Below are positions 1-64,000 of a stretch of 64,000 bases of DNA, piece after piece. Source of the stretch: an uncultured Gemmatimonadales bacterium (GTDB taxonomy: Bacteria > Gemmatimonadota > Glassbacteria > GWA2-58-10); NCBI GenBank assembly GCA_964473155.1, contig CAYYNT010000003.1, positions 69,839-133,838 of the forward strand, given 5' to 3'. The first letter of the stretch is position 1. Each line of letters begins with the position of its first letter. A program made the position numbers and the translations under genes. The notes beneath the pieces were generated by a model, which saw nothing but the letters and a program-made list of their open reading frames with translations, did not search any database and was not told the DNA's origin.

Positions 1-528
1 GTGCGCAGGCGGGTCAGTCCGCACAAGGTTGGCGTCCGCCGCTGGATCGAAGTTCATGAGACCGCGCACCGGATGGGCCTTAAAACCACTGCCACGCTGG
101 TTTACGGGCTGGGTGAGTCTTTCAGGGACATTCTGGTCCACTTGAACAACATCCGTAACCTTCAAGCCAGGACCGGCGGATTCACGGCATTCATCCCCTG
201 GAGCTTCCAGTCTGGAAACACCGGTCTGAAAGCGGCTAAAAGCGGACCGGCGTTGTATCTTCGCGTTATGGCAGTCAGCCGTATCCTGTTGGACAACATC
301 CCCAACTTTCAGGTATCCTGGGTGACCCAGGGGCCGGATATAGCTCAACTGGCGCTGTATTACGGAGCAAACGACTTCGGGAGCACGATGATGGAAGAGA
401 ATGTCGTGCGGGCCGCCGGTTGCAGTTTCAGAATGATGGATGAGAGCGCGATCTCCAGCCTGGTGCGAGGTGCGGGTTTTATCCCGGTGCTGCGGCGTCA
501 GGATTACAGCCGCGTCAGGCAGTTATGA
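1..528 (+). CDS. radical SAM enzyme, MqnC/MqnE (CofH-like) family, C-terminal part; the 5' end lies outside the window
   Basis: Translation contains TGGFTAFIPWSFQ and ...SWVTQGPDIAQLALYYGANDFGSTMMEENVV, the conserved C-terminal region of futalosine-pathway MqnC/MqnE and CofG/H radical SAM enzymes. The ORF starts at the window edge. Confidence 0.6.
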   Translation: MRRRVSPHKVGVRRWIEVHETAHRMGLKTTATLVYGLGESFRDILVHLNNIRNLQARTGGFTAFIPWSFQSGNTGLKAAKSGPALYLRVMAVSRILLDNIPNFQVSWVTQGPDIAQLALYYGANDFGSTMMEENVVRAAGCSFRMMDESAISSLVRGAGFIPVLRRQDYSRVRQL

Positions 529-541
529 CAGGGAGTGCGGC

Positions 542-1474
542 ATGCCTTCTCAAATAAACAAACTGAATATACCGGAAGACTACACCGGGTTCGCCGTGAT
601 CGGCGGCAGCGGAGCATGGAGCTTCTCTCCGGGACAACTGGGGAAAAGGCTTGAAGCATTCAGCGGGATTTGCATCGAGACCCCTTTCGGAGAGGCGGCC
701 GCAATTGATTTTATCAGTCCGGCGGAGGGAGCAGGCTGCTTCGCCTTCATCTCCCGGCACGGGCGTCAGGGTTACCGGATAACGGCATCCGAGGTGAATT
801 ACCGGGCCAATCTCTGGGCGCTCAGAAAAGCAGGCACGACACGCATTTTCGCCTGGAGCGGGCCCGGTGCAATAAACACGCGCTTTATGCCGGGAGAATA
901 TGTTTTGCCGGATGATCTGATCGATCTGACTCGAAACCGGGAAAGCACATTTTTCAAAGGCACGGGTCTCGGGTTTATCCGCCAGAACCCAGTTTTCTGT
1001 CCGCGGATGCGTCCGGTGCTTGCCTCTGCCGTGACTTCGGCCGGATTTGTCGCGCATGACAATGGAGTGTATGCCGTCACCGAGGGACCGCGTCTTGAAA
1101 CCGCCGCGGAGGTGCGCATGATATCCCGCCTGGGCGGCGATCTGGTGGGTATGACTCTCGCGCCGGAGTGTTTCCTGGCCCGCGAGCTGGAGATGTGTTA
1201 CCATCCGCTTTGCTACGTGACCAATTGGGCCGAGGGGGTGCGGGAACTGCCTTACCGCGAGGGAGAATTGTTCGAGGGTATGCTGGAGCCGGAATTGAAA
1301 TCCAGCGTGGAGGCAGCGGTGAACGGGCTGGCAAGCGTGGCCCGCCACGCCGCAATTTCGTTTTCAACACTGGCGAGTGTGAACAGAAATTGCCCTTGTT
1401 CCCGTTCGATGTTGCGTTATCGGAACTCAGGACGCATATCTGGCTCCTGGGAGGAATGGATTCGACCGGAATAA
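542..1474 (+). CDS. MTAP-family purine-nucleoside/5'-methylthioadenosine phosphorylase
   Basis: In-frame ATG at 542 preceded by GGGAG. N-terminal VIGGSGAW, then ISRHGRQGYRITASEVNYRANLWALRKAG and VGMTLAPE, typical of PNP/MTAP-fold phosphorylases. About 311 aa. Confidence 0.7.
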   Translation: MPSQINKLNIPEDYTGFAVIGGSGAWSFSPGQLGKRLEAFSGICIETPFGEAAAIDFISPAEGAGCFAFISRHGRQGYRITASEVNYRANLWALRKAGTTRIFAWSGPGAINTRFMPGEYVLPDDLIDLTRNRESTFFKGTGLGFIRQNPVFCPRMRPVLASAVTSAGFVAHDNGVYAVTEGPRLETAAEVRMISRLGGDLVGMTLAPECFLARELEMCYHPLCYVTNWAEGVRELPYREGELFEGMLEPELKSSVEAAVNGLASVARHAAISFSTLASVNRNCPCSRSMLRYRNSGRISGSWEEWIRPE

Positions 1475-1554
1475 GTTGACAGCCGAAGAAAAATGAGAGA
1501 AAATGTTATATGGCAACATTATCCGGAAATCTCTGAAACTGGAAAGGGATTCGC

Positions 1555-1962
1555 ATGCCGGGCAAAGTTCTTATTCTGATGGGAAGTGAATCTGACCGTG
1601 AGGTCATGTCCAAGGCCGAATCTGTATTGAGCGAGGCGGGAGTGCAGTCAGAAACTCATGTTTCGAGCGCGCACCGTGCTCCAGATGCGACCCGCGAACT
1701 GGTACAGGGCGCCGCGGGCAACGGTTTCAGCGTGATTATCGCCGGAGCGGGACTGGCCGCGGCGCTTCCGGGTTTCTGTGCCTCATTCACCAGGCTGCCG
1801 GTGATCGGAGTGCCTCTTTCTTCCGGCCCGCTCGCCGGTATAGACGCTCTTCTGTCGATTTCTCAGATGCCTCCGGGAGTGCCTGTCGCCACGGTTGGGA
1901 TCAATAATGCAAAGAACGCCGCTTACCTGGCGCTGAGAATTCTGGAGCTGGCGCGTGGTTAA
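1555..1962 (+). CDS. purE: PurE-family (N5-CAIR mutase / AIR carboxylase catalytic subunit)
   Basis: LILMGSESD, SAHRAPD and AGAGLAAALPG...LPVIGVP PurE motifs. RBS GGAAAGGGA. Confidence 0.75.
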   Translation: MPGKVLILMGSESDREVMSKAESVLSEAGVQSETHVSSAHRAPDATRELVQGAAGNGFSVIIAGAGLAAALPGFCASFTRLPVIGVPLSSGPLAGIDALLSISQMPPGVPVATVGINNAKNAAYLALRILELARG

Positions 1963-2650
1963 GCGTTTCCTGTTCATTGACGGCGGCCAGTACCCGGAGG
2001 AATGGATAAGCCTGGCTGCCGAAGAACTTGAACAAGGGGCTGTTGTCGTGCATCCGACCGAGACGGTCCATGGATTCGGTTGCCGTTGGGACTGCCGGGA
2101 AGCCACAGAGCGAATAGTGCGGATTAAAGGAAGAGGCCCGGGGAAATCAATGCTATTCCTTGTCCCGGACCTGGATTGGGTTGAACGCCTGACCACCGGG
2201 TTATCACCTGAATCCATTCGACTTATTGAAATTTTCTGGCCCGGACCGTTGACCCTGGTGTTTAAGGCCTCGGCAGCCGCCAGAAAAGCATGCTCCTGGC
2301 TGGGCGAGACAGTGGCTCTACGGCGCAGCCCTCATGCATTCACCTCCCGGCTCGTCGAACGCCTGAACCGCCCGATGATCTCAACCAGTCTGAACCTGAC
2401 AGGGCAGCCTGTTCCGGAGAATCCTGTCCATTTTCTGAGTGAGGTCCTTCCGTTATCGTCAATCGGGCGGGATTCACTCTCTCTGGAGCTTGCGGTTATC
2501 GACCGTTCGGAACGTGCCGGTCAGAAACATCTTTTGCCATCCAGCGTAGTGCGGCCTGTAAAAAATGGCTATGTTATGCTGCGGGAGGGAGCTGTCAAGG
2601 CGGAGGAAATCGGACGGCTTACCGGGCTTGAACGCATGGAGATTGATTAA
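1955..2650 (+). CDS. tsaC: L-threonylcarbamoyladenylate synthase, TsaC/YrdC/Sua5 family
   Basis: VVVHPTETVHGFGC YrdC signature. GTG start overlaps the purE 3' end by 8 nt. Confidence 0.8.
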   Translation: MVKRFLFIDGGQYPEEWISLAAEELEQGAVVVHPTETVHGFGCRWDCREATERIVRIKGRGPGKSMLFLVPDLDWVERLTTGLSPESIRLIEIFWPGPLTLVFKASAAARKACSWLGETVALRRSPHAFTSRLVERLNRPMISTSLNLTGQPVPENPVHFLSEVLPLSSIGRDSLSLELAVIDRSERAGQKHLLPSSVVRPVKNGYVMLREGAVKAEEIGRLTGLERMEID

Positions 2651-3204
2651 TGTGCGAAAATCACCCGGGAATTGAGAGAAGCGATTCCCGGAAAAAAGTT
2701 TTGTTTGTATGCACCGGCAACACCTGCCGCAGCCCTCTTGCTGAGGCCATACTGAAAAAAAGAATCGCCGGGACGGATATGGAGAACAGATTGGAGGTGT
2801 TCTCTGCCGGTCTCCATGCCCCGGATGGACAACCCGCCACTTTATTGTCGCGTGAAGTGGCGCATGCGCACGGTTTGTATCTGGATGAGCACCGGAGCCG
2901 CGCGCTGACTTGCGAGCTTATCACGTCCGCCGGACTGATAATAGTGATGCAAAAACTTCATAAGGTTATGCTGCAGAAAGAAATATCATCGCAGGGCAAG
3001 GAAATAAGGCTGCTCGGAGAATTCCTGAAGTCAGGCGGAGATAATGCCGATATCCACGACCCGTTCGGCGGAGACCGCCAGACATACGAAAGCTGTTTCG
3101 ATGAAATCAGCCGGGCGGTGGATGGTTTGTTCGAGTATTTAACCGCGGACTGTCAGAATGCGGGAGAAGGTGAAAATGACAGGCCAGGCCCTGTTTTGAA
3201 TTGA
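2650..3204 (+). CDS. low-molecular-weight protein tyrosine (or arginine) phosphatase
   Basis: VLFVCTGNTCRSPLAEA CX5R P-loop; DPFGGD with the general-acid Asp. Start overlaps the tsaC stop (ATTGATTAATG). Confidence 0.85.
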   Translation: MCENHPGIERSDSRKKVLFVCTGNTCRSPLAEAILKKRIAGTDMENRLEVFSAGLHAPDGQPATLLSREVAHAHGLYLDEHRSRALTCELITSAGLIIVMQKLHKVMLQKEISSQGKEIRLLGEFLKSGGDNADIHDPFGGDRQTYESCFDEISRAVDGLFEYLTADCQNAGEGENDRPGPVLN

Positions 3205-3358
3205 CTTAATCCCGGCAGGAACGTACATTACACTGGATCGAACGTCTTAAACAAGTGCCTGCGGGCTTATCTCTGATGGTTTTGATAATCTTTAGAGCAT
3301 GAAACTTTAAGGTCAGGGCGCTTAATCCCTTTTCTCAAGGGGAGAATATACTCGCCAA

Positions 3359-4033
3359 GTGAAAAAGAACCATCTGACCATCATTTTCATGAAAGATACC
3401 CGCAAGCCGGTTACAGTTGAGGTATCGATCAAACTTCTTATAACGGTAGTGGCGTTTATTCTTGTAAGCGCCTCTACGTATGCCTTTTTTATCCGCGGTT
3501 ATCTTAGTCTCAATAATGACAACCAGAAACTCGAACTGATCATACGCTCTCTTAAAACTGATATAGGAAGACTCCAGAACACTATAAACCGTCTTAAATC
3601 CGAGGAGCAGCCCGGCGTAACAAACGGCCCTGTTGCAGATTTGGAGGAGAATCAACAGGACGAAAACGTTGCGGTTGCTCAGGAGTCTATTGCTGTTGAG
3701 AATCTTAACCTCAATAATGATACACTGAGCGGGCAGGCAGATTATTATTTTATCCTTCATAAAATTTCGGAAAATGAGGATGTTGCCCGCGGGTATCTGT
3801 TCCTTGTGCTGAAGGATTCAAAAACAGGCGAAATGAAAGGTTCATTCCCTCCGACAGATTATCGGGGCGGAAAACCGGTCGATTTTCACCGGGGAGACCG
3901 TTTTGCGATCCGTAGATTCAAAGAGTATAAGGGGGTTTTGAAATACTCCAGCCGTCCTGATATTCTGGAAGTGCTGGTCTATTCGGAAATGGGAGAACTG
4001 CTGCTTAATTTCAGAAGAAAGATTCAGAGATAA
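3359..4033 (+). CDS. hypothetical N-terminally membrane-anchored coiled-coil protein, first gene of the bactofilin module
   Basis: Basic N-terminus followed by a TM segment (LLITVVAFILVSASTYAFFI), a heptad-like stretch (LELIIRSLKTDIGRLQNTINRLKSEE) and an unrecognised C-terminal domain of about 120 aa. GC is lower than the flanks. Start is uncertain (GTG 3359 or ATG 3389). Confidence 0.45.
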   Translation: MKKNHLTIIFMKDTRKPVTVEVSIKLLITVVAFILVSASTYAFFIRGYLSLNNDNQKLELIIRSLKTDIGRLQNTINRLKSEEQPGVTNGPVADLEENQQDENVAVAQESIAVENLNLNNDTLSGQADYYFILHKISENEDVARGYLFLVLKDSKTGEMKGSFPPTDYRGGKPVDFHRGDRFAIRRFKEYKGVLKYSSRPDILEVLVYSEMGELLLNFRRKIQR

Positions 4034-4063
4034 AATCAAGATGAGAAATGATGGCGAGGATCA

Positions 4064-4432
4064 ATGTTCAGCAAAAAGGACAAGATAATCATCGACAGCA
4101 TCAGTAGCGTACTGGGAGAATCCACCCGGCTGGATGGGAAACTGGTCTTTTCCGGCACGATGCGGATAGACGGTTCGGTCCAGGGAGAGATAGTCTCCGA
4201 CCAGCAGAAAGGAGTCCACAGTACTTTGATTATCGGAGAAAAAGCCAGGATAAACGGAGATATCCGGGTAGACACGGTAATCAACAGCGGGAAAATATAT
4301 GGTAATGTCACCGCTACTCATCGTGTGGCGATCCATGATCCAGGACTTCTTATCGGCGATGTCGAAACAGCTGAGATCACTGTTGAGGATGGAGTTCTGT
4401 TCAACGGACGCTGTAATATGGTGCGTCATTGA
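4064..4432 (+). CDS. bactofilin (CcmA/DUF583) cytoskeletal protein
   Basis: Repetitive beta-helical pattern VFSGTMRIDGSVQGEIV ... RINGDIRVDTVINSGKIYGNVTA ... IGDVETAEITVEDG, typical of the bactofilin fold. Confidence 0.75.
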   Translation: MFSKKDKIIIDSISSVLGESTRLDGKLVFSGTMRIDGSVQGEIVSDQQKGVHSTLIIGEKARINGDIRVDTVINSGKIYGNVTATHRVAIHDPGLLIGDVETAEITVEDGVLFNGRCNMVRH

Positions 4433-4506
4433 TTAAAATTCACCCCGGCAGCCCGGACACTCAGCGGCATTACGTGCGCCATCCGGCTGTCAAGCAAGGA
4501 GTTCAA

Positions 4507-5232
4507 ATGAGCAGAATTAATCTGGTTCCTGCGCTTTTTCTCGCTGTCCTGATCGCCATAGTTGCAGGTTGCGGGGTTGCACCGCATAAAGAAAAACTGT
4601 CCGAGGTTGAGGACCTTTATCAACAGGGGCAGTATCAGAATGCGATGAGTGTGGCCCGCTATAACCTGAACAACCACGAGAACGAGGCTGCCGCAATAGT
4701 CGTGGTCTGGAAAGTGCAGGTGTTGCAGGGGACGCAGAGTGTCGAATACGTACAGGCCCTGTATAACGAAGCTCAGGCGAGAGTCAAGGAATTCGGACCA
4801 TCCCTGGTCCCTTTCCTTTGCCGCGGTCTGTCCGAGGACCCGTATAACTCGGTCCGGCTGTTCTGCCTTTATGCGCTTTCGGAATTCGAGGATACAACTG
4901 CCGTGAAATGCGTGGCTCAGGTCCTGGACCCGTCCTACGCCCTGGGAGCCAAACCCAGCGACATAACTCTCGAATTCATGCAGACCGAAGCGGCTATGGT
5001 GTTAGGCGCCCGCAAGTACACCGCAGCCTTTGACGGCATTGCCAAGCTGGCTTCCAGCCAGAATCAGGATACGCAGAGTAAAGTAGCCCAAGCTCTCGGC
5101 ATGCTTGGCGATCCGCGGGGAATACCTGTGCTGGAAGTAATAAAAAAGAGTCAGCCACAAACGCGGGAGGGGATGTTTGTGACTGAAATGGCGGATTCCT
5201 CGATCGCCAGGTTGCAGCGCGGCGGGAACTGA
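4507..5232 (+). CDS. lipoprotein with HEAT/PBS-lyase-like repeats
   Basis: ATG 4507 preceded by AAGGAG. Signal peptide with lipobox VAGC. Repeated alpha-solenoid units (...AQVLDPSY..., ...AQALGMLGDPRGIPVL...). Confidence 0.55.
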   Translation: MSRINLVPALFLAVLIAIVAGCGVAPHKEKLSEVEDLYQQGQYQNAMSVARYNLNNHENEAAAIVVVWKVQVLQGTQSVEYVQALYNEAQARVKEFGPSLVPFLCRGLSEDPYNSVRLFCLYALSEFEDTTAVKCVAQVLDPSYALGAKPSDITLEFMQTEAAMVLGARKYTAAFDGIAKLASSQNQDTQSKVAQALGMLGDPRGIPVLEVIKKSQPQTREGMFVTEMADSSIARLQRGGN

Positions 5233-5286
5233 TAAAGAAAGAAGCATTTATGTTGATAAGGGGGCTTCCCGAAGGAAGCCCTTTTT

Positions 5287-6549
5287 TTATTCGGATATTC
5301 TCAGGATATGCGCGCCAAGCCGGGTCAGTTTGGATTCAAGGTTTTCATATCCTCGATCCAGGTGATAGATACGGCTTATCTCACCGCCGCCCTCGGCTAC
5401 CAGTGCGGCCAGAACCAGGGCTGCGCTGGCCCGCAGGTCCGAGGCCATGACCGGTGCGTGGCTCAGATCCGATGGCCCCTGAATGCAAACCTGCTGTCCG
5501 TTTACCTCCATCCGCGCGCCCAGGCGGACAAGCTCGGGAACGTGAAGAAAACGGTTTTCAAATATCGTTTCAGTGAGAGTGCTTTTTCCCTCTGCGCGTG
5601 TCGCCAGAGCGCAGAACTGCGCCTGCATGTCTGTAGGGAAACCAGGGTAGGGGGCTGTACGGATATCAAATGGTTTCAGGCTGCCGGTTCTTGCGACACT
5701 AAGACTGTCCCCTGTGCGCGAGACAGTGACTCCCGTTTTTTCAAGCTCCTGAATCACAGCCTCCATATGTTCAGGAGAACATTCCTCTATCAGTACGTTG
5801 CCGCCCGTTATCGCCGCCGCCACTGCAAAAGTGCCGGCCTCTATTCTGTCCGGAATCACGCGGTGCAAGGCGCCTCCAAGCTCGCTGACGCCGTCAATTA
5901 TTATTTCGCGTTCTCCCGCACCGCTGATCCGGGCTCCCATCTTGTTGAGCAATCCCGCCATATCTTCTATTTCCGGCTCGCGGGCCGCGTTTTCGATTAC
6001 TGTGACTCCCCGGGCCAGGCTCGCGGCTAACATGACATTGATTGTAGCGCCTACGCTTGAACCGCGAGGACCGCTCAGATCGATCCTCGCCCCATTCAAG
6101 CCGCTGGCGCGCGCGTGAATGTAACCGCGCGAGGTGTCGATTCCGGCACCGAGAGCGGCAAGGCCTTTGAGGTGAAGGTCCATGGCGCGTTGCCCGATAG
6201 CGCATCCTCCCGGCAAGCTGACCTCTGCCTGACCTTTGCGCGCCACGAGAGGCCCGAGTACATAGTATGAGGCGCGCATCCGGCGAACCAGCTCATATGG
6301 GGCGGTGACGCCATTGGCATCGGAGGCGTCCAGCTTCATCCAGCCGGGGCCGCGCTCGACAGTCACTCCAAGATTCTGTAGAACCAGGGCCATTGTCCGG
6401 ACATCCATCAGATCCGGGACGTTTGAAAGCTCGACAGGGCTGTCTGTAAGCAGAGAAGCGGCCATCAGCGGCAGGCATGAATTTTTAGCGCCACCTGTGC
6501 GTACTTGTCCTTTGAGCGGTCCTGACTTCTCAATTACGAATTTGTCCAT
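5287..6549 (-). CDS. murA: UDP-N-acetylglucosamine 1-carboxyvinyltransferase
   Basis: Full-length match to the MurA architecture ([17 protein letters not shown] ... active-site Cys in LPGGCAIG ... [10 protein letters not shown]). Confidence 0.95.
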
Positions 6550-6570
6550 TCAATTCACCTTTCACAGTCT

Positions 6571-7461
6571 TCAGTCGTTCAGTCTGCAGGCTGTCACAAA
6601 GCGTTCCCGTCCCGAAAGGTCCCGATGAAACGTGACTGCTGACAGTTTGCCGGCATAGCCGGAAAAGATTTGCGCCAGCGCGGAGTGCTGGTTTTCGCCG
6701 GTTTCCAGGGCCAGCAATCCGCCATTTTTAAGACGAGGCACAGCCTGGGCCACAAGCATATTTATCAGCCCGGTCCCGTCCTCTCCGCCACCGTCCAGGG
6801 CTGAAACTGGTTCGAAAAGCCGAATCTCATCCGGCAGGGAAAGCATTTCGTCCGGACTGACATATGGAGGATTGGCCACAACAAGATCAAAAAGCGGCAT
6901 TTCTCTGAATGCGCTCAACAGATCACAAAGGCAGAACGTGACTTTGACGTTTCCCGATAGAAGCATCCGGCTGTTTTTCACGGCCCAGCCCAGCGCAACC
7001 TGAGATATGTCGCTCAGTGTATATTCAGCTTCAGGATGTTCCAGCGCGAGGGACAGACCAACTGCCCCGCTGCCGCAGCAGAGGTCCAGAACGCGGGGCA
7101 GGGGAGAGGCTGCGTTCCCCCCCGCTTTTTTTTGCAGCCATTCCAGCGCCAGGTCCGCAAGCATCTCTGTTTCAGGCCTGGGTATCAGCACACCGGGTCC
7201 GGTATACAGTTCCAGATGCCGGAACTGGGTGCGCCCGGTTATATACTGCAATGGTTCGTGCGCACCCCGGCGTTTCAGGAGAGCACGGCAGCGATCGAGT
7301 TCCGGTTCTGTCAGCGGCCGCTCGTGGTTGAGATACAGCCCCAGGCGGTCGAGACCGAGTACGTGACAGAGAAGCAGTTCTGCATTCCGTCGCGCGCCGG
7401 AGACTCCACGCTCCGCCAGATAAGATTGCGAGAGTCTCAGTATTTCGATGAGAGTTTTCAA
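6571..7461 (-). CDS. prmC: release-factor glutamine N5-methyltransferase PrmC/HemK
   Basis: LDLCCGSGAVG SAM motif and the NPPY motif (VVANPPYV). Confidence 0.9.
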   Translation of the reverse strand: MKTLIEILRLSQSYLAERGVSGARRNAELLLCHVLGLDRLGLYLNHERPLTEPELDRCRALLKRRGAHEPLQYITGRTQFRHLELYTGPGVLIPRPETEMLADLALEWLQKKAGGNAASPLPRVLDLCCGSGAVGLSLALEHPEAEYTLSDISQVALGWAVKNSRMLLSGNVKVTFCLCDLLSAFREMPLFDLVVANPPYVSPDEMLSLPDEIRLFEPVSALDGGGEDGTGLINMLVAQAVPRLKNGGLLALETGENQHSALAQIFSGYAGKLSAVTFHRDLSGRERFVTACRLND

Positions 7462-7608
7462 TCGCGCATTGGTTTGATTTTCAAGATATTGTGCTATTTA
7501 TTTAAAGCGTTATATAGGGCGCATGCGTTTTCTTTTTATTTGTTCCCGGTAATATATAACTTTAAGTTTTCGTGGGCAATCCGGCTGTAAGCCTGTTCGG
7601 GTTTTGTT

Positions 7609-7637
7609 TTGACACATGACATGCAGTGTATTAGAAT
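7609..7637 (+). promoter_or_regulatory. sigma70-type promoter candidate for leuS (TTGACA-17 nt-TAGAAT)
   Basis: Perfect -35 TTGACA at 7609-7614, 17-nt spacer, TAGAAT at 7632-7637, about 90 nt upstream of the leuS ATG. Confidence 0.4.
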
Positions 7638-7725
7638 AGATTCTTCTATAATCTCTTATTAAATCGCTTTATATAAATCCGGCAAGGCCGGGTGGTTAAA
7701 TAATGACCAGATGGAAGGTGTCTGA

Positions 7726-10257
7726 ATGGAAAAACTGGATCACAAAGCATTAGAAGCCAAGTGGCAGGCCTGGTGGGAAGATAATAGCCTGCATCGCACC
7801 GATCTGTCCAACAATTCGCGCAAATGCTACACTCTGGTGATGTTTATCTATCCATCAGGTGACAAGCTACATATCGGCCACTGGTACAATTACGGGCCTA
7901 CCGACACATGGGCCAGATTCCGCCGCATGCAGGGCTGGAATATATTCGAGCCGATAGGCTACGATGCGTTCGGAATGCCGGCTGAAAACTACGCCATCAA
8001 ACATGGCGTCCATCCCTGGAATTCCACAAACGATAACATCAGCTTTATCCGCAGCCAGCTCAAAGCAATAGGAGCGATGTATGACTGGACGCGCGAGGTG
8101 AACACGAGCGCGCCGGAATACTACAAGTGGACCCAGTGGATATTCTTGCAGCTTTACAAAGCTGGACTGGCCTACCGGTCCAAGGCGCCGGTAAACTGGT
8201 GTCCGAGCTGCCAGACCGTGCTGGCCAACGAACAGGTGCTGCCCGATGGCGCCTGCGAGCGTTGCGAAACTCCGGTTACACGCAAGGACCTGGTCCAATG
8301 GTTTTTCGGGATAACCCGCTATGCCGATCGCCTTCTGGCCGGTCTGGATGGTATCGACTGGCCGGAAAAAACGAAGACCATGCAGCGTAACTGGATTGGC
8401 CGCAGCGAAGGCGCCGAGATCACTTTCAGTTTTGCACCCGGCACACCAGGGGCAGACAGCCTGACCGAAAACGAACTGCGCTTCAAGGTGTTTACCACAA
8501 GGCCGGATACACTGTTCGGTGTGACATATGTGGTAATGGCACCTGAGCATCCTCTGGTTGAGAGGATAACTACTCCTGAGCGCCGTGAAGAGGTTGCGCG
8601 CTATATCGAACTGGCGCGCAGCCAGAACGAAATTCAGCGCACGAGCACGGTTAAGGAAAAAACTGGAGTATTCACCGGAGCTTACGCGGTCAATCCGGCC
8701 AACGGGGAGAAAGTGCCGGTATGGATAGCGGATTATGTCCTGGCCTCATATGGCACGGGAATCGTTATGGCTGTGCCGGCGCACGACGAAAGGGACTTTG
8801 AATTCGCATCGAGGATGAATCTGCCGGTGCGCGAGGTTATCGCTCCTCTATCCGGACCGTCCATCCGGCCGCTTGAGAGCGCGTATGTCGAGCCGGGAAC
8901 TATGATCAACTCCGCTGAGTTCAACGGGCGTGAATCGCGAGCGGGGGGACGGGCGCTGGTTGAAAAACTTAAGTCCGCCGGGCAGGCCGATTTCAGGATC
9001 AATTATAAGCTGCGAGACTGGCTGATCAGCCGTCAGCGCTACTGGGGCGTGCCCATCCCGATAGTCTACTGCGAGGAGCATGGCGAGGTCCCGATTCCCG
9101 AGGACCAGCTCCCGGTGCTTTTGCCTTACGAGGTCGATTTCAAGAAGGCGGTCAAAGGTGTCAGCCCGCTGGCCACGAATGACGGATTTGTCAACGCTGT
9201 CTGTCCGATATGCGGCAAACCGGCGCGCCGCGAGATCGATACGATGGATACGTTCGTGGACTCCTCCTGGTATTTCCTTCGTTACCCGGACCCGTCGGAC
9301 AGCAGCCAACCGTTCAATAAGGAACTGGTCTCCAGGTGGCTGCCCGTGGACCATTATGTGGGTGGCGCCGAACACGCGGTCATGCATCTTCTTTATGCGC
9401 GGTTCGTGACCAAGGTGTTGCACGATCTCGGCCATATCACATTCGAGGAGCCTTTTACGCGTCTCAGCCATCAGGGAACGATCACCAACCAGGGCGCCAA
9501 GATGAGCAAGAGCCGCGGCAACGTGATTAATCCCGAGGTTTTCCTCGATCGTTATGGGGCGGACACATTCCGCTGCTATCTGATGTTCATGGGAGATTAT
9601 TCCCTGGGCGGAGACTGGGACGATACAGGCATACAGGGCATGTCACGGTTCATCAACCGCGTCTGGCGTCTTGTCCAGTTCAATTCAAGCCGGCTGACCG
9701 GCGTGGCCCCGTCGAGGACAACCATCCAGGATATGGCCAGCCTTAACAGCGTCGAGCATGAAATACTGCGCGTGATGCATAATTCTATCCGTGGCGCGAG
9801 TGAGGACCTCGAGCGGATGCATTTCAACACCGCTCTCAGCCGCATCATGGAACTTGTCAACGTTCTGGTGCCTTATGCCGGAGAAGATGCCGGCAACAAT
9901 CAGTTCAATCCGGGTTTGCTTGCAGAGTCCCTGGATGTGCTGGTTAAGCTTCTTGCACCGTTCGCTCCGCACATCTGCGAGGAACTCTGGCAATCTGCTC
10001 TCGGCCGTCAGGGAAGTGTTTTCCAGAGTTCCTGGCCTGGCTGGGACAAAGATATCCTTAAAGAAGATGTCGTTACGGTGGTGGTGCAGGTTAACGGCAA
10101 GCTGAGATCGCATTTAGAAGCTCCGCGAGGTCTGCCGGAAGATAAAGTCAGGGAGATTGCGCTGAAGGACGAAAAAGTGGCTCGTTATATGGAGAATGTC
10201 ACTATCAGAAAAATAATCTATGTGCAGGACAAGCTGATCAATTTTGTCGCAAGCTGA
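7726..10257 (+). CDS. leuS: leucine--tRNA ligase
   Basis: 843 aa with class I HIGH (LHIGH) and KMSKS motifs and the LeuS editing domain. RBS GGAAGGTG. Confidence 0.97.
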   Translation: MEKLDHKALEAKWQAWWEDNSLHRTDLSNNSRKCYTLVMFIYPSGDKLHIGHWYNYGPTDTWARFRRMQGWNIFEPIGYDAFGMPAENYAIKHGVHPWNSTNDNISFIRSQLKAIGAMYDWTREVNTSAPEYYKWTQWIFLQLYKAGLAYRSKAPVNWCPSCQTVLANEQVLPDGACERCETPVTRKDLVQWFFGITRYADRLLAGLDGIDWPEKTKTMQRNWIGRSEGAEITFSFAPGTPGADSLTENELRFKVFTTRPDTLFGVTYVVMAPEHPLVERITTPERREEVARYIELARSQNEIQRTSTVKEKTGVFTGAYAVNPANGEKVPVWIADYVLASYGTGIVMAVPAHDERDFEFASRMNLPVREVIAPLSGPSIRPLESAYVEPGTMINSAEFNGRESRAGGRALVEKLKSAGQADFRINYKLRDWLISRQRYWGVPIPIVYCEEHGEVPIPEDQLPVLLPYEVDFKKAVKGVSPLATNDGFVNAVCPICGKPARREIDTMDTFVDSSWYFLRYPDPSDSSQPFNKELVSRWLPVDHYVGGAEHAVMHLLYARFVTKVLHDLGHITFEEPFTRLSHQGTITNQGAKMSKSRGNVINPEVFLDRYGADTFRCYLMFMGDYSLGGDWDDTGIQGMSRFINRVWRLVQFNSSRLTGVAPSRTTIQDMASLNSVEHEILRVMHNSIRGASEDLERMHFNTALSRIMELVNVLVPYAGEDAGNNQFNPGLLAESLDVLVKLLAPFAPHICEELWQSALGRQGSVFQSSWPGWDKDILKEDVVTVVVQVNGKLRSHLEAPRGLPEDKVREIALKDEKVARYMENVTIRKIIYVQDKLINFVAS

Positions 10258-10283
10258 ATCCCGGCAGACATTAACAGAGACAA

Positions 10284-10321
10284 AACCGGCGAGACTGTTC
10301 AGTTCTCGCCGGTTTCTTTTA
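10284..10321 (+). terminator. rho-independent terminator of leuS
   Basis: AACCGGCGAGA-ctgttcagt-TCTCGCCGGTT followed by TCTTTTA. Confidence 0.7.
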
Positions 10322-10461
10322 TCTCATGGAGCAGAAGCGTGTTAGCGATATAAAAGGAAGACCGCAAAATAATTACATGTCACATAAGATATATTATGTA
10401 AACTTGTCTCTTTGTTTTCTGTCTCGGCTTTCAAATGCTCTCTCTCCCGGCCCCGGCGATT

Positions 10462-10500
10462 AAAAAGCCCTACCGGAGAATCAATCCTCCCCGGCAGGGC
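10462..10500 (-). terminator. rho-independent terminator of the zinc-ribbon membrane protein gene
   Basis: GCCCTGCCGG...CCGGTAGGGC hairpin with one mismatch, followed on the minus strand by TTTTT. Confidence 0.55.
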
Positions 10501-10526
10501 TGCAATGAATACGTTCAAATTTCTTT

Positions 10527-11120
10527 TCAATATCTGTTGCTCGAATACCGGTTTCTGACCACGACGAGCAAAAAGGCAGCAATTCCCAGAGTTATTATTA
10601 TCAGGCCGGCCTGCATATAGAACTCTGAAGATATGTTTTTGGCGAGAAACATTATGTAAGCCGTGGTCAAAATGAGTATCCCGCTCACCACGATAAAGGT
10701 TGCCAGGATTTTGCCTTTTTCCTGACGTTGATAACTCAGGCAGAAATTGCATCTAACCGCGCGGGCATCTATTTCCTCGCCGCAGAAGCAGCACCTTTTC
10801 ATCCCCTCCGACACCGGGACCTTCTCAATCTCTGTTTGTTCGCCACGCTTATTGAACCAGGATAAAAAGGTCCCGATACCATAGACCATGAAGCCTAAAT
10901 ATGCCAGAATGATACCACTGCGCATCAGGGTAATAGTTGTCTGGTTGAAATTGGACAGATACCAGATATAGCTTGCAGCCCCAACCATTATCCCGCAAAG
11001 CATCATGCCTGTCCCCCAGAACTGTCCCTCGTTGATTTTGGGCCGGATATAAGACATGCACCGGGGACATTTGATCGCGTGATCGTTGATCTGCGAATAA
11101 CAAACAGGACATTCTTTCAT
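10527..11120 (-). CDS. membrane protein with two zinc-ribbon modules and four predicted TM helices (internal duplication)
   Basis: CPVC...KCPRC then 2 TM, then CCFCGEE...RCNFC then 2 TM. Lower GC. Located 42 nt downstream of the MotB-like gene. Confidence 0.6.
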   Translation of the reverse strand: MKECPVCYSQINDHAIKCPRCMSYIRPKINEGQFWGTGMMLCGIMVGAASYIWYLSNFNQTTITLMRSGIILAYLGFMVYGIGTFLSWFNKRGEQTEIEKVPVSEGMKRCCFCGEEIDARAVRCNFCLSYQRQEKGKILATFIVVSGILILTTAYIMFLAKNISSEFYMQAGLIIITLGIAAFLLVVVRNRYSSNRY

Positions 11121-11162
11121 ATTCGCTCCGCAGATGGCAGTGGATGGTGCATGGCTTAAAAA

Positions 11163-11873
11163 CTACATCAGAGGATCCTGTGTAATCGCATATTCTATAA
11201 AAATTTCTATTCTTCTGTTTTTCTGGCGGTTTGCCTCGGAGTCGTTCGGGTAAGCAGGACGGTACTCACCATAGGATACGATTGAGAATCTCTTCGGGTC
11301 AAGTTTCGCATAGTTCATGCCGAACCTGGCTACGTTGCGGGCACGGGCATAAGCGAGCTCCCAGTTGGAACTGTACACGCTGTTGCTGATCACCGTATCA
11401 TCGGTGTGGCCGCATACCCGGATAGTGTTTTCCCAGTCCTTTGCCAGTTCGAATATTTTGGCCAGGTATGGCATCCCCTGCGGACGAATCTCGGCGCTGC
11501 CCGGCTCGAAAAGAATGGGAGTCAGAATACGGACTGCAATGCCCTGGCTTGTAATAACTACATTCAGACCGTTCTGCTGCCCCTGAGTCTCGGCGAAATC
11601 CTGCAATGCAGTGACAGCCATGGAAAGTTCGCCGATATTGACGTCACTAACTTTCCATACGATAGCTTCTTTCATCCCGAGCGTCACAGCATTTTCGGTC
11701 AGAACGCCAAGAGAACCCTTTAACGAACCGGTGGCTTTGTTGAATTCGTTGGGGTCCGTGGAGGACATCGATACAATCAGGACGAAGAAACACAAAAGGA
11801 GCGACATCAGGTCACTGTAAGTACAGAGCCAGGGCGGCGCCCCTTCAGGACAGTTGCATTCATCCTTGGCCAT
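11163..11873 (-). CDS. MotB/OmpA-family protein (stator-type N-terminal TM with conserved Asp, C-terminal OmpA-like peptidoglycan-binding domain)
   Basis: PPWLCTYSDLMSLLLCFFVLIV resembles the MotB plug/TM with Asp in YSDLM. C-terminal NWELAYARARNVARF...NRRIEIF OmpA-like motif. No motA/exbB/tolQ-like gene in the window. Confidence 0.7.
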   Translation of the reverse strand: MAKDECNCPEGAPPWLCTYSDLMSLLLCFFVLIVSMSSTDPNEFNKATGSLKGSLGVLTENAVTLGMKEAIVWKVSDVNIGELSMAVTALQDFAETQGQQNGLNVVITSQGIAVRILTPILFEPGSAEIRPQGMPYLAKIFELAKDWENTIRVCGHTDDTVISNSVYSSNWELAYARARNVARFGMNYAKLDPKRFSIVSYGEYRPAYPNDSEANRQKNRRIEIFIEYAITQDPLM

Positions 11874-12152
11874 GGCCGTTGTCCGGTTTAATTATGATCT
11901 AATAAAAAAAGATTCTGAAAAGGATAGTTATCATTTTTAGCAAAAAGTGTGCTACTCTCCAGCTTTTTTCAACCGTATGGGGAGAAAATCGTATTCTTCC
12001 CCTGGTTTGATGATCTGAACTAATATCGTCAGTCGCCTCGTCACTCTGTAACTTATTTATACTTTATCAGTACCAGTCCCGTTTGTCAATAAACCGTGGC
12101 ATGGCGCTTGCCAATTTATCTTCCTGATTCTATATTGAAAGACAAAACTGGA

Positions 12153-12794
12153 ATGGAAGGGCTCATGCCGAACATTCTTATAATTTCAGGCATATTCATC
12201 GTGCTAATTTTCATTATCGCGGTGTTTATTGGCCAGCAATTAAGCAACGTCGAAAAAATGAACCTCAGCCGCAAGCCCAAGACGCTGAGTGATAAATTGC
12301 GTGAAAGCGGCATGGCTCCCCTTGAGACTGAAAGATTCCGCGAGATCGTAATGGCAGGCGGCAATCAGGAAGTTGAACCGCTGACGGAGAATACATTCCC
12401 CGGCGCTTCAGTTGCCGAGTCTCCGGACGACATAGCTTTCCGGAATTATGAACTGACCGGCCACCACGTAAATATCGAAGGCAAAGACTTGCAGACAATC
12501 TATTCAGAATATCTCTCCGCAAAAAATCTCAATCCATTCGATATAGAACCGGAATTCACTCTCGGCATAGCTTACATGCGTTTCGCGCAGTATGATAAGG
12601 CTCAGAGTCAGTTCAAAAAAATTGTTGACTCCAAGCCGGAGTACCCGGGTATATTTTATTATCTTGGAGAATCATTGCGCTGTAACGGTCAATATTACGA
12701 GGCCATGAACGCCTACAAGAAATCGTGGGAAATGGATAAAAAAAACAACACGCGCAATGCTGATAATAGAAACCGCCAGGAATTTTTAAGCTGA
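12153..12794 (+). CDS. membrane-anchored TPR-like protein
   Basis: N-terminal TM (ILIISGIFIVLIFIIAVFIG) and C-terminal TPR-like helices (AYMRFAQYDKAQSQFKK..., YYEAMNAYKKS). ATG at 12153 or 12165; GTG at 12096 is less likely. Confidence 0.5.
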   Translation: MEGLMPNILIISGIFIVLIFIIAVFIGQQLSNVEKMNLSRKPKTLSDKLRESGMAPLETERFREIVMAGGNQEVEPLTENTFPGASVAESPDDIAFRNYELTGHHVNIEGKDLQTIYSEYLSAKNLNPFDIEPEFTLGIAYMRFAQYDKAQSQFKKIVDSKPEYPGIFYYLGESLRCNGQYYEAMNAYKKSWEMDKKNNTRNADNRNRQEFLS

Positions 12795-12847
12795 ATGCTT
12801 CAAAATGCATTTAATAAGTTCAGGTTGGGCCGGGAAAGGATAAATGG

Positions 12848-13558
12848 ATGAATACAAATAAGGAAACTATTTCCTGTTTTAAGACAGTGGTGGTTCTTTC
12901 TGCAGCCCTTTTTTCGTGCGGAGCGTTATTGGCTCAGGCCGGTCCGAAAATCGAAGCATCAGAGAGTCAATACAGTTTCGGTTCCGTATATCAGGGAACT
13001 GTTGTAAAGCATGTCTTCACTCTGCGAAACGCAGGCAAGGACACGCTCCAAATAGAAAATGTGCGCTCCAGTTGTGGTTGCACAGTTGCCATGGTCGATA
13101 AGAAAAACGTTGCACCTGGAGAAAGCACTCTCGTCGAGGCCAGTTTCAATTCGGATCGTTTTGCAGGGCATGTCAGCAAGGACATTTACGTGCAGTCAAA
13201 TGACCCTGCACAGCCGGTGACAAAGCTATCTCTTACGGGGGAAGTAAAGGTCGATCTCAGCATTTCGCCCGGTACAATTTACTTTTCCGGATTGAAAGAG
13301 GGCGCGCAGGTTACTCGCAAGCTCGCTCTGATAAATACTTCGGAGAATACTATTTCAATCCACGAAATATCCTCGACTGTTCCCGATCTGCGGTTCGAAC
13401 TACCCAAGCTTAAGCTCAAACCGGGCGAAAGAACTGAATTGTCTCTGATAGTGGACAAGGTGACCCGTGACACCAGGCTTACGGGCAACCTGACGATTCA
13501 TATCTCCGGCCCGCAGAAAGAAGTCAATGTCAGGTTGTTCGGCGGATCAATCAACTGA
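12848..13558 (+). CDS. DUF1573-family secreted protein
   Basis: Signal peptide; FTLRNAGKDTLQIENVRSSCGCTVA matches the DUF1573 hallmark (SCGCT). Confidence 0.7.
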   Translation: MNTNKETISCFKTVVVLSAALFSCGALLAQAGPKIEASESQYSFGSVYQGTVVKHVFTLRNAGKDTLQIENVRSSCGCTVAMVDKKNVAPGESTLVEASFNSDRFAGHVSKDIYVQSNDPAQPVTKLSLTGEVKVDLSISPGTIYFSGLKEGAQVTRKLALINTSENTISIHEISSTVPDLRFELPKLKLKPGERTELSLIVDKVTRDTRLTGNLTIHISGPQKEVNVRLFGGSIN

Positions 13559-13577
13559 GATATGATATAACAGTCAA

Positions 13578-13622
13578 GGGCGGGCAGACCTTAGCCGGTC
13601 AGCCCGCCCTTTCTTTTATTTT
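13578..13622. terminator. bidirectional rho-independent terminator between convergent genes
   Basis: AGGGCGGGC-loop-GCCCGCCCT, flanked by an A/T tract on both sides. Confidence 0.65.
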
Positions 13623-13643
13623 TGAACTATCTGCTGCACGAGA

Positions 13644-16600
13644 TTATTGCTTCTGCTCTTTGTCCTTCTCAACGTTCAGACGCTCGAAATATTTGCGAAT
13701 AAGGATGTTATAGCTTTCCGGGTAAGTTCCACTCCATTTTTCGAAGAGAGATTCGATCTCGCCTTTTTTCAGGGCCGGGTCCAGAATATCCTTTGGCAAC
13801 GCTGCCGGAGTGACTGCGTTGTATGAGCGCGCAGTTTCGCTTTTTCTCTCGTTATCACCGCTTTCGTTTTTCTTCATCGCACGCTGCGCGCTGAGCATCC
13901 GATCAAGAAGACGCTGCTGCCGTTCAAGGGTTTCGGGGCGCACTCCTTTTTGCAGCATTTCCTGAACAAGATCGTGAGCCTCTTTGTTCATTCCCTCAAG
14001 CGCATCTTTAAGACGGCCGGTTTCACTCGATTGTCCGGCCTGTTCGGCCATACGGGCAAGCTGTTCCTGGATTGCTTTCTGTTCGGCAGCCATCTGACGC
14101 AACATCTCCTGGATCCCCCCAGCCGCCGCCCTTGGAGATGGAAGTCCGGGACCTTCGCCTTGACCGTTCGAGCTCTGCTGACGCGCTTTCCTGTTAAGAT
14201 CTTCCTGATGGCGTGAGAGTTGCTCAAGTTTCTTCAGCATCTGATCCATTCCCACGCCGCTGCCGGATTGCATCATGTTGTCACGGTCTTCAATCAGGCT
14301 GAGCATGCCGGCGTTGATTGCGGCAAGAGCGCCGGACGATGAAAGAAACACCTCCTCCTGGTTACGCTGGTCAGCCGAAAGCTTGTCTACTGTTCCCTCG
14401 CTTCTTGCAACCGCCGCATCCAGTATATCCAGCAACCTTATGCTGATAAAGAAATTGTCTCTTGCCGCGGCGACGATGCCGGACATTACTTTATTCAAGC
14501 CCTCCGAGATTTCCTGCTGAAGGGCAGCCAGCTTGAGAACGTCCGGATGGTTGATATCTGTTTCAACTCGCACCGCTTCTGACAGCTCTTCCTGACGGCG
14601 GGACAGGAAATCCAGATTATCGAAGGCCCTGAGCATCGCCTCGGAGACCTGTTCCCGCCACTTTTTTTTCAGCTCCAGGCTGTAACTTTTCATTTTCCTG
14701 TGGACATTCTCCATTCTGTCGCCCACTTCGCGCTGTCTGCCGACGGCTTTATCGGGACGGGATCCGGACATGTCCCTGCCAATCTCGGAAAAAGCGTTTT
14801 TGAAGAAATCGCGGTCCGGGGAGTTCGACTCTTTCTTCAGACTGTCGGCGAGTTCTTTTTCTCCGGCTTTGTCTAAATTGTTCGCCGCGGACTCCATCCG
14901 CTCGAAGACCTCCGCCGTCATCTCTCTCATCTGTTCATTGGCCTCGCCGGGTTCTTTTCCGGCGAGTTCCATTTCCAGTAAAGATTCTCCCCGCTCTCCA
15001 TTTTCAGACGGCTGTCGCTCCCCCGTCATACTCTCCCCTTCCCCGGAGGGAGATATACTGTCCACCGGGCTTTCCTGCCGAGAGTCCCCTGGACGCGAAT
15101 CAGCTTTTGCTGAATCTGCCTGCTCTATTTGAGCTTGCTTAGCGGAAGAATTTTCATCAGCGCTGTCAGCCAGCATCCGCGCCGCCTCGGCCAACTCACG
15201 GGTCCGGTTGACCAGGAAATCCATCTGTTGCTCGAGCTTGACTTTTTCAAGGACGCTGATTGTCTTGTCGAGTTTATCAAGGAGCTTTTCCTGAGAGTAT
15301 TCCAGCTTGTTCATCTGCTCATTCAGGCTCTTGCGGTCAATCTGTTCGAGTGAACTGTTGATTTTGGAGAGCAGTTCTTTTATCTCATCCGTGGATATTT
15401 CTTCCATCAGTTTCTGCACACGCGAAAGCTTTTCGAGAAGTTCAGGCGAACTCGATTCAGCGCGCTGCAGCCGTTCGATGCTCTCCTTCATCTGACCGGC
15501 CAGCTTCCCAACCTGTTCGGTAATCTGTTTCTGACGTTCCAGGGCCTGGCCCAGACGCTGTTTTTCCTGCCAGTCCATTTCTTTTCCACGTTCCAGCGCC
15601 TCCTGCATCTTCTTGACCTGTTCAAGCGTTTTCTGCCCTTCCTGCCCCAGGTTCTGCAACCGCGAGGCTATCTGTTCCTGCTGCTTTTCACTCTGTTTGA
15701 AAATTTCCTGCATTGAGGGGAAACGCAGACGGTTTTCCGCTGTCGATGCGGCTTTGGGACCGCTGACACGGTCGTTGTCAAGGACCGTAAGACGGTAAAT
15801 GATTGATTCTCCCGGAAGAAGCCGCAGTGCGCTCAAATCCCAGTTATATTGCTCCAGAATATGATCATCGCCTAACGAACCGGACGGCAACAGCAGACTT
15901 TGCTCACTCTCCAGCCTTCCGCCCGCTTTTTCTTTTCTGAAACTCAAGATCACCCGGCTTACTCCGAAATCATCCGCCGCCTCGTACATCAGCGGCTGTA
16001 TCATTTCCTCTCCCAAAGTATAATCAGATTCTGGATAGATCAGCATAACGCGTGGAAGTTCGTCCGGGACAACGATAATCGGATAAGAAAGTGTGTCCCT
16101 GTTGATCAAACCCCAGCGATCGTCAAGCCGAAAACTGTAGCGCGTATCGGCAACCAGATTCAACGTGTCGACAAATTCTCGTTCTCCGCTTAGAGCCAGA
16201 TTACGCATTTCACCGCTTTCAAACCGCAGTTTTGCATGGTTCAGAGGATTGCTTGCTTTTCCATACAGGATCACCCGTGTGCCTCGCAACGCACTTATCG
16301 ACCGGTCACGCGTTGTTTCCCAAGGCGATAGAGCTGAATATTGCGGGTATTCATAGCGCAACCTCAGGTCAGTGACGAAAGGATTGCTGATTACTTTCAC
16401 TTTGAACGTATCGCTGACCGCATTCCATTGTGATACAACATAACTGAGGTCATTCTCTACTGTTCCCAGATCGAGACGGTATTCATACTGGTCACGCCAA
16501 TATTGCATTGTCAGGCTTCGGCTGACCTGCCCGGTCTGCCAGGACTCAAAACGCACAGGCTCGGGGCGGCGCATCGAACCGGCTACCCGCACACAGAGTG

Positions 16601-17267
16601 AATCTCCCCGCATGAGCGTTACGTTGCCGGGACGGACAAAAAGCCTGAAATCCCTTTCCTTCTGGATGAGTCCCATTGGATCGCTCCAGTTCTGCAACAC
16701 CTGCCGCATCATCATGGGATCATAAAGACCAAACGCCAGACAGAGTGTGCCAATCACGATCACTGTCAGGCGACGGCGGCGGGTGCGGTCTGCCTGTAAT
16801 GCCTTGAGTCCCTCGAGAATCATCCGTCGAGAGGTCGGCTCTTTTACAGCCGAGGCTGTGCTTTCAAGAGCCGCCGAGACAAGTTCATTTGAATAAAGCG
16901 TTCCGGATTGGAATGTGCATTGCAGGAATTCAAGAGCGGATTCAAGTCCGTTTCTCAGGCCGGGGGCAACCAGATCGCAACGCCTGGCGACAGAGGAAAG
17001 TCTGCCGTATTTCTTCCAGGCGTTCCAGATGCCGCGCCCGGCAATGGCAACGAAAACAGCAATAAGGGATACGATCAGTGCAAGCCGCCAGAGTCCGGGG
17101 AGCCAAAACAGGCTCTCCAGCATTCCAAACAGAAGCAATGCCGCCCCCGAAACACCTGCCAGGCGCAGCAGAATGGCGATCATCTCAGCGCGAACGAGGC
17201 CTGAGCGGATTTCTTTCAAAGCTTGGTTGATGATCTGCGCGGAATATGTTTTGTCGGATTGAGCCAC
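13644..17267 (-). CDS. large membrane-anchored protein with an acidic coiled-coil C-terminal half; DUF4175-like architecture
   Basis: GTG start. Two N-terminal TM helices, a central region of about 400 aa, then about 600 aa of low-complexity Q/E/K-rich coiled coil. The family name is recalled, not verified. Confidence 0.5.
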   Translation of the reverse strand: MAQSDKTYSAQIINQALKEIRSGLVRAEMIAILLRLAGVSGAALLLFGMLESLFWLPGLWRLALIVSLIAVFVAIAGRGIWNAWKKYGRLSSVARRCDLVAPGLRNGLESALEFLQCTFQSGTLYSNELVSAALESTASAVKEPTSRRMILEGLKALQADRTRRRRLTVIVIGTLCLAFGLYDPMMMRQVLQNWSDPMGLIQKERDFRLFVRPGNVTLMRGDSLCVRVAGSMRRPEPVRFESWQTGQVSRSLTMQYWRDQYEYRLDLGTVENDLSYVVSQWNAVSDTFKVKVISNPFVTDLRLRYEYPQYSALSPWETTRDRSISALRGTRVILYGKASNPLNHAKLRFESGEMRNLALSGEREFVDTLNLVADTRYSFRLDDRWGLINRDTLSYPIIVVPDELPRVMLIYPESDYTLGEEMIQPLMYEAADDFGVSRVILSFRKEKAGGRLESEQSLLLPSGSLGDDHILEQYNWDLSALRLLPGESIIYRLTVLDNDRVSGPKAASTAENRLRFPSMQEIFKQSEKQQEQIASRLQNLGQEGQKTLEQVKKMQEALERGKEMDWQEKQRLGQALERQKQITEQVGKLAGQMKESIERLQRAESSSPELLEKLSRVQKLMEEISTDEIKELLSKINSSLEQIDRKSLNEQMNKLEYSQEKLLDKLDKTISVLEKVKLEQQMDFLVNRTRELAEAARMLADSADENSSAKQAQIEQADSAKADSRPGDSRQESPVDSISPSGEGESMTGERQPSENGERGESLLEMELAGKEPGEANEQMREMTAEVFERMESAANNLDKAGEKELADSLKKESNSPDRDFFKNAFSEIGRDMSGSRPDKAVGRQREVGDRMENVHRKMKSYSLELKKKWREQVSEAMLRAFDNLDFLSRRQEELSEAVRVETDINHPDVLKLAALQQEISEGLNKVMSGIVAAARDNFFISIRLLDILDAAVARSEGTVDKLSADQRNQEEVFLSSSGALAAINAGMLSLIEDRDNMMQSGSGVGMDQMLKKLEQLSRHQEDLNRKARQQSSNGQGEGPGLPSPRAAAGGIQEMLRQMAAEQKAIQEQLARMAEQAGQSSETGRLKDALEGMNKEAHDLVQEMLQKGVRPETLERQQRLLDRMLSAQRAMKKNESGDNERKSETARSYNAVTPAALPKDILDPALKKGEIESLFEKWSGTYPESYNILIRKYFERLNVEKDKEQKQ

Positions 17268-17273
17268 AATCTC

Positions 17274-17984
17274 TCACTCACGGGTCAGGGCATAGAAAAA
17301 AATATTCACTCCCATCCTGAGAGCGCTTTCGCGAATCGGTTCCGGATCCTTGTGCACTTGTGGATCTTCCCAACCGTCACCCAGGTCAGTATTCAGGCTG
17401 TAAAACACAACCAGACGGCCATCGACGAATATTCCGAGACCTTTTGGCGGTCCGCCGTCATGTTCGTGAACTTTGGGCAATCCATCCGGGAAATCAAAGA
17501 CAGAATGATAAATTGGAAAATCAAATGGAATTTCCACAAACTCTTTATCCGGAAACACCTTTTTCATCTCACGGCGGAAACCGGCATCCATCCCGTAATT
17601 GTCATCTGCATGCAGGAAACCGCCTTCGCTGAGATATTTCCTCAACCGGATGGCTTCTTCTTCATCGAATATTATATTCCCGTGGCCGTTCAGGTACAGA
17701 TAAGGGTGACGGAAAAGCTCCGGGCTTTTTAAACGCACTTGAGCCTCTTGCTTGTCGACCTCCAATCCGGTATACTTTCTGATCGCGTCGAGCAGGTTGA
17801 TCAGTGAAGAAGGGTTTGAGTACCAGTCTCCACCGCCCTCGTACATCACTCTCGCGATCGTCATCACCGCCGGGCTGGAGGATGAACGGCCAGGAGACTG
17901 TCCCTCAGCCGGCAGATAAAGCAGCAGTCCGGCGGAAACGATCAATGCGGCGACAGTGTTTTTTATCTTCGTCTTTTTCATCAT
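17274..17984 (-). CDS. secreted protein, DUF4159-like
   Basis: Start taken at the internal MMKKTKIKN... with a signal peptide (the longer ORF would overlap the divergent gene). 6 nt upstream of the large protein's GTG, which suggests an operon. Confidence 0.5.
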   Translation of the reverse strand: MMKKTKIKNTVAALIVSAGLLLYLPAEGQSPGRSSSSPAVMTIARVMYEGGGDWYSNPSSLINLLDAIRKYTGLEVDKQEAQVRLKSPELFRHPYLYLNGHGNIIFDEEEAIRLRKYLSEGGFLHADDNYGMDAGFRREMKKVFPDKEFVEIPFDFPIYHSVFDFPDGLPKVHEHDGGPPKGLGIFVDGRLVVFYSLNTDLGDGWEDPQVHKDPEPIRESALRMGVNIFFYALTRE

Positions 17985-18017
17985 TGTTCTGAAAAGTGCA
18001 GTAATCAACCGGGGTTT

Positions 18018-18497
18018 ATGGTCATGGATGCCGAGGTGCGCCGGAAAATCTATCTGGTCCTTTTTCTGTTTGCCGTCTATACGGCAGTCTGCTTCTGGGT
18101 TCCTTACAGCAAGCTCTGGGTGATGAAAGACCTGATGCAGACTCAATCCCGTATGTTTTTTGCCACCCAGTCAGTCGAACAGGTTCACAAATACTTGAGC
18201 GGCAAAGCGGCTGAACTCGAGCTGGATGTACGGCCCGAGGATATAAAGGTACAGACTATCAACGGGGAAATAATCTATATCGAATTAAGCTGGAAAGCTC
18301 CGGTCAATATACTTCTGTTCCGCACCAGTCTGGATTTCAGTCCCAGGATTTTCGGCCTGATCCGTGGTTTCGAAAACTTTTCAACCGGGAGCGAGTTGCC
18401 GGATAGCCTGGTTTCCGAACTGTCTGACAGCACTACCCGCTTCCTGAAAAACCGGAATGTGCTCGGGCGTTCTATTAAAAATTTCTTTTCCCGCTGA
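18018..18497 (+). CDS. hypothetical membrane-anchored protein
   Basis: N-terminal TM (IYLVLFLFAVYTAVCFWV) with reasonable coding composition. Divergent from the DUF4159-like gene. Confidence 0.4.
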   Translation: MVMDAEVRRKIYLVLFLFAVYTAVCFWVPYSKLWVMKDLMQTQSRMFFATQSVEQVHKYLSGKAAELELDVRPEDIKVQTINGEIIYIELSWKAPVNILLFRTSLDFSPRIFGLIRGFENFSTGSELPDSLVSELSDSTTRFLKNRNVLGRSIKNFFSR

Positions 18498-18579
18498 TCT
18501 CCCCTGCCCTGATGATACACCACATTTTGATTTCTGTTTAAAATAGCTGTCCCGCTTTTATTGTTCAAGGAGCCCGCTT

Positions 18580-19545
18580 TCAGGCAAAATCCCAGTGAGT
18601 ATGCGGCTGGCGATTAAGAACAAGATATCCGTACAGCAGGCGAAGGTAGTTAAACGGCTTCAGACCGTGCCGAAGGTACAGAGGCGTCAGTAGAGCCTGC
18701 AAGCGCGGGAGATTGTAAAACGGAACACCGGGGAAATAATGATGTTCGAGGTGATAATTTGAATTCAGGTATAAAAAGTCCCAGAACCAGTGCCCTGCCA
18801 TCCAGGTAGTCCAGCCCGCCGGATCATCGGGAGTTATGTTATAATGCTGCCCGACCCGGTTGAGGGCAAATACCAGCGGGAACACAAAATAGACCGGCAG
18901 TGCATATGCCCTGAACCAGATTCCGAGCGAGCCCCATACGATAAGCGCAACCTGGAAAGCGAGATGACCGGATATCGAAACCAGACGCTCCCGCCTAATC
19001 TTCTTTCGCAGTTCCAATGGATAGCTCGCCGTCTCCTTTGCCGCTGCCCTGAAATAGATAATAAAGAGGGCCGGGCTGAAATAAAGCAGTTTAATCAGCC
19101 GGGAGTTCTTCCGGGGTGAAAGATGATGCCGTTTAGGATCGAGGACCGGAGAACCGAGCTGAAGATGATGATCCAGATGCCAGCGGGTGAATTGAGAGCT
19201 TGAAATGCCACTCCAGAATGCGTAAAGATGACCAAGCAGCCGGTTGAACAGCGGATGGGGTCTGCTGAAAATCAGGTTGTGAAGCTGTTCATGAAGAAGA
19301 ACCGTGAAATTGAAGACTGTGACTCCTGACAGGAAGGCCGCGAAAACTACTATCCAGCAGTTTTCATATCGTATGAGCGCCCAGGTGGAAAGTCCCAGAA
19401 ATAGAAACTGACGGACAGTTACCATGAAGTGCCGCAATGGCTGCTTGCGCTGCAGCCGGGCTGTTTCATCATGATCGATAGTCCGCTTCAGTTCCTCGCG
19501 CAGATCGCGTGAGGTCTCGGCCCAGAAGTATTTCGACTGATACAC
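18580..19545 (-). CDS. membrane fatty-acid desaturase family protein
   Basis: Three His boxes: HEQLH, HLDHH, HLEHH. Confidence 0.8.
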   Translation of the reverse strand: MYQSKYFWAETSRDLREELKRTIDHDETARLQRKQPLRHFMVTVRQFLFLGLSTWALIRYENCWIVVFAAFLSGVTVFNFTVLLHEQLHNLIFSRPHPLFNRLLGHLYAFWSGISSSQFTRWHLDHHLQLGSPVLDPKRHHLSPRKNSRLIKLLYFSPALFIIYFRAAAKETASYPLELRKKIRRERLVSISGHLAFQVALIVWGSLGIWFRAYALPVYFVFPLVFALNRVGQHYNITPDDPAGWTTWMAGHWFWDFLYLNSNYHLEHHYFPGVPFYNLPRLQALLTPLYLRHGLKPFNYLRLLYGYLVLNRQPHTHWDFA

Positions 19546-19665
19546 TCAAACCGTCCTCAATGACTACCTCGTCAATCCGTCGAACCGATCACCCATCCTG
19601 TAATCTGCACTTTTGTGTATTCAATATAATATCCAGCGTCTCTTGTCAAGCCGGACAAAGCCCTG

Positions 19666-19718
19666 TCCGCAAAAAAAATACGGCATTGCATCCCTTTTGA
19701 AAGGGGCGGCAATGCCGC
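19666..19718 (-). terminator. rho-independent terminator of ssrA
   Basis: CGGCATTGC-loop-GCAATGCCG followed on the minus strand by TATTTTTTTTG. Confidence 0.6.
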
Positions 19719-19721
19719 AAA

Positions 19722-20076
19722 TGGTGGAGGCGGTGGGCATCGAACCCACGTCCGAAGACAGGCCGGATATGACCACTACATGCTTAGCCGCCGTTCAGGT
19801 TGTCGTCCTCAAAAGACTACGTCGGCAAGTCTATCTCGGACCATCCGGTTAAGGTCTCGCCCGGAAGTCACCGGCATACAGCCAGGCCAGCCCGTTTTTG
19901 CGACGTCCGTCACCGCTCCACGGGCGGGGATCCTGTGACGGACGTGGATGCCTTTATCAGGCAGCCAGGGCCAAGTTGTCGTTGGCAGTTGTGTTTTTTC
20001 CCGTTTTTTAACGGGGCACGGGGCCCCGGCATGCTGTCATAACCTCCCTTGTCCCCGTCGAAACCATGTCGCCCCC
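19722..20076 (-). ncRNA. ssrA: tmRNA (SsrA), about 355 nt, tag peptide ANDNLALAA
   Basis: Minus-strand 5' end GGGGGCGACATGGTTTCGACGGGG and 3' end GGACGTGGGTTCGATGCCCACCGCCTCCACCA (tRNA-like domain with a G3:U70 Ala identity pair and encoded CCA). Internal ORF GCC AAC GAC AAC TTG GCC CTG GCT GCC TGA TAA = ANDNLALAA** at plus coordinates 19975-19943. Confidence 0.9.
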
Positions 20077-20099
20077 GTTAGTCTCTTACGGTTATTTTG

Positions 20100-20144
20100 A
20101 ACATATCCCCGCGCATTGACAATGTCAAGTCCGGTGAGTAATTT
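20100..20144. promoter_or_regulatory. overlapping divergent promoters sharing the palindromic -35 element TTGACAATGTCAA (ssrA on minus, cvpA on plus)
   Basis: Plus: TTGACA (20116-21), 17 nt, TAATTT (20139-44). Minus: TTGACA (revcomp of 20123-28), 17 nt, TATGTT (revcomp of 20100-05). Confidence 0.45.
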
Positions 20145-20191
20145 ATTCCTGCGTTTCAAACCCTGAGTACTGTTCGATAAGGAGTGTCTCC

Positions 20192-20680
20192 GTGACCGTG
20201 ATCGACTTCATCGTTGTCCTGTTTCTCGGGTTCTGCCTTTTGCAGGGTTTCTGGAAAGGCGCGGTCCGGGAATCGATTTCCCTGCTGGCTGTCTGTCTTG
20301 GACTGATTACAGCATTCAATTTTTACGGCCTGGCCGGAGAAAAACTGACCTCAATGGCGCATATTCCTCTGCCCGCCGAAACTGTCGGATTTGTTGCGGT
20401 CTATCTGCTGGTCTGGCTGGCGGTGAAGCTCGCGGGCTGGTCATTCAGCCATGGCGAAAAAGAGAAGAAACCCTCCTCAGCCGGCCGCCTTGGCGGAGTC
20501 GCGCTGGGCCTGATACGCGGTGCAATCTTAGCTTCACTCGTTTTCATGTATGCCGAGATTAGTTTCCCGCATAATAAAATCACCGGCCCCAACTATCTCA
20601 CTCCTTATCTTCTGCGCAGCGCCCATTTCTGCCTGGAACATGCGCCGTTCATGCCTCCGCAATTGTTCAGAAAGTCATAA
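20192..20680 (+). CDS. cvpA: CvpA-family membrane protein
   Basis: GTG start with AAGGAG 7 nt upstream. Four TM helices and the conserved CvpA N-terminus (IDFIVVLFLGFCLLQGFWKG). Confidence 0.7.
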   Translation: MTVIDFIVVLFLGFCLLQGFWKGAVRESISLLAVCLGLITAFNFYGLAGEKLTSMAHIPLPAETVGFVAVYLLVWLAVKLAGWSFSHGEKEKKPSSAGRLGGVALGLIRGAILASLVFMYAEISFPHNKITGPNYLTPYLLRSAHFCLEHAPFMPPQLFRKS

Positions 20681-20821
20681 TCTGTTGTATAAGCGCCGCC
20701 CGAGTGTGTCAGTATTCATATGGAGCCCGCCCGTTCATTCGCTTCAATCCGCTTGTAAACAAGAACGCCTGCCCTTTTTACTGATGGCAGGCGCGATTTC
20801 TTTCCATCAACCTGATCTCCG

Positions 20822-21556
20822 TTACATGCTGCCGCCCATGATTCTGGAAGCGTAGCCATTGGACGGATCAAGGCCCACGGAGAGAAGCGAATTAATCGTT
20901 CCGCGCCCGCGATTATATGCAAGCAGCGCCAGCCGAAGATCTCCGCGGAAAAAATGCAGTTGATCCTTTAGATGCTTGATACCTATCCGGATGTTATAGG
21001 CAGGATCGAAAAGCTTTTCAACCGTGGCCCCCGGATCGATTGTCAGAGCCGTCTCAGGACGCACCTGCATCAAACCGATCTCACCCACCTTGCCAACGGC
21101 CTTGGTGTTGAACTGGCTTTCCACGTTGATGACGTTGAATATGAGACCGGGGTCCATGTTTTCATTCTCACTGATTGAGCAGATCAACCGCGCGAGATCC
21201 CAGTCTATGTTAAACCTTTCGGCAAAATGACTCGCGTTCCTGTTCGATTCTACCTGCACGGAACGGGCAAGCGCAACACGCCGCATGGCGCGGGCCTCGG
21301 CTATCAATGGAACCTCATTATCCGGGATTGTCCCGCCAAGATGTATTTTTATCTCGGTCGATGTTGAAACCGGCGACTGATACAACCAGTGTACCACTGA
21401 TGCCGAAAGAGTGACAGCGACAATACCGAACAGAATGTTGGATGAACGTTTGAGCAGCCGCGTAAATCCGTTGCTTCGGAAACGCGCCCCCCTTAATCGA
21501 ACCTTTGTCTTACGGTCTATCTCACTCCATATTCCAGCTTTCTGCATCTTTAACAA
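20822..21556 (-). CDS. lytic transglycosylase (SLT domain) protein, membrane-anchored
   Basis: ENENMDPGLIFNVINVESQFNTKAVGKVGEIGLMQV contains the catalytic Glu and the GLMQ SLT motif. Confidence 0.75.
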   Translation of the reverse strand: MLKMQKAGIWSEIDRKTKVRLRGARFRSNGFTRLLKRSSNILFGIVAVTLSASVVHWLYQSPVSTSTEIKIHLGGTIPDNEVPLIAEARAMRRVALARSVQVESNRNASHFAERFNIDWDLARLICSISENENMDPGLIFNVINVESQFNTKAVGKVGEIGLMQVRPETALTIDPGATVEKLFDPAYNIRIGIKHLKDQLHFFRGDLRLALLAYNRGRGTINSLLSVGLDPSNGYASRIMGGSM

Positions 21557-22099
21557 CCCCTTTTGGACTTAGGCATATGATGCCTGTTACCAAGTTCCGG
21601 CGGCCTTTTTCAGCCGCCAATCCGCTCACATTCCCGATTCCCTCTCCCCGGAGCAGCTTAATACGATCTATTATTAAAAGGATGACTTCTCCTTAAATAA
21701 AGCAATATCTCTGCCCTTGACGATAAAAGTTTAAAATACTGTTTTTACGGACCCCAAAAACAGATACACCATATATAGACCAAACCCTTTTAAGGCCCAC
21801 TAAATATGGGGCGGTAAATGGATTTTGTCAAGATTTTTGTTTGGTTTAACCTTTTGTATTGGACAATTGCTCAATCCGGAGTTATTATCACGCAGATTCC
21901 ATGCCACTTTAAACCTTGACTGGATGAGCGATTAATGCGCAACGAAAGACTTGACGATTTTTCCTTCTATGCCGGTGAGGCTTTCAACTGGTTTCTTAAC
22001 GCAGCCATTTTCGCGCTGCTCTATCTTATCGCCTCAAAAGTGCTAATAAACATTTCCTCGCTTCTTAACCTGATTTCGCTCTGAGCCTGTCTGACTTTT

Positions 22100-24430
22100 T
22101 TACTTCGTAATTAGGAATGTCGCGTCTTTTGCCACCTGCCTGCCGGCCACAGTGTCCGACACTGTCACCATTACATTGTACCTTCCAGGAGGATAGCTCG
22201 CAGCATCTATCGACAAATAGATTGGATCGATATTGCCGGGGCGTTCCCAGTCACGTTCAAACGTTGAAACCACCTTGCCCGTCTCATCTTTGACGCCGAT
22301 CAGTCGACCCAGAGTGCGGATGATCTTCTGTGCAGCACTCAACTCCCCCGCCGTAGAGCTTACCGTATATTCAACACGGATATGCTTGCCGCCCGCAGAA
22401 TCGGGTTTGACATTATACAACTCATAGTAGATGAAAACAGGCTGATCTTTCTTGAACGACGAGGACGGCATCGGCATTATCCGATGCCCTCGTATATTGA
22501 ATTTCCCTGGAGTCTTGTCTTCGACCACATCCGCCGCAAGAAGCAGATCGCTAACGTACAGGCTGTCCGGAGAGCGGAACGAAGGGACCGAATAATTGCT
22601 TTTATATATCTGCATCAGATTGCTCTTGACCTGCTTCATCCTGACAACCAGGTGATAATTCCCGGGTTTAAGCTGCATCCCGATCAGGTCCGGGATCATC
22701 TGGTCTTTTGAAGACACGAAGTTGTTGAGACGGTATGTTTTAGACTGTTTCGCCCTGGTCACCTCATTCCACCAGCTGTCATATACCACTATCTCCAGAT
22801 CGACTGGAATATCTACTGCCCCGAACGGATCCGGCACCTTGATCTGGTCCGTCGGGAGGGCAAAGAACACTCCCATGGCGCTAAGGGTGTCCTGACCTTT
22901 GAGCGAAACCGGGTAGTAGTAAAAATTCATGGGATCTTCCTCGGGCTTGTACTCGAATGTCTCAGTAACTTCTCCCTCGGTGAACCCCCGCTCTGTAAGC
23001 ATCTCCTCTTCCGCGAAAAGGTCCATCAGGCTGCCGTGACGGGCCTGTTCGATGTTGCCCTGAAAATTGCTGAGCTCGTTGGCCAACTGGTCATATTTGG
23101 GATGTATCTCTCCACGTGAGCGGAACAGGGCCACTATATTGCTTCCGCCCATGTTGATTTCTGTCTGAATGTCTGGTACGAGCGCCTCCTCCAGGCGGTA
23201 GACCATACGGTAGACGTTGTTCCGAGCAACAAAATTGTAAAGAAGCGGCTGGGAGCGGTTCTTACTGTAAAGCCAGGTCTCGTTGTCACGGATAGCCCAG
23301 TTGCCGTTAAGGCTTATTTTCTGGTCCGGCTCGCCGTGTTTGATATACACTCGGCCGCGCTCGTCATACCCTGGTTTAAGGGGGCTGTAAAACTTCTTCT
23401 TCACTTCCTCAATCCGGCGGTAATGTTCCACCAGCCGCTCATTTGTCATGGTAGTTACAGTTGGGTCCTTGCGGTTCCAGAATGAGATAAGAAACAGCCC
23501 TTTATGCCCGGAAGGAGTCAGCTTGAACTCCCGTCTCTCGTCACTGGTGGTGATGTCTCGGATATCCTCCAGAGCTTCCTCGGCCAGTTGATCATCCATT
23601 TCTCGCGCGGCGCTGAAATAGGCCTCGCAGGCCAGCTCATTTTCTTCAAGATGCAACAGTTCCTTCGACATCAGAAAACGCTGACGGGCAGTAAGGCTGT
23701 CCAATCCGGCTTTTTCGATGCGGTAAAAAATATCTTTGGCCAGGTCTTTATCGCCGGAGTTGGTATAAATACGGGCAAGCTGGAACAGGAATTCCGGCTT
23801 GTCGTTGTGTAATTCGGACATTTCGTTCAGGAACAGTATCCCGCGTTCGTGGAACTTATCATCGATATAAGCGTCACACAGAGTGTTCAATGTTTTAATA
23901 TCATTGATGTCTTCGCGCACAAGCTGCTCGAGCGAATCCCAGAACAAGGCGTCATCACCGCCTTTTTTCTTGAACCTGTCGCTCACCATGGCGCGCCAGT
24001 ATCTTACTCTGCGGCTCTCTCCATCAATCGCACCAAGGTTTTTAAGACATTCCTGCGCTTCTTTCTCCTTGTTGCGGATCAAGCTTACCTCAACCAGCCC
24101 CTCCCATGCATCCGGAAGATGCTTGTTCATTTCGAGTGCTTTGCGGAAGGTCTTTTCCGCATCCTTATCGTCCTTCCGGTACAACTGTGATCGACCCAGA
24201 TCGACAAGTATCTCGGGGGTCGGCTTGTTGTCTTTAAGATATTTGGATATGGCGTCTCCCGCTTCCTCCCAGCCGCTGTTCTGCACCGCCATGCGGGCAT
24301 ACTCCAGCAGCGCCTGCCCGCTCAAGGTGTCCACCGGAGCGCTCTGCGCCAGGAGCATACCGGACGGAGAAAGGAGGCAGATGATTAATAAAGCCGTGAT
24401 AGCCGAGCCAGTATTATATCTTGACATCAA
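22100..24430 (-). CDS. secreted TPR-repeat plus GWxTD-domain protein
   Basis: Signal peptide and N-terminal TPR-like helices. Central ...FYSPLKPGYDERGRVYIKHGEPD corresponds to the GWxTD-domain core (GW-TDRGR-YI--G-PD) with GW replaced by GY. Confidence 0.6.
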   Translation of the reverse strand: MMSRYNTGSAITALLIICLLSPSGMLLAQSAPVDTLSGQALLEYARMAVQNSGWEEAGDAISKYLKDNKPTPEILVDLGRSQLYRKDDKDAEKTFRKALEMNKHLPDAWEGLVEVSLIRNKEKEAQECLKNLGAIDGESRRVRYWRAMVSDRFKKKGGDDALFWDSLEQLVREDINDIKTLNTLCDAYIDDKFHERGILFLNEMSELHNDKPEFLFQLARIYTNSGDKDLAKDIFYRIEKAGLDSLTARQRFLMSKELLHLEENELACEAYFSAAREMDDQLAEEALEDIRDITTSDERREFKLTPSGHKGLFLISFWNRKDPTVTTMTNERLVEHYRRIEEVKKKFYSPLKPGYDERGRVYIKHGEPDQKISLNGNWAIRDNETWLYSKNRSQPLLYNFVARNNVYRMVYRLEEALVPDIQTEINMGGSNIVALFRSRGEIHPKYDQLANELSNFQGNIEQARHGSLMDLFAEEEMLTERGFTEGEVTETFEYKPEEDPMNFYYYPVSLKGQDTLSAMGVFFALPTDQIKVPDPFGAVDIPVDLEIVVYDSWWNEVTRAKQSKTYRLNNFVSSKDQMIPDLIGMQLKPGNYHLVVRMKQVKSNLMQIYKSNYSVPSFRSPDSLYVSDLLLAADVVEDKTPGKFNIRGHRIMPMPSSSFKKDQPVFIYYELYNVKPDSAGGKHIRVEYTVSSTAGELSAAQKIIRTLGRLIGVKDETGKVVSTFERDWERPGNIDPIYLSIDAASYPPGRYNVMVTVSDTVAGRQVAKDATFLITK

Positions 24431-24861
24431 AGCCCCACGCTCAAGCAGCAGTTGTCTTGAAACAACTCTTAAATTTTACACCAGAGAGCCGAATGTGTTC
24501 AGATTCCAAATTGCAACCGCCATTCTAAATTATAACTTTAAAACAACGCCACAATTGGTTCATTTTAAACAAGTAACGATGTTCAAAGCCTGGCAATTGA
24601 ATGGATGAAAACAGAATTGGAACCCGAGCGATGGTAAAATCGGCGACTGCGCACTCGACAGTTCAGTATTATCCAACTATCGAAATACGGCCCTGTAAAG
24701 GTCAGTAAAAAAACGCGTCAGAATGCTGCCAACGGCCATGCCTGAAACATGATTTACTCGACAGGGCTTGAGGGATGGAGTACAAAAATAAAGCTCCGTC
24801 CCGGCGCTGTCAAGCTATTCCTGACTTAACAGCCCGGTACGGAGCTATAACTAAAGTCTTA

Positions 24862-25785
24862 TCAGAAGCTTTTCGAAACACTTAGCGCCATTCCAGGACC
24901 ATCTTTCGGATCAACCGCGCGCGGCAATAGCACCAGGCTCAGGCTGTTGTTCCGCATGCCGCGGGTCTGGTTGATCTTCTCCATGACCAGCATGTCGATG
25001 GCGCTGATAATATGATTGGCAAGCAGCACCGCCGTGAACTTGTTCCGTCTGCGGTAAGAATCCTCGGCGCTGTTAAACACTTTGTGATACAGAGTCTCGC
25101 TGCTTTCCAGTCCGGTCCAGTCCCAGTTGTACTGGAGAGGGTAAACCGCCTCGCTATAGGCCGCGAGGGCGCGGGCCTCCTCCTCGGCGCTTTGAGCCAC
25201 CGGGATGCCGCCATTGGTGCCGGAATAATTATTGATCCTGGCAATCTGCCACTGATGGCCGTTATAAGTGCGGGTGTCGGTTTCGGGTTGAATGCCCTCA
25301 CGCGACGGGTCATTGTCGTAATCGCCGCTGGAGGTCCACTTGGTCAGGTCCTCGTAGTATTCACCGAAACCTCCGGACATCTCTTCCGGGACTTCTTCCG
25401 GGTTGTTGCGCAGCCCGCCAAGCACGAAATTGCGCCTCGCCTGCCGCGAGATTTCATGATACCGGTCCACGCGATCGTGGGCCTGAGCGTTGAAGAAAAC
25501 CATACCGGTTATCGCGGCGCCCTCGGCCGCGAAATAAGCCCAGCCTCGCCACTGCCCTTCCAGATACTGAGGCAGCCCTGGAACGAGCGCGCCAAGAGCG
25601 ATACGTATCCCGGGATGCAGGTCGCGAACAAATTCAGACCCGCTTTTTTTGAATTCTCCCTCAACAGACCGGCCTGCTGCAATCGGTGACTGTTGCCCTG
25701 TAACCGGATTAACCTGGGCAACCAGAGACGAAGAGCAAAGGAACACGGCCAGCAGAAAAGTCGGCCTCATTATCTCCCCTGTCAT
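24862..25785 (-). CDS. hypothetical secreted protein (N-terminal region DUF5683-like: ALVPGLPQY...)
   Basis: Signal peptide. Resemblance to DUF5683 is limited to the PGLPQ-containing N-terminal segment and is recalled from memory. Confidence 0.45.
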   Translation of the reverse strand: MTGEIMRPTFLLAVFLCSSSLVAQVNPVTGQQSPIAAGRSVEGEFKKSGSEFVRDLHPGIRIALGALVPGLPQYLEGQWRGWAYFAAEGAAITGMVFFNAQAHDRVDRYHEISRQARRNFVLGGLRNNPEEVPEEMSGGFGEYYEDLTKWTSSGDYDNDPSREGIQPETDTRTYNGHQWQIARINNYSGTNGGIPVAQSAEEEARALAAYSEAVYPLQYNWDWTGLESSETLYHKVFNSAEDSYRRRNKFTAVLLANHIISAIDMLVMEKINQTRGMRNNSLSLVLLPRAVDPKDGPGMALSVSKSF

Positions 25786-25874
25786 AAGAAGCCCCTGGAG
25801 TCCCCTCCGGTCCGGAAGAGATCCCAGGGGCTGTTTCAGATTGGACAGTCCTGCTTTTCAGTAACGCTCAAAGA

Positions 25875-26879
25875 TTAAAAATGGGCGGTCAGGGCGAAAA
25901 ACGTACGGTCGCTCAACGGATTGACCCCCAGTTCCCGCGCCAGGTCGAAAGCATAGCCGCGCCAGTTGACGCCGAAACCTATCAGCGCTCCGCTCAGGTC
26001 GCCCTCTTCGCTCAGATAACCGCTGCGCATGGCCAGAATCAGGTCTTCCTTCGGCTCCACAGAGAACTCGGCGCCCACGAAAGCCCCGTCATTGGCCGGG
26101 CTGCCGACCAGGAAACGCTCATAGTCAGCGGCCAGCAGAAGGTTGAACTTATCCTGGTCCAAAAGGTGCTTCAGCACGTTGTAGCCAAAACCTACGCGCA
26201 CGCGGCGCGGCAGACGGTCGGACTGGTATTCGTTTTTGTGCTGCATGTCGGTTCCAACATCCAGTATCGACATTCCAAGCTGCAGCGGAACATCGGTCAA
26301 CGGGCGGTACAGAACCCCCATGTCAACCGCCACGCTCGTACCCACTCCGCCGTCCGCGCTCGACAGCTTTTCCCGGATGTACTTCATAGAGACGCCGACA
26401 TCTATTTTCTTGCTCAGGCGGGTGGCGAACGAGCCGTACATCATAAGCACGCTCTGGCTGTCCAGTCCCTGAGAGCTCTGACCGGTGCCAACAAGCTCGT
26501 TGCTTCCCAGGTCCCAGAGATTGGCCGAAACCGCAATCACTCCAATGTCCTTGATCGGCACGCCGACATTGAACAGGTTGAAACTGATCTGGTCCTCGGT
26601 CTCCTGTCCCATGTTGTCGCTGACAGTGAAGCTGAAACCGTTGTAGCGGGAGAAATAAACCTCGGTGCGGCTAAGCGAGGCCAACCCGGCCGGGTTCCAG
26701 AGGACAGTGGGCATTCCCTCAGCCACACCGGTGTAAGCATGCCCCATACCGATCGCGCGGGCGCCGTTTCTTTCAGTAAACTCGGCTTTGATCCCCTTGC
26801 TTTCCGCGGCATGCAGACGGACGACAAAAGAGAAGGCCAGACAAGCGACCATCGCAAAAAATAGAAGCTTCCTCAGCAT
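25875..26879 (-). CDS. PorV/LptO-like outer-membrane beta-barrel protein (paralog 1)
   Basis: Signal peptide, then GARAIGMGHAYTGVAEGMPTVLWNPAGLA; the same motif occurs in the ORF at 55157-56305. Ends with aromatic F. 49 nt downstream of the PorU-like gene. Confidence 0.55.
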   Translation of the reverse strand: MLRKLLFFAMVACLAFSFVVRLHAAESKGIKAEFTERNGARAIGMGHAYTGVAEGMPTVLWNPAGLASLSRTEVYFSRYNGFSFTVSDNMGQETEDQISFNLFNVGVPIKDIGVIAVSANLWDLGSNELVGTGQSSQGLDSQSVLMMYGSFATRLSKKIDVGVSMKYIREKLSSADGGVGTSVAVDMGVLYRPLTDVPLQLGMSILDVGTDMQHKNEYQSDRLPRRVRVGFGYNVLKHLLDQDKFNLLLAADYERFLVGSPANDGAFVGAEFSVEPKEDLILAMRSGYLSEEGDLSGALIGFGVNWRGYAFDLARELGVNPLSDRTFFALTAHF

Positions 26880-26928
26880 CCTGGTAATCTCCTTGATGAA
26901 TATAAAAGAAAAAGAGAATCAATAATTT

Positions 26929-29900
26929 TCAGCGACTAAGTAAGGCTTTGCCTGTGGCCTCCACCTCCTCGGTGTTATCGAATGCCTCATTAACAGGCCT
27001 GCAGATAATCTTATATAAATATACTCCGTTTGCAACCTTTTCCTGATATTCATCCCGCCCGTCCCAGCGGACCCGGTTGAAACCCGCGGATGCTCCAAAC
27101 ATTCGAAGCTCGCGCACCGGACGTCCGGCCACGCTGAATATCCGGATCAGCACATCCGCCGGGGAACCGAGGTCGAAACATATATCTGTCTCATCGCGGA
27201 ACGGATTGGGATAGTTCAAAACGTTGGCCAGACTCAGCGAGGTTCCGGACTGGCTGACATACAGCATTATTTCTGTCCGGCTCGCATTCAGCGCATTGTC
27301 CGCCGCTCTGAACCTGAAACTGTGCAATCCCTCACTCACCGGATTCAGGCTGACTTCCAGACTGCCCTCCTGATAACTGTCCGTATTGTAGCGGAAATAC
27401 GGTGTAAGATCGGTCGAATAAGATGTTCCCGCATCCACCTCAAGGGCTACCTGATAACCGGGGCTTCCCGTGGTGTTGATCCCGCTCTCGTCTTTCAGGG
27501 CCAGGATCAGCGGACTTCCTTTTGAGATACGGTCCCCGTCGCGCAGCTCACGGCCTTTATAAAGAACGCGTATTTCAGGGCCCGCGCTGTCTGAAAGCTC
27601 AGCGTTCCGCCCTGAAACCTGCATCCTCTGGCCGGCTCCTGAAGCATCGATGCTCTCACTGGTTGAATAACCGATGAACCGTCCGCTGCCAGCGGCCAGA
27701 CTGTCCGAAACTGTCGCCGAAGAAAGGTTCAAGGGCATAATGAACGCCCCGCTGAACCGTCCTCCACTGACTGTCACCCCCCCGTCAAAAAGAACCGACC
27801 CCGCTGGAACGAATTGCACTGCCCGATCAGTTGTGACACCGTACCAGTAACACTGGTACGGGATTGTTACTTTCCTGGAATCACTAAGGAATTTAATCTG
27901 CGCCACGCCTGAAAAACCTGTCTCTATCTGTCCTCCGTTATTCAACACGCTCCCGCTGAACTCTGCCTTTCCGCCGGGTTTAAGCTGTCCGGCTCCGTCA
28001 AGGCTGATACTCATACGGCCTGCCGGTGAATGCAGCAGAAGGGCCGGGTCGCCGAACACCGTGTACTGAGCCGAATTGCTGTACTCGGCGCTTCCCATTC
28101 CCAGGCGGGCCTGAAGCGCCGCCTCACCCAGTGTAACCGCCTCCGTGCCGAACAGTTTCTGCACCAGGAGACGGTTGAGGGCCAGGTTCTGCCCGGCGTA
28201 TGTCACCCGAGTCCCTGCGTATACCGCAATCGCTCCGCCGCCGGAGGCTGTCAGCAAACGCTCTGCCATCGCATCCGTACGATAGCTGTCGAAATAGCCT
28301 ATCGAGCAGGATGAATTAAGCACGAGCGGCAACTTGTATCCGTTGGTCAATAACGGCAAATCCCGTTCCACATCGAACAAAAGCTCCTGAGACCACTGTG
28401 TCGGTCCGCCGTGTCCGATATAGTTGACAAGCAGCGCCCCGCGGTTCCACCATTCCACCAGCTCGCGCGATGCAGACGGTTTCCGCGAGCCGATTTCCGG
28501 CGGATCGAAAGGATAGCTGTCAAGGTACACTTTTTTCCGCACCAATTCCTCGGGTAAAAGCGAATCGATCGATTCGCTGCCCGCGACATGGCCGGAGACG
28601 TCATCGCATGCGCCGCCGGATACATAACCGTCATCCGCGGACAGGATTACGCGACGCACCCAGTCGCCTCGCTCACCGCCCTGTTCGTAACGCGCGACCT
28701 TGTCCGCCACAACCGACGCATCAGCCGCTTTCTGCACCGGGATGCGGCCCAGAGAAATCTGAGGCAGACCGCCGCTTTCGAACCTGACGAACCATTCATC
28801 GTAGGCGACATCTCCGCTGCTGATATATGGGATGATATGATTCGGCCTCGCACGGCCCTCCCCGGTCCAGCCCCTGAAATCATTGTGCCCGTCGCCGAAC
28901 AGCACGGCGAATCGCGGCCGCACGGGCCAGGCATCGAAAGCGTAATGAAGGAAATTCCTGACTGCGGCCGGATCTTTCTGCCCCAGGCCGAATTCATCGT
29001 AAATATCTTCAACAGTGACTACCTGCGTGGAAAAACGCGCCGCGCGCGAAGCCGCAAGCGAACCTGCCTGCGTGGAAAGGGCGCGCGGCGTGATGACCAC
29101 ATATTCAGCGCCGGACATACGTCGCAGGCCGGGAGGATCAAAAAGAGCTATAGAGGCCGGGGCAGCGTAAGCCGAATCAGTCAGCACCACAAAAGAGCGT
29201 AACGGACTGGCGGAGGATGGCAGCGAAAACCTCACCCCGGCGCTGTTCCGTTCGAGGCCTGTCAACAGGACAGGATTCCCGGGGCGGGTGATGTCATAGA
29301 CCTCGGTTTCCCGCGGCTGCGCCTCGGAAATCTGATACACGGACTGACCTTCCGGCCTGACATGATACTCCACTTGGCCTTTGCCATCCATCACGAGAGC
29401 GGTGTTCATGCGCAATTCCACGAATCCCGTGATCCAGTTCAATCCTGAAAGGATAAACCGGTTGCCGCCCTCTATCAAGCAGTTCTCCGGAAGGTTAAGC
29501 CAGTCAGTTGTGAAAATTCTGGCGTCAAATGTGTTGCCGAATCCCAGTTGCATACCGTTAAGGTTTGCATTCCAGTAAACGCTTGCATAACGGGCCTTCC
29601 CGTAAAACTGGCAGCGCAGTTTATTGCCGTTTGAAAGCGGGACGGCCGGGACATTCAGCGTGCGTTCGCGAATGTCCGGACTGTCCCCCGTTTCCACCCA
29701 GGCCCAGAAATCCGGCGACAGATTAAATTTGGACTCCTCACCCTGGAGATCGCTTAAATAGATGTTGTTGCGTTCGAAATGGAACCAGCGCTCTCCGGAT
29801 GTCACTGCCGGCGCTGCGGCGTCAGGGATCGCCGCAATCTCTTGCATGCGCAAACCGGAAGCGCCCGGGTCTCCCCAGGACAGCCAGTAAACAGCCCGGT

Positions 29901-30960
29901 TGTCATAGCGATGGACCAGGCTGCTCACCGCTCCGGTGTCATCCACGCTGAACCGGTCAAGCCCCTGGCCGTAGAAAATCACGCGGTCTCCCTGACCAAA
30001 AGAACCATCGGCCACTCCAGTCACCCGTATCGCCACCTCATGAAGATCCGGCATATCGGCTGACGGGTCTTCGTCCTGCATTTTCCCGCCGCTGAAATAG
30101 AGGCGAAGGCTGGAGGGAGCGATTCCGGAAATTTCTACGCCCGAGGCCAGAAGAGCGGCCCCGCTGATTGAATAAACACCGGAGGAATCGATTCGAACCG
30201 CGGCCCAGTGCGGCGCGCGGTCGAAAGGCGATGCGGAGGATGCTGCAAGACGGGTGCGCGGAGTAAGCCAGGCCCCGGCGCTCCGCCAGTTCAGAAAAGC
30301 CCCCCTGACAAAAGGGTCCGCAAGGCCATCGGGGCGATCGGATGGGCTGTTCGATTCCGCTGAAAGCTGACCGCTGAAAGAGATATCGATATCCATACGG
30401 CGGCGGATCGTGAGCCTGCCGTTTGACGGGTCATAACTGAAGGGATAGACCGTAAGCTGAAGAACTCTGTATTCGCGGAACTGGAAAGGACCGGACAGAA
30501 CGAGCGGTTCTTCCGGGTGTTCCCCACCCTGAAGATATTCCTGCCCAAAAGCCGGAAGGGAAAGCGATTCCCGGCTTTCATTCTCATCTCCCGGCGGGGC
30601 AAGGGCCGGAAAAAGCGCGCCGGTTCTTGCAAAAGTCCTGTCCTCTCCGGATATGGAACCTCTTGCCGCACAACCGGGAGGGACAACCAGCGCCACGCTG
30701 TAACACGGCATGGAGGGATAGCCCGGACGGCTGATCACCTCGGCCCCATCCGCCTCAATCCTCGTGTAGTCTGCGCCGCGCCATGAGAAAGGTTCGAGCG
30801 ACCATGCGGGAAGCTCGAATGTCAGACGCACGCCATCCTGTCCGGAGGACAGCAGGGAAAACGGTTGCTCCCCGGCTCTCAGCACAACCGGAAATGAGGC
30901 GAGGACCATGATCAATGCAGCCCCGAGGGCTGCCAACAGTTTAATCCGTCCGGCTCTCAA
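26929..30960 (-). CDS. peptidase C25 (gingipain/PorU-like) protein with a T9SS C-terminal sorting domain; candidate T9SS C-terminal signal peptidase
   Basis: Catalytic-domain start YVVITPRAL...VEDIYDEFG...AVRNFLHYA...FAVLFGDG. Clan CD His/Cys dyad in NYIGHGGPTQW and LNSSCSIGYFD. CTD: NVLNYPNPFRDETDICFDL...VLIRIFSVAGRPV...WDGRD...GVYLYKI. Confidence 0.7.
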   Translation of the reverse strand: MRAGRIKLLAALGAALIMVLASFPVVLRAGEQPFSLLSSGQDGVRLTFELPAWSLEPFSWRGADYTRIEADGAEVISRPGYPSMPCYSVALVVPPGCAARGSISGEDRTFARTGALFPALAPPGDENESRESLSLPAFGQEYLQGGEHPEEPLVLSGPFQFREYRVLQLTVYPFSYDPSNGRLTIRRRMDIDISFSGQLSAESNSPSDRPDGLADPFVRGAFLNWRSAGAWLTPRTRLAASSASPFDRAPHWAAVRIDSSGVYSISGAALLASGVEISGIAPSSLRLYFSGGKMQDEDPSADMPDLHEVAIRVTGVADGSFGQGDRVIFYGQGLDRFSVDDTGAVSSLVHRYDNRAVYWLSWGDPGASGLRMQEIAAIPDAAAPAVTSGERWFHFERNNIYLSDLQGEESKFNLSPDFWAWVETGDSPDIRERTLNVPAVPLSNGNKLRCQFYGKARYASVYWNANLNGMQLGFGNTFDARIFTTDWLNLPENCLIEGGNRFILSGLNWITGFVELRMNTALVMDGKGQVEYHVRPEGQSVYQISEAQPRETEVYDITRPGNPVLLTGLERNSAGVRFSLPSSASPLRSFVVLTDSAYAAPASIALFDPPGLRRMSGAEYVVITPRALSTQAGSLAASRAARFSTQVVTVEDIYDEFGLGQKDPAAVRNFLHYAFDAWPVRPRFAVLFGDGHNDFRGWTGEGRARPNHIIPYISSGDVAYDEWFVRFESGGLPQISLGRIPVQKAADASVVADKVARYEQGGERGDWVRRVILSADDGYVSGGACDDVSGHVAGSESIDSLLPEELVRKKVYLDSYPFDPPEIGSRKPSASRELVEWWNRGALLVNYIGHGGPTQWSQELLFDVERDLPLLTNGYKLPLVLNSSCSIGYFDSYRTDAMAERLLTASGGGAIAVYAGTRVTYAGQNLALNRLLVQKLFGTEAVTLGEAALQARLGMGSAEYSNSAQYTVFGDPALLLHSPAGRMSISLDGAGQLKPGGKAEFSGSVLNNGGQIETGFSGVAQIKFLSDSRKVTIPYQCYWYGVTTDRAVQFVPAGSVLFDGGVTVSGGRFSGAFIMPLNLSSATVSDSLAAGSGRFIGYSTSESIDASGAGQRMQVSGRNAELSDSAGPEIRVLYKGRELRDGDRISKGSPLILALKDESGINTTGSPGYQVALEVDAGTSYSTDLTPYFRYNTDSYQEGSLEVSLNPVSEGLHSFRFRAADNALNASRTEIMLYVSQSGTSLSLANVLNYPNPFRDETDICFDLGSPADVLIRIFSVAGRPVRELRMFGASAGFNRVRWDGRDEYQEKVANGVYLYKIICRPVNEAFDNTEEVEATGKALLSR

Positions 30961-30974
30961 GACATCCCCGGGGC

Positions 30975-31157
30975 TTAGAATGACCTGGCCTCATCGATCA
31001 GCATGATCGGTATGTCATCCTTGATATCATAAATCAGGCGGCAGGCGTGACAGACCAGCTCATTCTGGTCCTGACGGTATTCGAGGTCCCCTTTGCATTT
31101 AGGACAAACCAGGATTTCAAGCAGTTTCGGGTCCAGCATCCTGTCCTCCGTTTGCAA
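30975..31157 (-). CDS. Trm112/YcaR-like small zinc-ribbon protein
   Basis: [14 protein letters not shown]...[25 protein letters not shown] matches the Trm112 (DUF343) pattern. Confidence 0.6.
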
Positions 31158-31165
31158 CTTGGTTT

Positions 31166-32089
31166 TTAATTGTCAGGCGTGTAGCCGACCATTTTGAGAA
31201 AGGAATCGTTCTTGCGCCAGTTTTCCCTGACTTTTACCCACAGGTCGAGATATACGCTCGAGCCTGCCAGTTCCTCGATTTTGACTCTCGCCTCCCGCCC
31301 CAGTTTTTTCAACTGTTCTCCGCCCCGTCCGATAAGAATGGCTTTCTGCCCCTCTCGCTCGACATATATCACGGCTTTGATATATGCCTTGTTTCCAGGC
31401 CGCTCCTGATACTCTTCAACCATCACCGCCGCGGCGTACGGCAGCTCCTGGCGGAGCTGTTCGAATATCGTCTCGCGGATCAGCTCGGCGGCGAAAAAAC
31501 GCATCGGCTGGGTGGCTATCTGTTCCTCGGAGTACATGAAATCACCGGCGGGGAGACGCTTGACCACCTGGGCCAGAAGCTCCTCGAGACCATCACCGCC
31601 GAGCGCGCTTACCGGAACTATCTCCTCGAACAGATTTTCTTTCGCGTACCCGGCGATAAGCGGCAGCAGACGTTCCTTCTCGATAAGATCGATCTTGTTC
31701 AGCGCGAGTATGAGAGGAATTTTAAGGGAACGCAGACGGCCGCCGAGTTCCTGTTCCAGCGATGCATCATTCTGCGAGGCATCCAGAATGTAGATGACTA
31801 TGTCCGCGCCGCTGACCGCCTTGAAACTTGTCTGGATCATCATTTTCTGCATGCGGTCGCGCGGCTGGATCACCCCCGGAGTATCGATAAACAACGCCTG
31901 GTACCCAGGTCCGCTCATAATTCCAAACACCTGCTGCCGGGTTGTCTGCGCCTTTGAGCTGACAATCGAGATTTTTTGTCCCAGCAGATTATTCATCAGC
32001 GTGCTCTTGCCGACATTGGGCTTTCCGGCGATAGCAACCACTCCGCTGCGTTTATTAATTGTTAAACTCTGTCCCTTTTCTGCGCTCAA
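31166..32089 (-). CDS. era: GTPase Era
   Basis: [11 protein letters not shown]1 motif, DTPG G3 motif, NKID G4 motif, and a C-terminal KH domain. Confidence 0.95.
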
Positions 32090-32235
32090 TTTCTGTTCAC
32101 CCGGATAGAATTTGGTTTAAACGCCCTGACAATTCATGTTAGCAACAGTTCGCCGCTTAGGCTGAATATAATCTATATTCAGTTAAGGGCCAAGTGTGCA
32201 GAGATGCCTGCCAGATTCAGTTTTTCGGAGAAAAT

Positions 32236-32312
<77 letters not shown>

Positions 32313-32491
32313 ACTGCAATCGAACGAAGCTTGGTTTGGATGGGACCTCGCTGAAGAAATGTCGGCTTTGTCAGCGCGAACAGATGAAATATATACCGAA
32401 AAGCCGTATCAGGCAAGAAAAAACCATTGACATTATTACGTGACATTCCAGATGCGGAAACAGAAAGGTTTGAAAAGCCTCCTCTTCCAAA

Positions 32492-32632
32492 TCAGAAGGC
32501 TTTCCTTTCCTTGCGCGGACGTATTGAGATCGTGGTCTTGCAGGCTATGCAGTTGAAGAGGTACAGAAAACGGTCCGCTTTCAGCGTGACCGGCTGCTTG
32601 CCCAGATAGACCAGATTCTTGTGTTTGCACAT
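32492..32632 (-). CDS. small (46 aa) zinc-ribbon protein
   Basis: Strong SD GGGAGAAGGAAA before the ATG. MCKHKNLVYLGKQPVTLKADRFLYLFNCIACKTTISIRPRKERKAF (CxxH...CxxC). Confidence 0.4.
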   Translation of the reverse strand: MCKHKNLVYLGKQPVTLKADRFLYLFNCIACKTTISIRPRKERKAF

Positions 32633-32903
32633 TTTCCTTCTCCCAGTAACTGACATATTTACCTCTTCTGCTGTATTCGAATTAAATAGCAATAATTGTA
32701 CCATATATTACAGTACACTCCGCCTGTTGTTTCATTTCTTTAAAATTCTTTACCTGATTGCTGACGAGGGAAAATCACTGCTTCCGTTCCACGCAATATA
32801 AACGAGATATGATTCTCTTTTACTGAAACATTGGAAAAAACCGCCGGGTGAGCAGATACCGGGGGATTGGTCTGATGGATTTAAGGGAAGAGGATGGAGG
32901 CTT

Positions 32904-33800
32904 TCATTTGCCTGAACGCCGGGTGCTGGCCCGATCCAGGATATTTTTTTCCGAGCGGCTCAGGCTGTGGATGCCCTGCGCATTTATCTTGTCCAGGATG
33001 CGGTTGACCTCATCCTGCTCGTTCTTCTCCTGTTCAATCTCGCGCGTGACGAGACGGATCTGGCGGCGGCGCTTTCGGTCGTGCCAGGCGGCGGCAAGCC
33101 TGGTAAACTGCCACTCTTTTTTCAGATAAAGATAACCGATCAGCATCCCGCTCAGGTGCGCGAAATGAGCTATCCCTGAGGGAGTCCAGCTCAGCCAGAA
33201 CTCTATCGCCGCAAGTATCAGAACGAAATATTTCGCCTTGAGCGGAAAGATCAGCATGAACAGAATCTGACGTTCCGGGAACAGAAGGCCATAGGCGGCC
33301 AGAAGGCCGAAAATAGCTCCGCTGGAGCCGATCAGGGCCTGTCCTGGAAGGCCGGCGCGGATCGGCAGTGACCAGTCCGAGGCGAATATCCAGTACAGCA
33401 GGCCCGCTCCCGCCCCGGTGATGAAGAAGAAAATCAGAAATTCCCGGCTGCCCCAGGTGCGCTCCAGTTCCGAGCCGAACATCCAGAGCGCGAACATGTT
33501 GAACAGAAGATGCCACAGGCTGCCGTGAACGAAGATGTAAGTGACGAACTGCCAGAGGAAGAACCGCTCGTTGACAAGTTGAGGGGTCAACCCGAAAACA
33601 GTCACCCATAGTGAGCTGCCCGCCGCCATCCGCAACATGCCATCGACAATGAACGAGCCGGCACAGGCAATCAGCAGGTATTTTACCGAGGGGCTGACGC
33701 CACCGCCCAGAATATAGCCCGGCTGTTCGTAATAAGTGTTGTAGCGCAAGCTGTCGCTCTCCTGATCCGGTTTCTCACCAGCGGCGGCCGAAACGCGCAC
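32904..33800 (-). CDS. rhomboid-family intramembrane serine protease
   Basis: GxSG active site (GSSGAIFGLLAAYG) and the catalytic His in AHFAHLSGMLIGY. The 5' end overlaps the upstream gene by 26 nt, so the true start may be internal. Confidence 0.75.
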   Translation of the reverse strand: MRVSAAAGEKPDQESDSLRYNTYYEQPGYILGGGVSPSVKYLLIACAGSFIVDGMLRMAAGSSLWVTVFGLTPQLVNERFFLWQFVTYIFVHGSLWHLLFNMFALWMFGSELERTWGSREFLIFFFITGAGAGLLYWIFASDWSLPIRAGLPGQALIGSSGAIFGLLAAYGLLFPERQILFMLIFPLKAKYFVLILAAIEFWLSWTPSGIAHFAHLSGMLIGYLYLKKEWQFTRLAAAWHDRKRRRQIRLVTREIEQEKNEQDEVNRILDKINAQGIHSLSRSEKNILDRASTRRSGK

Positions 33801-36132
33801 TCAACAACGCAAGCACGGCCAGCGCGACCGCTGCAACCAGGCTGACAATAACGCCGAGCCTGAAAGAATCAGAAACATAGGCGAAATGCACAATATGGTT
33901 TCCTGCTTCAAGAGCTACACCGCGCAGAGCATAATCGGTCCGGAGAACGGCTACCGGCGTTCCATCCACCCAGGCTTTCCAGGCCGGGTACTCCCACTCG
34001 CTCAGGACCAGTATGCCAGCCGCGGGGCTCTTTGTCTCCACCGTTATTTCATTCTGTGCATAACTTTTAATCACAGCTTCAGATTCAATATGCTCCTGCG
34101 TGGAGGGGGTGTCAATGCCGGGTTCTGTCTCCAGAACGGCCTCGCTGCGGTGGTCGAATGACGGGTCGTTCAGGGTGGCGAGAATTGAAGCGTCATCCTT
34201 GAGCACTCTCCATCTGTGAAGCAGGAACGCCCGCGGAAGGTAGGCGCCGTGGGCGGCAAGCCCCACGCTGCGGGATTCATAATTGATTGCGATTTTATAC
34301 TTCACATTAAGAAGGTCGAACTGGCGATCAACCTGCACCTCGCCAAGACGGCGCTTGAGTTGCAAGGGATTGTATCCCTCGAGCAGAAACAGACGGGCGA
34401 TGCTGCCCTGGTTCCGCGGCAGCACCATCACACCAGGGTTTTCGAGGCTGCGCGCGTTCACCCGGAACAATTCTCTATCCAGGTCTTTTTTCAGTTCTTT
34501 GACCATGGGAGTGTCGGCATAGTAGACCGCCGGATCTGTATCACCGGCCAGGAACGGCCGCCCGAACGAGGCCAACTCCACGAACGTGCACAATACTATC
34601 GACCCGGCCCAGGCAAAGGTAAATCTTCCGGATCGTCCGGCCGGCCACAGAATCAACGCCGCAAGGGCAGTCCACATTATCGATTCAAGCACTGCACCCG
34701 AGGCCATGGCTTTGACCTCCGGACGCAACAGCGCTCCATCGCAAAGCCCGTTCAACGCACCGGCTTTCAACAGCACGAACAGAACCAGGAGAACTCCTCC
34801 GGAACCCGCGGCCAAGAACATAGGACCGTGTATGGCCCTCCCCTCCCCGGATTTCGTTTTTCTTAAAAGCGCCTCGCAGCCATACGCGGCAAGCATGGCT
34901 AGGGCGAAGGAAACCAGAGCTGCAAACCGTCCCGGTATGCGGAACCGTCCGAAACCAGGCGCGAACTCGAAAAACAGACGGTACAGTCCGCCGTACTTGC
35001 CCAGGGCCAGCAGAAGGCTCGATGCAGCCAGCACGGCATGGAACCGCACGCTCCTGTCCCGTCGAATGCCGCTCAACGCCCAAAGCGCAAGCGTGAGGGG
35101 CAAAACTCCAACAAACAGGCATGTCTCCCAGAATGCGCTGTAACCACCGGCCCAGTAAGTATTTGCTGTCGGGAGCTGACGGCCGAAAAATCCCGGACTG
35201 AGGAGCTTGACAAGGAAAAGAGGATGCAGCGAATGCTCCGCCGAGGCCTCCCAGGTCATACTGCTGCGCGGGGTATAACGGGCCAGTTCGGCTGCGGGCA
35301 ACCAGTTGAACGCGTTGAGCCCCACCCCGAACGCCGCCACGGCCACGAGCACAGCCAGTCGTTTAATCGTGCCTGACAAGCTCCAGCCGTTCTCCCGGTG
35401 CACCTCCAGCTCGTGACAAAGCCACTGGAGTCCCAGTACATAGCAGATATAAAGCGTGTACTGCGGATACCCCCCCATTGTGCTTACACCCAGCGCCAAA
35501 GCGCAAAGCACGGCCCAGCGGTGACGGCCCGTGTCAAGAGCGCGCTGGAACATTTCCAGGATCAGCGGCAACCAGACAAACACGTTGATGAAATTAAGGT
35601 GTATCGCATGGGTGACCAGAAAACCGCTGAAAGCGAAAATCACTGCGCCCAGAAGGCTGGATTCTGCGGATAGCTTGAGATATCGGAGGTAGCGGAAACT
35701 GAACCAGGCCGCCAGGAAAAAATGGAACACGAGGAAGAACTGCACGACCCGCGGGCTGAGACTGTCCGGCCCGGCGAACAGGGTCTGCAAAAGGTTGAAT
35801 GGATAGAGCACCGCGGTCTGAATGTCGGCGAAAAAGGGCATTCCCCCGAAAACATAGGGATTCCAGAACGGAAACTCTCCCCTGATTATCGAGGTGGCGG
35901 CGAAGAAACGCACCGGGTATGTGAACTGTATGAAATCCTCCCAGAGCCAGGCGCGTCCAGATTTCAGGGGAGTGAGATATTGCCAGAAAAACACCGCCGC
36001 CAGCCCGGCAAGAATCACTAACGGATAGCTCCGCTCAAGATTGAACGCGCGGCGCCCTGCAGTGCTGTCTGACTGTCCCCGTCTCGGGCTATCTTGATTG
36101 GCTCGCTGCCTGTCAGTCTTTCTGGAGGTCAT
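33775..36132 (-). CDS. polytopic membrane protein, YfhO-like (GT-C fold glycosyltransferase candidate)
   Basis: More than 10 TM helices. N-terminal DFIQFTYPVRFF...GEFPFWNPYVFGGMPFFADIQTAVLYP resembles the YfhO family. 4-nt overlap with the upstream GT2 gene. Confidence 0.55.
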   Translation of the reverse strand: MTSRKTDRQRANQDSPRRGQSDSTAGRRAFNLERSYPLVILAGLAAVFFWQYLTPLKSGRAWLWEDFIQFTYPVRFFAATSIIRGEFPFWNPYVFGGMPFFADIQTAVLYPFNLLQTLFAGPDSLSPRVVQFFLVFHFFLAAWFSFRYLRYLKLSAESSLLGAVIFAFSGFLVTHAIHLNFINVFVWLPLILEMFQRALDTGRHRWAVLCALALGVSTMGGYPQYTLYICYVLGLQWLCHELEVHRENGWSLSGTIKRLAVLVAVAAFGVGLNAFNWLPAAELARYTPRSSMTWEASAEHSLHPLFLVKLLSPGFFGRQLPTANTYWAGGYSAFWETCLFVGVLPLTLALWALSGIRRDRSVRFHAVLAASSLLLALGKYGGLYRLFFEFAPGFGRFRIPGRFAALVSFALAMLAAYGCEALLRKTKSGEGRAIHGPMFLAAGSGGVLLVLFVLLKAGALNGLCDGALLRPEVKAMASGAVLESIMWTALAALILWPAGRSGRFTFAWAGSIVLCTFVELASFGRPFLAGDTDPAVYYADTPMVKELKKDLDRELFRVNARSLENPGVMVLPRNQGSIARLFLLEGYNPLQLKRRLGEVQVDRQFDLLNVKYKIAINYESRSVGLAAHGAYLPRAFLLHRWRVLKDDASILATLNDPSFDHRSEAVLETEPGIDTPSTQEHIESEAVIKSYAQNEITVETKSPAAGILVLSEWEYPAWKAWVDGTPVAVLRTDYALRGVALEAGNHIVHFAYVSDSFRLGVIVSLVAAVALAVLALLSARFGRRW

Positions 36133-36908
36133 CGGCTGTACAATCCACGGCGGTCGTTCAACCAGATGGCAAAAAGCTCGGAAAAGCAGGTGAAAACATT
36201 TTTAAGCAGGCGAACCCGAGTGGCCTCGTCATTGGCCCACTCCACCGGGACTTCCTGCACCGCGAATCCCTGCCGGTCGGCAATCACGATTATCTCTGTG
36301 TCGTAGCTCCAGCCGCTTATCCGCTGGCTGCCGAATACGGGTCCGATGCTGCGCCGGCTGAAACATTTGAAACCGCAGGTGAAATCGCTGATTTTTAAAC
36401 CGAAAATTGCATTGCTCAACCAGGTGAACACCTTGCCCATATTTTCACGATATTTAGGCTGATGTTTGACAATCCTGGCTGAATCCACCTTGCGCGTACC
36501 GATTATCACATCCTTCCCGGCCTCTATCAGCGGCTGGAAACGTTCGAGCATCTCAATCGGCGTTGACAGATCGGCGTCCATGAAAACGGCGTACTGCCCG
36601 CGCGAGGCCAGCATACCGGTCTTTACAGCAAAGCCCTTACCGGAGTTACGGCCATAGCCCTCCAGCCGAACGTTCACATCGGGGTTCTGGAACGACCCGG
36701 CCACCTGGCGGGTGCCGTCCCGGCTCCCGTCATCCACCACCACTATCTCGCTGGAATAACTCTGGCCCCGCAAATATCGAATGACCGCCTCCAGCGTCCC
36801 GCCGATACGTTTTTCCTCATTATAGGCCGGGATCACCACACTCAGAAAAACTGTCCCCTGCTCCAAGTCATTCTCCCCAGTCATCTCGATTCCGTTCATG
36901 CGAAACAA
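36129..36908 (-). CDS. GT2-family polyprenyl-phosphate glycosyltransferase (DPM1/GtrB/CsbB-like)
   Basis: LSVVIPAYNEEKRI...EIVVVDDGSRDGT...MDADLSTP motifs. Confidence 0.8.
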   Translation of the reverse strand: MFRMNGIEMTGENDLEQGTVFLSVVIPAYNEEKRIGGTLEAVIRYLRGQSYSSEIVVVDDGSRDGTRQVAGSFQNPDVNVRLEGYGRNSGKGFAVKTGMLASRGQYAVFMDADLSTPIEMLERFQPLIEAGKDVIIGTRKVDSARIVKHQPKYRENMGKVFTWLSNAIFGLKISDFTCGFKCFSRRSIGPVFGSQRISGWSYDTEIIVIADRQGFAVQEVPVEWANDEATRVRLLKNVFTCFSELFAIWLNDRRGLYSR

Positions 36909-36933
36909 TCCCGGCGCTCTCAGAGCGGCCAGT

Positions 36934-37674
36934 CTAATCCGGACGGGTGCAAAGACAGATCAGCGACTTGCCGAACGGGAAGCCGGGCCGCGGCAGAAAA
37001 TGTCTCTCAAAACTGAAGATGCGGTGAAAAATCCAGTTCAAGGGCCTGTTGAAATCCGGATAACAGTTCTTTTCTTTCAACGGAGCGCGAAAACGGTCAA
37101 GAACTATGTCGATCAGCGCCAGAGGAAACAGTATGGAATTGAAATGCGTGATGAAATCCAGGCGGAACCCGGCCCCCTGAAGCAGTTTACTCAGCGAGCG
37201 AGTCGTATAGCGTCGGTAATGCCCGAATACTACATCCCGGCTGGTCCATTGCCAGCGGTCGGCAGGAACCGAGAGCAGCAGTTTTCCGTGTCCTGGTTTG
37301 AGCATGCGCAGGAGTTCTTTCGCCACCTGTCTGTCATCCTCGATATGTTCCGCCACATCCAGGCAGAGGAGAGCATCGAAACCACTATCACGGAAGGGCA
37401 GCCGAAGACTGTCTCCACGGACCAGTTGTTTCAGTCCCCTGTTTCTCGTGAACTGGAGGGCTTCAAGGGAAAAATCGAAGCTCACGGCCTCGACGCCCAG
37501 GGATTCTGCCAGACGGCTTGTGGCTCCGGGGCCACAACCGACATTCAGCAGCCGGCCGCCTTCATGCAGAAACCCGCGCAACAGTCGCTCCAGGATCACC
37601 AGACGGCCGCTGTAAAGCCAGTAACTGTCCTCGCGGCTGTCAAACTCCTGCATGATCTGTTCATTGTCTTTCAT
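36934..37674 (-). CDS. class I SAM-dependent methyltransferase
   Basis: LLNVGCGPGATS motif I, followed by D-x-F-D and an acidic loop. Confidence 0.75.
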   Translation of the reverse strand: MKDNEQIMQEFDSREDSYWLYSGRLVILERLLRGFLHEGGRLLNVGCGPGATSRLAESLGVEAVSFDFSLEALQFTRNRGLKQLVRGDSLRLPFRDSGFDALLCLDVAEHIEDDRQVAKELLRMLKPGHGKLLLSVPADRWQWTSRDVVFGHYRRYTTRSLSKLLQGAGFRLDFITHFNSILFPLALIDIVLDRFRAPLKEKNCYPDFNRPLNWIFHRIFSFERHFLPRPGFPFGKSLICLCTRPD

Positions 37675-39194
37675 CGGGCATCCCCGGCGCCTGGATCAGC
37701 CTTCCGTATCCCCGAGGAATCAGGAACGGTCGCGCCGCTGTCCGCGGCCGGGGGAACCTGCGCCGGGACTATCTCTCCCCTGCGGATCTCAAGAATGTAT
37801 GTCTTACGCTCCACCCGGCCATCCGCGGCCACAGAGTATTGACCGTAAGCCCCGCGCATACCGGATACGCTTGTCAGCGCTTTTGCCAGACCTTTGCGGC
37901 TGACCGGGAAAGCTCCGGCTGCTTCAAGGATCATCTCGGCGGAATCGTAGCCGAGAGCTGAAAACCTGTTCACCGGACGGTTGTATTTCTGTTCGTATTC
38001 AGATTTGAAACTCTCCCAGGACAGTTCCCTGGCGCCCTCGTAGAAAGGAGAGGCGATAATAACACCCTCCACATACTCCCCGCCCATGCGCAGGACACGC
38101 TCGCTGCGCCACGCCTCTGTCCCTATGATACGCGATTGCTCCAGACCGTAATAATGGATCTGCGAGGCGATCTGTGTTATATCGTTTAAATCCGCCGGGA
38201 TGAAAATCGCATCCGGAAGGTAACGCTGAAGAAAAGTCATCTGGCTGTCAAATTTATTATTATCTCCGCTGTAACGAAGATTCGCCACTACTGAACCGCC
38301 GCTTTTATGTACTGCATCTCTGAAACCCGCGGCCAGCATCGCGCCCCTTTCAGTCTCAGGGGCAAGAATGGCGAAAATCTGCAATCCCAGGTCCCGCACG
38401 GCGAAAGAAGTCAGACGGAGCAACTCGGCTGGATCGGCGCGATTTATGGCATGCACCAGCGGACCCAGGCCGATAAGCGACGGGGAATCGGCGGTCGGGC
38501 AAACCAGCGGCAGCCCGAGGCTCGATGCCGCCATTGCCAGGGACAGAGTCGCCTCATCCTGGTGCGATCCGATCAAGGCGGCCACAAGGCTGTCCTTTGC
38601 CAGTTCACGCCCGGCCGTGGCGGCGATCACCGGGTCGGACTGGTCATCCCGAAACAGCAGCTCGATCCGGCTTCCCTCCCCGTGTCCAGAGTTGTAACGG
38701 TCAACCGCTATCTGGATGCCTTCCTGAATCGCCTTGCCGAAATCGGCGTAACGGCCGCTGAGCGGAAGTATCACTCCAATCTTTCTGCAACTGCCCGGGA
38801 TATTATCATCAACGGCAATATCCGTTCGGGATTCCGTATGTCCCAGAACAGCAAGAAGCTCGGCTGTCTGAGCCTGAGGTATTCTGGTTCTGAGTGCGAC
38901 ATAAAGTGAATCCGCCGCCTCCCGGCGGCCGAGAGCAAGACGGGCCCGCATTCCGTAGTACAGTCCGAGGAAAGCCATCTGGCTGTCCGCGGGTGACAGT
39001 CCGGCAATGAGCCGGTCGAAGCTGTAAATCGACTGTTCAAACCTTCCTCCGCCGAACTGCTCCAGTCCGTTCGTGAAGTCGGCATAGACAGCTTGCTGCC
39101 TGCGGTCCGGCTTGTCCGGGCCAGCCAGAACAAAACACGGCAGGAGGATTGAGATTAAAGCCGTAGCAATAATTAGTGACGGCGCTGATTTCAT
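37671..39194 (-). CDS. secreted protein with type I periplasmic-binding fold (LivJ/LpoA-like) and an N-terminal helical region
   Basis: Signal peptide. KIGVILPLSGRYADFGKAIQEGIQIAVDRYN...IGSHQDEATLSLAMAA resembles Peripla_BP_6. Confidence 0.55.
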   Translation of the reverse strand: MKSAPSLIIATALISILLPCFVLAGPDKPDRRQQAVYADFTNGLEQFGGGRFEQSIYSFDRLIAGLSPADSQMAFLGLYYGMRARLALGRREAADSLYVALRTRIPQAQTAELLAVLGHTESRTDIAVDDNIPGSCRKIGVILPLSGRYADFGKAIQEGIQIAVDRYNSGHGEGSRIELLFRDDQSDPVIAATAGRELAKDSLVAALIGSHQDEATLSLAMAASSLGLPLVCPTADSPSLIGLGPLVHAINRADPAELLRLTSFAVRDLGLQIFAILAPETERGAMLAAGFRDAVHKSGGSVVANLRYSGDNNKFDSQMTFLQRYLPDAIFIPADLNDITQIASQIHYYGLEQSRIIGTEAWRSERVLRMGGEYVEGVIIASPFYEGARELSWESFKSEYEQKYNRPVNRFSALGYDSAEMILEAAGAFPVSRKGLAKALTSVSGMRGAYGQYSVAADGRVERKTYILEIRRGEIVPAQVPPAADSGATVPDSSGIRKADPGAGDAR

Positions 39195-39295
39195 GTGCTC
39201 CGAACCTTCCGGTACGCAGGAAACAGTGATAATGAATGATTGAAAACTAAAAATATTCTGAAACAGACACTATTTCAACTCTAAACTTATCGATT

Positions 39296-39328
39296 CAAAA
39301 AGAATGGGCGCACCGGAAGCGCGCCCAT
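39296..39328 (-). terminator. rho-independent terminator of rpsA
   Basis: ATGGGCGC-loop-GCGCCCAT followed on the minus strand by TCTTTTTG. Confidence 0.6.
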
Positions 39329-39397
39329 CACAGCAAACGAGTGGAACAAACTTAATCTGACGCTGAATCGACCGTAATCGCCTGACGTTCACTCCGC

Positions 39398-41386
39398 TTA
39401 TTCGGCCGCTTCAGTCCCTTTCTCATCCTTAACCTGTTCCTCAACCTCAACTGCACCCTCATTCTCCTCAGCCGCCTTCTTCCTCTTCTTCGGCTCGCTC
39501 TTCTTTTCCTCTGCCGGAGCCTCAACTTCAGCCTGACCCTCTTCAACCACTGCCACTTCAGGCTCATCATCCTGTGTCTTAAGCTGTTCCTTGGCGTAAC
39601 GCTTGGCCTCCGCCATGTCACGCACCGCCAGGACAATGCGGTGGTTCTGCGGGTCGTTCTCGATGATCTTGAGTTTCAGTTCATCCTCGATCTTGTAAAC
39701 ATCAGCCGGGTTGCTGACCGTACCCTTGAGACCGAGCTGAGAGATGGGAACGAACCCCTCGATGTCATCGCCGAGATCGACAACGACACCCTTTTCCAGC
39801 AGACGCACGATAGGCGAATCAACCTCGGTGCCGACCGGATACTTCTCTCCGATCTGCTCCCACGGATTATCGGCAAGCTGCTTCATGCCCAGGCTGATAC
39901 GCTTGTTGTCGATATCCATGTTGAGCACCACCACCTTGACCTTGTCGCCCTTCTTGACAATCTCGCTGGGGTGATGGATACGCTTGGTCCAGGACATATC
40001 GGAGATGTGCACCAGCCCGTCGATACCCTCCTCGATCTCGACAAAAGCTCCGTAGGAGGTAAGGTTGCGCACACGGCCCTCGATGACTGTGCCGACCGGG
40101 TATTTCTGGTTGAGAGTCTGCCACGGATCGGCCTCGGTCTGCTTGATGCCGAGCGATATCTTCTCTTCCTCCGGGTTGATCGAGAGGACGACAGCCTCGA
40201 CGATGTCCCCGATGGCCACGACTTTGCTGGGGTGGCGGATATGACGGGTCCAGCTCATCTCGGAGATGTGCACCAGGCCCTCGATACCCTTCTCCAACTC
40301 CACGAAAGCGCCGTAATTGGTGATCGAGACAACCTTGCCCTTCACTCTGGAGCCGACCGGATACTTGGCCGCGGCGTTCTCCCAAGGATAAGGAGTAAGC
40401 TGCTTGTGGCCAAGGCTGATACGGCCGTTCTCGAAATCGAGGTCCAGTATCTTGACATTGATCTTGTCGCCCAGGGCCACCATCTCGCTCGGGTGCGCCA
40501 CACGGCCCCAGGACATATCCGTGATATGCAGGAGCCCATCCACGCCGCCCAGATCGATGAACGCGCCGAAATCCGTGATATTCTTGACCACGCCCTCGCG
40601 GGTCTGACCGACTTCCAGTTCCTGAAGCAGTTTCTCTTTCTTTTCCTCGCGCTCGCTTTCGAGGATCACGCGACGGCTGATCACGATGTTGCGGCGGCGC
40701 TTGTTAATCTTGATGATCTTGAACTTGAAGGTCTGTCCCATCAGCTCGTCAAGGTTCGGAATACGGCGCAGGGCGATCTGGCTGCCGGGCAGGAACGCAT
40801 CCACTCCCAGCAGGTCGACCACCACGCCGCCCTTGATCCGGCGGACCAAGGTGCCCTCGACCAGCTCGTCATTCTCGTGCGCAGTGCGTATATGGTCCCA
40901 GACACGAATGAAATCGGCCTTCTTCTTGGACAGGACGATGATGCCATCCTCATCCTCGAGGCTCTCCAGGAACACCTCGACCTCATCGCCTACATGAACT
41001 TCATCCAGAGTTTTGAACTCATCGAGGGAGATCGTCCCCTCGCTCTTGAAGCCTATATCCAGGACCGCCTGAGTCTCGGTGATACGCAACACACGGCCCT
41101 TGATCACCTGGCCTTCCTCGATGCTGGACATCGTGGACTCGTACATCCCCATCATGCGATTGTACTCGTCCTTGCTGTACTCGATGCCCTCATCCAGCAT
41201 CTGCCAGTACTCTTCGTCCTCCTCAACCGGCTTCTTGGCAGCGGATGAAGCCTTCACTTCAGCTTCTTTCACATCCTCGGCAACGGCTTCGGCAGCCGCC
41301 TCGACCGGCATTTCCGCACTTGTCACTTCAGCCTCGGACTGGACATCCGCCTGAGGGTTATCGGGGTTTTTTCCCAACTCCGCCAT
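39398..41386 (-). CDS. rpsA: 30S ribosomal protein S1 (six S1 domains) with an acidic/lysine-rich C-terminal extension
   Basis: Six repeats of the S1 OB fold. RBS AAGGAGATACCC before the ATG. Confidence 0.95.
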   Translation of the reverse strand: MAELGKNPDNPQADVQSEAEVTSAEMPVEAAAEAVAEDVKEAEVKASSAAKKPVEEDEEYWQMLDEGIEYSKDEYNRMMGMYESTMSSIEEGQVIKGRVLRITETQAVLDIGFKSEGTISLDEFKTLDEVHVGDEVEVFLESLEDEDGIIVLSKKKADFIRVWDHIRTAHENDELVEGTLVRRIKGGVVVDLLGVDAFLPGSQIALRRIPNLDELMGQTFKFKIIKINKRRRNIVISRRVILESEREEKKEKLLQELEVGQTREGVVKNITDFGAFIDLGGVDGLLHITDMSWGRVAHPSEMVALGDKINVKILDLDFENGRISLGHKQLTPYPWENAAAKYPVGSRVKGKVVSITNYGAFVELEKGIEGLVHISEMSWTRHIRHPSKVVAIGDIVEAVVLSINPEEEKISLGIKQTEADPWQTLNQKYPVGTVIEGRVRNLTSYGAFVEIEEGIDGLVHISDMSWTKRIHHPSEIVKKGDKVKVVVLNMDIDNKRISLGMKQLADNPWEQIGEKYPVGTEVDSPIVRLLEKGVVVDLGDDIEGFVPISQLGLKGTVSNPADVYKIEDELKLKIIENDPQNHRIVLAVRDMAEAKRYAKEQLKTQDDEPEVAVVEEGQAEVEAPAEEKKSEPKKRKKAAEENEGAVEVEEQVKDEKGTEAAE

Positions 41387-41408
41387 ATGAAGGGTATCTC
41401 CTTAAAAA

Positions 41409-41437
41409 GAATAAAAAGCCCCTTGTCTTCAGGGGGT
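41409..41437 (-). terminator. short GC-rich hairpin plus U tract after plsC
   Basis: CCCCT-gaagaca-AGGGG followed by CTTTTTATTC on the minus strand. Confidence 0.4.
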
Positions 41438-41513
41438 TAAGGGTTAGTAAATACAGCCAAAGTATAAAGTTAAAGAACTTTTGTTCTAAAGTCAATAATA
41501 ATCGGTCAGGCAT

Positions 41514-42200
41514 TCATTGCTTGCCGGACTTTTCGTTATCCAAGCAGTTTTTCTGGAGTTCAGCAATGCGCTGCATCACCATTTCAGCAATGGCGATCTG
41601 CCCTTTGGGATTGTGCTCAAAAGATTCATATTCAGCAGGCGGGATCGGGCGTCCATACAGCACCCGCATCGGACGGCGGCGCAGGAAAGCCTCCTTGAGG
41701 CGGGCGGTGCCGCGCAGGAAAGCCGGCACTATCGTCGCTCCGGTCTCCTGAGCCAGCATCCCCACGCCGAATTTGGGTTGCCTCAGGCTGTCCTCCGGTC
41801 CGCGGGTGCCCTCCGGGAAAAGGATCACCACGCCCTCCCGGGCCAGGATGTCCTTGAGCGATGCAATGGCAGTCCAGTCCATCACTCCCCGGCGGATGGG
41901 GACGGTGTTGTAGAAACGGATCAGTCCACCGAAGAAAAAATTCCGGAACAGCTCACGCTTTCCAAGGAAAAATATCTCCCGCGGCACTGAGCAGCCCACG
42001 GCGGGTGGATCGAAATAGCTGACATGGTTCGAGGCGATTATAACCGGTCCATCCGCCGGAAACTTCTCCTGATGAATGAACCGCGCTCCAAAAAACAGCC
42101 GGAGAAAAAATCGCACCAGCATCTGAGAGAACCTGTAAACATTACGGTATTTAATTTTGCCTGGCTTTTCATGGCTCATGACTGTACATTCCTGTGTCAT
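41514..42200 (-). CDS. plsC: 1-acyl-sn-glycerol-3-phosphate acyltransferase
   Basis: NHVSYFD (HX4D) and FPEGTRG motifs. Confidence 0.85.
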   Translation of the reverse strand: MTQECTVMSHEKPGKIKYRNVYRFSQMLVRFFLRLFFGARFIHQEKFPADGPVIIASNHVSYFDPPAVGCSVPREIFFLGKRELFRNFFFGGLIRFYNTVPIRRGVMDWTAIASLKDILAREGVVILFPEGTRGPEDSLRQPKFGVGMLAQETGATIVPAFLRGTARLKEAFLRRRPMRVLYGRPIPPAEYESFEHNPKGQIAIAEMVMQRIAELQKNCLDNEKSGKQ

Positions 42201-42251
42201 CTTTTGAGTTTGAAATCCATTTCCCCTGCGGCGGGGTCAATTTAGTCCGAA

Positions 42252-43790
42252 ATGCGTCTTCGAGCAATACATATCGCCCCGCTGTCAAGCGGCCTGCTGC
42301 TTGTGTTGAGTTTCCCGCCATTTAATCTCTATTTGCCGCCTTTCATCGCCCTGACACCTCTGTTCGCTTTTCTGGAGCAGGAGCGCTCGTCATACCGGGC
42401 CGTCGCCGGCGCGTTCGCCTGCGGACTGGTGTTCTGGGGCGGCCTTCTCTACTGGGTCACCCTGTTCACGGATGCCGGGTTCGTGGTGCTGATCATTATC
42501 ATGTCGGCAAACCTGGCGTTGTTCACCCTCATCACCCGCCGTCTGCAAAGCCGTTTCGGCCTGTCCCTCTGCCTGAGCGCCCCGTTTGTCTGGACCGCAA
42601 TCGACTACATCCACGCACATGGCGACCTGGCGTTCACCTGGGGCCAGCCGGTTTACAGTCTGACCGGATTCCCTCTTATCATCCAGTTTGCCTCTCTCTG
42701 TGGGCCTTATGGAGTCACTTTCTGGCTGGTTGCAGTAAACGCCGCTTTTTATGAAACTATCAAGCGCCGCGCCGGAGGGGTCTCCATTCGCAGACCTCTG
42801 GCCGCTGCAGCCCTGCTGTTCGCCCTGCCGCTGTCCTTCGGCATGGTGTCATACCTGAATTCAGCCAGGATAGAAAAAGCCGCCCCCACAATGCGTATCA
42901 GCTATGTGCAGCCCAGCATCCCCCAGGACCTTAAATGGTCGGAGGGAATGCGCGACACCACTTTCCAGATTCTTAGCCAGCTTTCATTGTCCCAGGCCGG
43001 CTCCAAACCGGACCTGGTGGTCTGGCCCGAGGCCGCAGCGCCTGCATACCTTCGCACAGACCGCCGCTGGCGTGAGTATGTGGGCGGCGTTGCCGGCAGT
43101 CTTGGCTGCAACCTTATCACCGGCGCTCCGGAGTACCATTTCCACGAAAACCGCAAGGATTACGATTCATTCAACTCGGCTTTTCTTTTCGGACCGGAAG
43201 GGGCAATCCGGGGGAAATACGATAAAATTCACATGGTCCCGATGAGCGAAAAGATTCCTTTCGAAGGCTATCTTCCGAGCCTGAGAAAAATCGATGTGGG
43301 AGGATCGCATTTCGTGCCTGGAGACAGCCTGGTGGTTTTCCGGACTGAGAAGGGAGATTTCGGCGCGCTGATCTGTTTCGAATCGATATTCCCGGAAATA
43401 AGCCGCGGGATGGTTATAAAAGGAGCGCAATGTATCCTTAACATCACCAACGACGCATGGTTCGAGCGCACCAGCGCCGCATATCAGCACAGCGCTTTCC
43501 TCGTCCTGCGGGCGATTGAAAACCGACGTGAAATAGTCCGCTCGGCCAACACCGGAGTGAGCGCGTTCTACGACCGCCTCGGGCGGCGGCGCGCCGCAAC
43601 GAAACTTTACGAGCGCACCGCTTCGACATCCGAGATACATCTGTTCAACTGCCGCACCCTTTACAACCGTCTGAGTGACTGGCCGGCCCACATCTGCTGG
43701 CTACTGACCCTTGCCGCGCTGATCCTGAGTTTCTTCCGTCCTCCTGTCAGAACCTGCGGTCCCGGAGAAGAGCTATTTAAGCAACTCTGA
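42252..43790 (+). CDS. lnt: apolipoprotein N-acyltransferase
   Basis: N-terminal multi-TM region and C-terminal CN-hydrolase domain (WPE...K...LICFESIFPE catalytic Cys). Confidence 0.85.
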   Translation: MRLRAIHIAPLSSGLLLVLSFPPFNLYLPPFIALTPLFAFLEQERSSYRAVAGAFACGLVFWGGLLYWVTLFTDAGFVVLIIIMSANLALFTLITRRLQSRFGLSLCLSAPFVWTAIDYIHAHGDLAFTWGQPVYSLTGFPLIIQFASLCGPYGVTFWLVAVNAAFYETIKRRAGGVSIRRPLAAAALLFALPLSFGMVSYLNSARIEKAAPTMRISYVQPSIPQDLKWSEGMRDTTFQILSQLSLSQAGSKPDLVVWPEAAAPAYLRTDRRWREYVGGVAGSLGCNLITGAPEYHFHENRKDYDSFNSAFLFGPEGAIRGKYDKIHMVPMSEKIPFEGYLPSLRKIDVGGSHFVPGDSLVVFRTEKGDFGALICFESIFPEISRGMVIKGAQCILNITNDAWFERTSAAYQHSAFLVLRAIENRREIVRSANTGVSAFYDRLGRRRAATKLYERTASTSEIHLFNCRTLYNRLSDWPAHICWLLTLAALILSFFRPPVRTCGPGEELFKQL

Positions 43791-44537
43791 AGAAAACTCT
43801 ATCTCGCCGAAACGATCCGGATCATGGAAAGATCCGCCGGAAATGGGCGACCAGGCGTAATACTCGCCACGGACTCCAGCGCCCTGCGGCAGGTCAATGC
43901 GGTAAAGGTTCAGCCGCCAGCGGTCACCGGATTTTGGCGGGGTGTCGCGTCCGTCGACTATATCCTCCAGCGGCACGGCGATCTCCACGCTCCAGCCACC
44001 ATCGCTATCCGATTTGTCGTTCAGTGTTCCATCCACGAACACAGCACGCTTTATGCCCAGGCTGTTCCAGGCCAGCATCCCGTCCCGGCGCTCGCCTTTT
44101 CTCAGAATGAAACCGTCCCACAGCGTGTTGAGCGGATTCACTTCAAGTTCCAGATACGATTCCCTGTCGCCATCGGGATTGATAAATGCCTCAACCACTT
44201 CCTCGTTGTAAATCGGAAGGTCGCGTTCAGTCATCGTGGACCAGATATGGGTGTCCCGGCATTCAAAAGATATGTACAGGAAACGGTCATCCCACATCAG
44301 GCGCGCCGTGGTTTTCTGGCTGGCTTTCTCTCCCTCCCGCGCCGCGTTCATCTCGATTGGAGCGCAAGCTTTCCAGGCCGCCTCGTTTACTATACCGTCG
44401 ATAACCGGCGGGTATGCCGCGCGCTTGACGGCATAGTGTTTTGTCGGCGGATCGGCCTGTTCGGCCCGTAAAGGAGCAAGACAAACAAAGACCGACATTA
44501 CGGCGAACAAAAAAGGAAACGGCTTGCCAGATAACAA
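43773..44537 (-). CDS. secreted CBM9-like / DOMON-like carbohydrate-binding domain protein
   Basis: Signal peptide. PVIDGIVNEAAWKACAPIEM...DDRFLYISFECRD... matches the family-9 CBM-like pattern. Confidence 0.45.
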   Translation of the reverse strand: MLSGKPFPFLFAVMSVFVCLAPLRAEQADPPTKHYAVKRAAYPPVIDGIVNEAAWKACAPIEMNAAREGEKASQKTTARLMWDDRFLYISFECRDTHIWSTMTERDLPIYNEEVVEAFINPDGDRESYLELEVNPLNTLWDGFILRKGERRDGMLAWNSLGIKRAVFVDGTLNDKSDSDGGWSVEIAVPLEDIVDGRDTPPKSGDRWRLNLYRIDLPQGAGVRGEYYAWSPISGGSFHDPDRFGEIEFSSELLK

Positions 44538-44590
44538 GAAACACCTCTCTGGTTAAAGTTGTATGTCATGTCCGGACAGAGACGGGACTA

Positions 44591-45037
44591 TCATTCATGG
44601 TCCGCCGAGGCGCGGCATTTGGTGCAATATCCGTAAATGTCGAGCTTATGGTTTGTGATGTTGAAGTCGTGTTCACGGGCCACTTTCAACTGGAGTTCCT
44701 CAATCGCGTCGTTCTTGAACTCAAGCACCTTTCCGCAACGCGTGCAGATAAGATGATCGTGGTGCCTGTCCTTCAGCACAGCCTCGAACCTCTTGAACCG
44801 TTTACCGAAACGGTGCTGCACCACCAGGTTGCTCTTGATCAGAACATCCAGCGTCCGGTAGATCGAGGCGATGGAGGCCGCAATCTTTTTCTGGCGCAGA
44901 AGATTCTGAATGTCTTCCACGCTGAGGTGTCCGGTTGAGCTGAAAATTATCTCCGCAATCCTGCGGCGCTGTCGAGTAATCAGATAGCCGTTGTCCCGCA
45001 GGTATTTGATAAATTGTTCAGTAAGGTCCTCAGACAT
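44591..45037 (-). CDS. fur: Fur-family metalloregulator
   Basis: DNA-binding helix region and HHDHLICTRCGKVLEF ... GYCTKC metal sites. Confidence 0.85.
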   Translation of the reverse strand: MSEDLTEQFIKYLRDNGYLITRQRRRIAEIIFSSTGHLSVEDIQNLLRQKKIAASIASIYRTLDVLIKSNLVVQHRFGKRFKRFEAVLKDRHHDHLICTRCGKVLEFKNDAIEELQLKVAREHDFNITNHKLDIYGYCTKCRASADHE

Positions 45038-45070
45038 AATGCCTCCTCTGGCTGTCTACGCCGCGGTCCG

Positions 45071-45886
45071 TTACCGCGGACCGCCGACATCCTGTTTTAG
45101 TTTTTCAGCCGCTGCTCTTATCTTCTGTTCAAAATCGGTCCCGTTCCCCGCAAAAATCACGCTGCGCGAGGCATTGACGATCACACCCGGGCTGCCCCCC
45201 CGCCGGGCCGCCGCCTCCACGCTCTCCAGGCTGCCTCCCTGCGCCCCGATGCCTGGAAGAAGGAACGGCATTCCCGGAGCGGCTTCACGCACAAGCAAAA
45301 CCTGCTCAGGGTGTGTGGCGCCAACCACCAGTCCAATACAGTCCCGGCCCTCGTTCCATTCCCTGGCCTTTTCAGCCACCCTCATATAAAGCGGTTGCTG
45401 TCCGGAGGACTGGAAATCGGCTGAGGATGGGTTGCTGGTAAGACAAAGCAGAAATAAACCTTTCCCTTCGTATTTCAAATACGGCGCTATCGAATCCCAT
45501 CCCATGTATGGATTCACCGTAAGGGCATCCGCGCCCAGCCATTCGAATGCAGCCCGGGCGTATTTCTCAGCCGTATTGCCGATATCGCCACGCTTGGCGT
45601 CCAGGATCACCGGCACGCGGCCATTTATATGCCGGATCGTTTTTTCGAGAGCTTCCAGTCCACGAATGCCCTCGGCCTCGTAAAACGCCATATTGGGCTT
45701 GTAGCAGCAGACCAGATCGAGAGTGGCATCCACAACGGCGCAACCGAACCGGTACAGCGGATCAACACCATCTCTCACATGTTCCGGGATTTTTGCCAAC
45801 TCGATATCAAGCCCGACACACGCCAGGCTCCCGTTTCTCGCAGCCGCCCCGGCAATCCTTTCCCAGCAGCCCGGCTTACCATTCAT
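45071..45886 (-). CDS. pyrF: orotidine 5'-phosphate decarboxylase (type 2, long form)
   Basis: LACVGLDIE...CYKPNMAFYE...VILDAKRGDIGNT motifs. Confidence 0.85.
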   Translation of the reverse strand: MNGKPGCWERIAGAAARNGSLACVGLDIELAKIPEHVRDGVDPLYRFGCAVVDATLDLVCCYKPNMAFYEAEGIRGLEALEKTIRHINGRVPVILDAKRGDIGNTAEKYARAAFEWLGADALTVNPYMGWDSIAPYLKYEGKGLFLLCLTSNPSSADFQSSGQQPLYMRVAEKAREWNEGRDCIGLVVGATHPEQVLLVREAAPGMPFLLPGIGAQGGSLESVEAAARRGGSPGVIVNASRSVIFAGNGTDFEQKIRAAAEKLKQDVGGPR

Positions 45887-45943
45887 TTAAGCGCCCCATC
45901 TGCATTAATGGTTTTCGTTTCTACAAATACTTTGTCTTTTAAA

Positions 45944-45972
45944 TATCTAAACAGATTGAGAATAATTGTCAA
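45944..45972 (-). promoter_or_regulatory. candidate promoter of pyrF-fur with an overlapping Fur-box-like element
   Basis: Minus strand TTGACA-17 nt-TAGATA. GACAATTATTCTCAATC overlaps the -35/spacer and matches about 12 of 19 positions of the classical Fur box. Confidence 0.3.
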
Positions 45973-46069
45973 CATAAATTTACTACGATCCTTTTAACAG
46001 TTCGAGCAGTTCAGAAGAACCGTCGATGGAAGAGAAAACAGTAAGGGCAAATAATGATCACCTGAGCTT

Positions 46070-48319
46070 TCAGAAAGAACACCCGGCTGTTAACCGCTCC
46101 CGCAGCAACGCGGCCAGCCGGGTATAACGAACAGACATACGGGCGTTGCCCACTGCCACGGCTACAGCTTTCGGGTCTCCGGCCAGGACCACCACCTTAC
46201 GGCCGCGTGAAATTGCCGTGTACAGAAGGTTCCGCTGAAGCATCACATAATGCTCGCTCAGCAGTACAACGATCACCGCCGGATACTCGCTGCCCTGGCT
46301 TTTATGGACTGTGACGGCATAAGCCAGCTCAAGATCGTCGAGTTCCAATCCGGCGTATCCAACCAGCCGCCCGTCGAAATCAACCCGAAGATTCTGTTCC
46401 TCGCTGTCAAACGATACTATCCGCCCCACATCCCCGTTGAATACGTCCTTCTCGTAATCGTTCCTCAGTTGCATCACCCGGTCCCCGATACGCAGGTCGC
46501 GGGCGGTAAAGGTCACCTTTCTTCCCTCGGGATTCAGGGCCTGCTGAAGCAACTGGTTAAGCGCGCGAGTGCCGCAAAGGCCTTTGTTCATCGGGGTGAT
46601 AACCTGGAGGCCGGAGGCCGGGTCCACACCGAAAGCCGGTTCGAGGCGTTCGGTGATCAGCCGGACTATCTGCTCTCGCAGAGTATCCGGATCATTCTGC
46701 GGCATTAAGAAAAAGTCGCGGCGGCCCGGCTCCCCCTCGACTGACAAGTTTCCCGTATCAAGCTCCGGGTCACGCTCCAGCGGGACCATTCCCCGCCTTA
46801 TGCGATGGGCGTTGCGTATGATCAAGCTCTGTCCGGCCTGACGGAATATTTCATCGAGACGGTAGACCGGCAGAACTCCACTTTCTATTAGGTCCTTCAG
46901 AACCGTTCCAGGACCGATAGATGGGAGCTGATCCACATCCCCGACGAGGATCAGCGCCGCGCCGTAAGGGATGGCATCCAGAAAGCTGGCAAAAAGAGGC
47001 AGATCAACCATCGAAACCTCATCCAGCACAAATATCTCGCCCTCCAGCGGACGGATGCGGTTATGAAGGAACTGACCGTCCTGAAAGCTCCAGCCCAGCA
47101 GACGGTGGATGGTGGATGCGGCCCGGCCGCCCGATGTCTCGCTCATACGCTTGGCGGCCCGCCCCGTTGGAGCGGCTAACACCACCCGAATCCGCGCTTT
47201 TTCCGCGACATCGATCAAAGCGGCGACGACTGTCGTCTTACCTGTGCCCGGCCCGCCTGTAATCACCGCAATCCGGTCGCGCAGGGCGCCGCGGATCGCC
47301 TCCATTTGTCCGGAGGAAAGACACAGTCCGTTCTCCTGCTCGAATGTTTTCAGTTCTTTATCCCAGCCTGCCAGGCCATAATCCGGAAGCAACTCCTTGC
47401 CAGTGTTTAAAATCGATTCTATACGGCTGACAGCATTTTCCTCTGCATGATAGCAGCGCGAGGAGTAAATAAATACAGCGCCTGAGACGAGATCATTCCG
47501 TACAATCAACCGCCCGGCCTGAACGAGATTTTCCAGCGCCGGACGCAAGGTCTCGATATTAACTCCCAGGAGCCGGGAGCCTTCATCGAGCATGCGGTCA
47601 AGCGGCGCACAGGTATGTCCCCGGCCCTCGAATGTCTCGATCGAGTATTCCAGTCCGCTTGCCAGACGGAGAGGGCTGTCCGGCAACACTCCGAGGTTCC
47701 CGGCGATACGGTCGGCAGTGGCAAAACCGATGCCCTGAATATCGTCCACCAGACAGTACGGGTTCTGCGAGACAAGCTCCACTGTTTTCTCTCGGTAGAC
47801 TTTCCAAATCCTGGCGGCCAGAGATCCGCCCAGGCCGTGACCCTGCAGGAACACCATCGCCCGGCGGATGCCTCGCTGTTCCTGCCAGGCATCCCGGATC
47901 AGCGCAATACGTTTCGCGCCCAGGCCTGGAACCTCGGACAAGCGCTCCGGCTCACGATCGATGACCTCAAGTGTCTTTCCCCCGAAAGCACTCACGATCC
48001 GCTCTGCTGTCACCGGACCCACCCCGCGTATCAGTCCGGAGGCAAGGTATTTTTCGATCCCTTCCACAGTCTCGGGATGGATAAACTCATAACTTTCCAC
48101 CTGGAACTGACGGCCGAAACGCGGATGGTTTTTCCAGACTCCGGTCAGTCTCAAATGCTCGCCCTCATTGACTCCGGCAAGGTGTCCGACCACGGTCAGG
48201 CTCTCGCCGCCGCTTTGCTCGACAAAACGGGCCACCGTGTAGTCGTTTTCCTCGTTACGGTAACTGATGTAGTCGAGCAGTCCGCTGATATATTCCCTTA
48301 CGCCGGCAGCACGGTTCAT
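46070..48319 (-). CDS. recD2: RecD-like SF1 DNA helicase (RecD2 architecture)
   Basis: N-terminal OB/HhH region. Walker A VITGGPGTGKTT and SF1 motifs through to the C-terminal SH3-like end. Confidence 0.9.
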   Translation of the reverse strand: MNRAAGVREYISGLLDYISYRNEENDYTVARFVEQSGGESLTVVGHLAGVNEGEHLRLTGVWKNHPRFGRQFQVESYEFIHPETVEGIEKYLASGLIRGVGPVTAERIVSAFGGKTLEVIDREPERLSEVPGLGAKRIALIRDAWQEQRGIRRAMVFLQGHGLGGSLAARIWKVYREKTVELVSQNPYCLVDDIQGIGFATADRIAGNLGVLPDSPLRLASGLEYSIETFEGRGHTCAPLDRMLDEGSRLLGVNIETLRPALENLVQAGRLIVRNDLVSGAVFIYSSRCYHAEENAVSRIESILNTGKELLPDYGLAGWDKELKTFEQENGLCLSSGQMEAIRGALRDRIAVITGGPGTGKTTVVAALIDVAEKARIRVVLAAPTGRAAKRMSETSGGRAASTIHRLLGWSFQDGQFLHNRIRPLEGEIFVLDEVSMVDLPLFASFLDAIPYGAALILVGDVDQLPSIGPGTVLKDLIESGVLPVYRLDEIFRQAGQSLIIRNAHRIRRGMVPLERDPELDTGNLSVEGEPGRRDFFLMPQNDPDTLREQIVRLITERLEPAFGVDPASGLQVITPMNKGLCGTRALNQLLQQALNPEGRKVTFTARDLRIGDRVMQLRNDYEKDVFNGDVGRIVSFDSEEQNLRVDFDGRLVGYAGLELDDLELAYAVTVHKSQGSEYPAVIVVLLSEHYVMLQRNLLYTAISRGRKVVVLAGDPKAVAVAVGNARMSVRYTRLAALLRERLTAGCSF

Positions 48320-48368
48320 TCTGTCGCTTCCGTTATGGTTTCAGGATTGAGAATTTTTATCATCAACA

Positions 48369-48410
48369 GGCAAAATAACGGCCCGTTGCCTGAATATCAA
48401 GCCACGGGCC
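48369..48410 (-). terminator. rho-independent terminator of tpx
   Basis: CGGCCCGT-loop-ACGGGCCG then TTATTTTG on the minus strand. Confidence 0.6.
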
Positions 48411-48473
48411 GAAATGAAACCAATAAGAACAGAATTGTCTTTATTACCCTTTTTCGAACAAGTCAATCAATAA

Positions 48474-48986
48474 TCAGGCCAGCTTTTTCAATTGAGCCAG
48501 TATTTCATCATAGTTAGGCTCATCGGCGACTTCCTTCACCAGTTGCACGTAGCGCACCACCCCTGACTTGTCCAGCACGAACACTGTCCTGGCGAGAAGG
48601 CTCAATTCCTGTATCAGAATCCCATAAGCCCGGCCGAAATCACCCGTTCGGAAATCCGATAGGAATACCATGTTCTCTATGCATTCCGTGTTCGCCCAGC
48701 GCTTTATCGCAAAGGGCGTGTCGCGGCTTATGGTTACGAACTTGACATCCCCCAGCCGTGATGCCTCCTTGCTGAACCGTTTCGTTTCCAGGTTGCAAAC
48801 AGGAGTGTCAAGCGATGGCACCGCGCTGATTACAGTAAGGCTGCCCTTGAAATCTGAAATTTTTGTTTCCTGTAGATCAGTATTCCAGAGACTCACCTCG
48901 GGAGCCTTGTCCCCGGCTTTAACCTCATTTCCTGATAGAGTAAGAGGATTGCCCTTGAATGTGACCACTCCTTTTCTTTCACTCAT
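48474..48986 (-). CDS. tpx: thiol peroxidase (atypical 2-Cys peroxiredoxin)
   Basis: SAVPSLDTPVC peroxidatic Cys motif and the resolving Cys in NTECIEN. Confidence 0.9.
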   Translation of the reverse strand: MSERKGVVTFKGNPLTLSGNEVKAGDKAPEVSLWNTDLQETKISDFKGSLTVISAVPSLDTPVCNLETKRFSKEASRLGDVKFVTISRDTPFAIKRWANTECIENMVFLSDFRTGDFGRAYGILIQELSLLARTVFVLDKSGVVRYVQLVKEVADEPNYDEILAQLKKLA

Positions 48987-49194
48987 GTCAGTCTCCTGTC
49001 AACGTGATAGTTCAGGCCGTCCAGGCCTTATAGACCGATCCAAATTGCTTCGAGACCTCTCCGCATTGTCCCGGCCCTCCGGGAAAACGCTTGTCTCACT
49101 ATCAACTCTATGCGGCGGATATCCTTCTGTCAAGAAAGGAGGGGGATATTTTACTTTTTTATCAACATTAACGCGCAATCTTAAGAGATCTGCT

Positions 49195-50013
49195 TCATTT
49201 CTGGCATTCCGCACAGAAAAAAGTGCTGCGCTGCTGCTGCACGATCCGATCTATTATCCGGCCGCAAGCGCGGCAAGGCTGGCCTTCCCTGCCGTATACC
49301 GCCAGAAAATTCTGGAATGAACCGCTTTCACCTCGCGAGTCCTGAAAATCTGAAAAGGTCGTCCCGCAATGCTCTATCGCCTGTTTCAGGATTCTTATAG
49401 TGGAAGAATGCAGACGGGCTGTTTCTTCCGTGTCTAGAGAAGCGGGAGAGCGCCGGGGATGGATACGGCAATCAAACAATATTTCTGAAGCGTAAATATT
49501 CCCTATCCCTGCTATCCGGTCCTGGCGGAGGAGCCAGGGTTTTATTTCACCCCGCGCGCTGGCAGTAAGAGCAGCAAGGGCCTCGACCGTGAAAGCCTTA
49601 GTCAGCGGATCGATCCCCCCGGGAACAGCTGCCGACGGCGAGTTCACCACTCGCATCAAGCCGAAACGCCTCAGGTCGTAGAAATGAAGCGCTCCATCGT
49701 CCAGAATCAATCTGGCGCGCAGATGTTTTTCCTGCTGGCCGCCCTGGCAACCATCCATGATCAGGCGGCCGGACATGCGAAGATGAAAACAGAGCCAGAG
49801 CTTTTTCGCAGGAGAGACGCCGACGGACAACTCAATCATCAACTGTTTGCCCATGCGCAGCACCGAGACAATCCGGCCGCCTTTTATCCGGGCCAGGTCC
49901 GGATGCTCAAGCTTGCGATCCAGAATCTCAACGCCGCGGATGGTTTTTCCCATAAGATGAGGAGCAAGCTGACGCGCAACAGTCTCAACCTCCGGAAGTT
50001 CAGGCACATTCAC
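49195..50013 (-). CDS. mutM: formamidopyrimidine-DNA glycosylase
   Basis: N-terminal MPELPEVE and C-terminal zinc finger CRACGRII...FFCAECQ. Confidence 0.9.
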   Translation of the reverse strand: MNVPELPEVETVARQLAPHLMGKTIRGVEILDRKLEHPDLARIKGGRIVSVLRMGKQLMIELSVGVSPAKKLWLCFHLRMSGRLIMDGCQGGQQEKHLRARLILDDGALHFYDLRRFGLMRVVNSPSAAVPGGIDPLTKAFTVEALAALTASARGEIKPWLLRQDRIAGIGNIYASEILFDCRIHPRRSPASLDTEETARLHSSTIRILKQAIEHCGTTFSDFQDSRGESGSFQNFLAVYGREGQPCRACGRIIDRIVQQQRSTFFCAECQK

Positions 50014-50094
50014 CTCTCAATCAGTCTGATAACAAAAGCGCCCGCAGGCCTCGGGCGCTTAGCGGACAGAATATATGAGCCGGGTTTAATGCTG

Positions 50095-51261
50095 TCAGGC
50101 CCCTTTCTGCACGAATGGAGATATTTCACGCAACCGCTCTACGATGCCAGGAGCACGTTCAAGAACCAGGTTGATATCTTCATCCATTGTGTAGCGGCTA
50201 AGGCTGAACCGGATAGAGCCGTGAACCGCGGTGAAAGGGATGCCCATTGCGCGAAGCACATAAGAAGGCTCCAGCGAGCCGCTGGCGCAGGCCGAGCCGC
50301 TCGAGGCGCAAATGCCGAACTCATCAAGCATCAGCAGGATCGATTCACCCTCGATGAACTCAAAACTGATATTGAGAGTATTGGGCAGACGGTTTTTACC
50401 GTTGACACGGGAATCCCTGCAGGTAGCCAGAAGGCCCGCTTCAAGCCGGTCGCGCAGAGTGCGGATCCGTTCGCTCTCCTCTTCCATGCCGTCAAGCGCA
50501 AGTTCCGCCGCGCGTCCAAGTCCGATGATGCCGGGTACGTTCTCTGTGCCGGCGCGTTTACCGCTCTCCTGATGGCCACCGTGAATCAACGGCATGATTT
50601 TGGTGCCTTCACGTACATATAACGCGCCTATTCCCTTGGGGGCGTGAATTTTGTGTCCGGACATGGAAAGAAGGTCAACCGGCGTCTTTTTCAAGTCTAT
50701 CGGCAACTTGCCAGCAACCTGCACTGCGTCTGTATGGAAAAGCACCCCTTTGGATTTGACTATCTGCGCAATTTTTTCAATGGGGAATATCACACCGGTT
50801 TCGTTATTGGCCCACATGATGCTGACCAGGCCGGTATCATCGTTGATAGAGTTCGCCAGAAGGTCAAGGTCCAGCGCCCCGTTGCCGTCCACCGGCAGTT
50901 CGGTGAGACGGTAACCTTTCTTGTCCCGAAGGTAATGCCCCACCTCACGCACCGCAGGGTGTTCAACACGAGTGGTGATGAAATGACGTTTATTCGAAGG
51001 CAGCAGCTCAAGAGTACCCAGAATGGCCTGGTTATCTCCCTCCGAACCGCCTGCGGTGAAAATAATTTCACCCGGAGAAGCATTGAAAAGAGATGCCACG
51101 CTCGCGCGGGCCTGCTCGACCTGCTTGCGCACTCCTCCGCCGAATGAATGCATGCTGGAGGGGTTGCCGTAATAATCGGTCAGGTATGGCTGCATGGCCG
51201 CCACGACTTCCGGGGCGATCATGGTAGTTGCATTGTTGTCGAGATAGACTGTCCGGCTCAC
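50095..51261 (-). CDS. nifS: cysteine desulfurase (NifS/IscS family)
   Basis: GTG start overlapping the nifU stop (GTGA), with GGAGGA 5 nt upstream. PLP-Lys in SMSGHKIHAPKG and catalytic Cys in SSGSACAS. Confidence 0.9.
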   Translation of the reverse strand: MSRTVYLDNNATTMIAPEVVAAMQPYLTDYYGNPSSMHSFGGGVRKQVEQARASVASLFNASPGEIIFTAGGSEGDNQAILGTLELLPSNKRHFITTRVEHPAVREVGHYLRDKKGYRLTELPVDGNGALDLDLLANSINDDTGLVSIMWANNETGVIFPIEKIAQIVKSKGVLFHTDAVQVAGKLPIDLKKTPVDLLSMSGHKIHAPKGIGALYVREGTKIMPLIHGGHQESGKRAGTENVPGIIGLGRAAELALDGMEEESERIRTLRDRLEAGLLATCRDSRVNGKNRLPNTLNISFEFIEGESILLMLDEFGICASSGSACASGSLEPSYVLRAMGIPFTAVHGSIRFSLSRYTMDEDINLVLERAPGIVERLREISPFVQKGA

Positions 51262-52109
51262 TTTTCCTCCACCACGACCAGGTCCTCGGACACGAAAGCC
51301 TTGAGTTTCGGTTCGACCAGGGTTTTCAGGGTAAACTGGGAAACACGGCACTCCACGCAGCTTCCACGCAGCGAAAGAATCACCCGGTCCCCGTCAACAT
51401 CCACCAGTTCCACGTCTCCCCCGTCCTTCTTGAGCTCGGGACGGATCTCGCGGTCGATGGTTTCCTGGATAAGCTGTATTTTCTGGATGTTGGTCAGCTT
51501 TCGCCTGGGCTTAAGTTCCTCTACGGGGGCAACATAAGCTTTCGAGGGGCCGTTGATACGTTCCAGTATCTGTGCGATTTCGTCCTTGCAACCGCCACAG
51601 CCGCCGCCGGCTTTCGTGTAGTTGGTGACCTGATCGACCGTGGCCAGACCGTTTTCACGGATCGCCCGCTCGATTTTTTCCTCTGTGACGCCGAAACAGA
51701 CACACACGACCCGGCCCTCGAGCTGCACCTGGCCGGTCGTCCCATCGCGGTAGTTGCCGATGGCCGCTTCCAAAGCCTCGCGTCCCAGGACGGAACAGTG
51801 CATTTTCTGCTCCGGCAGACCGCCAAGGAATTCAGCGATATCCTGGTTCGTGATCTTCTCCGCCTCTTCAATGGTCTTGCCTTTGATCATTTCAGTCAGA
51901 GCGGATGCCGAGGCGATGGCGCTTCCGCAGCCGAAAGTCTGGAATTTCACATCCTCGATACGGCCCTGGCTGTCCAGCTTGAACATCAGACGAAGAGCAT
52001 CTCCGCAGGCCATGGAACCCACTTCCCCCACGCCATCCGCATCCTTGATGAATCCGACGTTGCGAGGGCGCCGGAAATGGTCCATCACCTTGTCAGTGTA
52101 ATCCCACAT
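51258..52109 (-). CDS. nifU: full-length NifU scaffold (IscU-like N-domain, central BFD-like [2Fe-2S], C-terminal Nfu domain)
   Basis: GSMACGD...FQTFGCGSAIASAS; central CVCFGV...GGCGGC; C-terminal LRGSCVEC. Confidence 0.9.
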   Translation of the reverse strand: MWDYTDKVMDHFRRPRNVGFIKDADGVGEVGSMACGDALRLMFKLDSQGRIEDVKFQTFGCGSAIASASALTEMIKGKTIEEAEKITNQDIAEFLGGLPEQKMHCSVLGREALEAAIGNYRDGTTGQVQLEGRVVCVCFGVTEEKIERAIRENGLATVDQVTNYTKAGGGCGGCKDEIAQILERINGPSKAYVAPVEELKPRRKLTNIQKIQLIQETIDREIRPELKKDGGDVELVDVDGDRVILSLRGSCVECRVSQFTLKTLVEPKLKAFVSEDLVVVEEK

Positions 52110-52237
52110 CTATCGCCTCCGTCATGCACGTTATATTTCAGGAAAGCTGCAATAATCCAGTATAATATAACGTGCAGGTTTTGAAAAGCCCTGCAAAATA
52201 ATTTTCAAAATAAAATTCAAGCGAACAGTGTCAACGG

Positions 52238-53434
52238 TCAGGATTTCTCCCAGTCAGGACATATCTCAGCATGCCTTCTGGCAATAGAGGCCGCCAGCAT
52301 ATCCAGCGAAACGAAATCCTTTTCTGTCGGCTTACCGCGGGTCATAACGGTCTCAAGCATCTCGACTTTCATGCCCTTTAGCATGGACTGAAGCTGCTCC
52401 TCCATCTTCACTCCCCAGCCGTACGAGCCGTACATCGAAACAAAGCGCGCCTTTGGACGCAGCGCGTTTGTAAGGTACGCGGCATAAACCACTTTCGGGT
52501 GCATGCCGTTGAGGATATTCGGTGAACCGAAAACCACCGTTGCGGCATCCACCAGAGCCATGGACAGACGTCCCATGTCGGTCTCGGCCAGGTTAAAAAA
52601 CTCGACCCGGACGCCGCGGGAAACGAGCGACTCTATGAAATACCCGGTCATCTGTTTGGTGCTGCCGTGCATCGAGACATACGGAATGACCACCAGGTTT
52701 TTGGGTGTTTCACCAGCCCAGTCGCGGTAAGCGTCGAGGATAAAATCCGGCTCGCGGTGAAGCGGGCCATGGCTGGGGGCGATCAGACTGATTTTCAGAT
52801 CGCCGATCTTCTCCATGTTGCGGCGGACCGGACCGGAAAACGGCATCATTACCTCTGCGTAGTAACGCCTGGCGGAATCAAGCAAACGCCCCTTGTCCAT
52901 CACATACAGATCGTTTGTCGCCATATGCGACCCGAAAAGGTCACATGAGAAAAGTATCCCGTCCTCACGCAGATATGTGAACATGGTTTCCGGCCAGTGC
53001 ACCCAGGGAGCGTGAATGAACTCCAGGGTCCTTCCACCCAGGTCCAGGGTCTGCCCGTCCTCCACTGTTTCAATCCGCTCCGCATCCAGTGTCAACAGGT
53101 CAAGCAGCATGCTGCGGCCTTTTGGAGTGGCCAGGACTTTAGCACCAGGGAAGCGATCGAGAGCATCCGGCAGGGAGCCAGAATGGTCCTGTTCGGCATG
53201 GTTAGAGACGATATAATCGATTTTTTTCACTCCCGCGTTCTCGATGCGGGCAAAAAGAACCGTCTTGAACTCGGGTTCCACGGTATCTATAAGAACAGTC
53301 TTTTCCCTGCCCTGCACGAGGTATGAATTGTAACTCGTGCCATCCGGCAAAGGAGTTATTTCCTCGAAAAGCCTACGGTCCGGATCGATTACTCCGACCC
53401 AGTGCACGCCTTCTGTAATCCTGCGAGCCTGCAT
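52238..53434 (-). CDS. flavodiiron protein (FprA-type: metallo-beta-lactamase-like diiron domain plus flavodoxin domain)
   Basis: SNHAEQDHSG (H-x-E-x-D-H) diiron motif and a C-terminal flavodoxin-like domain. Confidence 0.85.
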   Translation of the reverse strand: MQARRITEGVHWVGVIDPDRRLFEEITPLPDGTSYNSYLVQGREKTVLIDTVEPEFKTVLFARIENAGVKKIDYIVSNHAEQDHSGSLPDALDRFPGAKVLATPKGRSMLLDLLTLDAERIETVEDGQTLDLGGRTLEFIHAPWVHWPETMFTYLREDGILFSCDLFGSHMATNDLYVMDKGRLLDSARRYYAEVMMPFSGPVRRNMEKIGDLKISLIAPSHGPLHREPDFILDAYRDWAGETPKNLVVIPYVSMHGSTKQMTGYFIESLVSRGVRVEFFNLAETDMGRLSMALVDAATVVFGSPNILNGMHPKVVYAAYLTNALRPKARFVSMYGSYGWGVKMEEQLQSMLKGMKVEMLETVMTRGKPTEKDFVSLDMLAASIARRHAEICPDWEKS

Positions 53435-53573
53435 AAACCAATTCCTTATTAAATCAGGTTAATTCTGCATTTATCGGAGCACATCTCTTGCCGTGCTGAA
53501 AAAGAAAAAGTGAGAATAAATATTATTATAAATCACTGTTCGCTGCAAGCTCCATTCTGAGGCGAAACGCCTG

Positions 53574-54098
53574 TTAATGCTTTTGTGGCCTGCATTTGAT
53601 CCGGTTCATTTCCTGTTTCATCAGATCGAGGATCGCCCGCAGTTTGTTTTCATGCTCCTGCTCCTGAGCCGCAAGCATCTCGAACAGCTTGCGGGTCAAA
53701 TCGCGGCTGGAAAACGCCGCCGTGCTTGAATACAATTCTGCTGCGGCATGTTCCTTCGGTATCATCCGCATGACAATTTCAAGCACTTTCTCGACATCCC
53801 TGCATTTTTCTTCCTCGGACAAATCTTCCTCATGGATGGCCAGCGATTCCTCGCCCACGGACATTGTCTTGCCGCGCGCCTCGTTCAGCTCCTGTTGAAG
53901 GATTTCCAGCGCGGCCCTGAGCTTGGCCTCATGCTGCTCCTCCTGCTCAGCCAGCCTGGAGAACAGCACCCGGACCATCTCCGACCGGGCCTCCTGCGCC
54001 GTGGTCAGGAAAGCGTCGTGCGCCTGGCGCTCCTTGGGGATGCTGCGCACCACCACCTCGATCATGCGCTCCAGTTGTTTGACAATTTCCTTATCCAT
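53574..54098 (-). CDS. ferritin-like diiron protein built from two homologous half-bundles (rubrerythrin-like)
   Basis: Internal duplication: ...SRLAEQEEQHEAKLRAAL... and ...EMLAAQEQEHENKLRAIL..., each half carrying an E...ExxH pair. Confidence 0.55.
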   Translation of the reverse strand: MDKEIVKQLERMIEVVVRSIPKERQAHDAFLTTAQEARSEMVRVLFSRLAEQEEQHEAKLRAALEILQQELNEARGKTMSVGEESLAIHEEDLSEEEKCRDVEKVLEIVMRMIPKEHAAAELYSSTAAFSSRDLTRKLFEMLAAQEQEHENKLRAILDLMKQEMNRIKCRPQKH

Positions 54099-54111
54099 TT
54101 ATGGCTCCGGT

Positions 54112-54819
54112 TCAGGAGGGGAATGTTATCTTGCCGCCGAAATATCCGAGTCCAATCACTGTCGGGGCCAAGGCCAGGACAGCCATGGAGTACGTCCAGT
54201 ACCAGGAGCCGCTTCCGGCCATCACTGCTTCGGTCTTTGCGAAAAGAATTGCAAAAGCGGCGAGCAGCAACACTGCCAGCAGAATAGACAGATAGGTTTT
54301 CACGCGATAGATATGCGTCCAGATACCGCTGTAATTGTAGTACCAGCTCAACAGTCCCGTGGTAATGGATACCGGAGTCACGAGTGCGGCGACAATCAGG
54401 TTGTAATAAGCAGCCTCTGTCATATGGGGCAGTGGCGTAACCATACCGAGGAAAGTGAAAAGCGAAGCCGAAATACACAGGGCTATCGGAAAATGAACGG
54501 AGATCGGGTGCGGGTGCCGGTCCAGTATTTTCGACACCAGCCGCGACGGCGTTTTCAGCGCGGTCTGCATGGCCGGGGATTTTTCCCCGGGACCGATCTC
54601 GGCTACAACCGCAAACTTATCCAGCACCTCTGCGCCGTGCGGAGCGGCTTTAATGGACTCAGTCAGGTCCCTTCCGGCCTGGTGTGTCTTGAAATGCTTT
54701 CCGTTCCGCCATAACCGGCTCGTGGAGACATCATAAATTTTGCCCTCGAAAGCCACATAGGATTTTTTTCCATCAACACCATCGTGTTTCTGAAGTTCAT
54801 CCTGTTCCATGCGGTCCAT
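54112..54819 (-). CDS. cytochrome-b5-like domain fused to a DUF2231-like 4-TM membrane domain
   Basis: N-terminal KSYVAFEGKIYDVSTSRLWRNGKH...HQAGRDLTE (cyt b5/steroid-binding-like fold) followed by four TM helices. Confidence 0.45.
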   Translation of the reverse strand: MDRMEQDELQKHDGVDGKKSYVAFEGKIYDVSTSRLWRNGKHFKTHQAGRDLTESIKAAPHGAEVLDKFAVVAEIGPGEKSPAMQTALKTPSRLVSKILDRHPHPISVHFPIALCISASLFTFLGMVTPLPHMTEAAYYNLIVAALVTPVSITTGLLSWYYNYSGIWTHIYRVKTYLSILLAVLLLAAFAILFAKTEAVMAGSGSWYWTYSMAVLALAPTVIGLGYFGGKITFPS

Positions 54820-54982
54820 TGAAAGGGCTCCCTCTGAAACCGGCTGATTTGATACAAGACTCAGTGGGGATTAGATCGGCTAAAGAATTTGAACCTAAAG
54901 ACTTCTTCCAGGTTTTATACGAGTTATTTCTTATCCATCCCGAAGCTTGACTCAATAATCCGAAATTCAAAGTAAAGATAGC

Positions 54983-54999
54983 CTTGATAGAGTATCAAG
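54983..54999. promoter_or_regulatory. CRP/FNR-family-like palindrome TTGATA-gag-TATCAA, about 165 nt upstream of the O2-detox operon
   Basis: Perfect 6+6 inverted repeat. The spacing is one nucleotide longer than the canonical FNR box TTGAT-N4-ATCAA. Confidence 0.3.
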
Positions 55000-55090
55000 T
55001 CAATGCCAGGACCGGTTTTCGCGGATTATCAATAAGAGGCGAAACTTTGAATGAACTTAATCCTGCAAAGATTTGTTTCACGCATCAGGA

Positions 55091-55131
55091 CAAGCAAAAG
55101 CCGGGGTTCCCGGACAATCGGGAACCCCGGC
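55091..55131 (-). terminator. strong rho-independent terminator after the PorV-like gene
   Basis: GCCGGGGTTCCCG-attgtc-CGGGAACCCCGGC followed by TTTTGCTTG on the minus strand. Confidence 0.8.
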
Positions 55132-55156
55132 CTTCAGGAAATCAGACCGCAGTGCT

Positions 55157-56305
55157 CTACTGCATTTTCCAGGACAGCGTGAAAACATGGTTCTGGGTCA
55201 GACGGCCCCAGTCGCGGTAGGCGTAATCCACGGCCAAGCTGATGTCCTTGTAGATGCGGTAATCGATGCCGCCGCCTGCGCTTAAACCGCGCATCTGATC
55301 TGAACCATCCAATCCCACCTCATCACGCTCGATGCTCCAACCCCAGCGCAACGCGCCGGAGAAACGGGAACTCAGCGTGCGGGCCAGCTCGGTGCCGAAG
55401 GCGAAAGAAGTCGGCATGTAGTTATTCTCCGAGAACTGACCCGCAACAGTCCAGCGCATGTCGCTGTCGCTGTAAACATCCATGGCTATGCCGGCCATGA
55501 AACTGACCGGCAGGCTGAAACGCGAAGTGGAGTAATAGGCGTTACGGTTGTCACGGTCGAACAGCCGGTTGCCTGCCCCGTCCATCAATCGATCGCTGTA
55601 AAGCTCCTGGGGATCGGTCTGGATGAACAGGTTTTCCCCGAACAGACGGACATTGCTGCCCAGGTTTGAGATGACAAACGAAACCCGGATCGGCTTCTCG
55701 AAAAGGTTGGTGTGATAATTCGTACCCATGTCGAAAGCGATGGCATTGCCGCTCATCTGGTATATCGACTCGCGCACGCCCTTGACATTGAAACCGGCTG
55801 AAAAACGGTCACTGAAATTGAACGAGACCGTGGCCCCGTACTGCAGGCTGTAACCATCGTAGAATGCCCCGGTTCCGTCCGGCGATTCGATGGTGGTTAT
55901 TTCCTCCTCGGCGATGTTCAGAATGCCGAAAAACCCGCCCAGCACCAGACGGCCATCCAGGAAAGGCATGGCGCCGGCTGTGTAATCAAGCGAAAAATCG
56001 AGCGGCATGTCCACATGGTTGAAAAACACCTGCGGCCCCTCGATAAATGCCACTCCGGCCGGGTTCCAGTAGATCGCTGAAATGTCATCCGCCTGGGCCG
56101 CGAACGCGCCGCCCATCGCAATGCCCCTGGCGCCGACCGGCAGAGTCAGAAACTCGGCCGCGCGGTTGCCGACACTCGAAAAGTCAGCCACCCGTCCGCG
56201 CAGCGGGTTGGTGATCGATGACCCGCTGCCGGCGTACAGAGCCGCCGGTAGGACGAGGGCCGCCACCAGGCTGAGGATATAGCCTTTATTTATGTTAAAT
56301 CGCAT
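55157..56305 (-). CDS. PorV/LptO-like outer-membrane beta-barrel protein (paralog 2)
   Basis: Start taken at MRFNINK (GGAGGAG RBS). Signal peptide, then GARGIAMGGAFAAQADDISAIYWNPAGVA. About 383 aa, the size of PorV. 50 nt downstream of the 1191-aa CTD protein. Confidence 0.6.
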   Translation of the reverse strand: MRFNINKGYILSLVAALVLPAALYAGSGSSITNPLRGRVADFSSVGNRAAEFLTLPVGARGIAMGGAFAAQADDISAIYWNPAGVAFIEGPQVFFNHVDMPLDFSLDYTAGAMPFLDGRLVLGGFFGILNIAEEEITTIESPDGTGAFYDGYSLQYGATVSFNFSDRFSAGFNVKGVRESIYQMSGNAIAFDMGTNYHTNLFEKPIRVSFVISNLGSNVRLFGENLFIQTDPQELYSDRLMDGAGNRLFDRDNRNAYYSTSRFSLPVSFMAGIAMDVYSDSDMRWTVAGQFSENNYMPTSFAFGTELARTLSSRFSGALRWGWSIERDEVGLDGSDQMRGLSAGGGIDYRIYKDISLAVDYAYRDWGRLTQNHVFTLSWKMQ

Positions 56306-56355
56306 CTTCTCCTCCATCATGCTGGCAATTTACAGTCCGTACCTGCCGGACGGGC

Positions 56356-59300
56356 TCAGTGGATAATCGCGAACTTGCCCATGTGTTTCAAGCCAGTTTC
56401 ATGATCCTCAACATGGTAGATGTAGTACCCGCTGGCGATCTTCTGGTTGAAACGGGAGCGTATATTCCAGATTGCATCCCCGGTGCCGTCATTATGCTCG
56501 ATAATATCGACCAGATGGCCGGCCACCGTATAAATCCGGATTGTACAATCACCGGGCAGGTTCGTGAAATGCAGTTCCACATCGGAAGTCGTCAGGTCCA
56601 GCGGACTGGAGGCGACGTAAGGATTCGGCACTACCTTGATGCGTTTCAGGTCCCGCGCGGCGAGGTTCAGCGTGTCCGGCTTGAGCGAAACCAGCCAGCG
56701 GCTGCCCGCCACGGGCTTGCGATGCCCGTACTCAAAAGCTCCGGGGAAGCTGGAGCCGCCACGGAATGGATTCTGAGTGGCGCCCACTCCCTGACGCATC
56801 CTGATTTTCCAGACATCACCGGCCGCGGGCGGAGTGGTGATTCCGTTGATCTGGAACATGATGCCGCAGACATACAGGTCGAGGTCCTGGGTTCCGGTGA
56901 AATCAGCGACTCTATCCCCCATCTCGTCGATCACTTCTCCGGACTCGGGATCCGTGATCTCTCGTCCAGCCTCATCGAAATCAGAGGGCTTGATCGCCTG
57001 ACTCAGCTTGCTCACCAGATAGAGGTTGCGGCGGATACCGTCATCCACGGCATAGGGCTTCTTGCTCCCATCGGCCAGGGTGACTTCCTGGGCGATCAGG
57101 TCGGCGCCGGAATTCACGCTGCCGAAAAACACGTCGAACATCTCATGCGCTGTCTGGTGGTCGATCTGGATATCCAGCGCGGTCCTGTCTTTCGGTACGA
57201 ATCCCCAGCCGTCATTAGGCAACTGGTTGAAACGCACCGGGACCTTGTTGGACAGGTCGTAGACTTCCAGGGTCAGGTCGCCGCCGCCGGCGTCCACCCA
57301 TTTGACCTCGATGTCGGCAGTGCGTGTGCCGGCATAAATATGCCCTATATTGCGGGCATTGGCTAACATCGACATGGCTTCCATTTCCATGTCGCCGTAA
57401 TCGTAAGCGTACGACAGGAAGCCGTAGTTGTAGAAGAAATAATTAGTGATTTCAGTGCGCTGACGGCCATGGCGGATGTTCTCATAAGCCATGCGCCCGG
57501 CCACCTGTATCGGCTGGCAGACAAATCCGTTCCATTCATCGGCCCAGAGGGAGAAATCAATTCCCGCCACGATATTGCCGTTGACCTTGACCGGGATCGA
57601 ACCCTCAAGTTCTACACTGACGCCCCAGGGATCATATTTGCCCATGGTGCTGATCATGGTCGAGCCGATCACGCTGTGGCTGCCGTCCTCTATATGAATG
57701 TGAGCATCCCACTGCGCATCGTGATAAAATCCCATCGCGGGATCGAAATCCTCAGGTGTGTTCACCACGCTGTCAACTACGAAATACAAGTTCTTCGGCA
57801 GAAGAGACGGGTCGCCGTTGGCAATGGTTATATTGTTGATCGACAGCCCGTTTGTCGCCGCCGGCTGCACGGCTCCAGCCTCAAGCATGCCACTGGCATC
57901 CAGGTTGATCGTGCCAGCCTCGTCAATCTCCGAACCGTCAGGATAAATCTGGCTGGTACCCTGCACGCTGGCCGGAATATAACCATTGGCCGAGGTGCGT
58001 GGAATGCCCTCACGCGTATTGTTCCCGTTGTTGTCCAGCGAAATCAGTTGCAAACCCGATTCCAGGGATTCCTGGCCGGTGTTGGTCGGCTGGTAGTCGA
58101 AAGCCGTGACCGAATAATAGTAGCGGACTCCATTGAATAACCCGGTCCGGTTGCTCAGGCCCTGGCCCTGATCCACGAAAAGGTATTTCAGGCCGGTGTC
58201 CTTGACATCGTCATCGCCCTTGAAACCGGCATCGAACGGATCGAATGTGGTGCTCGGAAAATCCGGGACCCCGTCACCATTGACATCCGCACCCTGCTGT
58301 GTGACATAAGACGCTGAAGACGTTGTGACTCCATCGGCTTTGTCGAACTGCGCCACCAGGACCGCATTCTTGGAATCCGAGGTCAGGGAACGGTAGACCC
58401 TGTAGCCCTGGAAATCATACTGCAGGTAATCCGGGTTGTAGGTAGCCGCCGGTGTGCCGTCCGGGTTGGTCGGAATCTGGCTGACTGGATAGAAAGGATC
58501 GGGAGTTCTTTCAGCGATGTCATCCCAGGTCACCACTATAGAACCGTCGCGCTCGATCAGCCGCATGTTCGGGCTGACCGGCGGAGCGGGCAGGTTGAAA
58601 TTCGTGTCGAAGGTGTTCTGCACGGTCTGGGCCAGACCGATCAGAGGCTTCAGCTCGCCCTCGAACGTAATGTCATCTACGTTTGGCGGGTTGCGCAGAG
58701 GCTCGGAAAGGAAATAAGCTACTTCAACCTTCTGGAATTTCCCGTCCGCCGGGAGATCGAACGGCCCGGTGAGCAGACGGGCGCGAAGGTCATCCTGGAA
58801 ATCCGAGATAATCAGGTCCGCATTCGGGTCCCACTGCGGCTCGGTCACCTCGCCCGGAGCATTGATCATGATCCGGTACGCCTCGGCGTCGGTGTTCGGG
58901 TCCTCACGCGGGCCGCCGCGGTTGGTGGTGATGGTGAATCCGGTCAGGCCGATACGGTTGGCCTCGCCTTCCTCATCCACCGAGCCGTTGCCGTCGTTGT
59001 CGATTCCGTCTGGCGGACGGCCTACCTGGGTTGGGCTGTCCAGGAATTTGATACTGAAAAAGCCAACCGGATTGGTAAAATTGGCTTCCGAAAAATCACT
59101 GTCCCAGTAGATCGACATGTTGAACTTGGGTGAAACGCCGGCTCGGTCATCAGTCGCCTCGCCGATGTCGAAATCGGTGTTGACGCCTGCGAGCATGTCC
59201 TTGATGAGGTAAGGCCCGGCAACATCCACCGAACCGTCGCCGTTGACATCCTCGTTGACATACTCGGTGGCGTTCCTGAAACGCCATTCGACATACATGA

Positions 59301-59931
59301 TATCTTTCTGCGAGGTCACCGAGAACAGCTTGACCCGCTGGAAAGTCTCCACTCCAAGACGGTAAGCTCCGGCCGCGGGATTGACCGGCCCGCCGATATC
59401 AGTGTAGAAAGTGACTATATCCTGCTGTCCGTACACCTTTGGCTCGCCGTTTTCATCGCAGAATTCGGCCGGCCATGCCGCCAGGTCGGCCGCCACAGTG
59501 CTGGAATACAGACGGTTGGCGGGATCATCCTGGCTGTTCGAGGCTCTACCCTCACGCCATTCCTCATCATATACTGCTTCTGTTTCCACCGTGTCCTGGA
59601 ATATGCCGTCACCGTCGGAATCAAAAATGCCGGCCACGTGCAGACCTGACTGAAACACGTACTGATCCGTACGGGCACGCCAGAATCCGCCGCCTGTCGT
59701 GGAACTGCCTCCGGGATCCTTGCCCAGATTGCCCCGGTTGTCCAATCCGAAAATGATACTATTTGTAGTCGTAAACATCCGGCTGATGACGGATAAATCC
59801 GTATCGCCCGAACGTTTGGCCTTACCGGTGTCACCCGGCTTCCTTGCGCCGGCCATCTGCGGCAGCGCCAGAGACAGAACGACCGTCGCGAGGGCGATCG
59901 TTCTGAGGATTCTGCTGAAACCTTTCTGCAT
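56356..59931 (-). CDS. large secreted protein (1191 aa) with a T9SS C-terminal sorting domain; function unknown
   Basis: Signal peptide. Asp-rich Ca-binding-like DGIDNDGNGSVDEEGE. C-terminus KVVPNPY...CTIRIYTVAGHLV...ASGYYIYHV...GKFAIIH matches the T9SS CTD. Confidence 0.7.
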   Translation of the reverse strand: MQKGFSRILRTIALATVVLSLALPQMAGARKPGDTGKAKRSGDTDLSVISRMFTTTNSIIFGLDNRGNLGKDPGGSSTTGGGFWRARTDQYVFQSGLHVAGIFDSDGDGIFQDTVETEAVYDEEWREGRASNSQDDPANRLYSSTVAADLAAWPAEFCDENGEPKVYGQQDIVTFYTDIGGPVNPAAGAYRLGVETFQRVKLFSVTSQKDIMYVEWRFRNATEYVNEDVNGDGSVDVAGPYLIKDMLAGVNTDFDIGEATDDRAGVSPKFNMSIYWDSDFSEANFTNPVGFFSIKFLDSPTQVGRPPDGIDNDGNGSVDEEGEANRIGLTGFTITTNRGGPREDPNTDAEAYRIMINAPGEVTEPQWDPNADLIISDFQDDLRARLLTGPFDLPADGKFQKVEVAYFLSEPLRNPPNVDDITFEGELKPLIGLAQTVQNTFDTNFNLPAPPVSPNMRLIERDGSIVVTWDDIAERTPDPFYPVSQIPTNPDGTPAATYNPDYLQYDFQGYRVYRSLTSDSKNAVLVAQFDKADGVTTSSASYVTQQGADVNGDGVPDFPSTTFDPFDAGFKGDDDVKDTGLKYLFVDQGQGLSNRTGLFNGVRYYYSVTAFDYQPTNTGQESLESGLQLISLDNNGNNTREGIPRTSANGYIPASVQGTSQIYPDGSEIDEAGTINLDASGMLEAGAVQPAATNGLSINNITIANGDPSLLPKNLYFVVDSVVNTPEDFDPAMGFYHDAQWDAHIHIEDGSHSVIGSTMISTMGKYDPWGVSVELEGSIPVKVNGNIVAGIDFSLWADEWNGFVCQPIQVAGRMAYENIRHGRQRTEITNYFFYNYGFLSYAYDYGDMEMEAMSMLANARNIGHIYAGTRTADIEVKWVDAGGGDLTLEVYDLSNKVPVRFNQLPNDGWGFVPKDRTALDIQIDHQTAHEMFDVFFGSVNSGADLIAQEVTLADGSKKPYAVDDGIRRNLYLVSKLSQAIKPSDFDEAGREITDPESGEVIDEMGDRVADFTGTQDLDLYVCGIMFQINGITTPPAAGDVWKIRMRQGVGATQNPFRGGSSFPGAFEYGHRKPVAGSRWLVSLKPDTLNLAARDLKRIKVVPNPYVASSPLDLTTSDVELHFTNLPGDCTIRIYTVAGHLVDIIEHNDGTGDAIWNIRSRFNQKIASGYYIYHVEDHETGLKHMGKFAIIH

Positions 59932-60034
59932 TGAGTTCTCCTTTGGCTGATCCTGATCTCTAATTCAGGTTTATGCCATCAGCAACCTGGCAGCCCGGGA
60001 ACGGTCGTCGCCGTCACCGGGAGAATCTCGATTA

Positions 60035-63000
60035 TTAGAAGTTATACTCGATTCCCAGACGGACCTCACGCGGATTGAGCCAGAAAAGCGGATCCATGTC
60101 CTGGGCGCGCCCCTTGGCATACGAAGCCGCCGCGGCCTCAGACTTGGTAACGTATCCATCCTTGTTTATATCGCGGATCATCTGGGCTTCGTTCGTTACA
60201 GTTACAGCCTGCGAGCTGGGGAGGAGTTCTCCCAGGAAATACTTGTCCACACCCACCTGACCCGTGGTCGGGTCAATGCCCTGTTGACCGTAATTCACGC
60301 TTTCGAACAGGTTCATGATCGTCGCAAACAACGTGATACGGTCCTTACCCAGATTGAAAGACTTGTTCAACCGCAGGTCGGCGCAGAAATAACCCGGCAT
60401 GCGGGCGCTGTTCGCCGTGGTGATGAAGTTGCCCTGTTCGTCCACGGGAGTGTAGGGTGCGCCTGAATTGTAGGTCACGTCAAAATAGGCGCCGAAATCT
60501 CGCAGGACTTTGCCCAGTGTCGTGCCTTTCTGGAAATCATCCGGGAACAGCACGTTGAACATGACATTGACCTGATGGGTGCGGTCATTGTCTGTCGGCG
60601 CCGGGTCTGACGGAGGCGGCGGGCTCTGGTTGGTGAACGGGTCGAGCTGACGGGCCAGGGTGCGAACATACTCCTGCGGATCGCTCTGGGTCGAACGGGC
60701 GAACATAAGTGAGTATGTGGTGCGCAACCCGAAATACCTGGAATAACGTTTGTCCAGGGTCAGGTCGAAGCCGCGCACGTTCCCGTTATCCTGGTTCGAG
60801 GCGACCTGAAGGTTGCCCTGACCGCGTATGACATAATTAGGATCAACCAGCGCCAGACGGCGAAGATCATCGGCCGTGGCCAGGCGCAAGCCGAAATTGC
60901 CGCGAATTTCACGGTTGTAACCCACGAAATCAAGGACCATGTCCTCAGTCAGAAGCGTGGTGAAACCGGCCTCGAACTGAATGGTCTGTCCCATGTCCAG
61001 CCAGCCGTTGCCGAAATTCTGGTTCGGGTTGGACAGCGCATCGGTGGCAAAGTCGCGCTCGACCATCGCATACATCAGTTCGAACGGCGGGGTCTGATAG
61101 AAATGCCCGTAAGACAGACGCACCTGGGTGCGATCCGTGATCGGATGAGCCACTCCGATTCGCGGGCTGAAATGGCCGACCGGTTCGGGAACCTCGGTGA
61201 CATCGTTGAAATCAGGATTGTTCTGGCCGACGATTATCGGGAACGCCTTGTTCACGTTAAAACGGTCATAACGCACGCCCACGTCGATGACCAGGTCTCC
61301 GAAATCCAGACGGTCCTGGGCATAGACGCCCAGAAGGCGCGGTTTGGCCCTGTACTGATCATCCGTGAATTCACCGTAGTAGAAACGGGTGACCTCAGTC
61401 ACATCCCACCAGTAGTTCTCGAACCCGATCTTTACACGGTTATAACGGTCAAGCTGGCTGTCCATGTCGAGCTTCAGGCCGAGACGTTTTTCCGTGTCAT
61501 TGCGTAATGGCAGGGACATTCCGTTGTTGACGAACTGTCGCGGGTACATGCGGTCACCGCGCTCGCCCTTGCGGCTGGGAGTCGTGGCGCCGAAAATATT
61601 GCTCGCCGTAACCTGGTCGGTCGGCCAGTGGTAGGTGCGGTCGAGGTCGGCATGCGTGGCATCCGGCTCGATAGGGTCGTTGGCAAACCCGTCGGACGAT
61701 ATAGCCGAATACAGCATGTAGCGGTTGAGTTCATCCTCGTTGTAGAAACCTATGCTGCTGCCCACGCCCATGAACGTGTTCCGGTCGACAAACTCCTGCA
61801 GCAGAAGGCCGCCATCCAAGTCGTTTTTGAAATAAGACAACCGCAACTGGCTGTTGATCGAGCGGTTGCTGTCGCGGAAGAAAGTCCAGTCCAGCCCTGC
61901 CATTCCCATTTCAGTTGTCAGACGCTGGGCCTGGTTGTTGCGGTACGAGTTGTTGAACAGATAGGAATGATCGTAGTATTGACGCTGGTCACGGCTGCGA
62001 TGGTAAACTCCGATGAATTTCATCCAGTCAGTGGCCGTGTAGGTGGATTTAAAGGACGTCGTGTAAAGGTCCTTCCAGTTGCCGGGCAGTCTCACCGGGT
62101 TGCTGTTGGAATACGGACCGGAGTACAACGGATTCTTTACTGCCACTCCCCTGGCGAACGCAGAAGCGATGGCGTCCGGAGAAGTCGTGGCCTTGCCGTC
62201 CTCATCGAATGTCCACAGGTTGCCGGTAGTCGGATCGATCTGTATGATCGGCTGAGCCCCGGACCTGAGCGTTCCATCGGAGGTTACATCCGCCGGATCG
62301 GCGATAACCTGAGGCTGGGTCAGAAGACGGAACGCCAGACCGTCTTCGCGGCTGAATCCGCGGGTATAGGTCCCATCCTCATTTACCACTCCGTAACCGA
62401 GGTCCGGAGACTTGGTGACTCTGCTATACTCGGCAAAAGAGTTGACTGTCAGAGGGTCAGTTGCATCGTCTCTGTCCGCCACTCCATCGCTGACAACTCC
62501 GATAGAACCGAGGTCGCGGTTCAAGGAATTGATGAAACTCTGGGTCACCCCGCGGAATCCACCCTTGTCTCCGCTGAGGCGCGGGGTGGCATCCGCCATG
62601 CCGCGCATCATCCCGGAAACGAAGAAATTCAGCTTGTCACCGTACAACGGTCCGCCGATACTGCCTTCCAGATTGTTGTATCCATAATCCATCGTGCGCG
62701 GATTGGCCTGATCGGTGATATAGCGCAGGCTCCCCATTATCTGGGTCCCGCCTTCCTTGGTAACGATATTGATCATGCCGGACTGGGCGTTGCCGTATTC
62801 GGCCTGGAAGCCTCCGGTGATCAGGTTCACTTCCTCGATCGCGTCTCCCGAAACAACCAGGGGGTTGATGACGCCGCCGGCATCCGTGTCGACTCCGCCG
62901 CGATCCTCCGTGCCCTGCTGTTCGTTCTGGGCCTTGACCAGCACTCCGTCAACGTACATCGCCTCCTCACCCTCGCGTCCGCCGCGCAGTGAGAAATTGC

Positions 63001-63496
63001 CTGAATAGTCAACCACCACGCCGGCCTGGAGGTTCATTACATCCTCGATCTGCGTGGCCGGCATTCTATCCAGATCCTCGGCCCTGAGATTCTGACGGGT
63101 CTGGACATTGTCGCGCGCGACCAGTGGATCGCTCTCGCCCTCGATAACGATCGCTTCCAGACCGATCACCTGGGAGGAAAGCTCCGCGTTCACAGTAATG
63201 GTGTTGCCAGCCGGAACGCGGACATCCACCACTTCCACCGGTTTGTAACCGGTGAATGTGAATTTAACTGAGCGATTGCCCACCGGAACGTTCAGAATAA
63301 AATAGTAACCGTCCTGGTTCGTCACATTACCAAGGCGTGTCCCCATAACGGTCACCTGCACGCCGGGCATGGCGTTGCCTGTGTCCTTGTCCCTGACCAC
63401 GCCCTCCAGCTTGCCCGTAGTCTGTGCAAAAGACTGCGCGGCAAAAAACATCAGGGTCAGGCTTGTCAGCAAAAGCAGCTTACATAGTTTGTGCAT
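60035..63496 (-). CDS. TonB-dependent outer-membrane receptor with an N-terminal carboxypeptidase-regulatory-like domain
   Basis: Signal peptide; CarbopepD_reg-like GKLEGVVRDKDTGNAMPGVQV; plug domain; long barrel ending ...RLGIEYNF. Confidence 0.85.
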   Translation of the reverse strand: MHKLCKLLLLTSLTLMFFAAQSFAQTTGKLEGVVRDKDTGNAMPGVQVTVMGTRLGNVTNQDGYYFILNVPVGNRSVKFTFTGYKPVEVVDVRVPAGNTITVNAELSSQVIGLEAIVIEGESDPLVARDNVQTRQNLRAEDLDRMPATQIEDVMNLQAGVVVDYSGNFSLRGGREGEEAMYVDGVLVKAQNEQQGTEDRGGVDTDAGGVINPLVVSGDAIEEVNLITGGFQAEYGNAQSGMINIVTKEGGTQIMGSLRYITDQANPRTMDYGYNNLEGSIGGPLYGDKLNFFVSGMMRGMADATPRLSGDKGGFRGVTQSFINSLNRDLGSIGVVSDGVADRDDATDPLTVNSFAEYSRVTKSPDLGYGVVNEDGTYTRGFSREDGLAFRLLTQPQVIADPADVTSDGTLRSGAQPIIQIDPTTGNLWTFDEDGKATTSPDAIASAFARGVAVKNPLYSGPYSNSNPVRLPGNWKDLYTTSFKSTYTATDWMKFIGVYHRSRDQRQYYDHSYLFNNSYRNNQAQRLTTEMGMAGLDWTFFRDSNRSINSQLRLSYFKNDLDGGLLLQEFVDRNTFMGVGSSIGFYNEDELNRYMLYSAISSDGFANDPIEPDATHADLDRTYHWPTDQVTASNIFGATTPSRKGERGDRMYPRQFVNNGMSLPLRNDTEKRLGLKLDMDSQLDRYNRVKIGFENYWWDVTEVTRFYYGEFTDDQYRAKPRLLGVYAQDRLDFGDLVIDVGVRYDRFNVNKAFPIIVGQNNPDFNDVTEVPEPVGHFSPRIGVAHPITDRTQVRLSYGHFYQTPPFELMYAMVERDFATDALSNPNQNFGNGWLDMGQTIQFEAGFTTLLTEDMVLDFVGYNREIRGNFGLRLATADDLRRLALVDPNYVIRGQGNLQVASNQDNGNVRGFDLTLDKRYSRYFGLRTTYSLMFARSTQSDPQEYVRTLARQLDPFTNQSPPPPSDPAPTDNDRTHQVNVMFNVLFPDDFQKGTTLGKVLRDFGAYFDVTYNSGAPYTPVDEQGNFITTANSARMPGYFCADLRLNKSFNLGKDRITLFATIMNLFESVNYGQQGIDPTTGQVGVDKYFLGELLPSSQAVTVTNEAQMIRDINKDGYVTKSEAAAASYAKGRAQDMDPLFWLNPREVRLGIEYNF

Positions 63497-63630
63497 AGAA
63501 CTCTCCTGTCGTTAAAGTAAGAGTGCTCTACTCGATGAAAAACCGAGTTCACAACGATGTTATTTCATCCTCCCTCCTCTCCTAAGTGTATCTAAAATAA
63601 CGGATTGAATGGACGGCGATTATAAATTTT

Positions 63631-63661
63631 ATTATAACATCCGCGTAGTGTAACCTGTCAA
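63631..63661 (-). promoter_or_regulatory. candidate sigma70 promoter of the TBDR operon within an ATAAAT-rich region
   Basis: Minus strand TTGACA, 18-19 nt, TATAAT. The surrounding region has tandem ATAAAT-like repeats. Confidence 0.3.
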
Positions 63662-64000
63662 GATATAAATCAATATAAATTATAAATCCGCGTCGAACTC
63701 AGGACATTCTCATGAAAATGATATCAGAATGCCAAAATTCAGAGGGTTTTCAGGACTTAAGAATGGTTTTTCGGGCTGGATTTGAATACAGGGGGGAATT
63801 AAGATTTATTTTGTTTCTGCCTTTGAAAAATCGCCCAAACAAGTCTCTTCCCATCGCGATCCCCTGGGCTGACTATCAAGAGCGGTTTAAGTTGACATTT
63901 AAGTCCTACATAAAAATTAAATTGTTCGATTTTCAAACAAAAGTCAAGCTGATTTTTCAGCCGTCTTTTTGCGTGCTCTTCTCAAGAATCTCCCAGGCGT

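Follow-up and report, generated by a model that had tools for sequence, protein, structure and literature searches.

A three-gene operon on the minus strand of a 64,000-nucleotide stretch of Glassbacteria DNA (the window) encodes a TonB-dependent receptor, a large middle protein (MID) with a T9SS-like C-terminal domain (CTD) and a barrel of the PorV/PorQ family. The question raised by this locus is what an import receptor, a putative T9SS cargo and a second PorV-like barrel do together in one operon.

The genes run 5' to 3' in the order receptor, MID and barrel, in a compact arrangement closed by a terminator (Table 1). The preliminary description had listed three co-oriented genes with short gaps of 103 and 50 nt and a strong terminator at the operon end. 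All three open reading frames are present, and the receptor and MID are separated by 103 nt. The gap between MID and the barrel is 50 nt if translation of the barrel begins at its third ATG (56305), as in public gene calls (382 aa), and 35 nt if it begins at the first (56320). Only the third ATG is preceded by a ribosome-binding site (GGAGGAG), none being found before the other ATGs; an AAGGAG site lies 8 nt 5' of the MID start codon, and AGGAGA precedes the receptor ATG (63496). The terminator hairpin lies directly 5' of CUUUUGCUU, and the 82-nt fold has a stability of -42 kcal/mol (z = -5.55), which was equalled by none of 200 shuffled sequences. Upstream, an AT-rich stretch of approximately 500 nt separates a terminator-like site (63962-63947) from the receptor ATG. 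Sigma-70-like matches occur here at 63735-63706 and 63654-63626, and direct reading shows TTGACA (63661-63656) and TATAAT (63636-63631) separated by 19 nt. As the host lineage may use another promoter type, these sites are assigned with low confidence. A search for a riboswitch or other RNA 5' of the receptor gene found none, and reading of the same region by eye gave no convincing sigma-54 promoter.

Table 1. Features of the operon and of the porU-linked pair, in window coordinates.
Feature	Coordinates	Strand	Remarks
TonB-dependent receptor gene	60035-63496	minus	1153 aa
MID gene	56356-59931	minus	1191 aa
MID N-terminal domain, ~residues 48-420	58672-59790	minus	galactose-mutarotase-like supersandwich (predicted)
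MID FN3-like conserved module, residues 421-650	57982-58671	minus	found in 78/82 triplet family members
MID lineage-variable beta-sandwich region, residues 651-1090	56662-57981	minus	found in 16-17/82 family members
MID CTD, residues 1091-1191	56359-56661	minus	distinct T9SS-like CTD subclass
PorV/PorQ-family barrel gene	55157-56305	minus	382 aa from RBS-preceded ATG; 387 aa from 56320
Intrinsic terminator	55086-55136	minus	18-bp G+C-rich hairpin (~55095-55136), then U-tract
5' intergenic region	63497-63760	minus	promoter-like sites and receptor RBS; sequence matches, low confidence
porU, outside operon	26929-30960	minus	NF033707 572 bits; Peptidase_C25 257 bits
porV-like barrel gene, outside operon, 3' of porU	25875-26879	minus	NF033709 115.7 bits

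By its Plug (PF07715, residues 128-240, 28.9 bits against a cutoff of 23.9) and TonB_dep_Rec_b-barrel (PF00593, residues 546-1063, 75.8 bits against 27) domains, both above gathering score, the first protein is a TonB-dependent receptor. Its signal peptide ends in ...SFAQ and is followed by a CarbopepD_reg_2 domain (residues 31-118, 65 bits). Among 67 aligned receptors from related loci, a TonB-box-like block (v.v.aer), RGGR, AEYG.AmSG and a terminal F are kept; in a sequence-level test for the TonB box, LEAIVIEGE of the window receptor aligned with the v.v.aer block. The alignment also revealed a lineage-specific insertion at approximately residues 306-470. The SusC/RagA model TIGR04056 scored 35.8 bits against a cutoff of 368, over the N-terminal 127 residues only. 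Judged by these matches, the receptor is SusC-like in layout and outside the SusC/RagA family.

MID begins with a Sec signal peptide (...LPQMAGA) that contains neither a Cys nor a lipobox. No enzymatic domain had been recognizable in it on first inspection, and this was borne out: Pfam at E ≤ 0.1 returned no family match, SusD-like models included, and neither Pfam and NCBIfam nor a fold search revealed a catalytic domain. An AF2 model (mean pLDDT 72) is nearly all beta and multidomain, with no beta-propellers predicted, and MID would thus be an all-beta multidomain protein, probably exposed at the cell surface. In structural superposition, its N-terminal domain matched several members of the galactose mutarotase-like supersandwich family with high Z, and it carries a conserved acidic cluster (TDFDIG.A.DDR). 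The model suggests a fold of the carbohydrate-enzyme type in a non-catalytic form; it is seen, too, in proteins that do not act on carbohydrates, YidC P1 and copper amine oxidase among them. The FN3-like module that follows has the consensus PP..P...L....DG.V..TWDD ... DFQGYRVYRS ... YYYAVTA.DY. All carriers of the next, variable region belong to the Glassbacteria-type clade, and this region is a candidate for the determinant of specificity. A search with a profile of the MID family yields 21260 cluster representatives when the threshold is set at E ≤ 1e-3 and 2604 when it is E ≤ 1e-30, and all the homologs are named 'hypothetical protein' in public records.

The tail of MID had been described as a clear T9SS C-terminal sorting domain. 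To standard models it is not clear: the type A model TIGR04183 reached 15.9 bits, below its cutoff of 23, and PF18962 of Pfam gave nothing. The CTD can be recognized only through profile matches and the motifs KVVPNPY ... F.NLP..CTIRIY..G.LV ... ASGYYIYHV ... GKFAII. Because it scores below the curated type A cutoffs, we infer, rather than assign, T9SS dependence of MID. The family profile matches only two structures in the PDB, both of them CTDs, namely those of PorU (6za2 residues 1028-1141, E 2.6e-6) and PorZ (5m11 residues 656-758, E 1.8e-5). Similarly, NCBIfam returned matches of the tail to PorZ and PorU models, that to PorZ (NF052228) reaching 23.1 bits against a cutoff of 260 and covering the tail only; the type B model TIGR04131 gave no match in NCBIfam at E ≤ 0.1. 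Relatives show sub-threshold CHU_C and Por_Secre_tail matches. In a CTD model, MID tails scored 67-142 bits, compared with -2 to 52 for the generic tails of neighbouring cargo proteins, and on this sequence measure the two classes separate cleanly. Within the triplet, conservation is highest in the CTD, with 47% mean pairwise identity, a uniformity that is inflated because most of the approximately 80 related loci were retrieved through the VVPNPY motif. A homolog, P0013, is 45% identical to MID over 1086 residues but ends in a canonical type A tail, and its gene has no barrel or receptor gene as a neighbour. Cys1129 of the CTD is conserved in 59 of 67 sequences. An intermolecular disulfide through this residue was considered and rejected, as no conserved Cys was found in the receptor or the barrel (the operon barrel contains no Cys at all) and no partner could be found.

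The third protein had been taken for a second PorV-like paralog with the same N-terminal motif as the barrel encoded 3' of porU. The two barrels do have the motif GAR.I.MG...WNPAG.A in common and are 24% identical, and both exceed the cutoff (90) of the curated PorV/PorQ family profile NF033709, the operon barrel with a full-length match of 140.8 bits (model positions 2-326 of 326). NCBI names a member of its cluster 'PorV/PorQ family protein', and the PorP_SprF Pfam model gave no match at E ≤ 0.1. The operon barrel failed both equivalogs, with 60.7 bits against 220 for PorQ (NF033711) and 31.6 against 250 for PorV (NF033710); by these scores it is nearer to PorQ than to PorV and belongs to neither. 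Ten positionally equivalent barrels, taken from as many lineages, scored 159-217 bits with NF033709 and 88-122 bits with the PorQ equivalog, which thus failed in 11 of 11 barrels tested. The porU-linked barrel, encoded where porV is typically found, scored higher with PorV (52.9 bits) than with PorQ (33.7 bits). The presence of porU and this barrel indicates that T9SS parts are present in the genome, as is a second pair consisting of a CTD protein followed by a PorV-family barrel; PorU and MID are the only CTD-bearing proteins within the window.

A set of 81 related loci, drawn from about a dozen phyla of the FCB group, served to examine whether the triplet is conserved as a unit. The receptor gene lies upstream in 66 of 68 testable loci and the barrel gene downstream in 75 of 78, with median gaps of 14 nt (receptor-MID) and 11.5 nt (MID-barrel), so that the neighbourhood is kept across these phyla. 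Sources include Glassbacteria, WOR-3, Zixibacteria, Ignavibacteria, Calditrichota, KSB1, Marinimicrobia, Fidelibacterota, Cloacimonadota, Latescibacterota, Edwardsbacteria and Gemmatimonadota MAGs. Of six loci that were picked up through homology of the protein and not through the CTD pattern, five contained the triplet. Exceptions include two loci (L010 and L077) that carry the special CTD without an adjacent barrel and one (L052) with two MID-barrel pairs and no receptor. This recurrence is far beyond chance, and the triplet is among the commonest outer-membrane gene triplets of non-Bacteroidota FCB genomes. The preliminary description had called the arrangement non-standard for T9SS; this stands in so far as a full-text literature search, with most subscription papers outside its scope, found no description of the triplet, but any rarity is refuted by its recurrence across FCB phyla. 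At least 10 MAGs contain two or more divergent copies, which fits substrate-specific uptake loci and not core machinery.

In other phyla, the triplet sits in nutrient-utilization loci. In one, a GH13 amylase and a Reg_prop/Y_Y_Y sensor kinase precede the triplet and a CBM20/48 T9SS cargo follows it; elsewhere, CBM48/CBM20 cargo and C11 peptidase cargo, a sugar kinase, an aldolase and LamG cargo, or parts of a peptide ABC transporter are found nearby. Sigma-54 two-component regulators lie beside Glassbacteria paralogs. The flanks of the operon within the window offer no substrate clue, the downstream genes being of the redox-stress type and the upstream sequence ending at the window edge. For the Glassbacteria-type copy, a glycan is the favoured guess, prompted by the modelled fold of the N-terminal domain.

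The reading favoured here, with moderate confidence, is that the operon specifies a three-part outer-membrane nutrient-uptake device, a T9SS-built counterpart of SusC/SusD in which MID is tethered by its CTD to a dedicated PorQ-like barrel. The receptor is, at the level of its domains, a TonB-energized importer with a SusC-like N-terminal domain. MID would be exported by Sec and would then cross the outer membrane through T9SS by means of its CTD; the homology of this CTD to those of PorU and PorZ, its type-A-like motifs and the presence of porU and porV in the window point in this direction. The general route from PorV to PorU would cleave the CTD, whereas the special CTD of MID may instead go to the adjacent PorQ-like barrel and stay on it uncleaved, as that of PorZ on PorQ and that of PorU on PorV, both of which are retained and bound to a 14-strand FadL-like barrel (PMC10202324). 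An uncleaved CTD would make the barrel a permanent membrane anchor. Tethering of this kind is suggested by the strict gene linkage, the distinct CTD subclass and the generic-CTD homolog that lacks both neighbours. At the cell surface, the supersandwich, FN3-like and variable domains may capture a polymeric substrate and pass it to the adjacent receptor, a role consistent with the order and close coupling of the genes and with the nutrient loci in which other phyla carry them. Both the physical complex and the retention of the CTD are features that we infer from the genes. The proposal of the preliminary description, a surface-exposed nutrient-capture or adhesion module whose cargo is handed to a private PorV paralog, is supported in its nutrient-capture form by the nutrient loci, the supersandwich, the CTD subclass and P0013, and its mechanism would be as outlined.

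Several features of the triplet recall SusC/SusD (RagA/RagB): a large TonB receptor with an N-terminal carboxypeptidase-regulatory-like domain, a gene for a large surface partner (here of predicted surface location) directly 3' of it, several divergent copies per genome, and, in other phyla, glycan- or peptide-degrading enzymes and sensor regulators nearby. However, the receptor fails the SusC/RagA model, and SusD is an alpha-helical TPR-like lipoprotein, whereas MID, all-beta by prediction, carries a Sec signal and a T9SS-like tail and lacks a lipobox. The triplet further has an obligatory third gene, that of the PorV/PorQ-family barrel. A comparable trio in Melioribacter was labelled 'SusC, SusD, SusE' in a 2013 genome paper (PMC3534657), its identity with the triplet being putative. 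Mros0759-0761 of Melioribacter roseus is a candidate for the same triplet.

An unlikely, though the best surviving, alternative is that the genes form a loose cluster without a complex: MID would be an ordinary T9SS cargo (an adhesin, a binding protein or an unrecognized enzyme) that is released or attached elsewhere, the barrel only its extraction shuttle, and the receptor an importer of products that touches neither protein. For type B CTDs with PorP/SprF-like barrels, as in Flavobacterium johnsoniae, it is well established that a cognate shuttle barrel is encoded directly downstream of its cargo, the CTD subclass setting both barrel and destination (PMC12618676), and generic-tail T9SS cargo is present in the same loci as the triplet. 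A crude co-divergence (mirror-tree) test singled out no link between CTD and barrel, with a weak partial correlation of 0.17 compared with 0.35 between CTD and receptor; it was uninformative, all three proteins co-diverging. The type B systems serve adhesins and gliding and have no receptor gene, and the CTD of MID, of approximately 100 aa, is type-A-like, with no TIGR04131 match to MID and no PorP_SprF match to the barrel. The fixed gene order and the median receptor-MID gap, a coupling closer than that of the enzymes in these loci, which vary, argue against a loose cluster; so do the resemblance of the CTD to two known retained CTDs and the lack of a catalytic domain in the searches described above.

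A role in envelope biogenesis or structure, in which a FadL-like barrel would be the platform and MID the dome or coat assembled on it at the surface, is considered improbable. In the Bacteroidota BAM complex (BamG-BamH), a large extracellular protein docks on a FadL-family barrel that stands next to a larger one (PMC12578637). A gene for a SurA-like double-parvulin chaperone abuts the triplet in 14 loci, and one Ignavibacteria ortholog group is highly conserved (60-95% identity in more than 1000 proteins). However, BamG-BamH has a lipoprotein as the partner and BamA as the big barrel, whereas the large barrel here is a plug-containing TonB-dependent receptor; the BamG model misses the operon barrel and gives its paralog 25 bits. 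Multiple variable paralogs in contexts resembling inducible catabolism (sensor kinases, amylase, CBM cargo) also argue against this role.

Less probable again is that MID and the barrel are the lineage's equivalent of PorZ/PorQ, working in the T9SS attachment complex alongside PorU/PorV, the linkage of the receptor gene having another cause. The likeness to PorZ-PorQ and PorU-PorV of Porphyromonas gingivalis lies in the CTD, which matches only these two tails in the PDB, in the shared NCBIfam family of the barrels, and in the porU-porV pair in the same window. The differences are that MID has neither a C25 peptidase nor a beta-propeller body, and that the triplet fails the PorZ, PorQ and PorV equivalogs, is multi-copy, varies in its middle region, and is coupled to a receptor in nutrient-utilization contexts. 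PorZ/PorQ orthology was rejected on these grounds. Least probable of all is that the barrel, independently of the MID CTD, lets a hydrophobic or amphipathic compound pass as a FadL-type channel would: FadL-like barrels are the ancestors of the PorV family, and weak Toluene_X/FadL and UPF0164 matches were found, but the FadL match (21 bits; cutoff 29.7) spans no more than 50 residues, the PorV/PorQ match is full-length and well above cutoff, and the barrel gene is nearly always directly 3' of that of the special-CTD protein.

Polysaccharide-utilization loci are found and counted through SusC/SusD pairs, and phyla that lack SusD therefore look poor in such systems. If the triplet is a SusCD equivalent, thousands of 'hypothetical protein' genes would gain a role, and the three-gene signature would map nutrient-uptake loci in uncultured FCB lineages. 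The idea can be tested directly in carriers that are in culture, among them Melioribacter, Ignavibacterium and Caldithrix, for which the starch-type locus gives an obvious inducing substrate. The 'cognate shuttle barrel' rule would come to cover a new CTD class in addition to type B adhesins, and T9SS would be directly involved in building import machinery. A broader and more tentative proposal, to which less than even probability is attached, is that of a phylum-spanning, SusD-independent class of TonB uptake systems whose T9SS partner carries a third class of CTD, never cleaved and docked on a PorQ-like barrel. If so, a complex of three-barrel scale would play the SusCD role in Ignavibacteria, Calditrichota, Gemmatimonadota/Glassbacteria, WOR-3, Zixibacteria, Marinimicrobia and their relatives, and T9SS and TonB-dependent import, so far studied apart, would be linked.

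The three minus-strand open reading frames of receptor, middle protein and barrel lie where the preliminary description had placed them, and the 103-nt gap between receptor and middle genes was likewise recovered. The 50-nt gap described between middle and barrel genes holds because the barrel start is the third ATG (56305), the only one with a ribosome-binding site (GGAGGAG) ahead of it and also the start in public gene calls (382 aa). The middle gene has an AAGGAG ribosome-binding site 8 nt 5' of its ATG. At the 3' end, the proposed terminator was confirmed as a G+C-rich hairpin of 18 bp that runs into a U-tract (-42 kcal/mol, z -5.55), and none of 200 shuffled sequences folded as well. The receptor gene is separated from a terminator-like site belonging to the gene before it by a long AT-rich spacer that contains promoter-like hexamers; no riboswitch was found there. 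As read from the sequence, all three products carry Sec-type signal peptides and lack a lipobox, and are predicted to be outer-membrane or secreted proteins.

Features of the window
Feature	Position	Strand	Remarks
TonB-dependent receptor ORF	60035-63496	minus	1153 aa
Middle protein ORF	56356-59931	minus	1191 aa
Calcium-binding-like loop of middle protein	58963-59010 (residues 308-323)	minus	
Barrel ORF	55157-56320 (from first ATG)	minus	387 aa
Redox-stress cluster	52238-54819	minus	just 3' of operon terminator
tRNA gene	32240-32312	minus	
porU	26929-30960	minus	572 bits, Peptidase_C25
porV-like barrel	25875-26879	minus	adjoins porU
DUF5683-like ORF	24862-25785	minus	after porU and porV-like barrel
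TPR plus GWxTD-domain protein	22100-24430	minus	after porU and porV-like barrel
tmRNA gene	19722-20076	minus	190.7 bits
1207-aa ORF	13644-17267	minus	no family match but weak, sub-threshold DUF4175

The triplet is conserved as a unit in related genomes. A genome scan gave at least 80 loci; the analysed set (n = 81, those 80 plus L001) came from Glassbacteria, WOR-3, Zixibacteria, Ignavibacteria/Melioribacter, Calditrichota, KSB1, Marinimicrobia, Fidelibacterota, Cloacimonadota, Latescibacterota, Edwardsbacteria and Gemmatimonadota, some loci being from MAGs labelled Bacteroidota. A homologous receptor was encoded in 66 of the 68 loci with room upstream and a homologous barrel in 75 of the 78 with room downstream, co-stranded in all such loci and with median gaps of 14 nt (receptor-middle) and 11.5 nt (middle-barrel). 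Because most loci had been recovered by means of the CTD motif, the check was extended to six relatives detected by protein homology instead; the triplet was present in five and absent in one. Among the best 80 loci alone, at least 10 MAGs contain two divergent triplets each. An exception is locus L052 (1741-9373), with two tandem pairs of middle protein and barrel, no receptor gene, and then two ordinary T9SS cargo genes; the pair might work without a dedicated receptor. One MAG (DATKXY01, deposited as 'archaeon isolate SMAG_U14205') holds two bacterial triplets (L003 and L006), one of them 70% identical to that of the window, and this bin is either contaminated or wrongly labelled. GTDB places Glassbacteria inside Gemmatimonadota (PMC11316326), with which several labels reading 'uncultured Gemmatimonadales' agree.

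The middle protein contains no Pfam domain, and a whole-PDB search with its family profile returned only two entries, the CTDs of PorU (6za2) and PorZ (5m11). Its family is very large and unnamed: a profile run against 1.84 billion representatives retrieved 21260 sequences at E<=1e-3 and 2604 at E<=1e-30, and every named homologue is a 'hypothetical protein'. The CTD is present in 82 of 82 family members, the FN3-like module (residues 421-650) in 78 and the N-domain (residues ~48-420), assigned from its model to the galactose-mutarotase-like supersandwich fold, in at least 50; residues 651-1090 are lineage-specific. A D-x-D-x-D-G-x-x-D-E calcium-binding-like loop (DGIDNDGNGSVDEEGE, low pLDDT) occurs once in the middle protein and in five or more copies in Ignavibacteria orthologues (alignment A4/A5).

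The T9SS CTD had been called clear. Its likeness to the PorU and PorZ CTDs stands by profile, but not its clarity, as curated matches were weak and confined to the last 100 residues (PorZ and PorU tails), with the type A sorting domain sub-threshold. A model built from tails of triplet middle proteins scored such tails at 67-142 bits (median 123) and neighbouring ordinary T9SS cargo tails at -2 to 52, a separation subject to retrieval bias through the VVPNPY motif; the window's PorU tail scored 34 bits. No other part of the triplet is as well conserved as the CTD, whose mean pairwise identity is 47% (barrel, 36%; receptor, 32%). P0013, a homologue 45% identical to the middle protein over the first 1086 residues, ends in a type A tail of textbook form (…NLPNPFNPSTTI…IYNLRGQLV…SGIYFYRM…KMVMLK) and, in this single case, has neither barrel nor receptor alongside; the special tail also occurs at two loci (L010 and L077) that lack a barrel next to it. 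Cys1129 (56545-56547, CTD motif 'CTIRIY') is the sole conserved cysteine of the whole triplet (59 of 67), with none in receptor or barrel and no disulfide partner or other role apparent.

The triplet barrel is assigned to the PorV/PorQ family by a full-length match to NCBIfam NF033709 (140.8 bits, cutoff 90), in keeping with the preliminary description, and falls below both equivalogs (PorQ, 60.7 against 220; PorV, 31.6 against 250). Barrels of ten lineages (n = 10) all matched NF033709 at 159-217 bits, PorQ usually being the second-best model and always sub-threshold. The barrel directly 3' of the bona fide porU is a paralogue (24% identity) sharing the N-terminal motif, as claimed; the window therefore holds a general PorU-PorV pair plus an extra triplet barrel. 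Only the middle protein and PorU carry CTDs in the window, each followed by its own PorV-family barrel. At an unrelated locus, L085 (9314-10846), a GWxTD protein lies directly 3' of a triplet-type barrel, and GWxTD proteins may recurrently accompany PorV-family barrels.

The receptor, assigned by its domains (N-terminal carboxypeptidase-regulatory-like, plug and TonB-dependent barrel), retains a TonB-box-like stretch and the usual plug motifs. Its layout resembles that of SusC, although its SusC/RagA score is below cutoff (35.8 bits against 368). Glassbacteria-type receptors bear a ~165-residue insertion after the plug (about 62087-62581 in the window, residues ~306-470), probably forming an additional domain, either extracellular or close to the plug; receptors of other phyla are without it.

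Of the window's own flanks, the downstream one is uninformative and the upstream one is truncated. The redox-stress cluster encodes a cytochrome b5-DUF2231 membrane protein, a double rubrerythrin-like protein and a flavodiiron (ODP/flavodoxin) protein, with NifU, cysteine desulfurase, Fpg and AhpC beyond it on the source contig. In other phyla, the surroundings look like polysaccharide- or protein-utilisation loci. Locus L083 runs GH13 amylase, Reg_prop/Y_Y_Y sensor kinase and regulator, SurA-like chaperone, receptor, middle protein, barrel and a CBM20/CBM48 protein with a T9SS tail. Other loci contain CBM48/CBM20 or C11-peptidase cargo, oligopeptide ABC transporter parts or, in a Melioribacter MAG, a sugar kinase, an aldolase, LamG cargo and a GHL10-like protein; Glassbacteria paralogues are adjoined by sigma-54 two-component regulators. 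Gene order around the Melioribacter trio labelled 'SusC, SusD, SusE' (PMC3534657) agrees with L083, which suggests that the Sus names of this candidate trio were assigned by position. In 14 loci, mostly of Ignavibacteria and Fidelibacterota, the triplet has as its immediate neighbour a gene for a SurA-like chaperone with two parvulin domains, which often overlaps or abuts the receptor gene (e.g. L044 1940-3598, L066 2146-3846, L083 5594-7297).

Pairing of a TonB-dependent receptor with a partner on the surface is already known, and so is T9SS cargo that has a cognate barrel. No description of the receptor/partner/barrel combination, the CTD subclass or the Pfam-dark partner family was found in the searchable literature; an earlier one is less likely than not but a real possibility. 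We infer that the T9SS would export the middle protein via its tail, and that the adjacent PorQ-like barrel would capture this tail and keep the CTD uncleaved. Holding of PorZ on PorQ and of PorU on PorV provides the model for such retention (PMC10202324), by analogy with which the middle protein may be retained; the cognate-shuttle rule established for PorP/SprF barrels and their type B cargo (PMC12618676) may likewise apply to the triplet barrel. A looser arrangement, with the barrel as shuttle only and no complex with the receptor, is a doubtful but reasonable alternative. A role in envelope biogenesis or as a coat, for which BamG/BamH offer the analogy (PMC12578637), appears improbable, and a PorZ/PorQ-type attachment component marginally more so. 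A FadL-type channel is the least probable reading of all. We favour the whole mechanism of export, retention and substrate capture with modest confidence, T9SS export and barrel pairing with more, and a stable complex with the receptor or a glycan substrate with less. In this mechanism the tethered middle protein would catch substrate for the neighbouring TonB-dependent receptor, much as SusD does for SusC.
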